From NCBI GenBank assembly GCA_964481385.1, contig CAYZTN010000002.1, positions 1-46,582 of the forward strand: a stretch of DNA of 46,582 nucleotides. The letters are read 5' to 3'. The DNA comes from an uncultured Clostridium sp. GTDB taxonomy: Bacteria; Bacillota; Clostridia; TANB77; CAG-465. Positions 1 to 46,582 of this stretch are shown here, in pieces (position 1 is the first letter of the stretch; each line of letters starts with the position of its first letter). A program made the position numbers and the translations under genes. The notes beneath the pieces were generated by a model. That model had not been told where the DNA came from, ran no database searches, and saw only the letters and a list, made by a program, of their open reading frames with translations.

Positions 1-54
1 TATTAAATTTTGATTACAGTAATGTTACAAGCCATATCAGCTGTGAATAGTAAC

Positions 55-89
55 TTTTTTGTAAACATTGTAGCATTTTTTGTAAACAT
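55..89 (+). repeat. 14-bp direct repeat TTTTTTGTAAACAT x2 (55-68 and 76-89), 21-bp phasing, immediately upstream of the nuclease-gene promoter
   Basis: Read directly from the sequence. Both copies are identical and start 21 bp apart. Confidence 0.5.
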
Positions 90-93
90 AATA

Positions 94-122
94 TTGACTT
101 TACATAAAATGTGTGTTATAAT
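94..122 (+). promoter_or_regulatory. sigma-A-type promoter TTGACT-17 bp-TATAAT with TGn extended -10
   Basis: TTGACT lies at 94-99 and TATAAT at 117-122, with TG at 114-115. The site is ~50 bp upstream of the ATG at 171. Confidence 0.55.
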
Positions 123-170
123 TTAAAATGTAGTTGGGAATAATTACTATTCAAAGAGAGGAGTATTATT

Positions 171-713
171 ATGTATTACGAAAATAAGAGAACTTTTTAT
201 TTAAAACAGTATGGTCCAGCAATTGTACTTGTGTTTATAGCACTGATACTTATAGGGACTGGTATATATATAGCATTTAAACCGAATTCGAACGATATTA
301 TTGCTAATAACGATCCTTCTGAAATAGTAAACAGCTATGTATTGTCAGATCAAGCATATGAAGGTAAAGTGATATCAACAAATGGTTTAGGTATTACGGT
401 TGAGGCAAATGGTATAACATCTGAAGTATATTTGATTGGAGTAAGACAAAGTAAATACAATCAAGAGCTAAGTAATCAAATATCAAAAGATTTAGTAAAT
501 AAAACGGTGACTGTTGATTTTGATAGTGTTAAGCTAGAAAATGACAAAGTGTATGCTTATATTTATATAGACGGAACTTTGTATAATGAGACATTGCTTG
601 CACAGGGACAAGCGGAGTTAAGACCAGAAAGACAAAATATAAATAAGTTAGATATTTTGCTTGCGGCAGAACTCGAAGCTCAACATAATGGTATTGGTAT
701 TTGGGAATATTAA
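171..713 (+). CDS. membrane-anchored thermonuclease (SNase-like) family protein
   Basis: SD GAGAGGAG sits 8 nt before the ATG. There is an N-terminal TM helix (AIVLVFIALILIGTGIYIAF). The C-terminal part resembles staphylococcal-nuclease-fold proteins (VYLIGV..., YNETLLAQGQAELRPE..., AQHNGIGIW). Confidence 0.55.
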   Translation: MYYENKRTFYLKQYGPAIVLVFIALILIGTGIYIAFKPNSNDIIANNDPSEIVNSYVLSDQAYEGKVISTNGLGITVEANGITSEVYLIGVRQSKYNQELSNQISKDLVNKTVTVDFDSVKLENDKVYAYIYIDGTLYNETLLAQGQAELRPERQNINKLDILLAAELEAQHNGIGIWEY

Positions 714-765
714 ATTTGAATGCTGACTAGAGAAAACTTTAGTTTTCATATATAACCTCTTATAA

Positions 766-799
766 TCGCTTCTATCTCAAAGATAGGGGCGACTTTTTT
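766..799 (+). terminator. rho-independent terminator after the nuclease gene
   Basis: A 12-bp stem pairs TCGCTTCTATCT with AGATAGGGGCGA (two G-U pairs) around loop CAA, followed by CTTTTTT. Confidence 0.65.
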
Positions 800-810
800 G
801 TGTGATTTAC

Positions 811-839
811 TTCACAAAAAAGTTTGTATATGTTATACT
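811..839 (+). promoter_or_regulatory. candidate promoter of the polysaccharide locus, TTCACA-17 bp-TATACT with TGn extended -10
   Basis: TTCACA lies at 811-816, TG at 831-832 and TATACT at 834-839. Confidence 0.45.
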
Positions 840-870
840 ATATATGCAAAAACGAACTGAAAGGATATCA

Positions 871-890
871 AATGAAAGAAAATGAAAGAA
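871..890 (+). repeat. perfect 10-bp tandem duplication AATGAAAGAA x2 covering the start codon of the first Wzy-like gene
   Basis: Units are at 871-880 and 881-890. The duplication creates two ATGs (872 and 882) in different frames. Confidence 0.8.
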
Positions 891-2186
891 AAAATTTCAA
901 AATTATATAAATCTCGCGTAGTAGAAATGATTTTAATATTATTTCCTGTTATAGAGATGATAACTTCAATATTAAGAAGAAATACGGATTTATTTATATC
1001 TCCGGGTATTATTTATAAAGCATTATTTATAATTTATGCATTGGTATATTTAGTTATAATGTCTACTAAGAATAGAAAACATATATGCATACTCATTTCA
1101 ACTGTACTGGCATTTTGTATAATCCATGTATGTGTAATAGGCGTAAATACGATTACTATAAGCAATTTAGCTAAACTTTTAACATTTTTAATTTCGGTTA
1201 TGTTTATATATTATTATACAAAAGATGGAAACAAAGTAGAGATAAAAGCGATTGTATATTGTACCTTGATATATTGCGCACTGGTAAAATTTGCGGAATT
1301 AACTGGGACAAGCCAAGCAACATATAGAGGAGACTTAAGTTTAGGAACAAAAGGGTGGTTCTATTCAGGAAACGAACTAAGTGCAATACTTTCAATAACG
1401 CTTCCTATAACGATTATGTATGTTACCACGAATATAAGTTATGTAGGGATTACAACTTTATTTTTACAAATACATACATTACTCTCAATAGGGACAAAAA
1501 CCTCTTTAGTTTCAACCATATTAATAGAAGTTACATTGTTTATATTAGCTATAATTTGGAGTATAAGAGAAAAAAGCAAAACAAACTATATTCTAGTATG
1601 CATTTTGTTTATATCAACAGTATTTACAATATGTATAATGCCTAACACAGCGTCCTATAAATTCTTTGCTATTCGAATTGAAGAAAATACTAAACCAACA
1701 ACTCCAACGGAAGATAATATTGACGATAGTGAGATTGATGCGGATACGCTAACAGATTTTACCAGCTTAATATTAAATGGAAGACAAGACTTTTTAAAGG
1801 CTCAAAAAGTGTTATATTCCAACACTAACACGTTAGAAAAGTTGTTTGGAACAAAATATGAAAATAGGCTAGGATATATGGATAATGGACAAATTAAAAC
1901 GATCGAAATAGATATATATGACATTATAATAAGCTATGGTATGCTTGGAACAATGTTATTTTATTTTCCTATATTGCTTTGTATATTTTCATACATATTT
2001 GAGTTGAAAAATCAATCTAAAAAGAATACTCATAGTAGTGTATTTTTAATTTTGGTATTAATTATAGCTCTAGGAATTTCTTGCATAGCCGGTCATGTGT
2101 TAACTTCTTCTACAATAGAAATATTTGTCGCATATATAATAGGGGAATTGTTTTTAGAAAACAGGAAGCGAGTGAAGATAGATTAA
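882..2186 (+). CDS. O-antigen polymerase/ligase-like (Wzy/WaaL-type) polytopic membrane protein
   Basis: The 434-aa protein has many predicted TM helices and a large loop with a Wzy_C-like pattern (GTKGWFYSGNELSA, LSIGTKTSL, NGRQDFL). It is a paralog of the N-terminal part of 6513-8228. Confidence 0.6.
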   Translation: MKEKISKLYKSRVVEMILILFPVIEMITSILRRNTDLFISPGIIYKALFIIYALVYLVIMSTKNRKHICILISTVLAFCIIHVCVIGVNTITISNLAKLLTFLISVMFIYYYTKDGNKVEIKAIVYCTLIYCALVKFAELTGTSQATYRGDLSLGTKGWFYSGNELSAILSITLPITIMYVTTNISYVGITTLFLQIHTLLSIGTKTSLVSTILIEVTLFILAIIWSIREKSKTNYILVCILFISTVFTICIMPNTASYKFFAIRIEENTKPTTPTEDNIDDSEIDADTLTDFTSLILNGRQDFLKAQKVLYSNTNTLEKLFGTKYENRLGYMDNGQIKTIEIDIYDIIISYGMLGTMLFYFPILLCIFSYIFELKNQSKKNTHSSVFLILVLIIALGISCIAGHVLTSSTIEIFVAYIIGELFLENRKRVKID

Positions 2187-3731
2187 ATGAAGGATAAAAA
2201 AAGATTGTTTATAAACATAATAGCGACGGTTATGTCTTTTGCAGTTAACATGGGAATAAGCTTTTTCTTAACACCATATGTAGTAAAATATATTGGTGTT
2301 GAGTCAAATGGCTTTGTAGGACTAGCTAATAACTTCGTGTCTTATGCACAGTTATTTACAGTTGCATTAAACTCAATGGCAGGTAGGTTTATAACTATAA
2401 AAATACATCAAGATGATGATGAAGGAGCGAGTAGATATTTTTCTTCAGTTATAATTGCAAATATACTAATTTCAGTGTTATTAACATTAGTTTTTGGTGC
2501 TGTAATTTTATTTATAGACAAGTTGTTTGATGTACCAACGGCACTTATAGGTGACGTAAGGCTTTTATGGGCATTTATATTTGCTAACTTTATATTAAGC
2601 GTCTACACTTCTATATTTAGTACAGCAACGTTTGTAAAAGAAAGACTAGACCTATCTTCAATAGCAAATATAATAGGCTATACACTTCGAGCATTAGTTT
2701 TAATAATATTCTATATTTTAACTAAATCTACGGTTGTATGGTATATGGGGCTTGCGACATTTTGCTCAGGTGCCTGTCTCCTTATAATACACTCTATATT
2801 TAAGAAAAAACTACTACCTAATTTGAAGTTTTCAAAAGATAAGTTTGACTTTAAAGCTATTAAAGAGTTAATTGCTTCAGGTATTTGGAATACTATTACA
2901 AAACTTAGCTCAATATTATCTAGTGGAATGGACTTGCTAATATCTAATATATTTGTTAGTGCAACTGCTATGGGAGTACTATCGCTTACTAAATCTATTC
3001 CAACAAATTTACTAGCTTTCTTTGCTTCAATAGGCTATGTATTTGCACCACAAATAACTATAAACTATGCAAAGAAGGACTATGAAGAAATAAAAAGACA
3101 AGTAATTTATGCTATAAGGTTACTTTCTATGTTTTCAAGTGTAGTTCTTGGAATACTATTTGCATTTGGTAAAGATTTCTATGCTTTATGGCAACCTACA
3201 CAAGATAGTTCAGTGTTATACATCTTAACTATAATATCTTGTCTGCAATATGTATTTTGTATGCCACTAGAACCGTTATATAACATATTTACAGCAACGA
3301 ACAAAATAAAAGCATCATCTATTGCTTTAATTTTGTCTAGCGGTTTAACTGTACTTACCGTTTTTATATCATTAAATTTTGCTACAACAGATATGGCAAA
3401 GCTTATGATTATTGCAGGAACAAGTACAGTTATGGAAATAATAAGGGTGCTAGTATTTTTACCTATGTATGGTGCAAAGTGTATTAAAGCTAAAAAAAGT
3501 ACATTCTATCCAATAATACTAAAAAACACAATATCTTTTCTAGTTATAACTGCAATTGGTTTTGGAATAAAGAGCGTGTACTCTGTAACTGGTTGGGGAA
3601 GTTTATGTATTGCAGCAGTTATTCTTGGAGTTGTAGGGTTAGGAATTAATATGGTCTTTTTATTAAATAAAGAAGATAGAAAAAGATTTTTTACTAAGAT
3701 TAAAAGCAAATTAAAAAAGCAAGGAGCGTAA
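2187..3731 (+). CDS. polysaccharide flippase (Wzx-like, MOP/MATE superfamily)
   Basis: The 514-aa polytopic membrane protein has the typical size and hydrophobicity pattern of Wzx-type transporters. It sits inside a glycosyltransferase cluster, and its ATG directly follows the upstream stop. Confidence 0.6.
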   Translation: MKDKKRLFINIIATVMSFAVNMGISFFLTPYVVKYIGVESNGFVGLANNFVSYAQLFTVALNSMAGRFITIKIHQDDDEGASRYFSSVIIANILISVLLTLVFGAVILFIDKLFDVPTALIGDVRLLWAFIFANFILSVYTSIFSTATFVKERLDLSSIANIIGYTLRALVLIIFYILTKSTVVWYMGLATFCSGACLLIIHSIFKKKLLPNLKFSKDKFDFKAIKELIASGIWNTITKLSSILSSGMDLLISNIFVSATAMGVLSLTKSIPTNLLAFFASIGYVFAPQITINYAKKDYEEIKRQVIYAIRLLSMFSSVVLGILFAFGKDFYALWQPTQDSSVLYILTIISCLQYVFCMPLEPLYNIFTATNKIKASSIALILSSGLTVLTVFISLNFATTDMAKLMIIAGTSTVMEIIRVLVFLPMYGAKCIKAKKSTFYPIILKNTISFLVITAIGFGIKSVYSVTGWGSLCIAAVILGVVGLGINMVFLLNKEDRKRFFTKIKSKLKKQGA

Positions 3732-3735
3732 ATGT

Positions 3736-4542
3736 ATGGGAAATATACCTAAGACAATTCATTATTGTTGGTTTGGCAGAGGACAAATGCCAGAAGATGC
3801 TAAAAAATGTATAGAAAGCTGGAAGAAATATTGTCCAGATTATACAATAAAAGAATGGAACGAAGATAATTTCAATATCACAAGTAATGCATATGTTAAA
3901 GAAGCATATGAGGCAAGAAAATTTGCTTTTGTAACAGACTATGTAAGACTGTATGCTTTGTATACAGAAGGCGGAATATATATGGATACTGATGTTGAAG
4001 TATTAAAACCACTAGATGAATTTTTAAATTGTCACGCATTTTCTAGTTTTGAAAACAACAATTCAATTCCTACTGGGCTTATGGCGTCAGAAAAGGGTGG
4101 AACTTGGGTAAAAAAGCTTCTTGACGAATATACTGATTTACACTTTTTAATGCCAGATGGTTCACTAGATACCACTACTAATGTTGTTCGAATAACTAAT
4201 TTAACAGAGAAAGAATATGGATTAAAAAGAGTATCTTCTTATCAAGATTTAGGAGATGTTACTCTTTATCCACACGAATATTTTTGCCCTAAAGATTGGC
4301 AAACTGGTAAAATAAACCTTACTGAGCACAGTTTTGCTATACACCATTTTAAAGGGTCTTGGCATTCAGAAAAGGAAAAAATAATAACAGAAGAAAGATT
4401 AGCATATGTTAAAAAATACGGTGAAGAAAAAGGAATTGAAAAGTTTAATAAAAGGCAAAGACTAAAAAGAAGAATTGCATATATAATTCATCCTGGAAAG
4501 TTTGCTAGTAAAATTAAACAAAAGTTAAATAAGAATAAATAA
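3736..4542 (+). CDS. glycosyltransferase, GT32-like (Gly_transf_sug, DXD-containing)
   Basis: IPKTIHYCWFG...ESWKKYCPDY..KEWNEDN and FVTDYVRLYALYTEGGIYMDTDVEV match the sugar-binding DXD region of capsule/OCH1-like transferases. SD AAGGAG lies upstream. Confidence 0.65.
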   Translation: MGNIPKTIHYCWFGRGQMPEDAKKCIESWKKYCPDYTIKEWNEDNFNITSNAYVKEAYEARKFAFVTDYVRLYALYTEGGIYMDTDVEVLKPLDEFLNCHAFSSFENNNSIPTGLMASEKGGTWVKKLLDEYTDLHFLMPDGSLDTTTNVVRITNLTEKEYGLKRVSSYQDLGDVTLYPHEYFCPKDWQTGKINLTEHSFAIHHFKGSWHSEKEKIITEERLAYVKKYGEEKGIEKFNKRQRLKRRIAYIIHPGKFASKIKQKLNKNK

Positions 4543-4547
4543 GGAGT

Positions 4548-5486
4548 TTGTGTTTCGTGAAATTTAGTATAATAATACCTGTATACAATACAGAAAAGTA
4601 TTTGAATAAATGTATAGATAGCGTGCTTAATCAGTCATATAGCGATTTCGAAATGATTATAGTAAATGATGGTTCTAAAGATAATTCTCAAAGCATAATA
4701 GACGAATATTTAAAAAATAACGCTAGAATAAAATCATATATAAAAGAAAATGGAGGACTAAGTGACGCTAGAAATTTTGGAGTAACAAAAGCCAATGGCG
4801 AATATCTTTTGTTTTTAGATTCGGACGATTATATTGGTGAAGACTTATTACTTAATTTAAATGATATAATAACAGACGAAGATATTGTAAGATATAATAT
4901 TAGATTAGTAGACGAAAATTATAACGAAATACGCAGAGGTAAAGAGTATGAAACAAAGAAGTATGTTGGTTTTAAAGACCTCTTTAATATTGAATATTTT
5001 CAACCAGTATGTTGTTCGGCATATAGGACTAAGTTTTGGAAAGAACATAATTTTGAGTTTGCTGAAGGACGAATACATGAAGATTTTGGTATGACACCAT
5101 ATGTAGTGTTAGTTGCTTCAAAAAGAACGTTATTAAACTATTATGGATACAATTACTTTCAACGTCCTGGAAGTATAATGAATGGTGGCCAGAATGCTAC
5201 AAAAAGAGCAAATGATATGTTATATCACTTTGATACATTAACAGCTAATATAACTAAACTAAAAGGTATAGATAAGTCAGATAAAGCCTTAGTATTAAGC
5301 TATATTACAAACAATGTAATAAGCATGGTAACTTTTTTGAATGGCAAAGATAAAGCACAATTTATATCTGAATTAGAGAAAAGAAAAGTTGCGAAATATA
5401 TGTTATCAGACACTTTTAATAGGAAGATAAAAAAGATAGTTGCTACTATTTCACTCAAAGCATATATAAAAATTAGATTTAGATAA
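4548..5486 (+). CDS. family 2 glycosyltransferase
   Basis: FSIIIPVYNTEKYL...SVLNQSY.DFEMIIVNDGSKD...LDSDD is the classic GT2 N-terminal signature. The real start may be GTG 4557, 9 nt after AAGGAG. Confidence 0.8.
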   Translation: MCFVKFSIIIPVYNTEKYLNKCIDSVLNQSYSDFEMIIVNDGSKDNSQSIIDEYLKNNARIKSYIKENGGLSDARNFGVTKANGEYLLFLDSDDYIGEDLLLNLNDIITDEDIVRYNIRLVDENYNEIRRGKEYETKKYVGFKDLFNIEYFQPVCCSAYRTKFWKEHNFEFAEGRIHEDFGMTPYVVLVASKRTLLNYYGYNYFQRPGSIMNGGQNATKRANDMLYHFDTLTANITKLKGIDKSDKALVLSYITNNVISMVTFLNGKDKAQFISELEKRKVAKYMLSDTFNRKIKKIVATISLKAYIKIRFR

Positions 5487-5498
5487 TTGGGGGAAAAC

Positions 5499-6494
5499 AT
5501 GCCTAAGGTAAGTATAATTGTTCCTGTGTATAACACAGAAAAATATTTAAAGAAATGCTTAGATAGCTTGCTTAATCAAACACTGGAAGATATAGAAATA
5601 ATAATTGTAAACGATGGCTCAACAGATAATTCACAGGAAGTAATTGACGAGTATACAAAAAAAGATACTAGAGTAAAATCATATGTTAAACAAAATGGCG
5701 GTCAAGGCTCTGCTAGAAATTTAGGACTTGAAAAAGCTACTGGAGAATATATTGGTTACATAGACAGTGACGACTTTATAGATATTCATATGTACGAAGA
5801 TATGTATAACAAGGCTGTCACAGACAATAGTGATATTGTAAATGTTGGCTATTATATTTATTCAGAAACAGGAAATGTAACAAAAGAACAGGTGTTTAAG
5901 AGAGGTGTAACAACAAATATTAGCAATACACCAGAAGTTTTATTCGATAACACTGCAGTTACAAATAAACTATTTAAGGCAAGTCTATTAAAAAACAACG
6001 ATATACAATTTAGAGTTAAAAAATGGTATGAAGATTTTGACTTTGTTATAAAAACAATATGTTTTGCCTCAAATATTTCTGTTATAGAAAAACCGTATTA
6101 TTATTATTTACAACGTACTGGTTCTACTATGAACAATTCAAATATATCTAGAAACCTTGAAATACTAGAAGCAATGGACGAGATAATAGTCTTTTGTAAG
6201 GAACAAGGTATATATGATAAGTTTGCAGAACAGTTAGAGTTTTTGGCAGTACAACATATATACTTACCTACAAATGTACGTATAATACGAGCAAATGTTA
6301 GCTGGGCAGAAAAGATAAAAGTAATAGACAAAATAAACAAATATATGGACGAACATTTCAAGAACTATAAAAACAACAAGTATAACAACGTAATACTTAC
6401 CAAAAAGAAACAAACTATATTAAAAATGATTAAACTTAAAGCATATTGGATAGTATGGTTATGTTTTAAAGTTCGAGATGTTTTTAGAAGATGA
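5499..6494 (+). CDS. family 2 glycosyltransferase
   Basis: VSIIVPVYNTEKYLKKCLDSLLNQTLEDIEIIIVNDGSTDNS...IDSDD. ATG 5499 is preceded by GGGGGAA, and the track start at 5487 is a TTG inside that SD. Confidence 0.8.
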   Translation: MPKVSIIVPVYNTEKYLKKCLDSLLNQTLEDIEIIIVNDGSTDNSQEVIDEYTKKDTRVKSYVKQNGGQGSARNLGLEKATGEYIGYIDSDDFIDIHMYEDMYNKAVTDNSDIVNVGYYIYSETGNVTKEQVFKRGVTTNISNTPEVLFDNTAVTNKLFKASLLKNNDIQFRVKKWYEDFDFVIKTICFASNISVIEKPYYYYLQRTGSTMNNSNISRNLEILEAMDEIIVFCKEQGIYDKFAEQLEFLAVQHIYLPTNVRIIRANVSWAEKIKVIDKINKYMDEHFKNYKNNKYNNVILTKKKQTILKMIKLKAYWIVWLCFKVRDVFRR

Positions 6495-6512
6495 AAATTA
6501 AAGGAGAAGTCA

Positions 6513-8228
6513 ATGAGAAAAATTTTGAATAAACTATATAGCGAGAATGCCTTAAGACTATTACTTATATTATTTCCTTTTGTTGAGTTAGCAAGTATCA
6601 GTATAATAAAATTCAATTTTAGCATAACACCAGTTAAAATATACAAATTGTTTTTACTATTTTACACTGTATTTTATATGATATTTATAGATAAAAAGTC
6701 TAGAAAGCTTTCTTATCCGCTTATAGGTACTCTTGGAATTTATGCTATTTGCAATATTGTTTTTACAGTAGAAAGCGTCAGTATTGCTGATATATATATT
6801 AAAGCTACGGAACTTTGTGGATTTGTAGCTTTTCCAATATATACATTGTTTTTTATAACTTATGTTAAAAATGGAAATAAAATATCTGTTAAAACACTCA
6901 TAACAGTTGCTGCTATATATAGCTTAGTTATATTTATAGCAGATATTACAGGAACAGCTTTTGCAAGCAGATATAATTCAAACTATGGAAAAAAAGGTTG
7001 GTTTTATTCTGTTAATGAAATAGGCGAGTTACTTACTATATTATACCCTATTGTTGTATACAGCCTTATAACAACACCTTCAATAAGCAGAGGCGTAAGT
7101 GTATTTCTTTCTACATATGCTTTGCTTAATATTGGCACAAAAGCGTCACTTTTTGGAGTTGTTGGTACAGTTATATTCTTTGTTATATTTGCCATGTATT
7201 CTAAATTTGTTAGAAAAGTTAATGTGAAGAATATATTGTCAGTGTGTCTAATATTACTTGTAACAATTATACCGTTATTACCGCTTACTCCTACATATAA
7301 GTATATGAAAGCGAGTTACTCTACTTCGGATGAAGACGGACAATTACTATTTTCAGGTAGACAACATAAATTAGAAAGACAGTGGGATAACTACAATAAT
7401 TCCTCTTTAATAAACAAGCTATTTGGAATTAAAGAAAGCTTAAAAGAAGTAGGTGAAGGCGAAAAGTATTTTATAGTAGAACGTGATTTCCACGATACGC
7501 TATTTAATTATGGTATTGTAGGACTTGCAATATATATTGCCGTATTACTTATAGTATTAGTACCTTTTGGTATATACATATTAAAGGATATAAAGAAAAA
7601 CTGCAGTATACATAACTATACATTGATTTTGAGTGCTGGCTTAGTTTTAGTGGCTGCATATATATCTGGTCATACGTTATCCTCTTTAGCCGTATCGCTA
7701 TTTGTTGGTGTAATATTATCTAAAGTATATGCTGCAAATCACAAAATACAGGAAGGTAACTCAAAACAAACTGTTATGTTTATATGTAGCGTAGGTGGAC
7801 ATTTAACTCAAATGTTACAGATTAAAAAGATATTTAATAACTACGATTATGTGTTAATAACCGAAAAAACAGACGTTACTAAGAATATGAAAGAAAAATA
7901 CAACATGAAGTATTTGGTACATGGAACAAGAAAATACATGTTTAAATATCTGTTTATTGAGCTATACAACGTGTTAAAATCTATTGTATACTTCTTTTAC
8001 TATTCACCAGAAGTAATTGTAACTACTGGAACACATACCGCTGTACCAATGTGCTTTATAGCAAAAATCTTTGGTAGAAAAGTTGTGTTTATAGAAAGCT
8101 TTGCAAAACGCACTACTCCAACTAAGTCAGGTAAGTTGGTATATAAAATAGCAGATACATTTGTTGTACAATGGGATAGCTTAAAAGAAGTTTATCCAAA
8201 AGCAGAGGTTTGGGGGTGGATATATTGA
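6513..8228 (+). CDS. fusion protein: Wzy/O-antigen-ligase-like membrane domain plus C-terminal Alg14-like (PssD/Cps14F-type) domain
   Basis: The N-terminal ~410 aa are paralogous to 882-2186 (KKGWFYSVNEIGE, LNIGTKASL, SGRQHKL). The C-terminal ~150 aa read VMFICSVGGHLTQM...VTTGTHTAVPMCFIAKIFGRKVVFIESFAKRTTPTKSGKL...VVQW, which is the Alg14-like signature. Confidence 0.65.
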   Translation: MRKILNKLYSENALRLLLILFPFVELASISIIKFNFSITPVKIYKLFLLFYTVFYMIFIDKKSRKLSYPLIGTLGIYAICNIVFTVESVSIADIYIKATELCGFVAFPIYTLFFITYVKNGNKISVKTLITVAAIYSLVIFIADITGTAFASRYNSNYGKKGWFYSVNEIGELLTILYPIVVYSLITTPSISRGVSVFLSTYALLNIGTKASLFGVVGTVIFFVIFAMYSKFVRKVNVKNILSVCLILLVTIIPLLPLTPTYKYMKASYSTSDEDGQLLFSGRQHKLERQWDNYNNSSLINKLFGIKESLKEVGEGEKYFIVERDFHDTLFNYGIVGLAIYIAVLLIVLVPFGIYILKDIKKNCSIHNYTLILSAGLVLVAAYISGHTLSSLAVSLFVGVILSKVYAANHKIQEGNSKQTVMFICSVGGHLTQMLQIKKIFNNYDYVLITEKTDVTKNMKEKYNMKYLVHGTRKYMFKYLFIELYNVLKSIVYFFYYSPEVIVTTGTHTAVPMCFIAKIFGRKVVFIESFAKRTTPTKSGKLVYKIADTFVVQWDSLKEVYPKAEVWGWIY

Positions 8229-8707
8229 TACTAGTCACACTTGGAACACAGTTTGAGCCTTTTGAGAGATTATTAAAAGAAATAGAAAAATTGGATTTAT
8301 CTGAAGAAGTTATAGTGCAAGCAGGTCATACTAAGTTTGAAAGTAGTAAAATGAAAATATTAGACTTTATACCGTATGAAGAAATGAATGAGCTAGTAGA
8401 CAAAGCACGCATAATTATCACACACGGTGGAACTGGCTCAATAGTAGAGCCACTAAAAAAAGGTAAAGTTATAATAGGATGTGCAAGACTTGAGAAGTAT
8501 GGTGAGCATGTAGATGACCACCAAACAGAGCTTGTATCAATATTTTCTGAGCAAGGATATATATTAGAATTAAAAGATGGAGAGAACTTAAACGAAGTAC
8601 TTAAAAAAGCTGAAAAGTTTGTACCTAAAAAGTATGAAAGTAATACAGATAACTTTATTAAAATGCTACAAACCAGAATTGATGAATATTTGATTAAAGA
8701 GGAGTAA
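8210..8707 (+). CDS. Alg13-like / PssE / Cps14G-type glycosyltransferase catalytic subunit (GT28 C-terminal domain)
   Basis: ILVTLGTQFEPFERLL...ITHGGTGSIVEPLKKGK...GEHVDDHQTEL. The start is uncertain: alternative starts at 8210/8216/8225 overlap the end of the upstream gene. Confidence 0.7.
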   Translation: MGVDILILVTLGTQFEPFERLLKEIEKLDLSEEVIVQAGHTKFESSKMKILDFIPYEEMNELVDKARIIITHGGTGSIVEPLKKGKVIIGCARLEKYGEHVDDHQTELVSIFSEQGYILELKDGENLNEVLKKAEKFVPKKYESNTDNFIKMLQTRIDEYLIKEE

Positions 8708-8713
8708 ATACAA

Positions 8714-9838
8714 ATGAAGTTTAAAGACAAAGTATTAAAAGGAAGTACTACCACTCTTCCTAAGCTATTTATATGTACTCCTAGAATATCTGTAGGTGGA
8801 ATGGAAAGAGCATATATAAATATGCTTAATATGAGTAATATTACAAAAAACTATGAAGTATGGGCATATGTGGGATATGTAAAAGATAAAGAATACTTAA
8901 AGGATATTCCAGAGAATGTTCATTTGCATGTTGTATGCAAGAATAAGTGGGTTACAAAAAACAAAATTAAAGCGGTATTTAGTATGTTAAAAGATAGTTT
9001 AACTATGCCGAAATTTAGTAAAGCAATTTGTTTTGGACATAACAATATGTTTTTATCTTTACTTACAAGACGTGCAAGTAGTGATAATGTCATATTTGTA
9101 CATGCAGATTTAGATAGCAGAACTACTAAAGAATTAAGACAGATGAAACGCACTATTAAGTTTGAAAGCTTTAAGAAGGTAGTTTGTGTATCCAATAAAG
9201 TGGCAGACAGCTTCAAAAAGCATTTTTCAAATAAAGACGTTTCGGTTATAAATAACTATATAGACGGAGAGAAAATACTTGCTGAGGCAAATGTACAATT
9301 TGAAGACGCAAACGATATGTCTAGCACACTTTCTTTTGTAAATATATGTAGACAAGAAGAAAAAAGCAAAAAGCTTACTCGTGTAATATATGCTGTACAA
9401 AGGTTAAAAGAAGAAGATTTTAATTTTAAACTATATCTAATAGGCGACGGACCAGATACTGCTATGTATAAGGCCTTGGTGGACAAACTAAATCTAAATG
9501 ACTATATTGTATTTCTTGGACAAAAAACTAATCCTTATCCATATATTAAAAACTCTTCTGCTTTAGTATTTTGCTCAATATATGAAGGATATGGTATTGT
9601 ATTAGACGAAGCAAGAGTGCTAAATACTCCGTTTATATCTACTGATGTAGCTGACGCCTCCCTTATTGCTTCTAAGGGATACGGTATTGTTTGTGCTAAT
9701 TCAGAAGAAGGAATATATAACGGTATGAAGCAGTTTATTAAAGAGGGATACGAAATTAAAGTTCCTTTTGATTACACAAAGTTTAATGATAAAATAACAG
9801 ATGGAATAGATAAATTATTGGAGGATAACAATGCATGA
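8714..9838 (+). CDS. family 4 (GT-B) glycosyltransferase
   Basis: The C-terminal pattern YEGYGIVLDEARVLNTPFISTDV (EX7E-like) and the N-terminal GGMERAYIN are typical of GT4 enzymes. SD GAGGAG lies upstream. Confidence 0.7.
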   Translation: MKFKDKVLKGSTTTLPKLFICTPRISVGGMERAYINMLNMSNITKNYEVWAYVGYVKDKEYLKDIPENVHLHVVCKNKWVTKNKIKAVFSMLKDSLTMPKFSKAICFGHNNMFLSLLTRRASSDNVIFVHADLDSRTTKELRQMKRTIKFESFKKVVCVSNKVADSFKKHFSNKDVSVINNYIDGEKILAEANVQFEDANDMSSTLSFVNICRQEEKSKKLTRVIYAVQRLKEEDFNFKLYLIGDGPDTAMYKALVDKLNLNDYIVFLGQKTNPYPYIKNSSALVFCSIYEGYGIVLDEARVLNTPFISTDVADASLIASKGYGIVCANSEEGIYNGMKQFIKEGYEIKVPFDYTKFNDKITDGIDKLLEDNNA

Positions 9839-10706
9839 AGATAATTTAATTAAGAAGGCTTTTAAAGCCTTTATAGTAGGAGTAGGGAATATAAACGATG
9901 TATGGGCAAATAAAATTATGTATAAAGTCCATACAGGCAAAACACTTAACTTAGACAATCCTGTACTACTTAATGAAAAGCTAATGAAGCTAAAGTTAGA
10001 AGAATATAATAATGATCTGCTTGTTGTAAAATGTGCAGATAAGTATAGAGTTCACGAGTACGTTAAAGACTGTGGCTTAGAACATATTCTAAACCCTATT
10101 ATAGCGGTATATGAGAAAGCTGAAGATATAGATTTTGATAAACTTCCAGATAAGTTTGCCTTAAAATGTAATCACGGTTGTGCCTTTAATATAATATGTA
10201 CAGATAAGTCGAAACTTAATAAAGAGAAGACTGTTAAAACGCTAAATAAATGGCTTAAAAAGAAGTTTGGTAAAGAAACAAGGGAGTTACACTATCTTAA
10301 AATAAAGCCTGTAATTATTTGTGAGAAATACATTGAAACAAATGACGGAGCGCTGCCTAACGATTATAAGCTGTATTGTTTTAATGGCGAGCCAAAACTT
10401 GTACTTACATGTTCTGAAAGAGAAAAGGACTTAAAGCTTAACTTCTATGATTTGAATTGGAATGAGTTAATGTATGGCCACGATAAAAACAGAGCTACAA
10501 AGCCAATTGAGAAGCCTGAGTGCTTAGACCAAATGATAGAATATGCGAAGGTGTTATCTAAACCATTTAAATTTGTAAGAGTAGACTTCTACGACTTAAA
10601 TGGCAAACCTTTATTTGGAGAGTTAACATTTACTCCAGCACGTTGTTCAGCTGCCTATTATAACGATGAGGGAGCAAAGGTGCTAGGGGATATGTTGGAA
10701 GTTTAA
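9831..10706 (+). CDS. TupA-like ATP-grasp protein (teichuronopeptide-type polysaccharide modification)
   Basis: DYKLYCFNGEPKLV...FYDLNWNEL...FVRVDFYDLNGKPLFGELTFTPA matches the TupA-like ATP-grasp pattern. It overlaps the upstream stop by 8 nt. Confidence 0.55.
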   Translation: MHEDNLIKKAFKAFIVGVGNINDVWANKIMYKVHTGKTLNLDNPVLLNEKLMKLKLEEYNNDLLVVKCADKYRVHEYVKDCGLEHILNPIIAVYEKAEDIDFDKLPDKFALKCNHGCAFNIICTDKSKLNKEKTVKTLNKWLKKKFGKETRELHYLKIKPVIICEKYIETNDGALPNDYKLYCFNGEPKLVLTCSEREKDLKLNFYDLNWNELMYGHDKNRATKPIEKPECLDQMIEYAKVLSKPFKFVRVDFYDLNGKPLFGELTFTPARCSAAYYNDEGAKVLGDMLEV

Positions 10707-10721
10707 TATAAAATATACATA

Positions 10722-10755
10722 CTCTTTAGGGAAGTATCCTTAGAGGGTATTTTTA
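10722..10755 (+). terminator. probable terminator ending the polysaccharide locus
   Basis: A 10-bp stem pairs CTCTTTAGGG with CCTTAGAGGG (three G-U pairs) around loop AAGTAT, followed by TATTTTTA. Confidence 0.45.
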
Positions 10756-10840
10756 TGTGCATTGTTGTTTTTATGTTTGACATAAATGTAAGGTCATGGT
10801 AAATTTAATACCAAATCTCAAAAGGAAGGGGTGAGAACAC

Positions 10841-11212
10841 ATGTTTAATAAGTATAAATATATGTATTTATTGCATACACAAAAGGAGCTTTACCAAAAT
10901 ATAGCTAAAAGAAAAGTGCATAAGCCAAGAAAAGTAAGAGATAAAGTATATATACTAAAAGTAAATAGAAGAATATCTAATTTAATTATTTGTTCAGTTG
11001 CTTTTACAATTCGTTCAATGTGGTATTATAGGGTAGAGGATATATCTGTATGGGAATATTTTGATAGAGAAGATTTTGATAAAACATATAACGATTTGAG
11101 ATATTTAGTTTTATATTTAAATTGTAAAAATGAGAGTATATATAAAAATTATTCAAGTCTAACTTGTAGGTTAGATAAGAAAAAGACAAAAGATAAAGTT
11201 AGGAAAAGATAG
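10841..11212 (+). CDS. hypothetical basic protein (weak call)
   Basis: A good SD (AAGGAAGGGG) sits 8 nt before the ATG, but the product has no recognisable motif and low complexity. Confidence 0.3.
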   Translation: MFNKYKYMYLLHTQKELYQNIAKRKVHKPRKVRDKVYILKVNRRISNLIICSVAFTIRSMWYYRVEDISVWEYFDREDFDKTYNDLRYLVLYLNCKNESIYKNYSSLTCRLDKKKTKDKVRKR

Positions 11213-11230
11213 TATGAAAGAGTATGAGTA

Positions 11231-11288
11231 ATAGCATAATTCGAGTGGGAACAGGAGGCAAAAAGGTGTTTCAAGAGAATTATGCTAT
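11231..11288. repeat. perfect 12-bp inverted repeat ATAGCATAATTC / GAATTATGCTAT around a 34-nt spacer that contains AGGAGG
   Basis: Read directly: arms at 11231-11242 and 11277-11288. A short hairpin CAAAATA-GA-TATTTTG plus a T-run follows. Confidence 0.6.
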
Positions 11289-11570
11289 TTCGCAAAATAG
11301 ATATTTTGTTATTTTCAGAGAAGAAACTATTGCAAATAAACCTCTTTTCTGATATTATATAGCTATCAGTACAAATTACAAACTGTTATATGGATAATAC
11401 ATATATTATATATTTACATATTTACATACATATTATTTTAATTATATAATTTATTATATATATTTCCGTATATTATTTGTATATTTGACGCTCTCTCTTG
11501 TGGTTTTACTCAAAATATTGAGATTTGCTTAAATTTGTATTTCAGCCTCTTTTTTCAGAGGTAAAACAAT

Positions 11571-11622
11571 ATGGCTCACTTTCTAAAAGTGTCTTAAAAT
11601 CGATTCTAGAGCGTCGTTTTTT
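11571..11622 (+). repeat. left copy of a 52-bp imperfect direct repeat bracketing the recombinase gene
   Basis: ATGGCTCACTTTCTAAAAGTGTCTTAAAATCGATTCTAGAGCGTCGTTTTTT. It matches 12607-12658 at 43/52 positions (hand alignment, no gaps) and shares an identical 18-nt core CTTAAAATCGATTCTAGA. Confidence 0.8.
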
Positions 11623-11633
11623 TGGAGGTTTTT

Positions 11634-12584
11634 ATGAAAAAGACGGATTTTGAAGATGTTCCTGTTATTATGCAAGATTTCTTGAAAAATTACTTAACTG
11701 TGGCTAAAGGTCGTTCTGCATTAACTGTTAGTGAATATTATTATGACTTAAGAGACATTTTTAAGTTTATAAAACGAGATAAATTTAATATTAAAATTGA
11801 TGATTACAAAGAATTAAATATTTCAGATTTAGATTTAGATTTTTTTAAATCTGTAACTACTGACGAACTTTACGAATATTTGTTTGCACATTCAAATAAA
11901 TCAGTTTCTAGAGCTAGAAAAATTTCTTCAATGAAAACTTTTTTTAATTATTTATGTAATATTAAAAAAGTAATAGATAAAAATCCTTGTGTTGGTTTGG
12001 AAGGGCCAAAATTAGAAAGTAGATTACCAAAATATTTACAGCTAGACGAAGCCCTCTCTCTCCTACACTCAGTTTCTGGAGAATTTCAAGAGCGTGACAC
12101 TGCTATCCTTACTATATTCTTAAACTGCGGCTTACGTTTATCTGAGCTTGTAAATATTAACCTATGTGATATTAAAGGAGATACCCTCACTATTATAGGT
12201 AAAGGAAATAAAGAACGTAGTATTTACTTAAATGACGCTTGTAAAAAAGCTATAAAAGAGTATTTAGTTGTTAGACCAGTAGATAAAGTAAAAGATAAAA
12301 ATGCACTGTTTTTAAGCAAGCAAAACAAAAGAATTAGTCCTAGAATGGTAGAGCTTATGGTTAAAAAGTATATTCAGCTTGCAGGACTAGACACTAGAAA
12401 ATATACTCCACATAAACTAAGACACACTGCAGCAACTCTTATGCACAAATATGGCAATGTTGATGTTTTAACGCTTCAGCAAATATTAGGACATGAAAGT
12501 ATAGCTACTACTCAGATTTATACTCACATAGATCGTGAAGATGTAAAACAAGCTCTAGAAAGCAATCCATTAAACAAAATTTAG
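11634..12584 (+). CDS. tyrosine site-specific recombinase, XerC/XerD family
   Basis: An N-terminal SAM-like domain is followed by a catalytic domain with GLRLSEL (Arg I), HKLRHTAAT (H-x-x-R) and LGHESIATTQIYTH (His/Tyr). ATG 11634 lies 5 nt after GGAGG. Confidence 0.85.
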   Translation: MKKTDFEDVPVIMQDFLKNYLTVAKGRSALTVSEYYYDLRDIFKFIKRDKFNIKIDDYKELNISDLDLDFFKSVTTDELYEYLFAHSNKSVSRARKISSMKTFFNYLCNIKKVIDKNPCVGLEGPKLESRLPKYLQLDEALSLLHSVSGEFQERDTAILTIFLNCGLRLSELVNINLCDIKGDTLTIIGKGNKERSIYLNDACKKAIKEYLVVRPVDKVKDKNALFLSKQNKRISPRMVELMVKKYIQLAGLDTRKYTPHKLRHTAATLMHKYGNVDVLTLQQILGHESIATTQIYTHIDREDVKQALESNPLNKI

Positions 12585-12606
12585 CAAATTTCAGCCATAT
12601 ATTTAC

Positions 12607-12658
12607 ATGGCGTTTTTTCGAAAACTGCCTTAAAATCGATTCTAGAACGTCATTTTTT
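12607..12658 (+). repeat. right copy of the 52-bp imperfect direct repeat
   Basis: ATGGCGTTTTTTCGAAAACTGCCTTAAAATCGATTCTAGAACGTCATTTTTT, starting 22 bp after the recombinase stop. Confidence 0.8.
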
Positions 12659-12668
12659 GTGAAAAATA

Positions 12669-12706
12669 AGATAGGTTATGCAAAAATGGCCTATCTTTAG
12701 TTTTTT
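12669..12706. terminator. bidirectional terminator between the convergent recombinase and LysM genes
   Basis: An 8-bp stem AAGATAGG / CCTATCTT is flanked by A-rich sequence on the left and a T-run (TAGTTTTTTG) on the right. Confidence 0.55.
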
Positions 12707-12713
12707 GTTATTC

Positions 12714-12995
12714 TTAGTATATTGGAACGAAAATTATATCTCCAACATATATAATTGAGTCTGTCATATTGTTTATCTCTTTTATATCATACATTATACG
12801 GTATACATCTGTATTATCTTCATCTACCATTTCATTTGCAATAGACCATAAAGTATCACCTGGCATTACAACAAGCTCTTTTGTTACAAATTCTTTCTTA
12901 GCCAATAGACTATTGAATATAAAATGTAATACCATAATAAATAGGAATAGTATAACTACATTTCTTAATAATAATTTTAAACTACGTTTTTTCAT
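12714..12995 (-). CDS. small membrane-anchored LysM protein, YneA-like architecture
   Basis: N-terminal TM helix (LLRNVVILFLFIMVLHFIF) plus one LysM repeat (VVMPGDTLWSIANEM...IYVGDIIFVP). ATG 12995 follows a GGTGA SD; the track start at 13007 is the GTG inside that SD. Confidence 0.7.
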   Translation of the reverse strand: MKKRSLKLLLRNVVILFLFIMVLHFIFNSLLAKKEFVTKELVVMPGDTLWSIANEMVDEDNTDVYRIMYDIKEINNMTDSIIYVGDIIFVPIY

Positions 12996-13024
12996 ATATA
13001 TCACCAAACCCTTGTTCTGGATAT

Positions 13025-13053
13025 ATTATACAGCAAGTACATTTGTTTGTCAA
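13025..13053 (-). promoter_or_regulatory. consensus sigma-A promoter TTGACA-17 bp-TATAAT for the LysM gene
   Basis: On the minus strand, TTGACA lies at 13053-13048 and TATAAT at 13030-13025. Confidence 0.65.
13036..13049. promoter_or_regulatory. LexA-box-like site 2 (AGTAC-ATTT-GTTTG) overlapping the -35/spacer of the LysM promoter
   Basis: It matches the Firmicute SOS box CGAAC-N4-GTTCG at 7/10 defined positions and shares the GTTTG half with site 1. Confidence 0.3.
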
Positions 13054-13071
13054 CAATTTTATCTAAAAAAT

Positions 13072-13085
13072 CGAATGTTCGTTTG
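13072..13085. promoter_or_regulatory. LexA-box-like site 1 (CGAAT-GTTC-GTTTG)
   Basis: It matches CGAAC-N4-GTTCG at 8/10 defined positions and lies ~20 bp upstream of the -35. Confidence 0.4.
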
Positions 13086-13102
13086 TTTGTTTTATATGAA
13101 AG

Positions 13103-13125
13103 GACTACGGAATTGCTCCGTAGTC
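13103..13125 (-). terminator. terminator hairpin of cassette C (GACTACGGA-N5-TCCGTAGTC)
   Basis: A 9-bp stem starts 5 nt after the stop of 13131-13682. It is related in sequence to the hairpins at 13927-13954 and 14604-14636. Confidence 0.5.
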
Positions 13126-13130
13126 AATTT

Positions 13131-13682
13131 TTATTTAGAACTATATGCTTTGATAATAGCTTTTATTTCCAAGTAGTTTTTCCATCCAGTACCAGAAATC
13201 TTTTTCAATTTTTTATCAGAAATGCCGAATAACTTATCTATGGAATTAATATGTGCACTTTTAAGCGCATTATATGTGCTAACAGAAATAACAATGTTAT
13301 CCATAAACAGGCGTACGTTTTCGGCTTGCCGTTTCGACATAAAGATTTCCATACCGGAAGAGGTACGCATATTTTTAATTGCTTTCAAGTACATTTTGCA
13401 TAATTTATCACGCTCGTAATTTAGTTCTCTTGCAATAGCGCCATATGACTTTGGAGTATTTCCATCAAGGCCATATTTTAATATCAAAATTTTTCTTTCT
13501 AAAGGTTGCAAAGTATTTAGACCTCTCTTCATTGTCGCTATTTTTATTTTTTGACTTTTAGGAGAGCTGAAAAAAGAGTCTCCAACTAGCCGGCGTAAAA
13601 GATTTTCATATCCTATTCTTACTTCTGGAAGATAAGAAAGAGCATCTTCAAAACAACAATCATTCAAAAGCTTCGTTTTCAT
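13131..13682 (-). CDS. divergent sigma-70 region-4 HTH protein with degenerate alpha-CTD-like C-terminus (cassette C)
   Basis: LQPLERKILILKYGLDGNTPKSYGAIARELNYERDKLCKMYLKAIKNMR fits region 4. ISVSTYNALKSAHINSIDKLFGISDKKLKKISGTGWKN fits the alpha-CTD helix-hairpin-helix pattern, but the conserved Arg and NLGKK residues are replaced. Confidence 0.6.
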   Translation of the reverse strand: MKTKLLNDCCFEDALSYLPEVRIGYENLLRRLVGDSFFSSPKSQKIKIATMKRGLNTLQPLERKILILKYGLDGNTPKSYGAIARELNYERDKLCKMYLKAIKNMRTSSGMEIFMSKRQAENVRLFMDNIVISVSTYNALKSAHINSIDKLFGISDKKLKKISGTGWKNYLEIKAIIKAYSSK

Positions 13683-13749
13683 TTTTTCTCCTTTTTGAGT
13701 TTTTCACTCCCATAATTATTTGGTAACGCTAAGTTTAACTTACTTGTAT

Positions 13750-13778
13750 ATTATAACACATTTATGTAAACTATTCAA
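13750..13778 (-). promoter_or_regulatory. promoter of cassette C: TTGAAT-AGTTTACATAAATGTGT-TATAAT
   Basis: Minus-strand reading, 17-bp spacer, TG extended -10. Confidence 0.6.
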
Positions 13779-13926
13779 GCAGTATACGAAATGTTTATAA
13801 CTTAAAATTATTTCCTTAACCGGTGTTCCTTCACTGCTGAAAGCTTTATACTTCCTGACTATCTGAATGCTTGTGTCATTTGGGACGCTTTCAAATGACA
13901 CTGTTTTGCAATATAATAAGCTGCGG

Positions 13927-13954
13927 AAATTACTCCACAGCTTATTCATTTACT
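13927..13954 (-). terminator. terminator hairpin of cassette B
   Basis: TAAGCTGCGGA-AATTAC-TCCACAGCTTA with one mismatch, directly after the stop of 13962-14411. Confidence 0.5.
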
Positions 13955-13961
13955 TGGACCT

Positions 13962-14411
13962 CTATGAATCTGGCTTTACCAATACACTATTAGCATTTTG
14001 TTTTTGCTCATTTTCTAGGTACAAATTTCTTTTGCTAACACTAAATGTAGTAATTTTTGAAGAATGCCGCATCTTTCTTAATGCTTTTACTTCAATTTGA
14101 CGTATACGTCCATGCGTATAACCTAATTTTTGACCAATTGTAGCATATGTCTTTGTAATGCCATCATCAAGACCATATCTCAAAGCAATAACATTTGTCT
14201 CTAACTGAGTCAAAGTTTGTATGCTTTTGGATAATTCGGAAATGATTATCTCATTATCTTTTATTGTTTCAAACGAAGTAACTCCCAATATGGAGCGAAT
14301 AAGAAGAGCATAGCTCTTTAATTCGCGCTCACCATATCCTTCTGTATCAACAAAGATACGCTTCGCGTCTTTGATTACATTTGTCATTCCAAATTCGTTT
14401 TGTGTGTACAT
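13962..14411 (-). CDS. stand-alone sigma-A region-4 protein, no alpha-CTD (cassette B)
   Basis: [53 protein letters not shown] closely resembles primary-sigma region 4.1/4.2. The ORF stops after the linker. SD GAGAGG. Confidence 0.65.
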   Translation of the reverse strand: MYTQNEFGMTNVIKDAKRIFVDTEGYGERELKSYALLIRSILGVTSFETIKDNEIIISELSKSIQTLTQLETNVIALRYGLDDGITKTYATIGQKLGYTHGRIRQIEVKALRKMRHSSKITTFSVSKRNLYLENEQKQNANSVLVKPDS

Positions 14412-14485
14412 ACTAATCCTCTCTTTTTTGGGAGTTTTCCACTCCCGTAATTATTTGGGAATGCAAAAATTTCATTCACATTTAT

Positions 14486-14514
14486 ATTGTATCATATTTA
14501 TGTAAACTCGTCAA
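14486..14514 (-). promoter_or_regulatory. promoter of cassette B: TTGACG-AGTTTACATAAATATGA-TACAAT
   Basis: Minus-strand reading, 17-bp spacer. Confidence 0.6.
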
Positions 14515-14603
14515 GACGTAAATTGTAAAAATACGGTTTCTTTTCTAAACCCTCTTTAGTAATTAGAAATAATATAACTGCTATTGTTTGTTTGCGCGTT
14601 TTG

Positions 14604-14636
14604 CAAAGAAAAGCTACGGAAATTACTCCGTAGCTT
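14604..14636 (-). terminator. terminator of cassette A (AGCTACGGA-N7-TCCGTAGCT followed by a U-run on the minus strand)
   Basis: A perfect 9-bp stem. The minus-strand RNA continues UUUUCUUUGC. Confidence 0.65.
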
Positions 14637-14648
14637 TTTGTTACTTGG

Positions 14649-15272
14649 TTACTTGATAGCAAATTCTCTTTTGCAAGCAATCAATTCTTCGTAACCTTTT
14701 TTACCAAGGTTGCGAACTGTAAACAATTCTTCATCAGAAGTGTTGAGTAATTGTTCTACAGTTGTAATACCTGCACGCATTAAGCAATTGTAGCTCCTTA
14801 CGGAAAGATTAAGTTCTTTCACATTTGCCTCTTGACTTAGTAACGCTCTGGTTTCATTTCGCTTTTGCTCAGCTTCAAGCTGCGAGTTCCTTTTACTTAT
14901 ACAATAAGTAGTAACTCTTGACGGATGACGCATTTTTCTTAAAGCTTTCGCTTCAAGTTGATGTATACGCTCACGTGTGTAGTCAAGCAATTTGCTAATT
15001 GCATCACGAGATTTATACATGCCATCGTCAAGACCGTATCTTAATACAAGAGTAGAAGCCTCTAATGGCGTCAACGTGTAATCGATGGTATCTCTCAATC
15101 TTGAAATAACTATATCGTTATCGTTTATCTTATCAAAAGTATCGATACCGAAAATAGCTTTAGCAAGATTTGCATATGCAAAAACTTCAGCTTCACTATA
15201 GTTTTTTGCATCTGCGAAGATACGAGTAGCCTCTGCAAGCGATTTTGCTCTTTCAAGTTTTTTGGTGTTCAT
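14649..15272 (-). CDS. fusion of sigma-A region 4 with an RNA polymerase alpha-subunit C-terminal domain (cassette A)
   Basis: [53 protein letters not shown] is primary-sigma region 4. [44 protein letters not shown] is the RpoA CTD signature. ATG 15272 follows GAGAGG; the longer track ORF reads through the leader and promoter. Confidence 0.75.
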
Positions 15273-15342
15273 AATTAACCTCTCTTTTTTTGTTAGTTTC
15301 CACTTCCATAATATTGGAAATGCAAAATTTTTGCTTATATTC

Positions 15343-15371
15343 ATTATATCACATTTATGTAAACTTTGCAA
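15343..15371 (-). promoter_or_regulatory. promoter of cassette A: TTGCAA-AGTTTACATAAATGTGA-TATAAT
   Basis: Minus-strand reading, 17-bp spacer, TG extended -10. Confidence 0.6.
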
Positions 15372-15426
15372 ACTTGCAAAAAGACAGTTCAAAGAAAAAA
15401 CAAGTCTTTAAACTGTCTAAAATCAT

Positions 15427-16695
15427 TTACATATATTCGTAAATAGGGCCAATTTCTTTCGAAACAACCTCTTTAGTAATAATACATTTCTTAATATTCT
15501 TATTTGATGGTATTGTATACATAGCATCTAACATTGTATCTTCCATGATAGAACGTAAGCCTCTTGCTCCAGTTTTTCTTTCTATTGCAAGGTCTACAAT
15601 TGCTTCTATTGCATCTTTTCTAAAGTCTATCTCACAATTATCCATTTTAAGTAGCTTTTTATATTGCTTAATTATTGCGTTCTTTGGTTTAGTTAATATA
15701 TCCATTAAAGCCTCTTTATCTAGCTGTCCTAGAGAAGTGATAATAGGTAACCTACCAATTAACTCAGGTATTAAACCAAATCTTATAAGGTCATTTGGTA
15801 GTACATGAGAAAATATAGTAGCATAGTCTATATCTTTTTTATCTTCAATCTTAGCACCAAATCCCATAGACTTTTCGCCAATTCTAGCTTCAATTATCTT
15901 ATCTAAGCCCTCAAATGCACCGCCACATATAAACAAGATATTAGATGTATCTATCTTGATAAACTCTTGTTGAGGATGCTTTCTGCCGCCTTGAGGAGGC
16001 ACGTTTGCTACAGTTCCTTCAATTATCTTAAGAAGTGCTTGTTGAACGCCTTCGCCACTTACATCACGAGTGATAGATGGGTTTTCAGACTTTCTTGTAA
16101 TCTTATCTAACTCGTCAATGTATATGATACCTCTTTCTGCTTTAGATACATCATAATCGGCTGCTTGTATAAGCCTTAGTAATATGTTTTCAACATCTTC
16201 ACCAACATATCCTGCTTCTGTAAGAGTTGTAGCGTCTGCAATGGCAAAAGGAACTCTGAGTATCTTTGCTAATGTTTGAGCAAGCAATGTTTTACCACAA
16301 CCAGTTGGACCTAAAAGTAAAATGTTGCTCTTGTTAATTTCAACGCCATCTATTTTATCTAAGTTTCTTATTCTTTTATAATGGTTATATACTGCAACGG
16401 ATAATACTTTTTTGGCATCGTCTTGACCAATTACATATTCGTCTAAAATCTTTTTGATTTGCTCTGGAGTAGGTAGTTCTGTGTTTTCTATAAGCTCTTT
16501 GTTATTTGCTACTGCACTTTCTTCATCTTCAGTTTCCATTATATCTTCTAATATAATTCTATTACACAAATCTATACAATCGTCACATATGTATATGCCG
16601 TTTGGTCCTGCTATTATTTTGCCAACTTCGTCTTTGTATCTACCACAAAACGAACAAAATATATCTGTGCTTTTACCACTTGTCTTTCTTGGCAT
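15427..16695 (-). CDS. clpX: ATP-dependent Clp protease ATP-binding subunit ClpX
   Basis: N-terminal zinc finger CSFCGR...CDDC, Walker A GPTGCGKT, Walker [10 protein letters not shown], and an IGF-type loop region. Confidence 0.97.
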
Positions 16696-16729
16696 TAGTT
16701 GTTTTCCTCCTTATATATACTTTTTTAAC

Positions 16730-17326
16730 CTACAGTTCATTTATGCTATTCATTACTTCATCAATTAAACCATATTCTTTTGCTTCTTCAGCAGATAAGA
16801 AGTTATCTCTATCTGTATCTTTTTCAACTTGCTCTAATGGTTTTCCTGTATTTTCACTAAGTATTCTATTTAATTTTTCTTTTATTTTTAATAAATATTC
16901 TGTATGTATTTTAATGTCACTAGCTTGACCTTGTACGCCACCTAAAGGTTGGTGTATCATTATTGTACTATTAGGTAAAGCATATCTTTTACCTTTTTTA
17001 CCTGCAGCAAGCAAAAATGCTCCCATGCTAGCTGCCATACCGATACATATTGTACATACATCTGATTTGATGTATTTCATTGTATCATATATTGCCATTC
17101 CTGCAGTTACACTTCCTCCAGGACTATTAATGTATAAATGGATATCCTTACCTGGATCCTCTGCGTCTAAGAATAATAACTGTGCTACTACTAAAGAGGC
17201 ACTAACGTCATTTACTTCTTCAGATAAAAATATAATTCTTTCTTTTAATAATCTTGAATATATATCGTAAGATCTTTCCCCTTTACTTGTTTGTTCTACA
17301 ACTACTGGTACTAAACTATTGTTCAT
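16730..17326 (-). CDS. clpP: ATP-dependent Clp protease proteolytic subunit ClpP
   Basis: [22 protein letters not shown] (Ser), MIHQP (His), DTDRDNF (Asp). It lies 34 bp upstream of clpX. Confidence 0.97.
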
Positions 17327-17371
17327 AATACTAAAACCTCCTAATAATCTGTATTATATACTAATTTGTAT

Positions 17372-17443
17372 GAAAAATAAAGAGGGAAAATATGAATTTG
17401 TCATAAAAATACTATTTATTACAAATTCATAATTCATCCCCTC
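17372..17443 (-). terminator. long imperfect hairpin plus U-run terminating the SUKH-like gene ahead of clpP
   Basis: GAGGG...ATGAATTTGT / ACAAATTCAT...CCCTC. The minus-strand RNA continues UUUAUUUUU. Confidence 0.5.
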
Positions 17444-17472
17444 GTTCTTGAACACTTTGAGTTTATATCAAT

Positions 17473-17934
17473 TTAGTTAAAATATCTATTTAAAACCATG
17501 TAAGCATAGTCTATTAATGCACTCCAATAAGTAGAAGTTCTTGTTAACTCTTTTTCTATTTCGTCAGTTAACTTTTTACATTCTTCTTTATTTATTAAGT
17601 TTGTTGCCTCTACTTTTTTTAAGAAGCTTATAAATTGTTCGAAGCTCACTGCAATTGTTTCTATTGCTGCCCAATTATCGTTAAACATACAATATATTGG
17701 TATTTCTTCTTCGTCTATTTTCGCTATTATAGGTAAGTCGCCACACGAAACATATCCTATAACAACAAATTCATCGCCAAACCATTCGTATATTGGTTCT
17801 CCTGTTTTCTCGTCATACCTATATCCTGCTTGTGCTTTCTCTATTTCCTCTTTATTATAGATATGAATTGTACCTAGACCTATCCTTACGTCATTTATAC
17901 CACTATTAAATATTTTCTCGGGTATTTTTAACAT
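17473..17934 (-). CDS. hypothetical protein, SMI1/KNR4 (SUKH)-like
   Basis: About 150 aa with the pattern FVVIGYVSCGDLPIIAKIDEEEIPIYCMF...IAVSFEQFISFLKKV, reminiscent of SUKH immunity-type domains. This rests on motif-level recognition only. Confidence 0.4.
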   Translation of the reverse strand: MLKIPEKIFNSGINDVRIGLGTIHIYNKEEIEKAQAGYRYDEKTGEPIYEWFGDEFVVIGYVSCGDLPIIAKIDEEEIPIYCMFNDNWAAIETIAVSFEQFISFLKKVEATNLINKEECKKLTDEIEKELTRTSTYWSALIDYAYMVLNRYFN

Positions 17935-17949
17935 ATATTGATTTCTCCT

Positions 17950-19227
17950 CTATTTTTCTACTGCGCTATCTACTAGCACTTTGATAGCTTTTTCTTGTTT
18001 TAGTTGAGCTGTTAAATAATTTGCAACATTTGGATTGTTTTTGAAGTTATCTGCTTCCCTGCCGTATACGCTTGCTAATTCTTCAATTTTAGCATTTACG
18101 TCTTCATCTGTTACTTCAATATTTTCAGCCTTTATAACATATTCCATAGCTAAATTCATTTTTATGCTCTTTACAGCATTATCTCTAAATTGGTTCTTTA
18201 AATCATCCATAGACATATTTAGTATCTCTAAATATTTATCTAATGTTAAACCTTGGTATGCAAGATTTTGTTCAAAATCTCTTACCATATGTTCTATTTC
18301 GTGGTCAACCATTGGCTCAGGAAGTGTTACTTCAACTTGTTCAACTAGTTTATCCATTGTTCTAGTTTCTTTTTCAGCTTTAGCTTGAGCCTCTTTAGAA
18401 GTCTTTAATTTTTCTTTTATATCTGCTTTGTACTCTTCTAATGTATTAAACTCAGAAACGTCTTTTGCAAATTCGTCATCTATAGCAGGTAATTCTTTTT
18501 TCTTTACTTCGTGTAATTTAATTTTGAAAACAACTTCTTTTCCAGCTAAATCTGTATTTCCATAGTCTTCTGGGAAAGTAACGTTAATATCTTTTTCTTC
18601 TTCAGCATTCATTCCAACGATTTGTTCTTCAAAACCAGGAATAAATGAATGGCTTCCAATTCCTAATTCATATTTTTCTGCTTTTCCGCCTTCAAATGCA
18701 ACTTCGTCCAAGAATCCTTCAAAATCTATTACTGCGATATCTCCATCTTCTACAGCACCTTCTTTTGTAACAATTCTTGCGTTTTTATCTTGTACATGTC
18801 CTAGTTCGTGTTCTACATCTGCATCAGTTACTTCTGTTTCAACTTTTTCTATTTCTAGCCCTTTATATTGTTTTAATTCAATTTCAGGTTTTACATATAC
18901 AACTACAGTAAACTCAAGGTCTTTATCTTTACCAATAGCTTTAATTTCTACTTCTGGGTGAGATACAACTTCAAGGTTATTTTCTGTAACAGCTTTAACA
19001 TATTCTTCGTCAGCCACTATGTTAAAAGCTTCGTCATACATAACGCCTTCTCCATACATTTTTTCTACAACATTTCTAGGTACTTTACCATTTCTAAATC
19101 CAGCTATTTTAAATTTGCCAGAATTCTTTTTAAATGCTTCGTCTAAAGCTTCATTAAATCTTTCTTTAGATACTACAAATTCTAATTCTACTTTTGAATT
19201 TTCTTTTTTTGTTACTTTTACGCTCAT
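17950..19227 (-). CDS. tig: trigger factor
   Basis: 425 aa with N-terminal ribosome-binding GFRNGKVPRNVVEK, a central FKBP-type PPIase segment (FEGF...GFEEQIVGM) and a C-terminal arm domain. Confidence 0.95.
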   Translation of the reverse strand: MSVKVTKKENSKVELEFVVSKERFNEALDEAFKKNSGKFKIAGFRNGKVPRNVVEKMYGEGVMYDEAFNIVADEEYVKAVTENNLEVVSHPEVEIKAIGKDKDLEFTVVVYVKPEIELKQYKGLEIEKVETEVTDADVEHELGHVQDKNARIVTKEGAVEDGDIAVIDFEGFLDEVAFEGGKAEKYELGIGSHSFIPGFEEQIVGMNAEEEKDINVTFPEDYGNTDLAGKEVVFKIKLHEVKKKELPAIDDEFAKDVSEFNTLEEYKADIKEKLKTSKEAQAKAEKETRTMDKLVEQVEVTLPEPMVDHEIEHMVRDFEQNLAYQGLTLDKYLEILNMSMDDLKNQFRDNAVKSIKMNLAMEYVIKAENIEVTDEDVNAKIEELASVYGREADNFKNNPNVANYLTAQLKQEKAIKVLVDSAVEK

Positions 19228-19515
19228 ATTAAAATCTCCTTTTCTACATAAGTACTAGATAATTATACCACAAATTTTGCAATTTACAAGGGGCGTAAAT
19301 GTGTATTTTTGCTATATTGGGCACAAAATGATTGGCATCAAAGTATTAATCTAGATTACTCTTCATTGTAGACAAAAGGCCTATGGAGTCAAATCAATTG
19401 AAATAATATCTTATATTCGAAATTAACTACTAATTCAAATGATAATGTTACAGATTATCTTTGCAAGAATAATTGTACGTTTTCAGAAACTGCTGAAAAT
19501 ATTGCAAAAATTTGT

Positions 19516-20421
19516 TTGGATAATAATTCTGTTATATTTGAGTTATGTAGTGATAATGAAGAAACTCAAAAATTTCATGCTTTTTGTAAACAAACTAACA
19601 TTACGCACATGTTAGTTATGTCACTAACTTCAAAAGATATACATAAGCTTATAATTAGCAAGCCACACTTTAATATATTTCTTAACATAGATATTAGTTT
19701 ATTTGCACCTTGGTATAATTGGGACTGTGAATTAGAGAATACTTTTAACAATATGTTAAACAGACTAAATAAATTACCTTTTAACGAACTTAAGAAAAAC
19801 ACAGAAGAAAAAGTAAGGTCAATTGTAACAAGTAAATATATTTCAAACACAAAATCAGAAGGCATAAAAATAACTTCGTTTATTAAAAAACTAAATTTGC
19901 TATTAAAAGCAACTAATTTTAATAATAGCGTATTTACAAATATTTATGATAGTAAAGGTTCTACAAATATATATCGCATATTAGAATTAAGTGAGCTAAT
20001 TCGTTGCGTGACAATTAAATCTAATACATTAAGGCACGAATATATTTATGATACTTTATGTCATAAACTTGAAAAGGATATTGAGAAATATAACTACTGC
20101 TTATTCGAAGAAAACATGTGCATTGCTCAACGTGCAAAATGCGAATGGCCAAAGGTTGCTACTAATGGTTGTTGCTTTGATATAACTAAAAATGCCGAAT
20201 GTACTCATTTAAATTGTAAATCTTGTAATATTACTTGTATATCTTGTAGGCTTTTTACATGTAAGTATTTAAAAGATAGAGGAATAGATTTCGATATTAG
20301 AAAAAACATATTAACTAAAACTTATTTTAACCTATTGCAAAAGCCAGAACTTATATGGAATTTTTTTACCGAAAAAGAAAACATTTTGAAAAAAGTAGAA
20401 AAATATACATTAAAAAAATAA
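19516..20421 (+). CDS. hypothetical Cys-rich protein (start uncertain)
   Basis: The only in-frame start is TTG 19516, with no SD, and the frame is open back to 19402. The C-terminal third carries about 14 Cys (CIAQRAKCEWP..NGCCFDITKNAECTHLNCKSCNITCISCRLFTC). Confidence 0.45.
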   Translation: MDNNSVIFELCSDNEETQKFHAFCKQTNITHMLVMSLTSKDIHKLIISKPHFNIFLNIDISLFAPWYNWDCELENTFNNMLNRLNKLPFNELKKNTEEKVRSIVTSKYISNTKSEGIKITSFIKKLNLLLKATNFNNSVFTNIYDSKGSTNIYRILELSELIRCVTIKSNTLRHEYIYDTLCHKLEKDIEKYNYCLFEENMCIAQRAKCEWPKVATNGCCFDITKNAECTHLNCKSCNITCISCRLFTCKYLKDRGIDFDIRKNILTKTYFNLLQKPELIWNFFTEKENILKKVEKYTLKK

Positions 20422-20437
20422 CTTTAAACATTAGCCA

Positions 20438-20470
20438 AAGACACGCAGTATTATTTTTACTGCGTGTCTT
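20438..20470. terminator. bidirectional terminator between convergent genes
   Basis: A 13-bp stem AAGACACGCAGTA / TACTGCGTGTCTT with loop TTATTTT. Confidence 0.7.
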
Positions 20471-20494
20471 CTAATTGTTATACAGTTTTACCAA

Positions 20495-21529
20495 TTACAC
20501 CTCAATATATTCATGAGAACACGCTCTAATAAGTCTATTCATAATAGCAACGCCTATTCCTTCCTTTTTAATTCCCTCAATAAATACTATATCTGAATTT
20601 AGCTTATCTACTTGTCTTAATAACGTAAATATGTTACTAGCTATCTCGTCCAAGTTATCTTTTGAACCATAAGTTAAAACGTGTTTATCCGCATATCTTT
20701 CTTTATTCTCAGTTGCACACATAACTGATACGTTTGAGAAACTACTACTTAATTCATTTATTTTATTTATCATTTTATCTGAATTTTCGCTATATACTAA
20801 TACACATCTAGTTTCAGGTGCATAATGTCTATACTTCATACCAGGTGACAACACAACTTCATTTGGTTTTAAATCTTCGAATATATGTTTGTCATATTCA
20901 ACATTGTTTATTACTTCTTCTATTTTTTCTTTGCTTATTTTCCCAGGCCTTAATATTTTAACTTCTCCATTTTCAACTTTAACAACAGTAGATTCAAGGC
21001 CTACTTCGCATTTTCCTCCGTCTATTATGTAGTCCATTTTGCTGGCTAGTTCCGCATATACATCTTCTATACATGTACCACTAGGCTTACCAGATATGTT
21101 CGCACTTGGTGCTGCAATAGGTACTCCAGCGAATTCTATAAGCTTATTTGCAATTATATTAGAAGGCATTCTTATAGCGACTGTGTTTAGTCCTCCTGTT
21201 ACCACACTAGGCACAATATCTTTTTTGTTTAAAATAATGGTAAAAGGTCCTGGCCAAAATGCATCGATAAGTTTATATTCCAATTCACTAATATTAGTTG
21301 CAATTTTGTCTAACATGTTAATATTTGCAATATGCAGAATTAAAGGGTTGTCACTTGCTCTACCTTTAGCTTCAAATATTTTTTTCACAGCCTTTTCGTC
21401 TAAACCATTTGCTCCTATTCCATATACTGTTTCGGTAGGAAACAGTACCAAGCCACCTTCTTTTATAACTGTTGCGGCTTCTGCTATTTTATTATAATCT
21501 TTACTGTTTTTTAAGTCTAACTTTTTCAT
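20495..21529 (-). CDS. tsaC: L-threonylcarbamoyladenylate synthase (Sua5/YwlC type, with C-terminal Sua5 domain)
   Basis: YrdC-domain motifs GGLVLFPTETVYGIGAN and KGRASDNPLILHI, plus a ~130-aa C-terminal domain. ATG 21529 follows AAAGGAG. Confidence 0.9.
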   Translation of the reverse strand: MKKLDLKNSKDYNKIAEAATVIKEGGLVLFPTETVYGIGANGLDEKAVKKIFEAKGRASDNPLILHIANINMLDKIATNISELEYKLIDAFWPGPFTIILNKKDIVPSVVTGGLNTVAIRMPSNIIANKLIEFAGVPIAAPSANISGKPSGTCIEDVYAELASKMDYIIDGGKCEVGLESTVVKVENGEVKILRPGKISKEKIEEVINNVEYDKHIFEDLKPNEVVLSPGMKYRHYAPETRCVLVYSENSDKMINKINELSSSFSNVSVMCATENKERYADKHVLTYGSKDNLDEIASNIFTLLRQVDKLNSDIVFIEGIKKEGIGVAIMNRLIRACSHEYIEV

Positions 21530-21563
21530 ATTGCTCCTTTTGTTCCTTTCTCTTTGCATTTAC

Positions 21564-22073
21564 CTAATTATTATTCATATATAACTTACAATAATTCTTC
21601 ATTAAATCATATGACGGATTTATTGAAGGTACAACTTGTTTTTCTTCTATCATTTTATCAAACTCTTCAAATGTAACTAATTTAACTTCAGCTACTTCAG
21701 CTTCTTGTAACTTCAAATCGTGTATATTTACATCTTGATTTACTAACCATACATCTACAATATCTCTAGTTCTAGTATATGAACCTATATAAAACAAGCG
21801 TTCCTCTTTAACCGTTAAGCTTAACTCTTCCATACATTCATTAAATACGGTATCTTTGCTTGTATCGCCAGTTTTAACACCGCCTCCTATTTGTGCCCAC
21901 ATTCCAGGAAACATGTCTTCTTTTTCTGACCTTTTCTCAATAAGTATTTGCTTTTTACTATTTACTATCCATATATGAGTAGAAATTCTATACTCTCCGC
22001 TTTTTAATTCTTTTCTTCTTCTTACAACACCCGTATTTTCTCTAAATCTGTTGTACACATCTACTAGTTCCAT
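21564..22073 (-). CDS. NUDIX hydrolase
   Basis: The segment GGGVKTGDTSKDTVFNECMEELSL approximates the Nudix box in a 169-aa protein. Confidence 0.65.
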   Translation of the reverse strand: MELVDVYNRFRENTGVVRRRKELKSGEYRISTHIWIVNSKKQILIEKRSEKEDMFPGMWAQIGGGVKTGDTSKDTVFNECMEELSLTVKEERLFYIGSYTRTRDIVDVWLVNQDVNIHDLKLQEAEVAEVKLVTFEEFDKMIEEKQVVPSINPSYDLMKNYCKLYMNNN

Positions 22074-22093
22074 AACAAAATCTCCTCTTTATA

Positions 22094-22498
22094 CTAATCT
22101 TTTTTATTTTCGTAATTCCAAATACTCAAATGCCCTTTAGTAGGAATGGGAGTAGCAAGTGGCTCTACATCTTCTAGAACCCAAGCATATCTTCCAATGC
22201 TATATTCACCACACAAGTACTCCTGTTTATCTTTTTTAATTTTAGATAAAAAGTCTTCGTCCATATATACACAGTCTACCAATTTACATTTGCATATAAT
22301 ATTACCATAACCCATATCTACATTTGGAATTAATTCTAATAGCTCAGCTATGTGTTCATCATTCTTTTTAATTTTCTTCATACTTGCATGAATATATAAC
22401 TCACCTCTATATGTAGTATTCCAGCTCCTGGTTTCAATTACCTTTTTTCCTTCTTTTATAAGGGAAGCCCACGGCTCAATTAAACTTAATACTTTCAT
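22094..22498 (-). CDS. ASCH (PUA-like) domain protein
   Basis: SLIEPWASLIKEGKKVIETRSW...GELYIHAS matches the ASCH N-terminal pattern. Confidence 0.55.
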   Translation of the reverse strand: MKVLSLIEPWASLIKEGKKVIETRSWNTTYRGELYIHASMKKIKKNDEHIAELLELIPNVDMGYGNIICKCKLVDCVYMDEDFLSKIKKDKQEYLCGEYSIGRYAWVLEDVEPLATPIPTKGHLSIWNYENKKD

Positions 22499-22590
22499 AA
22501 ACTTAACACTCCTTTGTTGTAAGTTATAGGTTAAAGAGGAACTACGTATTACGCTTTTCCTCTTTAATATTTGTTTTTTAATTTCTCAAT

Positions 22591-23472
22591 TTAATCAATA
22601 TCTATAAGCTCATAGTTTGTTGTTCCGATTCCAAGTTCTTCTGCGTGTTCTACAGTTCTAATTCCATGTCTCTCTTCAATTCTTGCTATTAATCTTTCTT
22701 TTCCTTTATCTTCTGAATTATACACTAAATCTAAACTAGCTTTATCTACAGCTACTGGATCAACAGAAGCTGTAATTCCTATATCTGCCATACAAGGTGC
22801 TTCTGGATTTTTACTGCAATCGCAGTCAATGGAAATATTATTTATAACATTAATATACACAATATTTCCATTCATATAGTTAACTACTGACTCGTCAGCT
22901 TCTGCCATCGACTCTAAAAAGTGATCTTGCTTTGGTAAATTGTTCCACAATTCAGCAGGAATTCTAGTTGCTCCTGCAGTGTGAATCCATGCTTTACCTC
23001 CAGAAGAAGCAACTCCTATTGACATGTTTTTTAAAGCTCCTCCATAGCCACCCATTTGATGTCCTTTAAAATGTGATAACATAAGCATAGAATCATATTT
23101 TTCTAAATTTTTTCCTACATAATTTTCTTTTAAATGAATTCCGTTTTTCACAGGTATAGCCATATCTCCTTCTTCGTCCATTATATCTACTGGAGCTATA
23201 TCCATAAAACCATGTTCTTTTATTGCTTTCCAATGTTCTTCTGTTGTATTTCTTCTTCCTGCATAAGCGGTATTACATTCTACTATTGTTCCATTTAGTT
23301 TATTTACCAAGTCTTTAATTAAATTAGGATTTAGGAAGTTTTTACCACCTGGTTCTCCTGTTGATATTTTTATTGCTACATTTCCTTTTAATTCTTTTCC
23401 AACTTGTTCATAAATTTTAATTAAACTTTCAGGACTAATATCCTTTGTAAAGTATACTTTTGACCTTTTCAT
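22591..23472 (-). CDS. DUF362 / COG2768-type uncharacterised Fe-S-centre protein
   Basis: The size and the N-terminal VYFTKDISPESL...KISTGEPGG pattern are typical of DUF362. ATG 23472 lies 8 nt after AGGAGG. Confidence 0.55.
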   Translation of the reverse strand: MKRSKVYFTKDISPESLIKIYEQVGKELKGNVAIKISTGEPGGKNFLNPNLIKDLVNKLNGTIVECNTAYAGRRNTTEEHWKAIKEHGFMDIAPVDIMDEEGDMAIPVKNGIHLKENYVGKNLEKYDSMLMLSHFKGHQMGGYGGALKNMSIGVASSGGKAWIHTAGATRIPAELWNNLPKQDHFLESMAEADESVVNYMNGNIVYINVINNISIDCDCSKNPEAPCMADIGITASVDPVAVDKASLDLVYNSEDKGKERLIARIEERHGIRTVEHAEELGIGTTNYELIDID

Positions 23473-23496
23473 ATTCAATTCCTCCTAACAGACAAA

Positions 23497-24066
23497 TTAC
23501 TTTTTATTTACTAATTTTTTAATTCCCATAAAAATTGATGTTGATACAATAATACCTACTGAATTTAATATAATATCATTAATATCAAACGCTCTACCGA
23601 AAATAGGTTGTAACACTTCTATTATTGCAACTAATATAATTCCAGCAATAATTGTTCCTTTAAAAGTTACATTCTCTTTTGATAACGGATAAAGAATACC
23701 AAACGGTAAAAACATTAAAAAATTACCTATTGTTTCACTGTTTATGTTGCTTAAAAAGTCAGGTATTAAATCTATCACCCCACCAAACCAATTAACAGTT
23801 GTGTCTGATCCCCATGGATAAAACAAGTTATACCAAAACACTTGCATTAAATCAAAACCTATAACTAAACATATTAAGCCTGTTATATAACAAACAAGCA
23901 CACAAGAAAATATCTTTTTGCTTATAGGTGTTTTATTATCTTTTCTAAATTTAATAAAGCCATATATAGCACTAACTATTAAAGCAATTGGAAGTGCTTG
24001 CAGGAAATATCCTATATATGTAGAAAAAAAGAAATATTGAAAATTCATGTCATCTGGAAAATACAT
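23497..24066 (-). CDS. VanZ-family membrane protein
   Basis: Four or five TM helices and the C-terminal motif GRAFDINDIILNSVG. Confidence 0.7.
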   Translation of the reverse strand: MYFPDDMNFQYFFFSTYIGYFLQALPIALIVSAIYGFIKFRKDNKTPISKKIFSCVLVCYITGLICLVIGFDLMQVFWYNLFYPWGSDTTVNWFGGVIDLIPDFLSNINSETIGNFLMFLPFGILYPLSKENVTFKGTIIAGIILVAIIEVLQPIFGRAFDINDIILNSVGIIVSTSIFMGIKKLVNKK

Positions 24067-24195
24067 TTTACCATTCCTCTCATACGAATTACTAACTGAT
24101 ATTATAATATCACAAAAAGAAAAATTACTCTATACTTTCGTATAAAGTAATTTAAAAATTGTAAGTTCTTTTAAATTATACATTGTAGCTATTGT

Positions 24196-25065
24196 TTATA
24201 TAGCATTTAAAGTTTCCATTATTCCTTTTACAATCTTTCTTGCTTCAATTACATCTAATCTATCTAGTTCATGTGAATTTATCATTTTACCTTGTTCCAA
24301 TGTATATGCTTTTGCTCCATTTTCAAGCTCGCTCAAAACATATATATTATTTTTTATATTAAGAAATGCTGCTAATTCTTCTTTTGGTATCCATTTCACA
24401 ATATGCTTGGCACTTTCTTCTTCACAAAGTGCTTCGCAATGTTCGTTTGTAATTTTACCAAATAATATATCTAACACTGCGTATCTATTTACACCTTTAT
24501 ATCCTGCATAAAAATGGTTGTATATACTTATATCACTTTTCTTTTCTATAACTACATCTGTATAACCTGTTTCTTCTCTTACTTCACGCACAGCTGCTGC
24601 TTCAGAAGATTCACCATCTTCCACTCCACCTAACACAAAAGACTTGCACTCTCTGTTCTTGCAATCCACACACAAATACTTATCTTCGGTATTGTGCTTT
24701 ATAACAGCTATAACACTATGTCTAAATTGTGTTTCAACATCTTCTTTTACTCTTTCTTCTCCTTCGCCTTTAAAATACGGAGCTACTACTTGTTTTATTT
24801 CAAGTACATTTTCCTTAGCATATATATAATCTTCTTCAATATGCGCTGGTATAAAGAATCTATTTTTATCTGAATATATCACTGGCAATTTTTCATTTGT
24901 TAACGGATGTATTATGTATTTATCCTCCGTTTGATTTGTAAGAGCTGCTGTTGCTCCATAAATTAGTTCTTCGCGTTCCAAATTCAGTCTAATAACATTA
25001 CCTTTTAAATCTTTTACTAATACTTTCATATTTTCCCACTTAAAATGTTTCGTTATATAACTCAT
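24196..25065 (-). CDS. NUDIX hydrolase with an N-terminal LeuRS-fragment-like domain
   Basis: Nudix box GGVEDGESSEAAAVREVREETGY. The N-terminal HPLTNEKLPV...IPAHIEEDYIYAKENVLEIKQVV resembles the LeuRS segment HPLTGEKxPxW...VPxHDxRDxEFAxKxxLPIKxVx. Confidence 0.7.
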   Translation of the reverse strand: MSYITKHFKWENMKVLVKDLKGNVIRLNLEREELIYGATAALTNQTEDKYIIHPLTNEKLPVIYSDKNRFFIPAHIEEDYIYAKENVLEIKQVVAPYFKGEGEERVKEDVETQFRHSVIAVIKHNTEDKYLCVDCKNRECKSFVLGGVEDGESSEAAAVREVREETGYTDVVIEKKSDISIYNHFYAGYKGVNRYAVLDILFGKITNEHCEALCEEESAKHIVKWIPKEELAAFLNIKNNIYVLSELENGAKAYTLEQGKMINSHELDRLDVIEARKIVKGIMETLNAI

Positions 25066-25081
25066 TCGCTATGCTCTTTAC

Positions 25082-25693
25082 TTATTCTAATTGCCCCTCT
25101 CTTTTTTCTTTTATTCTAAATGGGAACTTTTTATCAAATTCTTCAAGTTCTTTCTGAACGATGTTATAACAGTCTGGATCGCTATACACACCACCTGTAA
25201 GATTAAACTTTTCCCTATTTAAAATACATATCATAAAGAATGGTAACTCCTCGCTTTTGTCCATTCCCTCATAGAAGATGTTGTATTTTGATGCACTTTC
25301 AAAACCATATTTTCTGTAATATTCTGGATTGCCTGTTATGACAATTTCATTAAACCCTAATTTAGTTGCTTTATCCATTGTATAGCGTATTATTTTTTCG
25401 CCATATCCTCGTTTTTGATATTCTGGTAAAACACTTACTGGTCCAAATAACAGTATTTCTTTATTTTTACCATTTTCTAATTTTAATTTTCCTTTTGCAT
25501 ATACAATGTTTGCAACAATCTTACCATCTTCTTCAATAACATAATCTAACTCTTTTACAAAGCATTTATCTTTCCTTAAATTATGTACAACTAGATGCTC
25601 AAAACAGCCTGGTCTATATACATTCCAAAAAGCTTCTCTTGTTAAGTTTTCAACTTCAAAATAGTCATGTTCATTTTCTAATCTAATTTCCAT
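25082..25693 (-). CDS. GNAT-family N-acetyltransferase
   Basis: The acetyl-CoA motif QKRGYGEKIIRYTMDKATKLGF in a 203-aa protein. Confidence 0.75.
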   Translation of the reverse strand: MEIRLENEHDYFEVENLTREAFWNVYRPGCFEHLVVHNLRKDKCFVKELDYVIEEDGKIVANIVYAKGKLKLENGKNKEILLFGPVSVLPEYQKRGYGEKIIRYTMDKATKLGFNEIVITGNPEYYRKYGFESASKYNIFYEGMDKSEELPFFMICILNREKFNLTGGVYSDPDCYNIVQKELEEFDKKFPFRIKEKREGQLE

Positions 25694-25882
25694 TTTTATA
25701 TTCCTCCATCCTAATTTTTAAAAAATTAAGACACTACGGATTCCAATACACATTTAATGAATTTATTCAAAAAAACCTCCAAATTTCATTTTATTAAATA
25801 TTACCATATTTTTTAGTAATTAGCAATCCATTTTACATAGAAATTACCAAAAGGATTATAAATTATATAGAAAAAAGAAGGC

Positions 25883-28051
25883 CTAAGCCTCCTCATTTTC
25901 ATTATCAACACTTTCTTTCTTCTTTCTTGTCACTTTTCTTTTAACAGGTGTGTCCTCAGTCAATGTTTCTTCTTTTTTCTTTCTTGGTTTTCTTACGCTC
26001 TCTTTCTTTTCTTTAACTACTTGTTCGAAGTTATCTTCAATAACTTTGTATAGCCAAGCTGCAGAGCCTGTATACCAAGTCCAACCACCACGTCCAATAT
26101 GTTCTGGGTTAGCGTAAACATCTGCTGCTACAACATATGGCTCTACCATATATATTTCTGCTTTTTCTTTGCTGTCTGAATGGTTTATAGGGTTTATAAT
26201 ATTTAGGATATCCATTGCTTTTTTAGGTTCACCTATTTCAAAATATGCTTTTGCAAGCCAAATTGCAGCGTGTGTATATTGTCCGCCATTTTCTCTTACG
26301 CCAGGAACATAAGACTTAATATATCCTGGGTTACGTTTTGGCTTATCAAATGGTGGATAAAGTAGTTTCACTATATTATGTTCTCTATCTACCAAATATT
26401 TTTCTGCATTTTCTAATGCTGACGCAATTTCGCATTTACAGTCTGGATAAGACTTTAAAGCAATAGCTGCCCAAGTTTGAGATATAAGGTCGATTTTACA
26501 TTCTTCACAGTCCATATCTCCCAAAGCTGTTCCATCTGCGTAATATGCACGAATAAAATACTCATCGTTATATCCGCTTTCAAATATAGCTTGTTTTAAT
26601 ATGTGACGCTCGCTTAAGAAGTGAAGTTTACCAACGTCATCTCCTCTGTACTCAGCAAGCCTTGAAAATCTGTCCAAAATATCCATCATAAATAGCGTAA
26701 GCCATACAGATTCACCACGTATATTGCTATATCCGTCACACCAGTCTCCATCTCCAATATCTAGCAAACCGTGTCTGCCTTTTCTAGACAAACCATAGTT
26801 TATTGCTCTAACTGCATGTTCATAAATTGTAGCTTCAACTTCTATCTCATTAAACACATCATATATTTCGCGTTTTGTATCTAACGGTTTATCTTCTAAA
26901 AACTTAGTTTTTTCGTCTAATATAGCTGTATCACCAGTTTTTTCTACATATTCACTTAAAGTATATGGTAACCACAAATAATCGTCACTAAATAGCGTCC
27001 TAATTCCAGCACCATTATGTTCATGCCACCAATGAAGCACATCACCTTGCTCAAATTGTTTCTTGCTATGCTTTATAATCTGAGCTTTTGTAAACTCTGG
27101 CCACGTCTTAATTAGTGCTAGTGAATCTTGTAACTGGTCACGAAAACCATATGCTCCACCTGCTTGGTATAGAGCAGTTCTAGCATAAAGCCTACATGCA
27201 ATACATTGGTAAAGTAGCCAACCATTAGCCATTATATCTAACTTGCCATTTCCAGTTTTAAAATTTTTAACAACTAAATTTCTCCAATATTTTTTAGTGT
27301 TATCATATTCAGAAGTAATTGAATTTTCATCTGCATACTTTTGTACGATTTCTTGTACTTTGGCTTCTCCCTCGTCAGTTGCACCAAAAATTATTGCAGC
27401 ATGCCTTGTTGTATTAGATTTCACTATAACTCTAAGTTTTACCACGTTTTGTTCTAAATCATACTCTACTGTTGACTTATCTTGTTCACCGTAAACATAT
27501 CCTTTTACATATGATACAACGTTATTAAAATACTCGCTATATGGGTTCTTGAAAAGAAGTGCACCATCATCTTCTTTAGATATTATATATCTCGCCGACA
27601 TTTCTTTAGCGTTTCCAAGTACCATGTCTAGTTTGTATTCAATTACTACTTCCTTATCTAAAGTTCTGTTATTTGTAAGGGAAATATATTGCACTTTAAG
27701 ATCGTCGTTTACCGGGATAAATATATCCATGTTTCTTTCTATATTGTTATTTTCACCCATAACTCTAACATAACCAAAACCATAGGTAAGATTATACCCT
27801 GTATCAAAAACGCCTCTGAATTCCTCTCCTGGCGAAAACGCGGCCCAATCATTACACCAAGAAGTTAATTTAAACTCACTAGCATTTTTGTAAAAGGAAT
27901 ATACAGTTCCATATGAGGAAATTACTGTACCAAACCTTGAATTGCTAAGTACATTGCACCAAGGCACAGGAGTATGAGTATTTAAAATCTCATACTCATC
28001 TCCTGACTCATTAAAACAACCATAATTATTAAATGCTCTTGTATTTTCCAT
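25883..28051 (-). CDS. GH94 glycoside phosphorylase-like protein, equivalent to the C-terminal domain of cyclic beta-1,2-glucan synthases
   Basis: The N-terminal FNESGDEYEILNTHTPVPWCNVLSN is the GH94 N-domain opening. FRDQLQDS, FSDDYLWLPY and GGWTWYTGSAAW are catalytic-barrel motifs. The protein ends in a Lys-rich tail. Confidence 0.8.
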   Translation of the reverse strand: MENTRAFNNYGCFNESGDEYEILNTHTPVPWCNVLSNSRFGTVISSYGTVYSFYKNASEFKLTSWCNDWAAFSPGEEFRGVFDTGYNLTYGFGYVRVMGENNNIERNMDIFIPVNDDLKVQYISLTNNRTLDKEVVIEYKLDMVLGNAKEMSARYIISKEDDGALLFKNPYSEYFNNVVSYVKGYVYGEQDKSTVEYDLEQNVVKLRVIVKSNTTRHAAIIFGATDEGEAKVQEIVQKYADENSITSEYDNTKKYWRNLVVKNFKTGNGKLDIMANGWLLYQCIACRLYARTALYQAGGAYGFRDQLQDSLALIKTWPEFTKAQIIKHSKKQFEQGDVLHWWHEHNGAGIRTLFSDDYLWLPYTLSEYVEKTGDTAILDEKTKFLEDKPLDTKREIYDVFNEIEVEATIYEHAVRAINYGLSRKGRHGLLDIGDGDWCDGYSNIRGESVWLTLFMMDILDRFSRLAEYRGDDVGKLHFLSERHILKQAIFESGYNDEYFIRAYYADGTALGDMDCEECKIDLISQTWAAIALKSYPDCKCEIASALENAEKYLVDREHNIVKLLYPPFDKPKRNPGYIKSYVPGVRENGGQYTHAAIWLAKAYFEIGEPKKAMDILNIINPINHSDSKEKAEIYMVEPYVVAADVYANPEHIGRGGWTWYTGSAAWLYKVIEDNFEQVVKEKKESVRKPRKKKEETLTEDTPVKRKVTRKKKESVDNENEEA

Positions 28052-31000
28052 TTAACTCACCTCATGTGTATCTTCGTTAGCATTTTCACTAACATTTATC
28101 TTTGATATACCGTCTCTAAATATGTCTATGTCGTCTATTTTAAATCTAGACACAAAATCGAATAAGTCTTTTTCATTTTCATTTAATGACTCCAAATTTA
28201 CAACGTATATATTTCCCCTAGTATGTGATGTGTAAACAACTTTAGATAATATTTCTTCGATATGTGTTTTTATAGGTTCACCACTATATAGTTCTTCGTT
28301 TACAGTAAGCACTACATCTAGATCAAGCTTTCTAGATTTTACATAGTCCATAAAGCTAATTACTTCTTTTACCATGCTTGAATCTTCTATTCTTCCTATG
28401 TTTACCGTAATTATTGGTAAATCTCCAGATATTCCAAATCTCCAAAGCATTGACTGACTATATTTTTTATCCCAGAATATACTGTTTTTAGTATGCTCTT
28501 TAAATAGAGTCTCAGCTACAATGTAATTATATGTTTTAGCTTTACCATCTTTAAGTTTTAAATATTTTGCTAAAATATTTTCTTTTTGGTCAGCAAATGC
28601 AATTTGTTTATCTAAGGTATTTTTGTCCGCATTTACTATTGTATGAGTTATGTCATAACGACGAGTTGCTGCTCCCACTATATAATAGAAAGTCTGAGTT
28701 TCTTTTGGATCTAAATATATATGTGCTTTGTATGCCATTACAGGCCATAATGGATATTTTATAAACACTCCATCAAACGCTGCTTTTCCGTCATTTTGAG
28801 TAAGCTTTATTTTTTCTGTTTCCGCTTCAGGCTCAATGTCTATTCCTACAAGCTTGCTATATACATAGAAGTCTGCGTTATTTGCGTCATTTGTTCTTGA
28901 ACGTTTTGTAGCTATTATAGCTTTTAAGTTTTCGTCATATTCTTCCTCTATAAGAAGACTATTAAATGCTGGATGAATAATATTTGCTGCGTCCCCTACC
29001 ATAGCAAGTTCAAGTTCTGTGTTTATTACTATTTCACGGCGTACGTCTGACATGTTAAATAGCGTTACTTTTCTTATCTCCATATCATACTCAGGAGAGA
29101 CAACAACTTCTGTTGTGGTTTCTATTTCGCCATCACGTCTCATGTATTTTGTGCAAGACAAGGATGCTGCATATGAATAGCTGTCTGGCGTGCTGTAATT
29201 TGGAAGAAGTGTTCCTGACCAAATCTTTCCGCTAGTTCTATCTGTAAATATCATATTATTGCCAAGTGTAGTTTTATCTACATATCTATTTTTAGTAATA
29301 GCTTGTGAATTGTAATACATATAGTTTCTTCCGTTATATAGCTCGATTGTACTTAATCTACCATTTGTATGCATAGACATCGTTATGTCTTTATTTTCGT
29401 TTTCCGTACCAAGTGCCTCATAAGATACAAAACTTGTAAATTCTTCTCTTGCTGGCTCTTTATATGTATTTTCCTTAGACTTACTGCTTTCTTTTAGCAT
29501 TACAGTAAGTGGTACTCTTTCTTTTAACAATATATCTGCTGCGTCTATATTAGGATTTGCATGAAATCTTTCTTTTATAACTTCGTTATTTATGTAGTTA
29601 TTTATTGCTGTAAGAATCATTCCTTGATGGTGTGCCATATATGTTCTTACTACTTCATACTTTTTATCCTTAGCAATATGTGCTTTTGTAAAGTCTATCG
29701 CTTCATAAAAGCCATATGTTGAATATGAATTGTATTTTTTTAGATTACGTATATTGCTATATACTTTCTTTGGTGAATAATCTAAACATAATATTGAAGA
29801 ATATGGAGATACTACCATACTATCATTTAAACCTCTCTTTAGTCCAAGCCAAGGCGTTCCAAATGCTTTATACTGGTAATTTTGCTCATTATCTTGAACT
29901 GCAAATGCTGATTCAGATACTCCCCAAGGCACTCCTGCAGTTTTTGCATACTTAATCTGACTATCAACTGAAAATGATAATGCTTCATCAATCAAAGTAT
30001 AATTATATGTTTTTGTAAATAGGTTTGGCATAAAGTATTCAAATGAAGTCCCACTCCAAGATAAAAGCCCTTTCTTACCATCAACCTTTACCAAGTTCCT
30101 AGCTAAGTTAAACCAGTGTTTTGATGTTACGTCAGATACTGCAATTGCAATTAAACTTGTTAGACGAGATTCACTCATCAACATATCATAATAGCTATCT
30201 GCAAGATGGGCTTTTTCTACATCATAACCTATAGAAAATATATTTCTAGATTTTACGTAAAGCAGTGAGAAGTCAGTATTCTTCATTATATCTTCACAAA
30301 TTGCTTTTAAACTTAACATCTTTTCTTTTAAACTATCTATTACAACTTTAGTGTTTAAAAGAGTATCTAAAAACTCATTTACAACATATACACATGCTAC
30401 AAAGTTTCCGCTATCTACTGTAGATACAAATCTAGGCCTTAATGGTTCAAGTGTTACTATATTATACCAGTTATATAAATGGCCATGCCATTTTTCTAAT
30501 TTAGTAATAGTGTTAAATGTTTTTCCTAATTTATCTATTGCAGCGTCAAGTGTAATATAGTCTAAGTCATAAGCATTAACTACTGCAAGCAAGCCATATC
30601 CAATATTTGTTGATGAAGTTCTATTTACAACTTTAGGACGTCTGTTTTCTTGAAAGTTATCTGGTGGTAAAAAATTATTTACATCGTTCATGAATGTATC
30701 AAAATACTTCCAAGTTCTCTCGCCTATTTCTATAATTTCTTTTTTCTCTTTATCGGCTAGCTTGTTCTTACCACTAAATATAACTTTTTTGCTCATCATA
30801 TATGCTGCATATGGAGCAATTAGCATAAATGAACCAACTACTAACATTAAAATATTGTTTGCGCTATTTAATCCAAGCATTATACTTAATCCCATAAAAA
30901 ATGCTGCAGCAACTACATTTGGCCACATGTTTTTATATACATAACTTAGCTTTTCTTTTGCACTCTTTTCTATAGTTTCCGCTGTAGCCCATTCAAGAAG

Positions 31001-33598
31001 TTTTTTCTTTGATATTAACATACGATATAAAGAAGTTACAAATGCATTTAACACCACCCACGATTTATATGGTACCGTAACTATGTTTTCAACCATCTTT
31101 AATAAGTTAGCTCTGAGTCCAAAGATAACTGGAATATATTGTTTTTGCTTTCTTTCTGCATTTTTACCAAAAACTATACCATTTAAAGTAGAATATAAAT
31201 ATCCTAAATTCATAGTTACAAATGTAATAATAGTAGCTTGTGTGAAAGTGTCTCCTGGCATAAACGCAGCTATTATTAACACGATTAAAGCTACTACTGG
31301 AAGGAGTTCACGTCTTAAATTATCGAAAATTTTCCACCTTGATAATAAAGATAAACCGCTCTTTGGTTTAAAAATCCATGAAGAAATTTGCATGTCTCCT
31401 CTAAACCATCTATGATTTCTCTTAGTATATGCTATAAAGTTTGATGGGAAGCCGTCTTGTACTTCTACGTCAGAAGCAAGTCCTGTTCTCATAAAGCTTC
31501 CTTCAAGAAGATCGTGACTTAGGATTAAGTTTTCAGGCACTTTATTTCCTATAAGCTCATCGAATAACGCAATATCGTATATTCCTTTTCCTGTATATAT
31601 TGCCTCTCCGAACAAGTCTTGATACAAATTAGACACGGCATTTGTGTATATGTCTAAGCCTCCAAATCCGCCAAACACTTTAGAGAATATGCTACTGTTT
31701 GCTGCCTCTATATCAAGACCGACTGCTGGTTGTATAAGGCCATAACCAGATTTAACTATTTTGCCATTTTTAGAAAGTATCGGTTTGTTTAATGGGTGTG
31801 ATATAATTGCAACTAACTCTTTAGCTGAGTTTAAAGAAAGTGATGTATCCTCATCTATCGTTAGTACATATTTTACATGTGGTAAGTCTCTATGTGCTAT
31901 ATACATTGCGTCTTCTATTTGCTGCTCAGTAAGCTTTCCTAAAAGCAAGGAATTTAACTCAGTTAACGCACCACGTTTTCTTTCCCAGCCCATATAGCAT
32001 TCCTCTCCCGTACTATACACTCTTTTTCTATATATAAAGTTAAATAACTTTGTTTCAGATGGATATTTCGCATTTAATTCTTCTATTTTTTTATTTCCAT
32101 ATGCTACAATTTTAGCGTCCATATCTACAACTTTTTCTGGCTTTGATACACAGTCACCTAGCAACATATAATACATATTTTGAGAACGGTTAGCAAGATA
32201 AGTTATCTCCATCTTTTTAACCATTTTGTCTATCTTTTCAATAGAGTTTATAACCGTAGGCATTGCAATAAGTGTACTATGTTCCTCATCTATTGTTTTT
32301 GCAAAATTGAATCTTGGCAACACCTTAGGCCTAATTAGTTTTCCAACAAGATAGCATATTGTTTTATCTGAAACTTCTAAGCCAAATGCAAAAAACATAA
32401 TATCAAATATAATTCTTAAAACAATACTAAATTTTGATGCAAATATGTAATCTAGACCCCATGTAACTAAACTAGACAATACCATTGTTGTCATCACATG
32501 TATAATTGGCATATTTGGTTTTATAACTTTTTGCTTAAAATTAAGCCACAAAGTACTTTTACCAAGAGCTTTTATAAGCACAGCTTTATCTTCGCCTATT
32601 AAAAAATGTCCCACATGCTTTTCATGTTTTTCTGAACATTCCACAACTTTTTTAGCAATGTACATCTCAGACACATCATATTTTTTAGCAAGTCGTATTA
32701 CTTCGCCTCTATACCTTCCTTTAGTTTTGTGGTCACATCTTTTATATTCGTCTGTATAATCTTGAAGTAATATTTCATCAATTCTATTTACATTTATTAA
32801 AACCTCTTCCCAGTTAGTAGCAGCTATTGTCTTAAGAGATGTTATAGCGTTTGCCATAAAGCTTGTTACTTTTGCAATCTCACTATGTTCTTTCTCAATA
32901 GCCTCATCGACCGTAAAACCTACTTTGTTTGTTTCATCTTTTAATTCTGTTAAATAGTCATCTCCGGCTTTTCCTAAATCCTTAAGTCTAAATGCAAGAT
33001 ACTCAATATATGCTGTATTAGCACTTTTTATACTGTTATTGTTTGTCATCAAATCTTTCTTTAATTTACCTAAACTTTTAAATGACTTATTTGAAATCTT
33101 ATCTAATTTTTTTGATATATCCCTATTATATTTTTTTTCCACTCTTAATTTTTGCATTTGAGAATTAAAAATATTGGCGGCAAGTCTTTTAGTAAACTTA
33201 ATTACAGCTATTCTCAACATTATTGGAAAATACGATAATTCATCATACGTTACATATGTGTATTTTTGAAATTCTTTCAAATAATTACTTACAATACCAT
33301 CATCTATTACTCCCAAATTTTTTTCAGTAACTTCATTTGCCATGAAACCAATTCTAAGTTGAGTTTTACCATCATTTGTTTTAACATTTGTGAAAGATAA
33401 GTCAACAGTTTCCGCAATTATATTTTTTGCCATTTTATATTCTTTTTCTATAACATAAAAGTTATCTAATAACCATTGGCCCGCAGGATGTGTCGGAATC
33501 TTGTTTTCAGCAGTCATATTAAGTAAATCATATGTTGCTTTAATTACCTTAAAATCATTTTTTAAATTAAAATATATATCTAATAAATATTCTTGCAT
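28052..33598 (-). CDS. cyclic beta-1,2-glucan synthase-like protein (GT84 transferase, TM region and glucoamylase-like/cyclase region)
   Basis: WERKRGALTELN, ILSHDLLEG, RNHRWFRGDMQ, VDSGNFVA, YGFYEAIDFT and AHHQGM are motifs of ChvB/NdvB/Cgs-type synthases. ATG 33598 lies 7 nt after AGGAGA, and the track start is a TTG upstream of that SD. Confidence 0.85.
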   Translation of the reverse strand: MQEYLLDIYFNLKNDFKVIKATYDLLNMTAENKIPTHPAGQWLLDNFYVIEKEYKMAKNIIAETVDLSFTNVKTNDGKTQLRIGFMANEVTEKNLGVIDDGIVSNYLKEFQKYTYVTYDELSYFPIMLRIAVIKFTKRLAANIFNSQMQKLRVEKKYNRDISKKLDKISNKSFKSLGKLKKDLMTNNNSIKSANTAYIEYLAFRLKDLGKAGDDYLTELKDETNKVGFTVDEAIEKEHSEIAKVTSFMANAITSLKTIAATNWEEVLINVNRIDEILLQDYTDEYKRCDHKTKGRYRGEVIRLAKKYDVSEMYIAKKVVECSEKHEKHVGHFLIGEDKAVLIKALGKSTLWLNFKQKVIKPNMPIIHVMTTMVLSSLVTWGLDYIFASKFSIVLRIIFDIMFFAFGLEVSDKTICYLVGKLIRPKVLPRFNFAKTIDEEHSTLIAMPTVINSIEKIDKMVKKMEITYLANRSQNMYYMLLGDCVSKPEKVVDMDAKIVAYGNKKIEELNAKYPSETKLFNFIYRKRVYSTGEECYMGWERKRGALTELNSLLLGKLTEQQIEDAMYIAHRDLPHVKYVLTIDEDTSLSLNSAKELVAIISHPLNKPILSKNGKIVKSGYGLIQPAVGLDIEAANSSIFSKVFGGFGGLDIYTNAVSNLYQDLFGEAIYTGKGIYDIALFDELIGNKVPENLILSHDLLEGSFMRTGLASDVEVQDGFPSNFIAYTKRNHRWFRGDMQISSWIFKPKSGLSLLSRWKIFDNLRRELLPVVALIVLIIAAFMPGDTFTQATIITFVTMNLGYLYSTLNGIVFGKNAERKQKQYIPVIFGLRANLLKMVENIVTVPYKSWVVLNAFVTSLYRMLISKKKLLEWATAETIEKSAKEKLSYVYKNMWPNVVAAAFFMGLSIMLGLNSANNILMLVVGSFMLIAPYAAYMMSKKVIFSGKNKLADKEKKEIIEIGERTWKYFDTFMNDVNNFLPPDNFQENRRPKVVNRTSSTNIGYGLLAVVNAYDLDYITLDAAIDKLGKTFNTITKLEKWHGHLYNWYNIVTLEPLRPRFVSTVDSGNFVACVYVVNEFLDTLLNTKVVIDSLKEKMLSLKAICEDIMKNTDFSLLYVKSRNIFSIGYDVEKAHLADSYYDMLMSESRLTSLIAIAVSDVTSKHWFNLARNLVKVDGKKGLLSWSGTSFEYFMPNLFTKTYNYTLIDEALSFSVDSQIKYAKTAGVPWGVSESAFAVQDNEQNYQYKAFGTPWLGLKRGLNDSMVVSPYSSILCLDYSPKKVYSNIRNLKKYNSYSTYGFYEAIDFTKAHIAKDKKYEVVRTYMAHHQGMILTAINNYINNEVIKERFHANPNIDAADILLKERVPLTVMLKESSKSKENTYKEPAREEFTSFVSYEALGTENENKDITMSMHTNGRLSTIELYNGRNYMYYNSQAITKNRYVDKTTLGNNMIFTDRTSGKIWSGTLLPNYSTPDSYSYAASLSCTKYMRRDGEIETTTEVVVSPEYDMEIRKVTLFNMSDVRREIVINTELELAMVGDAANIIHPAFNSLLIEEEYDENLKAIIATKRSRTNDANNADFYVYSKLVGIDIEPEAETEKIKLTQNDGKAAFDGVFIKYPLWPVMAYKAHIYLDPKETQTFYYIVGAATRRYDITHTIVNADKNTLDKQIAFADQKENILAKYLKLKDGKAKTYNYIVAETLFKEHTKNSIFWDKKYSQSMLWRFGISGDLPIITVNIGRIEDSSMVKEVISFMDYVKSRKLDLDVVLTVNEELYSGEPIKTHIEEILSKVVYTSHTRGNIYVVNLESLNENEKDLFDFVSRFKIDDIDIFRDGISKINVSENANEDTHEVS

Positions 33599-33633
33599 AA
33601 AATTTTCTCCTAAATTCAATATAATTTACCCAC

Positions 33634-33662
33634 ATTATATAATAAATATCTTCAATATTCAA
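33634..33662 (-). promoter_or_regulatory. promoter of the glucan synthase operon, TTGAAT-17 bp-TATAAT
   Basis: On the minus strand, TTGAAT lies at 33662-33657 and TATAAT at 33639-33634. Confidence 0.55.
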
Positions 33663-33664
33663 GC

Positions 33665-33697
33665 CCTATTTTATACATAAATTATGTATAAAATAGG
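33665..33697. repeat. perfect palindrome with 15-bp arms, CCTATTTTATACATA-AAT-TATGTATAAAATAGG
   Basis: Read directly. It abuts the -35 of the glucan synthase promoter. Confidence 0.8.
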
Positions 33698-33698
33698 T

Positions 33699-33732
33699 AA
33701 AAAAATAGCTACCAATTTGGTAGCTATTTTTT
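33699..33732 (-). terminator. terminator of the ClpP-like gene (bidirectional shape)
   Basis: A 10-bp stem ATAGCTACCA / TGGTAGCTAT with loop ATT, flanked by A- and T-runs. Confidence 0.7.
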
Positions 33733-33735
33733 ACC

Positions 33736-34368
33736 TTAAAGCGGTAATTCACTAAATTTTTTAAATACATTAGTAGAAATACCATACTTCGCAACTTCTT
33801 CAGTTTTGAATTTGGTATCCTCCAAAGACTTGAAAATTTCGTTTAGTTTTTCTTTCGGAATTTTGGTTCTTTTCATAATTATTTTCTTGTATTCATTCTG
33901 ACTGTTTTCAAAGCTATTGGCAATCTTTCTAACCTCAGTAGTCTGCATTTGATTTTCTGTTTGAATATATGCTCGGACTTGATGCAAAACATATGTTGTA
34001 TCCTTTAAAAAATATCTTTTCTCACCTAAAGCAAACAAAAGACAAGCAGAACTACAACATTTGTTAAACGCCACTGTAATTATTTTGTTATCCATTGCAG
34101 ACAACAAATTGTACGTATCCATAGTTGCATTCAAATCTCCACCGCATGAATCTATGAGAAGTACAATATCAATTGGATTTTTGGTTATTATAAACTCTAA
34201 TAATATGTTGGAAACAAAACTATAAAATTCTTCCTCAATTACTTCTGGTACACGTATAAAAACCTTATCCTCTGTTGTCCATACGCTATTTTGTAACAAC
34301 TGTTGCTCATTTTCTCGTTCTAATGATCCTTCACATACCCGTGACCCTAAAATCATTTTGTCTTTCAT
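33736..34368 (-). CDS. divergent ClpP-like (peptidase S14 family) serine protease
   Basis: It aligns by eye to the window's own ClpP: IDSCGGDLNA vs [22 protein letters not shown] vs [12 protein letters not shown] (Ser kept), VLHQV vs MIHQP (His kept), LEDTKFKTEEVAKYGI vs [16 protein letters not shown] (Asp kept). ATG 34368 follows AGGAGG. Confidence 0.6.
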   Translation of the reverse strand: MKDKMILGSRVCEGSLERENEQQLLQNSVWTTEDKVFIRVPEVIEEEFYSFVSNILLEFIITKNPIDIVLLIDSCGGDLNATMDTYNLLSAMDNKIITVAFNKCCSSACLLFALGEKRYFLKDTTYVLHQVRAYIQTENQMQTTEVRKIANSFENSQNEYKKIIMKRTKIPKEKLNEIFKSLEDTKFKTEEVAKYGISTNVFKKFSELPL

Positions 34369-34438
34369 ATTAGCTTTTCCTCCTAACAAAATTATTTATC
34401 AAGTAAAACTTTAAGCTATATATATTATATCATGCTTG

Positions 34439-35584
34439 TCAATGTCTTCTCAATTTTTCAAGTGCCTCTTTAATACAGTCAACTATATAATCTGCGTCAA
34501 ACATTGTGTTACATTCGCCATACGTAATTCTAATTGCACTTTTTGCCATATCATCAGATAGACCTATTGCTTTTAACACATGTGATGGAGTACTTGCTCC
34601 TGCGGTACAGGCACTACCGGAAGATACACAAACATTTTTCATATCCAGCATTAATACTAAGCTTTTTCCGTCTATTCCCTTAAATGACACGTTTACATTT
34701 CCAGGAAGCCTTGACAGCCTATCTCCATTTAAAACAACGCCTCGTACTTCATTAAGTAATCTAAATATAGTATGTTCGCGAAGCATAAAAAGTTTATCTA
34801 CATATCGTGGCATTTCTGCTACAGCTAATTCTAATGCTTTTGCCATACCAACTATACCAGCTACGTTTTCTGTGCCTGCACGCATAGATTTTTCTTGATG
34901 TCCACCAGTTATGCAAGGCAAAAAGTCTACTCCTCTACGAATATATGCGGCTCCTACTCCTTTTGGGCCATAAAACTTATGTGCTGACATACTAAGTGCG
35001 TCTATTCCTAATGTAGCCACATTAATGTTTAATGTTCCCGCTGCTTGAACAGCGTCTGTATGAAAATATATTCCATGACTTTTAGCAATTTTGGCTATTT
35101 CCAATATATTTTGCACAGTACCTATTTCGTTATTTGCAAACATAATACTGATTAAAATAGTGTCTGGCGTTATTGCATTTATTACATCTTCAGGACGCAC
35201 AAAACCTTTATTATCTACATCTAAGTATGTTACTAAAAAGCCTTGCTTTTCTAAGTCACTACAAGTGTTAAGCACAGCTAAATGCTCTACTTTACTTGTA
35301 ATTATATGACGCCCTCTATGCTTATTTGCCATAGCAATTCCACGTATAATTAAATTATCTGATTCACTTCCACCACTTGTAAAATATATTTCGTCTGAAT
35401 GTGCTCCAAATATATGAGCAATTTTAGTTCTAGCATTTTCTATTGCCGTTTTAGACATCGCACCTAATTTATATGAAGACGAAGCATTGCCATACCTCAA
35501 AGTGAAGTATGGCAACATTTCATCTAAAACTTCTTTTTTTACATATGTTGTTGCAGAATGGTCTGCATATATGATTCGTTCCAT
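34439..35584 (-). CDS. cysteine desulfurase (NifS/IscS family, class V aminotransferase)
   Basis: SAHKFYGPKG (PLP Lys), SSGSACTAG (active-site Cys), N-terminal IYADHSATT. Confidence 0.9.
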   Translation of the reverse strand: MERIIYADHSATTYVKKEVLDEMLPYFTLRYGNASSSYKLGAMSKTAIENARTKIAHIFGAHSDEIYFTSGGSESDNLIIRGIAMANKHRGRHIITSKVEHLAVLNTCSDLEKQGFLVTYLDVDNKGFVRPEDVINAITPDTILISIMFANNEIGTVQNILEIAKIAKSHGIYFHTDAVQAAGTLNINVATLGIDALSMSAHKFYGPKGVGAAYIRRGVDFLPCITGGHQEKSMRAGTENVAGIVGMAKALELAVAEMPRYVDKLFMLREHTIFRLLNEVRGVVLNGDRLSRLPGNVNVSFKGIDGKSLVLMLDMKNVCVSSGSACTAGASTPSHVLKAIGLSDDMAKSAIRITYGECNTMFDADYIVDCIKEALEKLRRH

Positions 35585-35677
35585 TTTATCACCTATATAT
35601 ACATATTACATTTATATACTATATTATATACAAGTTTTAAAATTTAGTTCGTCTGCTTTAGGGATATCTCTTTATGT

Positions 35678-36067
35678 TTATCTTTCTGTCTGCTTTAAAT
35701 ACTTCAATATACTTTGGACATCAGCTTTATCTTTTGGTTTATCACTTTTAATTTTTGAATTTAAAATTTGCTCTAGCTTTTGCACTTGATATCCTTGAAG
35801 CACATCATATTCAAATGGATACTTACCACTAACTACTACTTCAACCAAGTCACTAATGTGATAAAAACCACATTCATTTTTATCTTCCTCTTTTAAATTA
35901 TACTTTACACGTAACTTTTCAAATAGCTCAGGCTTTACACACAGGTCTAAATCGTTCGCTCTGTCTCTTAGTCCATATAACACTAAACAACCACTAGACA
36001 GAATATAATATTCGGTAGTTGGTAAGTCTAGATCTTGTAATAATTTAATTACTTCTTGTTTATTCAT
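35678..36067 (-). CDS. small nucleotidyltransferase-fold-like protein (tentative)
   Basis: SSGCLVLYGLRDRANDLDLCV resembles the G-x-x-x-G...D-x-D NTase motif. The protein is 129 aa and has a good SD. Confidence 0.35.
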   Translation of the reverse strand: MNKQEVIKLLQDLDLPTTEYYILSSGCLVLYGLRDRANDLDLCVKPELFEKLRVKYNLKEEDKNECGFYHISDLVEVVVSGKYPFEYDVLQGYQVQKLEQILNSKIKSDKPKDKADVQSILKYLKQTER

Positions 36068-36172
36068 TTACTTTTCTCCTCACAATAATTTTACAACGCT
36101 TTATATAAAATAATAATCAAAAGTTCATATAAAGTAAAGCAGCATAGATTTTTGTCTACACTGCTTTCCAGA
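36068..36172 (-). repeat. terminator-promoter module, copy 2 (homologous to 36836-36928)
   Basis: AAGCAGCATAGATTTTTGTCTACACTGCTT hairpin plus TTTACAACGCTTTATATAAAATA. It is roughly 80% identical by eye to the copy between paralogs 1 and 2. Confidence 0.6.
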
Positions 36173-36499
36173 TTATAAAGTGTTTTCGTCAAATCTTTCC
36201 CAGGCCCAAATTTCAACAGTTTCAAGATACTCATTAGATATATTTGCTTTATATAACCTGGCTTTTGGCTCGCCTTCTTCCAAGCACTTTGTGTTTAGAA
36301 ACTTTAATACAGCCTCTGTTGTTATACAATAGTCTATATATCCAGTTTCCTTATTTAAAACCTTGTATTTTGCTCCAGCTGAGTCAGTTTCAACCCACAT
36401 ATCTATATCTTCCATTAGATAATTAAATGCTTCTGCCATTCTAGGCGAACATTCAATTAAGTCCATATGCGTTTCAAATTCCAATAAAACTTTTCTCAT
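36173..36499 (-). CDS. small cytoplasmic protein, paralog 3 of a three-member tandem family
   Basis: Shared motifs DLIECSPRMAEAF, W.ETD.AGAKY, LKFLNTKCLEEGEPKARLYKANIS. SD GAGAGG. It lies 24 bp after paralog 2. Confidence 0.6.
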   Translation of the reverse strand: MRKVLLEFETHMDLIECSPRMAEAFNYLMEDIDMWVETDSAGAKYKVLNKETGYIDYCITTEAVLKFLNTKCLEEGEPKARLYKANISNEYLETVEIWAWERFDENTL

Positions 36500-36523
36500 T
36501 TCTAGCTACCTCTCTAAATTTTC

Positions 36524-36820
36524 TTAAAACTCTGATACATTATCTACCCTAACATGTTTAGATACATTTCCTTTATATAATCTAGCTTTCGCTTCTCCTT
36601 CTCGTAGACATTTAGTATTTAAGTACTTTAACACAACATCTGTATTTATCCAATGTCCAACAGCTCCACTTCCATCTATTAGTCTATATTCCGCTCCATC
36701 TGGTTCATTTTCTATCCAGCTATATATTCCACCTATAATATTATCAAAATTTTCAGCAATTCTATCTGGGCACTCTATTAAATCACAACGTTCACTAAAT
36801 ATTACCAATACTTTTTTCAT
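36524..36820 (-). CDS. small cytoplasmic protein, paralog 2
   Basis: About 51/98 positions are identical to paralog 1 by hand alignment. ATG 36820 (MKKVLVIF) follows GGAGG. Confidence 0.6.
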   Translation of the reverse strand: MKKVLVIFSERCDLIECPDRIAENFDNIIGGIYSWIENEPDGAEYRLIDGSGAVGHWINTDVVLKYLNTKCLREGEAKARLYKGNVSKHVRVDNVSEF

Positions 36821-36835
36821 CATTCCCTCCATCAC

Positions 36836-36928
36836 AACAATATTTTACAACAATTTATATAAAATATCAATTGAAAAGCTTATATATAGTTAAGCAGCAT
36901 AGATTTTTATCTACACTGCTTTTTTGTT
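36836..36928 (-). repeat. terminator-promoter module, copy 1, including promoter TTGATA-17 bp-TAAAAT (36870-36842, minus strand)
   Basis: AAGCAGCATAGATTTTTATCTACACTGCTT hairpin, followed on the minus strand by the promoter of paralog 2. Confidence 0.55.
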
Positions 36929-37225
36929 TTAGAATTCTACTCGACTATCTGCACGAGTGTGTTTGGATACATTCGCTTTATACAATTTTGCTTCGGGCTC
37001 GCCAGATTTCAAATGTTTTGAATTTAAGTATTTTAGTATAGACTCTGTACTTTCTATACAACCCATTTCTCCATCCCCTAAATCGACTAGATATTCAGCT
37101 CCAGCTGGGTCAGTTTTTATCCAATTACGTAATCCACCTATTATGTTTCTAAAATCATCTGCAATTCTATCTGAACATTCGATTAAATCATTAGCTATAT
37201 CATAGCACAACAATATTCTTTTCAT
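36929..37225 (-). CDS. small cytoplasmic protein, paralog 1
   Basis: 98 aa: MKRILLCYDIANDLIECSDRIADDF...LKYLNSKHLKSGEPEAKLYKANVSKH. SD GGAGGAA. Confidence 0.6.
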   Translation of the reverse strand: MKRILLCYDIANDLIECSDRIADDFRNIIGGLRNWIKTDPAGAEYLVDLGDGEMGCIESTESILKYLNSKHLKSGEPEAKLYKANVSKHTRADSRVEF

Positions 37226-37252
37226 TTTTTAATTCCTCCATACCACTCATAT

Positions 37253-37280
37253 ATTATATACCATTTAACTAAAAAGTCAA
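37253..37280 (-). promoter_or_regulatory. promoter of paralog 1, TTGACT-16 bp-TATAAT
   Basis: On the minus strand, TTGACT lies at 37280-37275 and TATAAT at 37258-37253. It sits between the left inverted repeat and the gene. Confidence 0.5.
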
Positions 37281-37288
37281 TATTCCTA

Positions 37289-37315
37289 GGCTAAGGCGCA
37301 GGATAAAATCACAAA
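37289..37315. repeat. left inverted repeat GGCTAAGGCGCAGGATAAAATCACAAA
   Basis: Its reverse complement matches 37658-37674 (17/17) and then 37698-37706 (9/10) on the right side. Confidence 0.75.
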
Positions 37316-37657
37316 GATCAATTTTAAGAGTCATGAGTTTACATAATCTTTGTGTATCGCTATATAGCTCTTCCAATGTAGTTAAAAAATAATTTCCAAA
37401 GTTAGTATGATAATGTTAAAATAATTATGTAGGCTTTATGACATTTTTATTTTAGCATTATCAGCGCAGCTTTCTAATAACATTTAAATTTTTTTGATAT
37501 TGTTATAAAACTCTGTTTTCAGCTTCTTTAAACATCATATTTGGCATGCTTATTTTTTTGGGGGATTCATTAAATTATGTCAATTTCGCCTTAAAAATTT
37601 CCAATCATTTCACAGTCCATTTCAAAGTTATGTTACCTAACGTCCTTCAAAACCTAG

Positions 37658-37706
37658 TTTTGTGATTTTATCCTGGCTAAGGCGAGAGCGTTTGTTCTCG
37701 CCTTAG
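37658..37706. repeat. right inverted repeat, interrupted by 23 bp that form a 12-bp GC-rich hairpin
   Basis: TTTGTGATTTTATCCTG + GCTAAGGCGAGAGCGTTTGTTCT + CGCCTTAGC. The local stem pairs GCTAAGGCGAGA with TCTCGCCTTAGC. Confidence 0.75.
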
Positions 37707-37719
37707 CAATGTAGTTTAT

Positions 37720-38556
37720 TTAATAATACCAACAATGTGCTCCTGTATGGCTATATGTTCCGTCTGAGTAATACCTTTTAACTGCATGATAATGCGGAAA
37801 ATAACCATCATCTACACTACCGTGCCAACCCCATTCAGCATAGCCTATTGGGCTAGCACTTTTACAAACCGCTTTTGCGCGATGCTTACTCGTAGCCCAC
37901 ACACTTTTGCCCCAACGTATTCTTCTTACCGCGGAATCATATGATAATCCAATTCCAGCAGCTATGTACACATCATTTCCGATAAGGTAGGCTGGAAAAT
38001 ACTCTGCATTATTGGCTTTTCGTTTAAGCGTAGTTGCTAACTTTGAAGCTGCATAACACACAACACCAGAAATACACGCTTTGCCAGCCCAAATAAGTGA
38101 ATAATACAAAGCACTTGAAATTACAACAGTCGAACCAGCAATCGTAATAGCAAATTGTGGTGTAACTGCCTCAGCTGTGTTTACTTCGCCTTCAAGTGTT
38201 TCATTTTCTTTTTCCACTTTCCAGCTAGCAATGCCATCAGTATTTACATCTGTTATTTCAAGCAAATATTCGCCATCATCATCAATATAGAAAATTTCGC
38301 CTGTATCGTCATCATACTTCAGCTCAAATTTTCCATATTCTCCGTCAACAACGTAAGATATTGTGCTATCTTCGTTTTGTAAAACTTCCATTCCTATTTC
38401 TTCTCTTAAGGCTTTAGAAGTTTCATCTTCTTGCTCTAAGAAATCCGGAGTCTCTACAGCATTCTGCTTCTCAGATACACAAGAAGATAAGAACAGCATA
38501 CAAATAACAAGCATGAGACTGATTGCCCGAGTTATAAAAGAACGATTCTTTTGCAT
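37720..38556 (-). CDS. putative lipoprotein with acidic N-terminal region, central hydrophobic segment and His/Trp/Tyr-rich C-terminal domain
   Basis: Signal peptide plus lipobox (LMLVICMLFLSSC). The C-terminus reads YAEWGWHGSVDDGYFPHYHAVKRYYSDGTYSHTGAHCWYY. ATG 38556 lies 8 nt after AAAGGAG. Confidence 0.6.
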   Translation of the reverse strand: MQKNRSFITRAISLMLVICMLFLSSCVSEKQNAVETPDFLEQEDETSKALREEIGMEVLQNEDSTISYVVDGEYGKFELKYDDDTGEIFYIDDDGEYLLEITDVNTDGIASWKVEKENETLEGEVNTAEAVTPQFAITIAGSTVVISSALYYSLIWAGKACISGVVCYAASKLATTLKRKANNAEYFPAYLIGNDVYIAAGIGLSYDSAVRRIRWGKSVWATSKHRAKAVCKSASPIGYAEWGWHGSVDDGYFPHYHAVKRYYSDGTYSHTGAHCWYY

Positions 38557-38585
38557 AAGTTTTGCTCCTTTCAAGAACATGTGAA

Positions 38586-39410
38586 TTAATTTGTGGATAT
38601 TGTTTGTTTGACTATTCGTATTAGTTCTGCATTGGTATTACCCCTTTCATATTTTTGATTATATGAATTAGCAATTATTCCTGTCACACATGGTGCTAAA
38701 AAAGAATTGCCATCATATTCTTCAGTTCCTATTTTTACGGAATTAATACTCTTTAATATGATACGAGTATCTTCATTGTACAATTCTATATTATCTGTTT
38801 TTCCAACGCAAATTACACCATCATACATTGATGGAAAGTCTACTTCTACATTAGAATTGTTAATTGAAGAAACTATTATCGCCCCATCAGAAATTAAGGC
38901 GTTTATCATGCACTCAACATTCTCACTATAAATGCCAAATGACAAACTCATATTTATTATGTCTATTTCATTGCCTTTACACCACTCCAGTGCTTTATAT
39001 ACAGCCTCGGTTGAAGCTAAACCATATTTGTTTATAACTTTGAGCATATATACTTCTGCATTTGGTGAAATACCATAGTTTGGGTTGGATATAATATCTA
39101 AAACAATACTTCCATGTCCTATGTAATCAGCAGTATCTTCATCATTAGAAAAATTTATCGCATTTGATACAATTTGCCCTTTTGATATTCCACTATCAAT
39201 TACAGCTATTTTAACATTATCACCATAACCGTATTTATTATGAACTGTTCCAGATAGTTTTGATATATCAATAACATTCATATTCTGACTCAAAAACATC
39301 CTACAAATTATAACCACTAATATCACTGCTAAAGCAACCATACCTAAAAACTTAAATATACTTTTTTTCACAATGCTTTCTCCATTCTTTAAAATTTTAA
39401 AGACTCTCAT
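38586..39410 (-). CDS. small membrane-anchored subtilisin-like (S8) serine peptidase
   Basis: Catalytic-triad contexts are AVIDSGIS (Asp), GHGSIVLD (His) and GNSFLAPCVTG (Ser), with an N-terminal TM helix. No SD is visible before the ATG. Confidence 0.7.
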   Translation of the reverse strand: MRVFKILKNGESIVKKSIFKFLGMVALAVILVVIICRMFLSQNMNVIDISKLSGTVHNKYGYGDNVKIAVIDSGISKGQIVSNAINFSNDEDTADYIGHGSIVLDIISNPNYGISPNAEVYMLKVINKYGLASTEAVYKALEWCKGNEIDIINMSLSFGIYSENVECMINALISDGAIIVSSINNSNVEVDFPSMYDGVICVGKTDNIELYNEDTRIILKSINSVKIGTEEYDGNSFLAPCVTGIIANSYNQKYERGNTNAELIRIVKQTISTN

Positions 39411-39423
39411 TTCATTTTGGTAA

Positions 39424-39452
39424 ATTATACCATCATTCTCAGATTATGTCAA
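39424..39452 (-). promoter_or_regulatory. full-consensus sigma-A promoter TTGACA-17 bp-TATAAT with TGn, ~14 nt upstream of the S8 ATG
   Basis: On the minus strand, TTGACA lies at 39452-39447 and TATAAT at 39429-39424, preceded by TGG. Confidence 0.65.
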
Positions 39453-39473
39453 CAACCTTTCAATAATTATAGT

Positions 39474-39516
39474 AAAAAACAAGAGAAGCCTTACCCTGCA
39501 GACTTATCTTCTCTTG
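39474..39516 (-). terminator. rho-independent terminator of ileS
   Basis: A 9-bp stem CAAGAGAAG / CTTCTCTTG with a 19-nt loop, followed on the minus strand by TTTTTT. Confidence 0.6.
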
Positions 39517-39533
39517 CGTTTATTTATTCTCTT

Positions 39534-42332
39534 TTATTTACTCTTGTTATTTTCCAAAGCCTTAATACACGCTGGACAAATTGTTGGATGAGTTTCGTTT
39601 TCTCCAATGTGTTCACTATATTTCCAACATCTCTCGCATTTTGCTCCATCGGCTTTTGCTACAGATATGTTTCTTTCTCCTTCACGTACTTCCACTTTAG
39701 ACACTATAAGTACCATTGCAAGAGTATCTGCCATATCTTTAAACATGTTGTACTCATTGCCATTTAAAGTAAATATTACTTTTGCGTCTAATGGGTGACC
39801 TACTAGTTTTTCAGCTCTTGCTTTTTCTAGTGCAAGTAATGCTTCTTCTCTTAGTGCATATATTTTATCCCATTTTTCTACAAGGTCCTTATTCTCGTAC
39901 ATAGCATTTGCCTTTGGCATATCTGCAAGAAGTATAGACTCTGTTTTGTCTTTTTCAGAAAGGTTAATATAGCTCCAGATTTCTTCTGCTGTAAATGAAA
40001 GTATTGGTGCTAGTATCTTTGTCATTGTAGTTAATACATCGTACATTGTAGACTGAATGCTTTTTCTTAAAGTATTTTTAGCGTCTAATGTATATAATCT
40101 ATCTTTTACAACGTCAAGATATTTTGAGCTTAAATCTGATGTACAGAATCTATGTATTGCATTAAATACTGCATGGAATTCATATTTATCATAAGAAGCA
40201 ATACTATCTTTTACAAGCTCGTTTGTTTTGTACATGATGTATTTATCTAATTCGTCACGGCCCGCATACTCTACATATTCTGTATCTGCATTAAAGTCTG
40301 AAAGGTTACCTAGCATAAATCTTGCTGTATTTCTTATCTTTTTGTACACTTCTGCTATTCCTTTTATAATGTCCTTAGATACTCTAACATCTGCGTGGTA
40401 GTCTGAAGATACTGTCCAAAGTCTTAATATATCTGCTCCGAACTCATTACAAACGTCCATTGGGTCTACACCATTACCAAGGCTCTTTGACATTTTTCTC
40501 TTATCTTCGTCTATTAAAAAGCCATGTGTAACATTTTCTCTATATGGTGCTACACCTTTTACTGCAACTGAAGTTAGAAGTGATGATTGGAACCATCCTC
40601 TATATTGGTCATTTCCCTCTAAGTACAAATCTGCTGGCCAGCTTAAGCCATATTTTGAAGTACCACATACTGCAAAGTGACTTGAACCTGAATCAAACCA
40701 TACGTCCATTATATCTTTTTCTTTTACAAGATGTGTACAACCACATTCGCACTTAAAGTCAGAAGTTCCAAGTAATTCTTCTGGTGACAATTCATACCAA
40801 GCATTTGTGCCTTTTTCTTTAAACACTTCAATTAGCTTAGCTATTGTTTCGTCAGTTATATATTCCTTGCCACAGTCTTCACAGTAGAATATTGGAATTG
40901 GAACGCCCCATGTTCTTTGACGAGATATACACCAGTCACCTCTGTCTTTTAACATGTTAAGCATTCTTTCTTCGCCCCAAGCTGGATACCACTTAACTGT
41001 TTTTACAGCTTCTAATGCATTCTGTCTAAACTCTTTTACAGATGCAAACCATTGAGTTGTAGCTCTGTATATTACTGGTTTATGACATCTCCAGCAATGT
41101 GGATATGGGTGAGTTAGTTCTTTTTTTGCAAGAAGTGCATTAAGTTCGCCCAAACGTTCAATTACTCTTTTATTTGCCTCAGTGTATTTCATACCTTCTA
41201 GCTCTCCAGCCTCACTTGTCATATATCCTTTATCGTCTACTGGACAAATTATTTCTATATCTCCATAACGTTTGCATGCAAGATAGTCTTCATGTCCATG
41301 CCCTGGAGCTGTATGTACAAGTCCTGTACCAGCGTCAAGTGTAACTAGCAAGTCGTTATCTGAACCAAGTATTACACGAGAAGTTTTTGGAAGCATTGGA
41401 TGTTCTAGCAATATACCTTCAAATTCATTTCCTTTAAATATTTTATCTAGCACAGTGTACTCAGTAATCTCTGCTTCTTTCATAACAGAATCTACAAGTT
41501 CAGCTGCTATTACATAGTACTCGTCATTTACACTTACTACTAAATACTCAAAATCTGGATTTACTGTAACAGCTTGGTTACCAGGCATTGTCCATGGAGT
41601 TGTTGTCCATATTACGAAGTATAACTTGGACATATCTACTACGCCATCAAACACACCTTTATCTTCTTTTACTTTAAACTTTACAAATATGCTTGTAGCA
41701 GTATCATCCTCATATTCAATTTCTGCTTCTGCTAAAGCTGTTCTACAGTCTTCACACCAATATACTGGCTTTAAATCACGGTAGATGTAACCTTTTTTAT
41801 ACATATCTGCAAATACTTTAATTTGCTCTACTTCAAACTCTGGGTCAAGTGTTACATATCTATTTTCAAAGTCTCCCATAATACCTAAACGTTTGAAGCC
41901 TTTCTTTTGAAGCTCTACTTGCTCTAATGCATACTCCATACATTTTCTTCTAAACTCAGGAATTCCTACCATGTCTTTGCTAATTTTTAATACTTGTTCT
42001 ACTTTTTTCTCTATTGGAAGTCCATGTGTATCCCAACCAGGAATATATGGTGCATAAAAACCTGACATGTTTTTGTATTTTATAATTATATCTTTTAGTA
42101 TTTTGTTAAACGCATGTCCCAAATGTATATTACCATTTGCATAAGGTGGTCCGTCATGTAACATAAATGACTTACCAGTTTCTTTGTTTTTTTCTACCAT
42201 TTTAGAATATATATTATTGTTATATAGCGTCTCTAGTATTTGAGGCTCTTTTTCAGGTAACCCTCCACGCATTGGGAAATCTGTTTTGGGTAGATTTAAT
42301 GTTTCAGAATAATTCTTTTTCTCTGCTTCCAT
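39534..42332 (-). CDS. ileS: isoleucine--tRNA ligase
   Basis: PYANGNIHLGH (HIGH), KMSKSLGN, CP1 editing domain, and the C-terminal zinc motif CERCW...CPAC. 932 aa. Confidence 0.97.
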   Translation of the reverse strand: MEAEKKNYSETLNLPKTDFPMRGGLPEKEPQILETLYNNNIYSKMVEKNKETGKSFMLHDGPPYANGNIHLGHAFNKILKDIIIKYKNMSGFYAPYIPGWDTHGLPIEKKVEQVLKISKDMVGIPEFRRKCMEYALEQVELQKKGFKRLGIMGDFENRYVTLDPEFEVEQIKVFADMYKKGYIYRDLKPVYWCEDCRTALAEAEIEYEDDTATSIFVKFKVKEDKGVFDGVVDMSKLYFVIWTTTPWTMPGNQAVTVNPDFEYLVVSVNDEYYVIAAELVDSVMKEAEITEYTVLDKIFKGNEFEGILLEHPMLPKTSRVILGSDNDLLVTLDAGTGLVHTAPGHGHEDYLACKRYGDIEIICPVDDKGYMTSEAGELEGMKYTEANKRVIERLGELNALLAKKELTHPYPHCWRCHKPVIYRATTQWFASVKEFRQNALEAVKTVKWYPAWGEERMLNMLKDRGDWCISRQRTWGVPIPIFYCEDCGKEYITDETIAKLIEVFKEKGTNAWYELSPEELLGTSDFKCECGCTHLVKEKDIMDVWFDSGSSHFAVCGTSKYGLSWPADLYLEGNDQYRGWFQSSLLTSVAVKGVAPYRENVTHGFLIDEDKRKMSKSLGNGVDPMDVCNEFGADILRLWTVSSDYHADVRVSKDIIKGIAEVYKKIRNTARFMLGNLSDFNADTEYVEYAGRDELDKYIMYKTNELVKDSIASYDKYEFHAVFNAIHRFCTSDLSSKYLDVVKDRLYTLDAKNTLRKSIQSTMYDVLTTMTKILAPILSFTAEEIWSYINLSEKDKTESILLADMPKANAMYENKDLVEKWDKIYALREEALLALEKARAEKLVGHPLDAKVIFTLNGNEYNMFKDMADTLAMVLIVSKVEVREGERNISVAKADGAKCERCWKYSEHIGENETHPTICPACIKALENNKSK

Positions 42333-42345
42333 ATATTTCTCTCCT

Positions 42346-44019
42346 TTATATACTTTTAATTGCTTTTTCTAATCTTTCTTTTGTTCTGGCTTCACCTAGC
42401 ACTTGCATTATGCAATATATATCTGGTGTGTTGTGTCTATTTGTCACAGCTACTCTTATACAGTCAGTAACGTCAGCGATACTTCCTTTGAAACTTTCAG
42501 GAGATGCTTTGTACTCTTTCATGTTAGTGCAGTAACCAAGTGACTCTGCCATAGTTTTAACATTTCCAAACCAGGTTTCTTTGTCTAATGAAGAACTATG
42601 CATGCTTTTATATCCTTCTAGCACGGCTTTTATATCTTCCATGCTTAATTTTTCCGTATTAAAATCTAAGCCGTTTTCTGTATCTTTTTCAAATAACTCG
42701 TCATACATGTAGAAAGTATTTGGTAAGATATCTTTGTACTTTGCAATATCTTTTCTTATTTTTTGTACATTGTCTCTTTCTATTGCAAAAACTTGTTTTG
42801 TGTAATTAATATCTTTGTTAAGCAAATCATAAAGCTCAGTACAATATACTTTTGCCCATTCTAACACTAGGTTTAAAAGCTCTTCACTGTTTAGTCTTGA
42901 AATTACTTCCTTAGATACATCAGTAAGTTTTGCCATATCAAATAAAGCACCTGAAGAGTTTAGTTTATTTAGTTTTACATTAAACTCATGCCAAGACGCT
43001 GTTTTATTTGCTTTTCTCCACAATTCATAGTCTGAATTTATAATCGTAAGAAGGTATTCTATAATGCTATCTGCTGGATATCCTTCTTCAATAAAGAATG
43101 ATACTGCTGACTCTGGGTCTTTTCTTTTAGATAGTTTTCTTTTTGAGCCGTTATCATTTTTCATTATAGTTGGTGTATGTGCATATTTTACTTGTTCAAA
43201 GCCTAATGCATTAAATAGCTCCAAGTGAAGTGCGGTAGATGGTATCCACTCCTCGCCTCTTACAGCTATTGTTGTTCTCATAAAATGGTCATCAACAGCA
43301 TGTGCAAAGTGGTATGTTGGAAGCCCATCAGACTTAATTATTACTATGTCTTGGTCATTTTCTGCCATTTCAATTTTTCCACGAATTATATCTTGTACTT
43401 TAACTTTTCTTAAATGACTTCCAAGAGATCTAAAACGCACAATATATGGTTTACCCTCTTTAATTTTTTCTATCGCTTCGTCTGCAGTGTAATTTCTACA
43501 TCTTGCATATGTTCCATAGTACCCTGGTATTTGTTTATTCTTTTCTTGAGCCTCTCTTAATTTATCTAGTTCTTCTGATGTACAAAAGCAAGGATATGCA
43601 CGTCCACGGCGAATAAGTTCCTTGGCACACACTTTATATATGTGTTCTCTCTCACTTTGTTTATATGGGCCATAGTCTCCGACTTCTTCTGTATCTGATA
43701 CAAGTCCTTCATCGTTTATAACCTTAAAAGCTCTCATTTGAGTTATAAGGTCATGGACACCATTTTCAACTTCACGTTTTTTATCTGTATCTTCAATTCT
43801 AAATATAAACTTACCGTTTGTTTCATTTGCAACAGTCATGTCTATAAGCGAACCAAATAGCCCACCTATATGTAAAAAGCCTGTTGGTGAAGGAGCAAAA
43901 CGAGTTACCTCTGCTCCTTCCGGAAGATTACGTTTAGGATATCTCTTCTCCAAATCTTCTATTGTTTCAGTTACATCTGGAAATATAAGATTGGCTAATT
44001 CATGATTTTTATTTTCCAT
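42346..44019 (-). CDS. gltX: glutamate--tRNA ligase (bacterial GluRS type, long form)
   Basis: RFAPSPTGFLHIGG and KLSKRK class-I motifs. At 557 aa it is longer than typical bacterial GluRS. Confidence 0.85.
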   Translation of the reverse strand: MENKNHELANLIFPDVTETIEDLEKRYPKRNLPEGAEVTRFAPSPTGFLHIGGLFGSLIDMTVANETNGKFIFRIEDTDKKREVENGVHDLITQMRAFKVINDEGLVSDTEEVGDYGPYKQSEREHIYKVCAKELIRRGRAYPCFCTSEELDKLREAQEKNKQIPGYYGTYARCRNYTADEAIEKIKEGKPYIVRFRSLGSHLRKVKVQDIIRGKIEMAENDQDIVIIKSDGLPTYHFAHAVDDHFMRTTIAVRGEEWIPSTALHLELFNALGFEQVKYAHTPTIMKNDNGSKRKLSKRKDPESAVSFFIEEGYPADSIIEYLLTIINSDYELWRKANKTASWHEFNVKLNKLNSSGALFDMAKLTDVSKEVISRLNSEELLNLVLEWAKVYCTELYDLLNKDINYTKQVFAIERDNVQKIRKDIAKYKDILPNTFYMYDELFEKDTENGLDFNTEKLSMEDIKAVLEGYKSMHSSSLDKETWFGNVKTMAESLGYCTNMKEYKASPESFKGSIADVTDCIRVAVTNRHNTPDIYCIMQVLGEARTKERLEKAIKSI

Positions 44020-44042
44020 TGTTTTATTCCCCCATTTATATG

Positions 44043-45959
44043 TTAATTATTTGTCTTTACCTCTGTAATTATTGGTAATATCATTGGATTACGTTTTGTT
44101 TTTCTATACACATAGTCGCATATTTCTTGTCTAAGAGAAGACTTAATACTTGACCACTCCGTAACATGTGCTTCTTGAAGGCTTAGTATTTTTTCTTTTG
44201 AGAACTCTCTTATTTCGTCTACAAGATCTTCAGACTCTCTAACGTATACAAAACCTCTTGTTATTATGTCTGGTCCGCCGACTAAACGACCTGTTCCGGC
44301 TTCAAGTGAGAACACTACTAGTATCATACCATTTTCAGATAGAAGCTGTCTATCTCTTAGTACTATGTTTCCTACGTCTCCTACACCTAAACCATCAACT
44401 AATACAATTCCTGATGGAACTTGAGTTCCAAGTCTTGCACCATTTTCGTCTATCTCTAGTATTCTACCGTTTTGAGATATAAATATGTTTTCAGACTTCA
44501 TACCAACTGATTTTGCAAGTTCTTTATGATGTCTTAAGAATCTATACTCACCATGTACTGGCATAAAGTATTCTGGTTTTGTCAAACATAGCATCATTTT
44601 TAATTCTTCTTGACAAGCGTGACCTGAAACGTGTACATCAGCAAGTTGGTTATATATTACTTCTGCCCCTATTTTTTGAAGGCTATCTATTACCTTACCT
44701 ATAGACTTTTCATTTCCTGGTATTGGTGAAGATGAAAGTATTACCATATCGTTTTCTGTAATAGTTACTTTCTTGTGTTCGCCTTGTGACATACGAGCAA
44801 GGCCTGCCATAGGTTCGCCTTGTGAACCTGTTGTAATTATTACAAGTTGTTCAGGATTATATAATCCAATTTTGTCTATGTCTATAAACGTATCTTCTGG
44901 TGCCGTTAAATATCCTAGTTCACGTGCTACGTCCATTACACGCACCATACTTCTACCTATTATACTTACTTTTCTTCCGAATTTTACAGCTGAGTTTACT
45001 ATCTGCTGAATTCTATGAATATTTGAAGCAAATGTTGCAACAATTATTCTTTTCTTGTTGTTCATAAATAGCTTATCGAACTCAGCACCAACTTTTCTTT
45101 CAGACATTGTATAACCAGGTCTTTCTACGTTTGTTGAGTCAGACATTAAAAGTTTAACTCCTTTGTGTCCAAGTTCTGCAAATCTTTGGAAGTCCATTGG
45201 CTTTCCGTCTATTGGTGTATAATCTACCTTAAAGTCTCCTGTATGTACTACTGTACCAACTGGAGTTGTAATTGCAAATGCAACTGAATCTGCTATTGAG
45301 TGAGTTGTATGAATAAACTCTACTTTAAATTTACCAAGTGTAACTGACTCTCCAGCTTCAACACACTTAATCTTAGTTTTATCTGGCAAGTTGTGTTCTT
45401 CAAGCTTTGCTTTAATAAGCCCTACTGTAAGCTTCGTTGCATAAATTGGTACATTTATTTTTTTCAAAAAATATGGTATTGAACCAATATGGTCTTCGTG
45501 TCCATGAGTTATTACCATACCTCTAATTTTGTTTTTATTCTTCTCAAGATATGTAATATCTGGTATTACAAGGTCAACACCTAGCATATCGTCTTCTGGG
45601 AAAGCTACACCACAGTCTACTACAATTATATCGTTGCCATATTCAAACACTGTAATGTTTTTTCCTACTTCCTCCAATCCACCTAGAGGTATTATCCTTA
45701 GTTTGTTCTTTTCAAAAAAGCTCTCTTTTATAGTTGGAACTTTTTTCACATTCTTTTTGCTATTATTAATTGTTCTAGAAGTTTTCTTAGGTTTTATTTG
45801 AACGCTTGGTATACGTTTTTCTTCTACTTTGTTCTGTATATTTTCGATACTCGTTGTATCTATTGTTATATTTTCAGTTTTTTTAACTCTTTTTCTAATA
45901 TTTAATTTATTTGCTTTAATACTATCGTCATAGATAGTGCTTTTTTTCTTTTCTTCCAT
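44043..45959 (-). CDS. rnj: ribonuclease J
   Basis: Metallo-beta-lactamase motif HGHEDHIG, beta-CASP region, RNase J C-terminal domain, and a Lys-rich ~85-aa N-terminal extension. Confidence 0.92.
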   Translation of the reverse strand: MEEKKKSTIYDDSIKANKLNIRKRVKKTENITIDTTSIENIQNKVEEKRIPSVQIKPKKTSRTINNSKKNVKKVPTIKESFFEKNKLRIIPLGGLEEVGKNITVFEYGNDIIVVDCGVAFPEDDMLGVDLVIPDITYLEKNKNKIRGMVITHGHEDHIGSIPYFLKKINVPIYATKLTVGLIKAKLEEHNLPDKTKIKCVEAGESVTLGKFKVEFIHTTHSIADSVAFAITTPVGTVVHTGDFKVDYTPIDGKPMDFQRFAELGHKGVKLLMSDSTNVERPGYTMSERKVGAEFDKLFMNNKKRIIVATFASNIHRIQQIVNSAVKFGRKVSIIGRSMVRVMDVARELGYLTAPEDTFIDIDKIGLYNPEQLVIITTGSQGEPMAGLARMSQGEHKKVTITENDMVILSSSPIPGNEKSIGKVIDSLQKIGAEVIYNQLADVHVSGHACQEELKMMLCLTKPEYFMPVHGEYRFLRHHKELAKSVGMKSENIFISQNGRILEIDENGARLGTQVPSGIVLVDGLGVGDVGNIVLRDRQLLSENGMILVVFSLEAGTGRLVGGPDIITRGFVYVRESEDLVDEIREFSKEKILSLQEAHVTEWSSIKSSLRQEICDYVYRKTKRNPMILPIITEVKTNN

Positions 45960-46066
45960 TATATCACTCCTTTTTTGTTATTAAACCTAATTTAATTTTC
46001 CCGAACATTTTTCAACAATTTTTCTACCGAACAAGCTATGACAAAACATTGCCAAAATACCTAATT

Positions 46067-46095
46067 AGTATACAACATTCATGCTTTAAAGTCAA
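46067..46095 (-). promoter_or_regulatory. promoter of rnj-gltX-ileS, TTGACT-17 bp-TATACT
   Basis: On the minus strand, TTGACT lies at 46095-46090 and TATACT at 46072-46067. Confidence 0.55.
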
Positions 46096-46096
46096 C

Positions 46097-46130
46097 AAAA
46101 CGGCATGGATTTTTAAATCCACACCGTTTT
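46097..46130 (-). terminator. terminator after 46139-46441 (bidirectional shape)
   Basis: AAAACGGCATGGATTT-TTA-AAATCCACACCGTTTT, an imperfect stem with flanking A/T runs. Confidence 0.6.
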
Positions 46131-46138
46131 TAAAAAGG

Positions 46139-46441
46139 TTAGTTTTCTGCCGAAATCTCGTTCAATAGCTTTTTCGTAACTTTAAAATAGTCTTTTGTCC
46201 TTTGCGTCATTCCAAAAAACTTTCTCTCCGCGTTAACTTCTCTTAAATAGCCTACAACATTAGGAGCAAACGTATCTTGCCGAAGAGGTGCCACAAGTTT
46301 CACGAACTCTTTATAATCCCGCTCTTTGCAATTCAAAAAAATTAGAAAAGCTCTTGAGTTTGGATACTGTGCTTTAAGATTGCGTAAAGCTACGAGTCCG
46401 TCTTTCATTTCACGACACATTTCATATAAAGTATTAGCCAT
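46139..46441 (-). CDS. hypothetical 100-aa protein
   Basis: SD AGGAGG lies 9 nt before the ATG. No recognisable motif. Confidence 0.5.
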   Translation of the reverse strand: MANTLYEMCREMKDGLVALRNLKAQYPNSRAFLIFLNCKERDYKEFVKLVAPLRQDTFAPNVVGYLREVNAERKFFGMTQRTKDYFKVTKKLLNEISAEN

Positions 46442-46582
46442 TACTTTTTATCCTCCTAAAAATTATTTTAGTTAAGTCGCTATTAACTACAACTAAATTG
46501 TACCAAATTTCAATAATGGTGTCAACAACAACAGGACAAAAGAATGAAAAAAATTAAAAAAAGCGTAGAAACATTGAAGTAT

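Follow-up and report, generated by a model that had tools for sequence, protein, structure and literature searches.

Phages are known to control host transcription with proteins that bind to RNA polymerase (RNAP) or modify it. In phage T4, Alt and ModA ADP-ribosylate R265 of the alpha subunit. The S. aureus phage G1 protein gp67 binds region 4 of SigA (PDB 4g6d), and T4 AsiA/MotA provides the precedent for sigma appropriation (PMC6755090). All of these are early or middle phage functions that act on -35/UP-dependent initiation, and the resulting selective loss of -35/UP-dependent host transcription is also the outcome expected for the protein family described here. However, while gp67, AsiA/MotA and Alt/ModA bind or modify host modules, this family copies them, and it is unrelated to all of these proteins in sequence. 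One copied module is region 4 of the primary (group 1) sigma-70 factors (B. subtilis and S. aureus SigA, PDB 4g6d and 7ckq), with which the family shares the fold and an almost identical recognition helix. The other is the C-terminal domain of RNAP alpha (alpha-CTD; PDB 1z3e and 3gfk), with a shared helix-hairpin-helix fold and the 265 determinant intact in gene A (see below) and the wider family. Both modules are separate chains in the complex with UP and -35 DNA (PDB 3n97), whereas here they lie in one chain, with the alpha-CTD tethered to sigma-4 and an N-terminal motif added. Since sigma regions 1.1-3.2 are absent, the family lacks core binding via region 2, -10 recognition and DNA melting, and since the alpha N-terminal domain (NTD) is absent, its members cannot dimerise into the core enzyme. 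Stand-alone alpha-CTD or Sigma70_r4 proteins are also found in phages (BFVD A0A6J5MNY7, A0A6J5S254, and A0A5Q2WLP1 of Mycobacterium phage Mithril), but these are single-domain and uncharacterised, and the complete two-domain model had no match in BFVD.

The window analysed here, a stretch of 46,582 nucleotides from an uncultured Clostridium sp. (contig CAYZTN010000002.1), encodes three such proteins on the minus strand directly after clpX (15427..16695), as described in an earlier note. Gene A (14649..15272, 207 aa) carries an N-terminal motif followed by sigma-A-type region 4, with a helical linker leading to the alpha-CTD. Gene B (13962..14411, 149 aa) has the N-terminal motif, region 4 and the linker, and gene C (13131..13682, 183 aa) has the architecture of A in a strongly diverged form (30% identity to A). 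The calls of region 4 and the alpha-CTD, also made in the earlier note, are borne out by Pfam, NCBIfam and a family HMM. A matches Sigma70_r4 (PF04545; 32.7 bits, cut-off 24.1, residues 66-116) and RNA_pol_A_CTD (PF03118; 67.9 bits, cut-off 23.8, residues 146-198), and the sole Pfam match of B is Sigma70_r4 (49 bits). C matches RNA_pol_A_CTD with 34.9 bits and Sigma70_r4 with just 12.7 bits, below the cut-off of 24.1; its residues 44-106 match NCBIfam TIGR02997 (4e-8) and the family HMM aligns residues 19-119. As the note had also stated, no Pfam match to Sigma70_r2/r3 or to the alpha NTD (PF01000, PF01193) was found in A, B or C, so that everything required for joining core RNAP by the normal routes is absent. 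The RpoD models of NCBIfam match the last 60-70 residues only (64-65 bits vs. cut-offs of 500-572), and the rpoA equivalog models reach 61-64 bits vs. cut-offs of 228-406. Thus, A, B and C are not sigma factors of the sigma-70 family, as they have region 4 (above the PF04545 cut-off in A and B, degenerate in C) but not region 2, nor are they RpoA, as the 265 determinant is present in the alpha-CTD of A but the N-terminal assembly domain is missing.

The AlphaFold2 (AF2) model of A (pLDDT 94.4, pTM 0.73) superposes with both halves on their RNAP counterparts in Foldseek: the sigma half on SigA region 4 (7kug, 8d5v, 4g6d; 0.8-1.8 A, 43-52% identity) and the alpha-CTD half on the B. subtilis alpha-CTD (1z3e_B; 0.9 A, 52% identity). 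A residue map agrees with the residues that the earlier note had quoted for A and with the loss of contact residues that it had reported for C. In A, region 4 (4.1 and 4.2; residues 56-120, 14913..15107, minus strand) carries His at the sigma70 R588 position (R588H), and the alpha-CTD (residues 146-198, 14679..14837, minus strand) keeps R265, N268, C269, N294, G296 and K298 and carries S299G (E. coli alpha numbering). A alone has an intact 265 determinant. The -35 specificity residues of B are changed (R584H, E585G), and C has lost contacts in both modules (sigma E585D, R588C and Q589K; alpha R265S, C269A, N294G and S299N), although both folds are retained in its AF2 model (pLDDT 86.3). The B reading frame terminates cleanly past the linker, in line with the note, and is followed by CCAAGTAA and then the terminator. 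The same sequence is found after the A stop, which identifies B as an alpha-CTD deletion derivative; in its present form, it resembles the Sigma70_r4-only phage proteins.

The three window genes are lineage-specific, chromosomal paralogues within a large family that has no name and is encoded mainly by temperate phages. It comprises roughly a thousand clusters at 50% identity, all of them unannotated. The earlier note did not recognise the architecture as a characterised family and proposed a search across genomes, and both points stand: no source names the family, no characterised member or publication was found in the literature searched, and the genome search returned this phage-borne family with chromosomal copies as well. 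In its members, a helix motif near the N-terminus precedes region 4 of the sigma-A type, which a helical linker joins to the alpha-CTD. A matches the family profile in a single stretch (positions 4-200, E = 1.5e-61) and C in two pieces (5-98 and 134-200), while B matches positions 5-108 only, because its alpha-CTD is deleted. The note had taken the proteins to consist of just the two promoter-recognition modules. This does not hold, as A and B also carry the conserved N-terminal motif and C a diverged form of it. The motif ([YFW]-P-x-N-L-[AILV]-x-x-[IV]-h-G, typically YPxNLAxxIFG) lies about 20 residues before region 4.1 and was found in 123 distinct members; A has a version of it at codons 33-42 (15147..15176, minus strand; pLDDT 96-97), B reads YALLIRSILG and C YENLLRRLVG. 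Its form N-L-A-x-A-I-F-G resembles the beta flap-tip helix LL(R/H)AIFGEK (p about 4.5e-4, for a likeness noticed post hoc), although an HMM search did not find RpoB and so gave homology to the flap tip no support. In engineered sigma-4/beta-flap-tip chimeras (PDB 3t72, 6ido, 7kuf, 8cwr), which are laboratory constructs, the flap-tip LL(R/H)AIFG was added to stabilise sigma-4, whereas the resembling helix of the family precedes sigma-4. The likeness is suggestive of a conserved helix that may already fill the sigma-4 groove.

Among 144 distinct non-chromosomal members, the residues that contact DNA are nearly invariant in both modules. For sigma, these are E585 (134 of 144), R586 (141), R588 (140) and Q589 (137), with R584 in 105; for alpha, R265 is present in all 144, G296 in 143, N294 in 139, N268 in 132 and S299 in 130. 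The modules are also fused to XRE HTH domains, Spo0A_C domains or SF2/SNF2-type helicases, or occur in arrays of up to five alpha-CTDs, and all fusion partners are DNA-binding or DNA-translocating domains. The family lies mainly in early/middle regions of temperate phages, such as between replication genes and terminase (L001, L002, L180) or in the early operon about 2 kb past the CI/Cro switch (L181). At least 22 full-length members were found on IMG/VR contigs. The sole conserved neighbours across 22 phage loci are a methylase, ThyX and an integrase, and no sigma-2-like partner gene was found in these neighbourhoods or in the window.

On the chromosome, A, B and C form three autonomous cassettes, each running from a predicted promoter to a terminator, in a variable islet. 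Its conserved flanks are clpX upstream and, downstream, a gene for a YneA-like cell-division suppressor with transmembrane and LysM segments (12714..13007, minus strand), which is present in all relatives examined; a convergent XerC/XerD-type tyrosine recombinase gene (11622..12584, plus strand) is kept with or without cassettes. The cassette promoters on the minus strand (A, 15343..15372, TTGCAA and TATAAT; B, 14486..14514, TTGACG and TACAAT; C, 13750..13778, TTGAAT and TATAAT; all with 17-nt spacing) share the conserved spacer element GTTTACATAAATGTG, which does not co-vary with the recognition residues. All three are predicted to belong to the TG-extended -10 class, the class least dependent on -35 recognition. 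The 5' leader of A (15273..15342, minus strand) has a conserved CCAA(A)TAATTATGG(G/A)AGTGGAAAC element just before the RBS and no Rfam family match. The terminator hairpin of cassette A (14611..14639; AAGCTACGGAGTAATTTCCGTAGCTT, then a T run) and that of cassette B (13918..13946), which is 86% identical to it, belong to repeat family D3, and cassette C ends in a hairpin at 13103..13125, all on the minus strand. Integron gene cassettes were considered and rejected, as the cassettes each possess a promoter and a terminator of their own, the recombinase scores as XerC/XerD (220/197 bits) rather than as an integron integrase (69 bits vs. a cut-off of 265), and it also occurs in the cassette-free relative L096. 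The earlier note had missed this cassette organisation and the variability of the locus, as well as the phage-borne family and the altered -35 specificity residues of its chromosomal copies.

Relatives carry no copy (L096), one copy or a pseudogene at the islet. The pseudogene (L005-L008) is frameshifted and internally deleted, and its recognition helix is damaged; in the L005 copy, as in C, the DNA contacts are lost. Adjacency to clpX is not conserved: in L094, the family gene lies beside xerC, and in L096 it is missing. A is the orthologue of a single-copy gene in sister strains (P0002 and P0004, 75-77% identity, syntenic loci L178 and L179). These orthologues evolve under purifying selection (dN/dS 0.18-0.21), with the strongest constraint on the alpha-CTD (dN/dS about 0.10). 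A search of 5.8 billion clusters returned for B only the protein itself and its paralogues, and C likewise has no homologue elsewhere except its own paralogues. The upstream regions of the paralogues are still 61-76% identical, despite saturation at synonymous sites (pS 0.59-0.70).

We tentatively favour, as the likeliest of the mechanisms considered and one that seems quite possible to us, that family members bind -35/UP-like DNA as free-standing proteins, in competition with the holoenzyme. Binding would be direct and RNAP-free: the sigma-4 helix-turn-helix would read a -35-like hexamer in the major groove and the tethered alpha-CTD the neighbouring A/T-rich minor groove, mirroring the holoenzyme at the UP element and -35 hexamer in PDB 3n97. 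As no transcription start is possible for a protein that has neither sigma region 2 nor the alpha NTD, it would sit on the upstream half of promoters that depend on -35 and UP recognition, in competition with the holoenzyme, and promoters depending on an extended -10 would escape. Phages could use it as a takeover or early-to-late switch factor. The earlier note had suggested that the proteins occupy UP/-35 DNA. The near-invariant contact residues and the DNA-type fusion partners support this part of its proposal and favour DNA binding over a sigma-like role, and we infer the binding itself, its target sites and its competitive outcome from sequence and fold. The reading also builds on the absence of regions 2/3 and the alpha NTD, the superposition of the folds, the early/middle position in phages, the purifying selection, the variation of the -35 specificity residues in the chromosomal clade and the TG-extended cassette promoters. 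On the other side, isolated sigma-4 and alpha-CTD bind DNA weakly, and high affinity through tethering is assumed. The conserved residues could reflect a recent capture of host genes or a protein-protein use of the same surfaces, the spacer element of the cassette promoters does not follow the recognition residues, and C and the L005 copy show that the DNA contacts can disappear. In the window, A would be a functional regulator with a relaxed or changed hexamer preference (R588H), B a derivative without the alpha-CTD and C a derivative without DNA contacts; both derivatives may have taken on a new function or be in decay.

The same surfaces might instead serve activation by mimicry, which we consider unlikely. 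Here, the protein would bind upstream through sigma-4, the alpha-CTD or an added XRE HTH and recruit the holoenzyme through the natural alpha-CTD/sigma-4 interface, with its own 259/261 patch contacting R603 of the RNAP sigma-A or its own R603 contacting the RNAP alpha-CTD, as a class I/II-like activator for the middle or late genes of a phage. The conservation of acidic residues at alpha 259 (107 of 144) and 261 (113) and of sigma R603 (108) fits this idea, but an intramolecular contact on DNA would explain it equally well. In Gram-positive phages, late activators are often located between the modules for replication and packaging, which is also where the L180 gene is found; yet this gene is about 5 kb and more than eight genes upstream of terS, and the L181 gene is early, just past the lysogeny switch. 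There are also weak PHROG matches to a transcriptional regulator/activator (phrog_36, 6.7e-5, for B; phrog_248, 0.04, for C). Since these matches are weak and the genes in L180 and L181 do not directly precede the gene for the small terminase subunit, we rejected assignment to the RinA/ArpU/LtrC-type late activators. In addition, canonical -35 specificity would steer an activator to ordinary host promoters and not to dedicated sites. It would equally yield no re-targeting by an RNAP-bound sigma-4 substitute or split sigma, which would dock on the beta flap or pair with a sigma-2-like protein to redirect the holoenzyme. The sigma-A-like fold of region 4.1/4.2 in Foldseek (0.8-0.9 A) would suit such a role, and besides sigma appropriation, two-subunit sigma factors are a precedent. 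In SigO-RsoA of B. subtilis, a sigma-4-bearing polypeptide without region 2 is complemented by an adjacent partner that supplies region 2; SigO is not known to have an alpha-CTD. The SigO-RsoA type can be set aside, since no region-2-like adjacent gene, nor any other conserved partner of this kind, occurs in the 22 phage loci or the window. Together with the N-terminal helix, whose flap-tip hydrophobic pattern may let it occupy the groove itself, this makes the substitute very unlikely, and we somewhat disfavour the beta-flap, anti-sigma and appropriator roles that the earlier note had offered.

Free sigma-4 and alpha-CTD surfaces could also act as a protein decoy or sponge that titrates RNAP-docking factors, either Spx, Spo0A or class I/II activators in the case of phages, or, for the chromosomal copies, gp67- or AsiA-like anti-sigma proteins in a host-side anti-phage trap. 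Consistent with this, the sigma 593-601 patch is kept even where the base contacts of the chromosomal clade vary, copy number turns over fast and one member (P0131) carries three Spo0A_C domains. Tyr or Phe is found in 134 of 144 members at the position of B. subtilis alpha Y263, which we take to be an Spx contact. The complex of alpha-CTD with Spx is represented by PDB 1z3e/3gfk. Still, the strict DNA contacts (alpha R265 in every member, G296 and N294; sigma E585 and R588) would be needless in a protein sponge, and for a trap, neither conserved adjacency to clpX nor defence genes flanking the locus in the window were found. Domain-level PADLOC/NCBIfam matches to the defence proteins MzaA (MZA) and PglW (BREX) are far under the curated cut-offs (45.7 vs. 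800 and 24.1 vs. 990 bits), reflect the shared sigma-4 or HhH domain only and lack partner genes in the window, and we rejected both assignments; overall, a decoy appears distinctly unlikely. Finally, B and C in particular could be decaying, phage-derived remnants without present function, given the domain lost from B, the contacts lost from C, the lack of orthologues of either and the relatives with no copy or a pseudogene. However, all three reading frames are intact, each keeps a predicted strong TG-extended promoter, RBS and terminator, the upstream regions have stayed similar despite saturated synonymous sites, the A-type orthologues have a dN/dS of about 0.2 and C is still predicted to fold confidently. 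We therefore regard this explanation as highly improbable.

If competition for promoter DNA is correct, module mimicry would represent a different principle from binding or modifying the polymerase and an unrecognised class of takeover or switch factor, and structural and synthetic biology would gain a sigma-4/alpha-CTD unit that is natural and soluble. The near-invariant -35/UP contact residues predict binding to TTGACA plus an A-tract. As the family is abundant and unannotated, naming it would better annotate many gut phage genomes. A more far-reaching interpretation, which we put forward as speculative and rather doubtful, is that these proteins reproduce the complete upstream-promoter-recognition unit of RNAP in natural, self-contained form, in which the flap-tip-like helix would lock sigma-4 in its holoenzyme conformation. 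With this copy, temperate phages of Firmicutes would out-compete the holoenzyme at UP/-35-dependent promoters, and one lineage of Clostridia would have domesticated it and be diversifying the -35 specificity residues.

The chromosomal clade retains the alpha-CTD contacts but has altered -35 specificity residues: 586, 589 and 593-601 are conserved and hypervariability is confined to positions 584, 585 and 588 among these, a pattern expected when DNA specificity itself evolves. R584 and E585 contact positions -31 and -33, R588H relaxes specificity at -33 and E585Q alters it (PMC2613000). The substitutions at positions 584, 585 and 588 amount to a natural experiment in the encoding of -35 specificity. 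The same clade also carries the group-1 GLDDG insertion.

Three consecutive minus-strand genes directly after clpX (15427-16695, minus) and clpP beside it (16730-17326) encode combinations of two promoter-recognition modules of RNA polymerase: gene A (14649-15272, minus, 207 aa from ATG), gene B (13962-14411, minus, 149 aa), and gene C (13131-13682, minus, 183 aa). Pfam profiles identified Sigma70_r4 (32.7 bits) and RNA_pol_A_CTD (67.9 bits) in A, Sigma70_r4 (49 bits) with no second domain in B, and RNA_pol_A_CTD (34.9 bits) in C, whose sub-threshold Sigma70_r4 match (12.7 bits) was confirmed as a sigma-4 module by NCBIfam RpoD-type models (4e-8) and the family HMM. No model of sigma regions 1-3 or of the alpha N-terminal domain matched A, B, or C, as an earlier note made from the sequence alone had stated. 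The AlphaFold2 model of A (pLDDT 94.4, pTM 0.73) superposes in Foldseek on B. subtilis alpha-CTD (1z3e_B, 0.9 A, 52% identity) with its alpha-CTD half and on SigA region 4 (0.8-1.8 A, 43-52% identity) with its sigma-4 half, and a search with this model found no PDB or BFVD entry with both domains in one chain. Both folds are also kept in the model of C (pLDDT 86), the input alignment of which consisted mostly of canonical members. The domain calls and residues quoted in the earlier note for the three genes are thus correct.

Gene A belongs to a large family. Homology searches retrieved dozens of unnamed 200-320-aa proteins with the same two Pfam domains, called ‘hypothetical protein’ wherever a source names them, and searching 1.84 billion representatives with a profile yielded 1,775 proteins at E <= 1e-30. 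Among the best 150 of these, the basic architecture is present in 84, of which 16 carry an additional N-terminal domain, and about 60 are arrays, with at least one sigma-4 module and 2-6 alpha-CTDs, or with alpha-CTDs alone. A third shared element, missing from the earlier note, is an N-terminal motif, [YFW]-P-x-N-L-[AILV]-x-x-[IV]-h-G, located about 20 residues before region 4.1 and modelled with a pLDDT of 96-97 in A. At least 22 full-length members are carried by IMG/VR viral contigs of 4-100 kb; the gene lies between replication/ThyX genes and terminase-portal-capsid genes in three phage loci (L001, L002, L180), and in another (L181) it belongs to the early operon, some 2 kb beyond a CI/Cro-like switch, and adjoins an integrase. 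No full-length member was found in INPHARED cultured phages by tblastn with the family protein P0031, which matched host sigA/rpoA fragments and, partially, ‘Bacteriophage sp.’ faecal contigs. Metagenome contigs selected on the sigma-4.2 helix alone (clade alignment A4) gave 80 loci, nearly all with sigma region 4 only, which are presumably genuine sigma-factor genes. We found no published description of the architecture, which might be mentioned in the transcription-apparatus survey of Iyer & Aravind 2012, a work outside the reach of our search. While the single domains are known, the architecture with its N-terminal motif defines a family that is abundant, mainly phage-borne, and so far neither named nor characterised, in keeping with the earlier impression that it matched no characterised one; A, B, and C themselves sit in ordinary chromosome.

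The module also occurs in larger proteins. It follows XRE HTH domains in many members (including P0268). P0131 (1003 aa) joins a single sigma region 4, preceded by the N-terminal motif, to three C-terminal DNA-binding domains of Spo0A and to several alpha-CTDs; in effect, this one chain would hold every promoter-proximal DNA reader of a Spo0A-activated promoter. In P0136, P0165, and P0175 (1034-1257 aa), sigma-4 and alpha-CTD are preceded by a helicase of SF2/SNF2 type with ResIII, Helicase_C, and HA domains; these proteins may be promoter-targeted translocases. Neither these helicase fusions nor P0131 have close relatives in IMG/VR. All fusion partners of the module bind DNA or move along it. 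Five proteins of 570-2200 aa from the representative-library profile search (P0132, P0228, P0146, P0134, P0161) contain 5-12 tandem alpha-CTD-like domains, some with a terminal sigma-4 module, and such large alpha-CTD-fold arrays seem undescribed so far.

Across the 144 distinct members that fall outside the chromosomal clade of A, B, C, and their orthologues, the positions that read DNA in the holoenzyme (E. coli sigma70 and alpha numbering) are almost invariant. In sigma-4, R584 is conserved in 105 of the 144, E585 in 134, R586 in 141, R588 in 140, Q589 in 137, and R596 in 140; in the alpha-CTD, the counts are 144 for R265, 132 for N268, 123 for C269, 139 for N294, 143 for G296, and 130 for S299, with K298 in 107 and Arg at this position in another 27. 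In the chromosomal clade, the A-type genes keep the alpha-CTD contacts, but sigma positions 584, 585, and 588 vary across the clade; they read R, E, H in A; H, G, R in B; R, D, C in C; R, E, H in P0002; and Y, H, Q in both P0003 and P0004 (P0002 and P0004 being A orthologues). R584 and E585 contact base pairs -31 and -33, and specificity is relaxed at -33 by R588H and E585Q and at -31 by R584C (review PMC2613000). Positions 586, 589, and 593-601 are constant in the chromosomal clade, and of 26 family columns with at least 90% conservation only six, including E585, R588, and S299, are replaced in at least two of five orthologues.

Within the N-terminal motif, the columns of the helix (N-L-A-x-A-I-F-G-D-E) are similar to the flap-tip helix of beta. 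In PDB sequences, E. coli has EEKLLRAIFGEKA and Firmicutes have EERLL(H/R)AIFGEKA for this flap-tip helix, which docks on sigma region 4 (PMC6755090); crystallographers fuse it to sigma-4 for stability (3t72, 6ido, 7kuf). With a PSSM of the helix columns, flap tips scored above all but 0.045% of random 27-mers drawn from real ORFs (p ~4.5e-4 in a post hoc test), and p was 5.5e-3 with the YPxN columns included. The most conserved motif residues, Y-P-x-N, lack a flap counterpart, and a 22-residue motif HMM searched against the PDB sequences did not retrieve RpoB at E <= 10. Homology between the motif and the flap tip is no more than a hypothesis.

The surroundings of A, B, and C in the window are ordinary chromosome (a polysaccharide-synthesis cluster, an XerC/D-type recombinase, a YneA-like LysM protein, clpX, clpP, tig, Sua5, and others) with no phage structural genes. 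The best named relatives of the trigger factor (tig) are annotated ‘MAG: Clostridia bacterium’ (60-76% identity), and among GTDB representatives a contig search with A turned up no close relative, the sole match being an actinobacterial sigA. The clpX-xerC interval, which holds the three cassettes in the window, contains yneA and DUF2238 and no family gene in L096 (tig 76%), one 216-aa family gene adjoining xerC in L094 (tig 77%), a single A-type gene, intact and lying between clpX and yneA, in L178 and L179 (short contigs, tig outside), and a family pseudogene in L005-L008 (tig 93% in L005). The A/B/C locus is therefore a variable chromosomal islet. In the sister lineage, the pseudogene (L005 9900-10440, likewise L006-L008) represents the single family gene; it has lost the N-terminal motif through an internal deletion that also causes a frameshift, and its sigma-4.2 helix lacks two residues, with promoter and leader still conserved. 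A-type orthologues have dN/dS values of 0.18-0.21 (alpha-CTD 0.10, sigma-4 0.22, N-terminal region ~0.5), compared to 0.02-0.04 for clpX, and a dS similar to that of neighbouring genes, indicating that A is vertically inherited, functional, and fast-evolving. B and C have no relatives beyond their own paralogues in 5.8 billion clusters and are lineage-specific derivatives.

Each of the three genes has its own promoter, leader, RBS, and hairpin terminator, forming an autonomous cassette. The promoters are of sigma-A type, have a TG-extended -10, and share a conserved spacer (GTTTACATAAATRTG), and the leaders of ~70 nt contain a conserved CCAAATAATTATGGGAGTG element. Across the window there are exactly three matches to the 18-nt promoter element, all of them at A, B, and C (0.12 expected by chance). 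Upstream regions are 61-76% identical between the paralogues despite saturated synonymous sites (pS 0.59-0.70), indicating that the regulatory region is constrained. Since A and B also share the sequence just past the stop codon and the terminator, B is a clean alpha-CTD deletion derivative. The spacer, which includes a -35-like TTTACA, stays identical when the recognition residues differ, and this lack of co-variation does not support an autoregulatory operator. No Rfam family matched the leader near threshold (best preQ1-II, 26 bits vs. 47), and its folding z-scores range from -0.8 to -2.6.

Our preferred, though tentative, reading is that a family protein is a free-standing DNA-binding unit, which would recognise a -35-like hexamer and adjacent A/T-rich DNA as the holoenzyme does. 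As it could not initiate transcription, it would compete with the holoenzyme at -35/UP-dependent promoters. The same modules are seen on DNA in PDB 3n97, where they are separate chains, whereas the family joins them in one. Phage gp67 (PDB 4g6d) and AsiA/MotA (PMC6755090) reach the same end point, but these bind sigma-4/alpha-CTD, while family proteins would copy the modules. The TG-extended -10 at all three cassette promoters would fit self-immunity. The promoter-decoy or anti-sigma role proposed earlier is supported in part: occupancy of UP/-35 DNA fits the residue census, while the binding mechanism itself is something we infer.

An activator that recruits RNA polymerase through the natural alpha-CTD/sigma-4 interface seems rather unlikely, and a protein decoy for factors docking on sigma-4/alpha-CTD surfaces somewhat less probable still. 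A flap-bound sigma-4 substitute or a split sigma is improbable: recurrent neighbours of phage members comprise only methylases, ThyX, and integrases, with no sigma-2-like partner among them, and a flap-tip-like helix, if that lead is true, would occupy the protein's own sigma-4 groove and make flap binding unlikely. We give equally little credence to decay, which would concern mainly B and C, given the dN/dS of A and the constrained regulatory region of all three cassettes. Three further proposals were rejected. A Spx/ClpX link, suggested by the adjacency to clpX, is undermined by the lack of conservation of this adjacency among relatives (L094, L096); integron cassettes do not fit a recombinase that is no integron integrase; and for a defence system, PADLOC gave only domain-level matches, to MzaA and PglW.

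Further variability was observed nearby. In L094, clpX is separated from the yneA-like gene by a gene for a 251-aa multi-pass membrane protein (12411-13166), and two radical-SAM genes and a UvrD-type helicase are inserted upstream of tig (4587-8810), showing that the whole tig-clpPX neighbourhood collects accessory genes. In the window, a 153-aa ORF between tig and clpP (17473-17934, minus) matches nothing in Pfam, NCBIfam, or PADLOC. L005 and L006 have it too, but it is absent from L091, L093, L094, and L096, where clpP directly follows tig; its site thus adds a second small variable islet to this operon region.

The yneA-like gene (12714-13007, minus), kept after clpX in all relatives examined, encodes a 97-aa TM + LysM protein matching the SOS cell-division suppressor YneA model NF010723 with 54.7 bits, below the cut-off of 60. 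Its promoter (13025-13053) is a perfect TTGACA-17-TATAAT with a GAACAAGGGTTT site (GAAC-N4-GTTY, LexA-box-like) directly past the -10, and no lexA lies beside the gene. Finally, a very large GH94-family pair upstream of tig (25883-33619, minus), conserved in all relatives examined, consists of a 1855-aa protein (Glycoamylase + GH94) followed by a 722-aa GH94 protein, with Pfam domains read from the orthologues in L005, L091, and L096 rather than from the window ORFs; in its domains the pair resembles phosphorylase/synthase systems for cyclic or linear beta-glucans.

Follow-up and report, generated by a model that had tools for sequence, protein, structure and literature searches.

A putative S8 peptidase-activated polymorphic toxin locus with an array of candidate immunity genes in an uncultured Clostridium sp.

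The genes downstream of ileS in the window (the whole 46,582-nucleotide stretch analysed, from contig CAYZTN010000002.1 of an uncultured Clostridium sp.) very probably encode a polymorphic toxin system that has three components, is exported through Sec and belongs to the S8-PTS/ABP type. S8-PTS was defined by Li, Tan & Zhang 2022 (PMC9424270) and ABP (AbpP/AbpT/AbpI) comes from Colautti, Garrett & Whitney 2025 (PMC12582261); a further study is that of Mwangi et al. 2025 (bioRxiv 2025.07.24.666436), and a review is available (PMC13460014). Experiments on such systems have shown that the S8 protease cleaves the toxin precursor and that the cytoplasmic protein encoded downstream neutralises the toxin (PMC9424270, PMC12582261, PMC13460014). 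The first-pass annotation had proposed that the S8 peptidase frees an effector, the C-terminal domain of a lipoprotein, and that the small paralogs are immunity proteins, either cognate or orphan. That proposal is supported in substance; the annotation did not connect the locus with a described system, which is already published under the two names above. The evidence computed here comprises the linkage of the genes, the domain structure of the toxin precursor, the swapping of its C-terminal module, the covariation of the C-terminal domain with the first paralog, orphan cassettes, and the use of the same helix plus C-terminal domain by RHS proteins. All module genes lie on the minus strand, as read directly from the window:

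39534-42332, minus: ileS, upstream neighbour of the module
39472-39516, minus: ileS terminator, GC-rich hairpin plus T-run, read from the sequence and kept in L002
39424-39452, minus: S8/toxin operon promoter, TTGACA-17-TGnTATAAT, 12/12 consensus match with TG
38586-39371, minus: AbpP-like S8 (subtilisin-family) peptidase, 261 aa from GTG 39371 (Pfam PF00082, 1.6e-15)
37720-38556, minus: protein X, 278 aa, AbpT-like candidate toxin precursor
38479-38556, minus: X residues 1-26, Sec signal with lipobox L-S-S-C, from sequence
38155-38478, minus: X residues 27-134, acidic beta-sheet domain (BetaH-like), the 'constant' toxin part, from composition and AlphaFold
38020-38154, minus: X residues 135-179, 45-aa hydrophobic helix segment ending in basic LKRK (GRAVY 1.04, pI 9.5)
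37720-38019, minus: X residues 180-278 plus stop, cationic C-terminal candidate toxin domain (C-domain; 99 aa, pI 9.1)
37299-37675, no strand: strain-specific insertion, about 380-400 bp, with inverted repeats at its bounds (perfect 17-nt CAGGATAAAATCACAAA)
37253-37280, minus: immunity-array promoter, TTGACT-16-TATAAT, 11/12 match
36929-37225, minus: paralog 1, 98 aa, candidate immunity gene for the type-A C-domain, from covariation with C-domain type
36842-36922, minus: repeated intergenic cassette, terminator-like hairpin plus promoter-like site, direct repeat
36524-36820, minus: paralog 2, 98 aa from ATG 36820 (ORF reaching GTG 36835), putative orphan matching the type-B toxin of sister strains
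36173-36499, minus: paralog 3, 108 aa, putative orphan immunity gene of a third type (family profile E 7e-47)
35678-36067, minus: 129-aa gene outside the conserved module

The S8 peptidase and its linkage to protein X

The ileS terminator forms the upstream boundary of the module. The S8/toxin promoter, best-scoring in the region by consensus scoring, is the full-consensus promoter with TG that had been described downstream of that terminator, and L002 matches it without a difference over an aligned stretch that begins upstream of the -35 hexamer and runs to codon 22 of the S8 frame read from the GTG. The complete S8 ORF spans 38586-39410 and reaches an ATG at 39410; its 274-aa numbering was used for the catalytic triad. 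From that ATG an almost leaderless mRNA lacking a Shine-Dalgarno sequence had been deduced. On sequence grounds this reading appears unlikely and is probably wrong, because the partner peptidases of L001, L006 and L017 begin where codon 14 of the window ORF lies (GTG 39371), because GGAGA precedes that codon at the usual spacing, and because the gene caller picked the corresponding GTG in L002, where the sequence is identical. The peptidase carries a hydrophobic signal or anchor at its N-terminus, has no I9 propeptide and aligns to Savinase. The partner peptidases all share its catalytic D72/H99/S236 and oxyanion-type N185 (triad, n=7). The X gene starts 29 nt past the S8 stop behind the ribosome-binding site AAGGAG, as noted before.

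An S8 gene directly precedes X in the window as well as in L001, L002-5, L006, L017, L019, L021, L024, L026 and L029; in L030 it lies upstream on the opposite strand. This adjacency holds for all loci with a full-length non-RHS X and available upstream sequence except L028, a P. sordellii plasmid locus at which no S8 gene was found. The S8-X loci fall in at least six unrelated neighbourhoods with X identities down to about 25%. The genes of the module are found together on plasmids of cultured Bacilli and at chromosomal sites unrelated to one another, so that the co-occurrence question raised at first reading is answered in favour of that reading. The close X family is very rare (10 clusters among 5.8 billion).

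Protein X and its exchangeable C-terminal module

The anatomy of X agrees with the initial description of a lipobox, an acidic N-terminal half and a hydrophobic segment of about 40 aa. Of 10 close homologs, 9 retain the lipobox cysteine. The mature N-domain has a charge of -25 and a pI of 4.05, and AlphaFold places seven strands at residues 56-126 (pLDDT about 50-77); through this moderate-confidence model the N-domain is likened to a BetaH sheet. The following helix segment (pLDDT below 50) is predicted to be a membrane-entry element released along with the toxin domain. Its best 19-aa GRAVY has a family median of 2.18, which is transmembrane-like, and 82 of 89 members have a value of at least 1.6. 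Helix plus C-domain together carry a charge of +8 (pI 9.3).

The C-domain was modelled with a pLDDT of 93.8. No significant match to it was found in Pfam, among PDB sequences or with Foldseek, nor was there a housekeeping homolog, the presence of which had been named in advance as speaking against a toxin; Foldseek returned two weak VOC matches (E 2.5-3.4, probability 0.15 or less). H255, H257 and H274 (HxH...H) are invariant in 62 diverse C-domain sequences, which points to catalysis or metal binding, and the three-histidine site is probably metal-binding. A fourth histidine, at the GWHG position, is common in the family, not invariant. The family median pI of 9.87 may be set beside the mean of 10.2 for AbpT toxin domains (PMC12582261).

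The C-domain may be the S8-VOC1 domain of Li et al. 2022. Both are C-terminal domains of BetaH toxins with conserved histidines grouped on a beta-sheet, and VOC dioxygenases are the sole fold hints for the X domain; 1HAN, the VOC example of the S8-VOC1 paper, appears weakly in its Foldseek list. However, four histidines are reported for S8-VOC1 against three invariant ones here, and the Foldseek matches are not significant. The biochemical activity of S8-VOC1 is listed as unknown in a 2026 review.

In 145 of 151 collected proteins matching the C-domain profile the domain lies at the C-terminus, 0-8 residues from the end. Of the other six, one has the domain 16 residues short of the end, and the remaining five belong to the immunity family and match with marginal E-values. 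Four of the 268 representatives from the exhaustive profile search (P0071, P0146, P0172 and P0197) have RHS/YD matches with the C-domain at the C-terminus, so that it occupies the RHS toxin position. In P0071, P0146 and P0172 helix plus C-domain come right after the DPxGH autocleavage motif, and the X helix segment is homologous to the segment found there.

Compared with L002 and L026, X of the window is 88-89% identical in the N-domain, 56-58% in the helix and 58-59% in the C-domain; compared with L024 the values are 77, 96 and 98%. Helix and C-domain are therefore swapped as one unit between sister strains while the N-domain is retained. The first downstream paralog is 95% identical between the window and L024 and 82% between L002 and L026, with 57-58% across the two types. 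Its identity thus follows C-domain type, which marks paralog 1 as the predicted cognate immunity gene for the window C-domain. The break in identity between N- and C-domain and the covariation of C-domain and paralog are hallmarks of conflict systems.

The candidate immunity array and its surroundings

The three small paralogs without signal peptides were recovered as expected. They lack a hydrophobic segment, have pI values of 4.5-5.3, and matched no family with another known function; a match of that kind would have told against the immunity reading. Paralogs 2 and 3 are, judged by their sequences, putative orphan immunity genes. Paralog 2 shares 77-87% identity with the paralog that comes first after the toxin gene in L002 and L026, both of type B, and 54% with paralog 1; conversely, L002 retains a type-A paralog (88%) as an orphan. 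L002, L024 and L026 carry copies of paralog 3 at 91-100% identity, and its identity to the remaining paralog types is about 40%; no cognate toxin was found for it.

Hexamers similar to the immunity-array promoter occur at the same site in L002. A second copy of the intergenic cassette lies at 36088-36167 (hairpin 36136-36167), and the repeats are 83-90% identical, above the flanking coding DNA. The spacer of about 490 bp that had been counted with the module is present between X and paralog 1 (37226-37719, 494 bp) and does contain inverted repeats, but most of it is the strain-specific insertion. That insertion is missing from the matching intergenic region of L002 and L001, gave no Rfam family at gathering score, and is outside the toxin system. 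Nor does the 129-aa gene belong to the module, as had been supposed: it is missing in L001 and L002 and found in L026 and L027, and the NTase-like fold suggested for it at first reading is a putative one, its sole match being phrog_12854, of unannotated function.

Parts of the module also occur alone or in other combinations. L001 holds a stand-alone C-domain flanked by two paralogs, L009 a truncated C-domain fragment ahead of a lone paralog, and L011 and L012 lone paralogs at the L001 chromosomal site without S8 or X. In the RHS locus L014, the S8 loci L017 and L021 and the plasmid locus L030, the same C-domain is followed by A6, a cytoplasmic immunity family unrelated to the paralogs. The product of the downstream gene in L019 is not of the soluble cytoplasmic kind: it is a DUF4349 protein that has a membrane segment at its C-terminus.

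Proposed mechanism, alternative readings and related systems

In the proposed mechanism the AbpP-like S8 peptidase and AbpT-like X would be expressed from one strong promoter and both exported, X of this clade probably being lipid-anchored through Cys26. The acidic beta-sheet domain would shield the hydrophobic helix segment until S8 cuts the sheet-helix linker near residues 126-135, releasing helix and C-domain together as a cationic fragment about 144 aa long. In published systems the cut falls between BetaH sheet and helix, and helix plus toxin is active (PMC12582261, bioRxiv 2025.07.24.666436). The fragment would then enter the membrane of a neighbouring Gram-positive cell and take the C-domain to the cytoplasm, where its three-histidine site would damage the target cell. 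In the producer, paralog 1, expressed from its own promoter, would bind and block the C-domain, and paralogs 2 and 3 may guard against toxin variants of sister strains. Cleavage position, helix-plus-toxin activity, membrane-potential dependence and immunity binding are borrowed from published experiments on homologous systems; lipidation, metal dependence and target are what we infer ourselves.

X might instead be a membrane-active bacteriocin, killing by pores or depolarisation through its transmembrane-like segment, with the C-domain for targeting or folding and S8 as a lantibiotic-type maturation protease. The hydrophobicity of the segment fits, as do the membrane segment of the L019 downstream protein and the residual membrane-disrupting activity suggested for the freed BetaH helix of a related toxin (bioRxiv 2025.07.24.666436). 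We consider this improbable: the immunity candidates are soluble, acidic and cytoplasmic and covary with the jointly swapping helix and C-domain, the orphan cassettes of L001 and L009 hold a C-domain without helix, the three histidines are invariant, and the enzymatic domain is needed for killing in characterised ABP toxins (PMC12582261).

It is even less probable that S8 matures a surface lipoprotein enzyme in a housekeeping envelope system, the paralogs being duplicated, unrelated cytoplasmic regulators or chaperones. Toxicity at the window locus is a prediction from sequence, Pfam assigns the C-domain to no recognised toxin family, and the neighbourhood (ileS, a cysteine desulfurase-type NifS-like gene and ClpP) is a housekeeping one. 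Yet the module sits at differing chromosomal sites and on plasmids, related strains keep the paralog only, the close family is very rare, the C-domain holds the toxin position of RHS proteins, and the identity break and covariation are sharp. Equally slight is the chance of a decaying remnant with a dead toxin or protease (or both) and selection, against neighbours, on the immunity genes only. L006 has an in-frame stop in its toxin gene with S8 and three paralogs intact, L009, L011 and L012 have toxin-less lone paralogs, and an insertion of about 390 bp separates X from the paralogs in the window. Here, however, S8 and X are full-length, with triad, invariant residues, consensus promoter and ribosome-binding sites intact, and the insertion lies between the operon and a separately promoted array, neither of which it disrupts.

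For the preferred S8-PTS/ABP reading, likenesses to the published systems are a propeptide-less S8 gene adjoining a Sec-exported toxin gene, a toxin in which an acidic beta-sheet domain (about 110 aa) is followed by a helix and then by a C-terminal domain that is cationic and polymorphic, a directly downstream gene for a cytoplasmic immunity protein, and shuffling of N-domains and toxin domains with stable toxin-immunity pairs. The X signal differs in its lipobox, a feature unmentioned in those papers (PMC9424270, PMC12582261, bioRxiv 2025.07.24.666436, PMC13460014), and the 45-aa transmembrane-like helix is far more hydrophobic than the short amphipathic cationic helix of characterised AbpTs. 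The host is apparently one of the uncultured Clostridia, of gut type, whereas such systems have been published chiefly from Bacillales and Actinomycetota. The window array combines one predicted cognate and two putative orphan immunity genes, and related loci have orphan C-domain cassettes; the term 'orphan' was not found in the S8-PTS/ABP papers searched.

RHS/WapA-type Bacillota toxins share the helix plus C-domain and the A6 family, but X has no RHS repeats and would be released by a separate S8 peptidase rather than by RHS self-cleavage. The EsaG/TsaI strings of the Staphylococcus T7SS (PMC9484751) and the T6SS/Rhs/CDI orphan islets likewise place non-identical immunity paralogs 3' of a polymorphic toxin, with orphan copies matching the toxins of other strains and repeated flanking DNA that could drive recombination; their secretion route and their toxin and immunity folds are unlike those of the S8-X system, whose arrays are short (2-7 copies). 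SitA of myxobacteria (outer-membrane exchange) is also a lipobox polymorphic toxin with cytoplasmic immunity proteins and orphan copies, but it relies on TraAB membrane fusion for its delivery, in Gram-negative cells, lacks a partner protease and has no sequence relation to X. Systems of the type to which the window locus very probably belongs are recently described bacterial weapons, each made up of a secreted toxin, an activating protease and a row of antidote genes.

Peptidase gene and its linkage to the predicted toxin gene

The locus comprised the following features, protein X being a predicted exported toxin precursor.

39534-42332, minus strand, ileS, upstream of the module
39472-39516, minus strand, ileS terminator (hairpin and T-run)
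39452..39424, minus strand, sigma-70-type promoter TTGACA-17 nt-TGnTATAAT, scoring 12/12, the best score of the region
38586-39410, minus strand, S8 subtilase ORF (Pfam PF00082, 1.6e-15)
37720-38556, minus strand, protein X, 278 aa, with AAGGAG upstream, beginning 29 nt past the S8 stop
37299-37675 (about 37286-37707 with the flanking GCTAAGGCG motifs), insertion with inverted repeats of 17 nt (perfect) and 48 nt (at 73%)
37280..37253, minus strand, separate promoter of the predicted immunity array, scoring 11/12
35678-36067, minus strand, 129-aa gene (phrog_12854, 3e-16; phage-associated, function unknown)

PF00082 was the sole Pfam match of the peptidase and spanned residues 63-262. Asp72, His99 and Ser236, together with an oxyanion-type Asn185, were unchanged across 7 partner peptidases. 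The N-terminus was read from the sequence as hydrophobic (a signal peptide or membrane anchor), and the protein lacked an I9 propeptide.

The gene layout of the first-pass annotation (genes, promoter, 29-nt gap, lipobox, spacer and paralogs) was confirmed except for one translation start. That annotation had begun the peptidase at the first ATG, giving a near-leaderless mRNA, and this was not borne out. The partner peptidases of three related loci (L001, L006 and L017) have starts that align with window codon 14, GTG 39371; GGAGA lies ahead of this GTG at the usual distance, and in the identical sequence of L002 the same start was picked by the gene caller. On these three grounds a leader of approximately 45 nt carrying a ribosome-binding site is more likely.

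The S8 peptidase, the lipoprotein and the paralogs had been proposed to form one module. Among the related loci, S8 adjoined X in every full-length non-RHS X locus with upstream sequence except L028; in the window it was the gene directly ahead of X, and the linkage held down to relatives approximately 25% identical. The pair was present in sister strains that share the ileS site (L002-5, L026), in a Clostridia MAG at an MBOAT/DHHW site (L001), at a ComEC/POR site (L006), on a short contig packed with paralogs (L024), in three distant relatives (L017, L019, L021), and on plasmids of Carnobacterium inhibens (L029) and Macrococcoides caseolyticum (L030). In both plasmids the RefSeq label of the X neighbour was “S8 family serine peptidase”; in L030 the gene was on the opposite strand to X (divergent). 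The exception, Paraclostridium sordellii plasmid pCS1-6 (L028), carried a full-length X relative at 63860-64639 (25% identity, 97% coverage, annotated hypothetical). No S8 gene was annotated beside it, and none was found with the S8 profile in a six-frame translation of the 6.8-kb stretch. A close-alignment locus search matched only the already known Clostridia MAG and a Planctomycetaceae fragment, and a word-indexed homolog search with a diverse C-domain alignment returned one protein.

Protein X and its C-terminal domain

Protein X begins with a Sec signal, read from the sequence and the alignment, in which a hydrophobic core and the lipobox L-S-S-C follow a basic n-region. The lipobox Cys was retained in 9 of 10 close homologs, and the lipobox suggests that the precursor is probably lipid-anchored in this clade; a loose lipobox-like pattern, possibly due to chance, was seen in 21 of 89 full-length members of the wider X family. 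Residues 27-134 are highly acidic (net charge -25), and in the AlphaFold model residues 56-126 form seven beta strands followed by helices (pLDDT 50-77 for the sheet, <50 for the helix segment). The BetaH domain of published toxins is acidic, spans approximately 120 aa and has a seven-stranded sheet wrapped around a C-terminal helix; at the moderate confidence of the model, a BetaH likeness of this part of X is tentative. Pfam has no BetaH model, and neither ColN-RBD nor TipC was among the 50 Foldseek matches listed for the X model. A 45-residue hydrophobic segment terminating in LKRK leads into a cationic C-domain of 99 residues. Helix and C-domain together have a pI of 9.3 and a net charge of +8, and the family median pI of the C-domain is 9.87. 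Close homologs are rare (10 clusters among 5.8 billion proteins, each full-length). An exhaustive profile search gave 268 representative relatives, mostly of 260-290 aa and with an identical layout. In L006 (5306-6151) the toxin gene is interrupted by an in-frame TAA near the start of the beta domain, with S8 and three paralogs intact; this could reflect either a pseudogene or a sequencing variant.

The suggestion that the C-domain is an effector was strengthened by its position in other proteins. RHS proteins carry their toxins directly after a self-cleavage motif. Four of the 268 representatives (P0071, P0146, P0172 and P0197) had RHS/YD-repeat matches with the C-domain at the C-terminus, and in P0071, P0146 and P0172 the hydrophobic segment and C-domain stood directly after that motif (…NPINYVDPSGH|…). 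This use of helix plus C-domain as RHS cargo provides independent support for counting the helix as part of the delivered toxin. The C-domain was at the extreme C-terminus in 145 of 151 collected proteins matching its profile; of the other six, one ended 16 residues short and five were immunity-family proteins with marginal E-values. The RHS locus L014 (6001-12094) encodes a protein of 1136 aa that matches CBM96, Big_13 and YD-shell and has the helix and C-domain as its C-terminus. Downstream of it come a gene of A6, a second downstream family, then three further small ORFs and a gene for an ankyrin-repeat protein, and these downstream genes may form a poly-immunity tail.

A C-domain model built with 62 sequences reached a pLDDT of 93.8 and a pTM of 0.85. 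Across these diverse sequences H255, H257, H274 and one alanine were invariant, and a fourth histidine candidate was <60% conserved. In the model the HxH opens one strand and the third histidine lies just ahead of a neighbouring strand, an HxH...H arrangement such as sheet-borne metal sites would typically show. No match to X, the C-domain or the paralogs was found in Pfam, NCBIfam, PADLOC or PHROGs, nor in PDB sequence and profile searches. Foldseek searches of PDB and BFVD with the whole-X and the high-confidence C-domain models gave nothing below E 0.1. Pfam, PDB profile and Foldseek searches yielded no housekeeping homolog of the C-domain.

Several identities for the HxH...H domain were weighed. 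JAB/JAMM, HIT, 2H phosphoesterase, LAS/M23 peptidase, HNH and NlpC/P60-CHAP were dropped, either because their other defining residues are absent or because an exported immunity protein would be expected. The recently reported Rehh DNase (bioRxiv 2026.09.22.753552) was noted as a different histidine-rich toxin. Weak Foldseek matches were to VOC dioxygenases (1han and 3vb0, E 2.5-3.4), 1HAN being the VOC example cited by Li et al. (PMC9424270), and the strand/helix order of the model is compatible with a VOC-type beta-alpha-beta-beta-beta core plus an N-terminal extension. [quoted passage not shown] Against this identification stand the four conserved histidines described for S8-VOC1, whereas three are invariant in the present family. 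We lean towards identifying the C-domain with S8-VOC1.

Proposed toxin types, predicted immunity genes and exchange

The three paralogs downstream of X (98, 98 and 108 aa) lack an export signal and have pI values of 4.5-5.3. Identities were computed with X split at the junction ahead of the hydrophobic segment. Between the window and L002/L026 they were 88-89% for the N-domain, 56-58% for the helix, 58-59% for the C-domain and 57-58% for the first downstream paralog; between the window and L024 the corresponding values were 77%, 96%, 98% and 95%, and between L002 and L026 they were 92%, 91%, 85% and 82%. From this pattern of N-domain against helix and C-domain identity, at least two toxin types are recognized at the sequence level on one scaffold: the window and L024 carry type A, and L002 and L026 carry type B. 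In these four loci the toxin type was tracked by the first downstream paralog, which supports the downstream cytoplasmic gene as a predicted immunity gene specific to the toxin domain. The proposal that the paralogs are cognate or orphan immunity proteins was thus supported by position, lack of an export signal and covariation with C-domain type. Profile searches likewise matched them to no family with another known function, and Pfam, DUF4279 (FdL-Imm5) included, gave no match.

Predicted immunity genes also occurred apart from their toxins. Window paralog 2 was 77-87% identical to type-B cognates, and the third gene of L002 was a type-A paralog (88% identity). Paralog 3 (108 aa) was 91-100% identical wherever present, and its cognate toxin was not found among the compared loci. 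A lone paralog, 80-82% identical to the L001 paralog, occupied the L001 chromosomal site in L011 and L012 with neither S8 nor X. Orphan C-domain ORFs with neither signal nor beta domain nor helix were found in L001 (5898-6200, between two paralogs and directly before a paralog gene) and, truncated, in L009 (6681-6869, directly before a lone paralog); they may serve as a reservoir for recombinational C-terminal replacement. The type swap, covariation and orphans are standard polymorphic toxin-immunity behaviour.

A different downstream cytoplasmic family, A6 (140-160 aa), was carried by more distant S8-X loci (L017, L021), by the RHS locus L014 and by the Macrococcoides plasmid (L030), and no link between A6 and the 98-aa paralogs was found by profile-profile comparison. 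The downstream gene of L019 (5877-6425) codes for a DUF4349 protein that has a membrane segment at its C-terminus instead of being soluble and cytoplasmic, and a second DUF4349 gene lies upstream; this locus is at odds with a simple cytoplasmic-immunity picture.

The spacer between X and paralog 1 measured 494 bp, of which approximately 380-400 bp was the insertion bounded by inverted repeats. It abuts a hairpin with a 14-bp stem, is missing at the same spot in L002 and L001, and looks by its sequence like a miniature inverted-repeat element. Neither the window nor the fetched loci held a further copy of its terminal repeat, and when the region was scanned with Rfam no family reached its gathering score. 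The non-coding segments 36088-36167 and 36842-36922, after paralogs 3 and 1 respectively, were 83-90% identical, as against 63-71% for paralog coding sequence. Within the repeat lie a hairpin resembling a terminator and a promoter-like site, and this intergenic cassette may act as a recombination handle for cassette exchange.

The intergenic cassette that lies ahead of paralog 2 also lies ahead of the 129-aa gene. This gene follows the paralogs in L026 and L027 and is absent from L001 and L002. By tblastn, matches of 28-30% identity were listed in Ralstonia, Burkholderia, Vibrio and Yersinia phages, mostly large (genomes of approximately 224-286 kb among the matches listed). The protein, earlier described as NTase-fold-like, has an SG…DLD pattern resembling minimal nucleotidyltransferases, and no family or structure match was obtained for the fold. 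The island between ileS and a cysteine desulfurase-type (NifS-like) gene differs among strains. In L002 (11954-12575) a His_Phos_1 gene split into ORFs of 116 and 92 aa lies between the second and third paralogs.

Relation to the ABP system

The defining features of the S8-PTS include an operon-linked S8 peptidase and a downstream immunity gene (PMC9424270). The system was later renamed ABP, with peptidase AbpP, toxin AbpT and immunity protein AbpI, and has been experimentally tested (PMC12582261; bioRxiv 2025.07.24.666436; review PMC13460014). The protease cut falls between sheet and helix, the active species is helix plus toxin with the toxin domain alone inactive, and killing requires membrane potential; cleavage and Gram-positive killing were shown for systems from Staphylococcus, C. 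casei and Listeria (PMC12582261; bioRxiv 2025.07.24.666436). ABP toxin domains are strongly cationic, with a mean pI of 10.2 (PMC12582261).

The window locus shares with ABP the order of genes, the type of peptidase, the signal, the position of a helix after an acidic part with seven predicted strands, the cationic C-terminal fragment, domain shuffling and stable toxin-immunity pairs. On these sequence features it is assigned to the known S8-PTS/ABP system, which it extends, and not to another kind. RHS/WapA-type toxins carry RHS/YD repeats and DPxGH before the toxin; relatives of the C-terminal unit have both, whereas neither RHS repeats nor a DPxG motif was found in X. LXG/T7SS toxins have an N-terminal LXG/WXG domain and lie near T7SS genes; X instead has a Sec signal at its N-terminus, with no LXG/WXG match in Pfam or NCBIfam, and gene calls on the sequence flanking related loci included no T7SS genes.

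The locus differs from published ABP in the lipobox on the precursor signal, in a long, transmembrane-like helix segment where the published helix is amphipathic, in the fusion of its C-terminal unit to RHS proteins as well, in its orphan immunity arrays and, it appears, in a host of a Clostridia lineage known only from metagenomes. The word “orphan” is absent from PMC9424270, PMC12582261 and bioRxiv 2025.07.24.666436, and “orphan immunity” is absent from the review PMC13460014. A tentative and rather doubtful extension is that the Clostridia clade has a distinct ABP variant, in which the pro-toxin would be lipid-tethered until the S8 cut, and the released transmembrane-like helix hairpin and three-His metalloenzyme would be a portable self-translocating cassette shared with RHS toxins, with an activity new among antibacterial toxins.

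The C-domain family, with 268 representatives, a confident model and no detectable PDB fold match, is a target for new toxic activity, and type A and type B loci offer natural toxin-immunity swap pairs for specificity tests. Orphan immunity arrays and orphan toxin cassettes are shown for the ABP system. ABP/S8-PTS toxins represent a newly recognised means by which Gram-positive bacteria kill a wide variety of neighbours without a dedicated secretion machine, and the window locus widens the range of this system to uncultured Clostridia lineages known only from metagenome assemblies.
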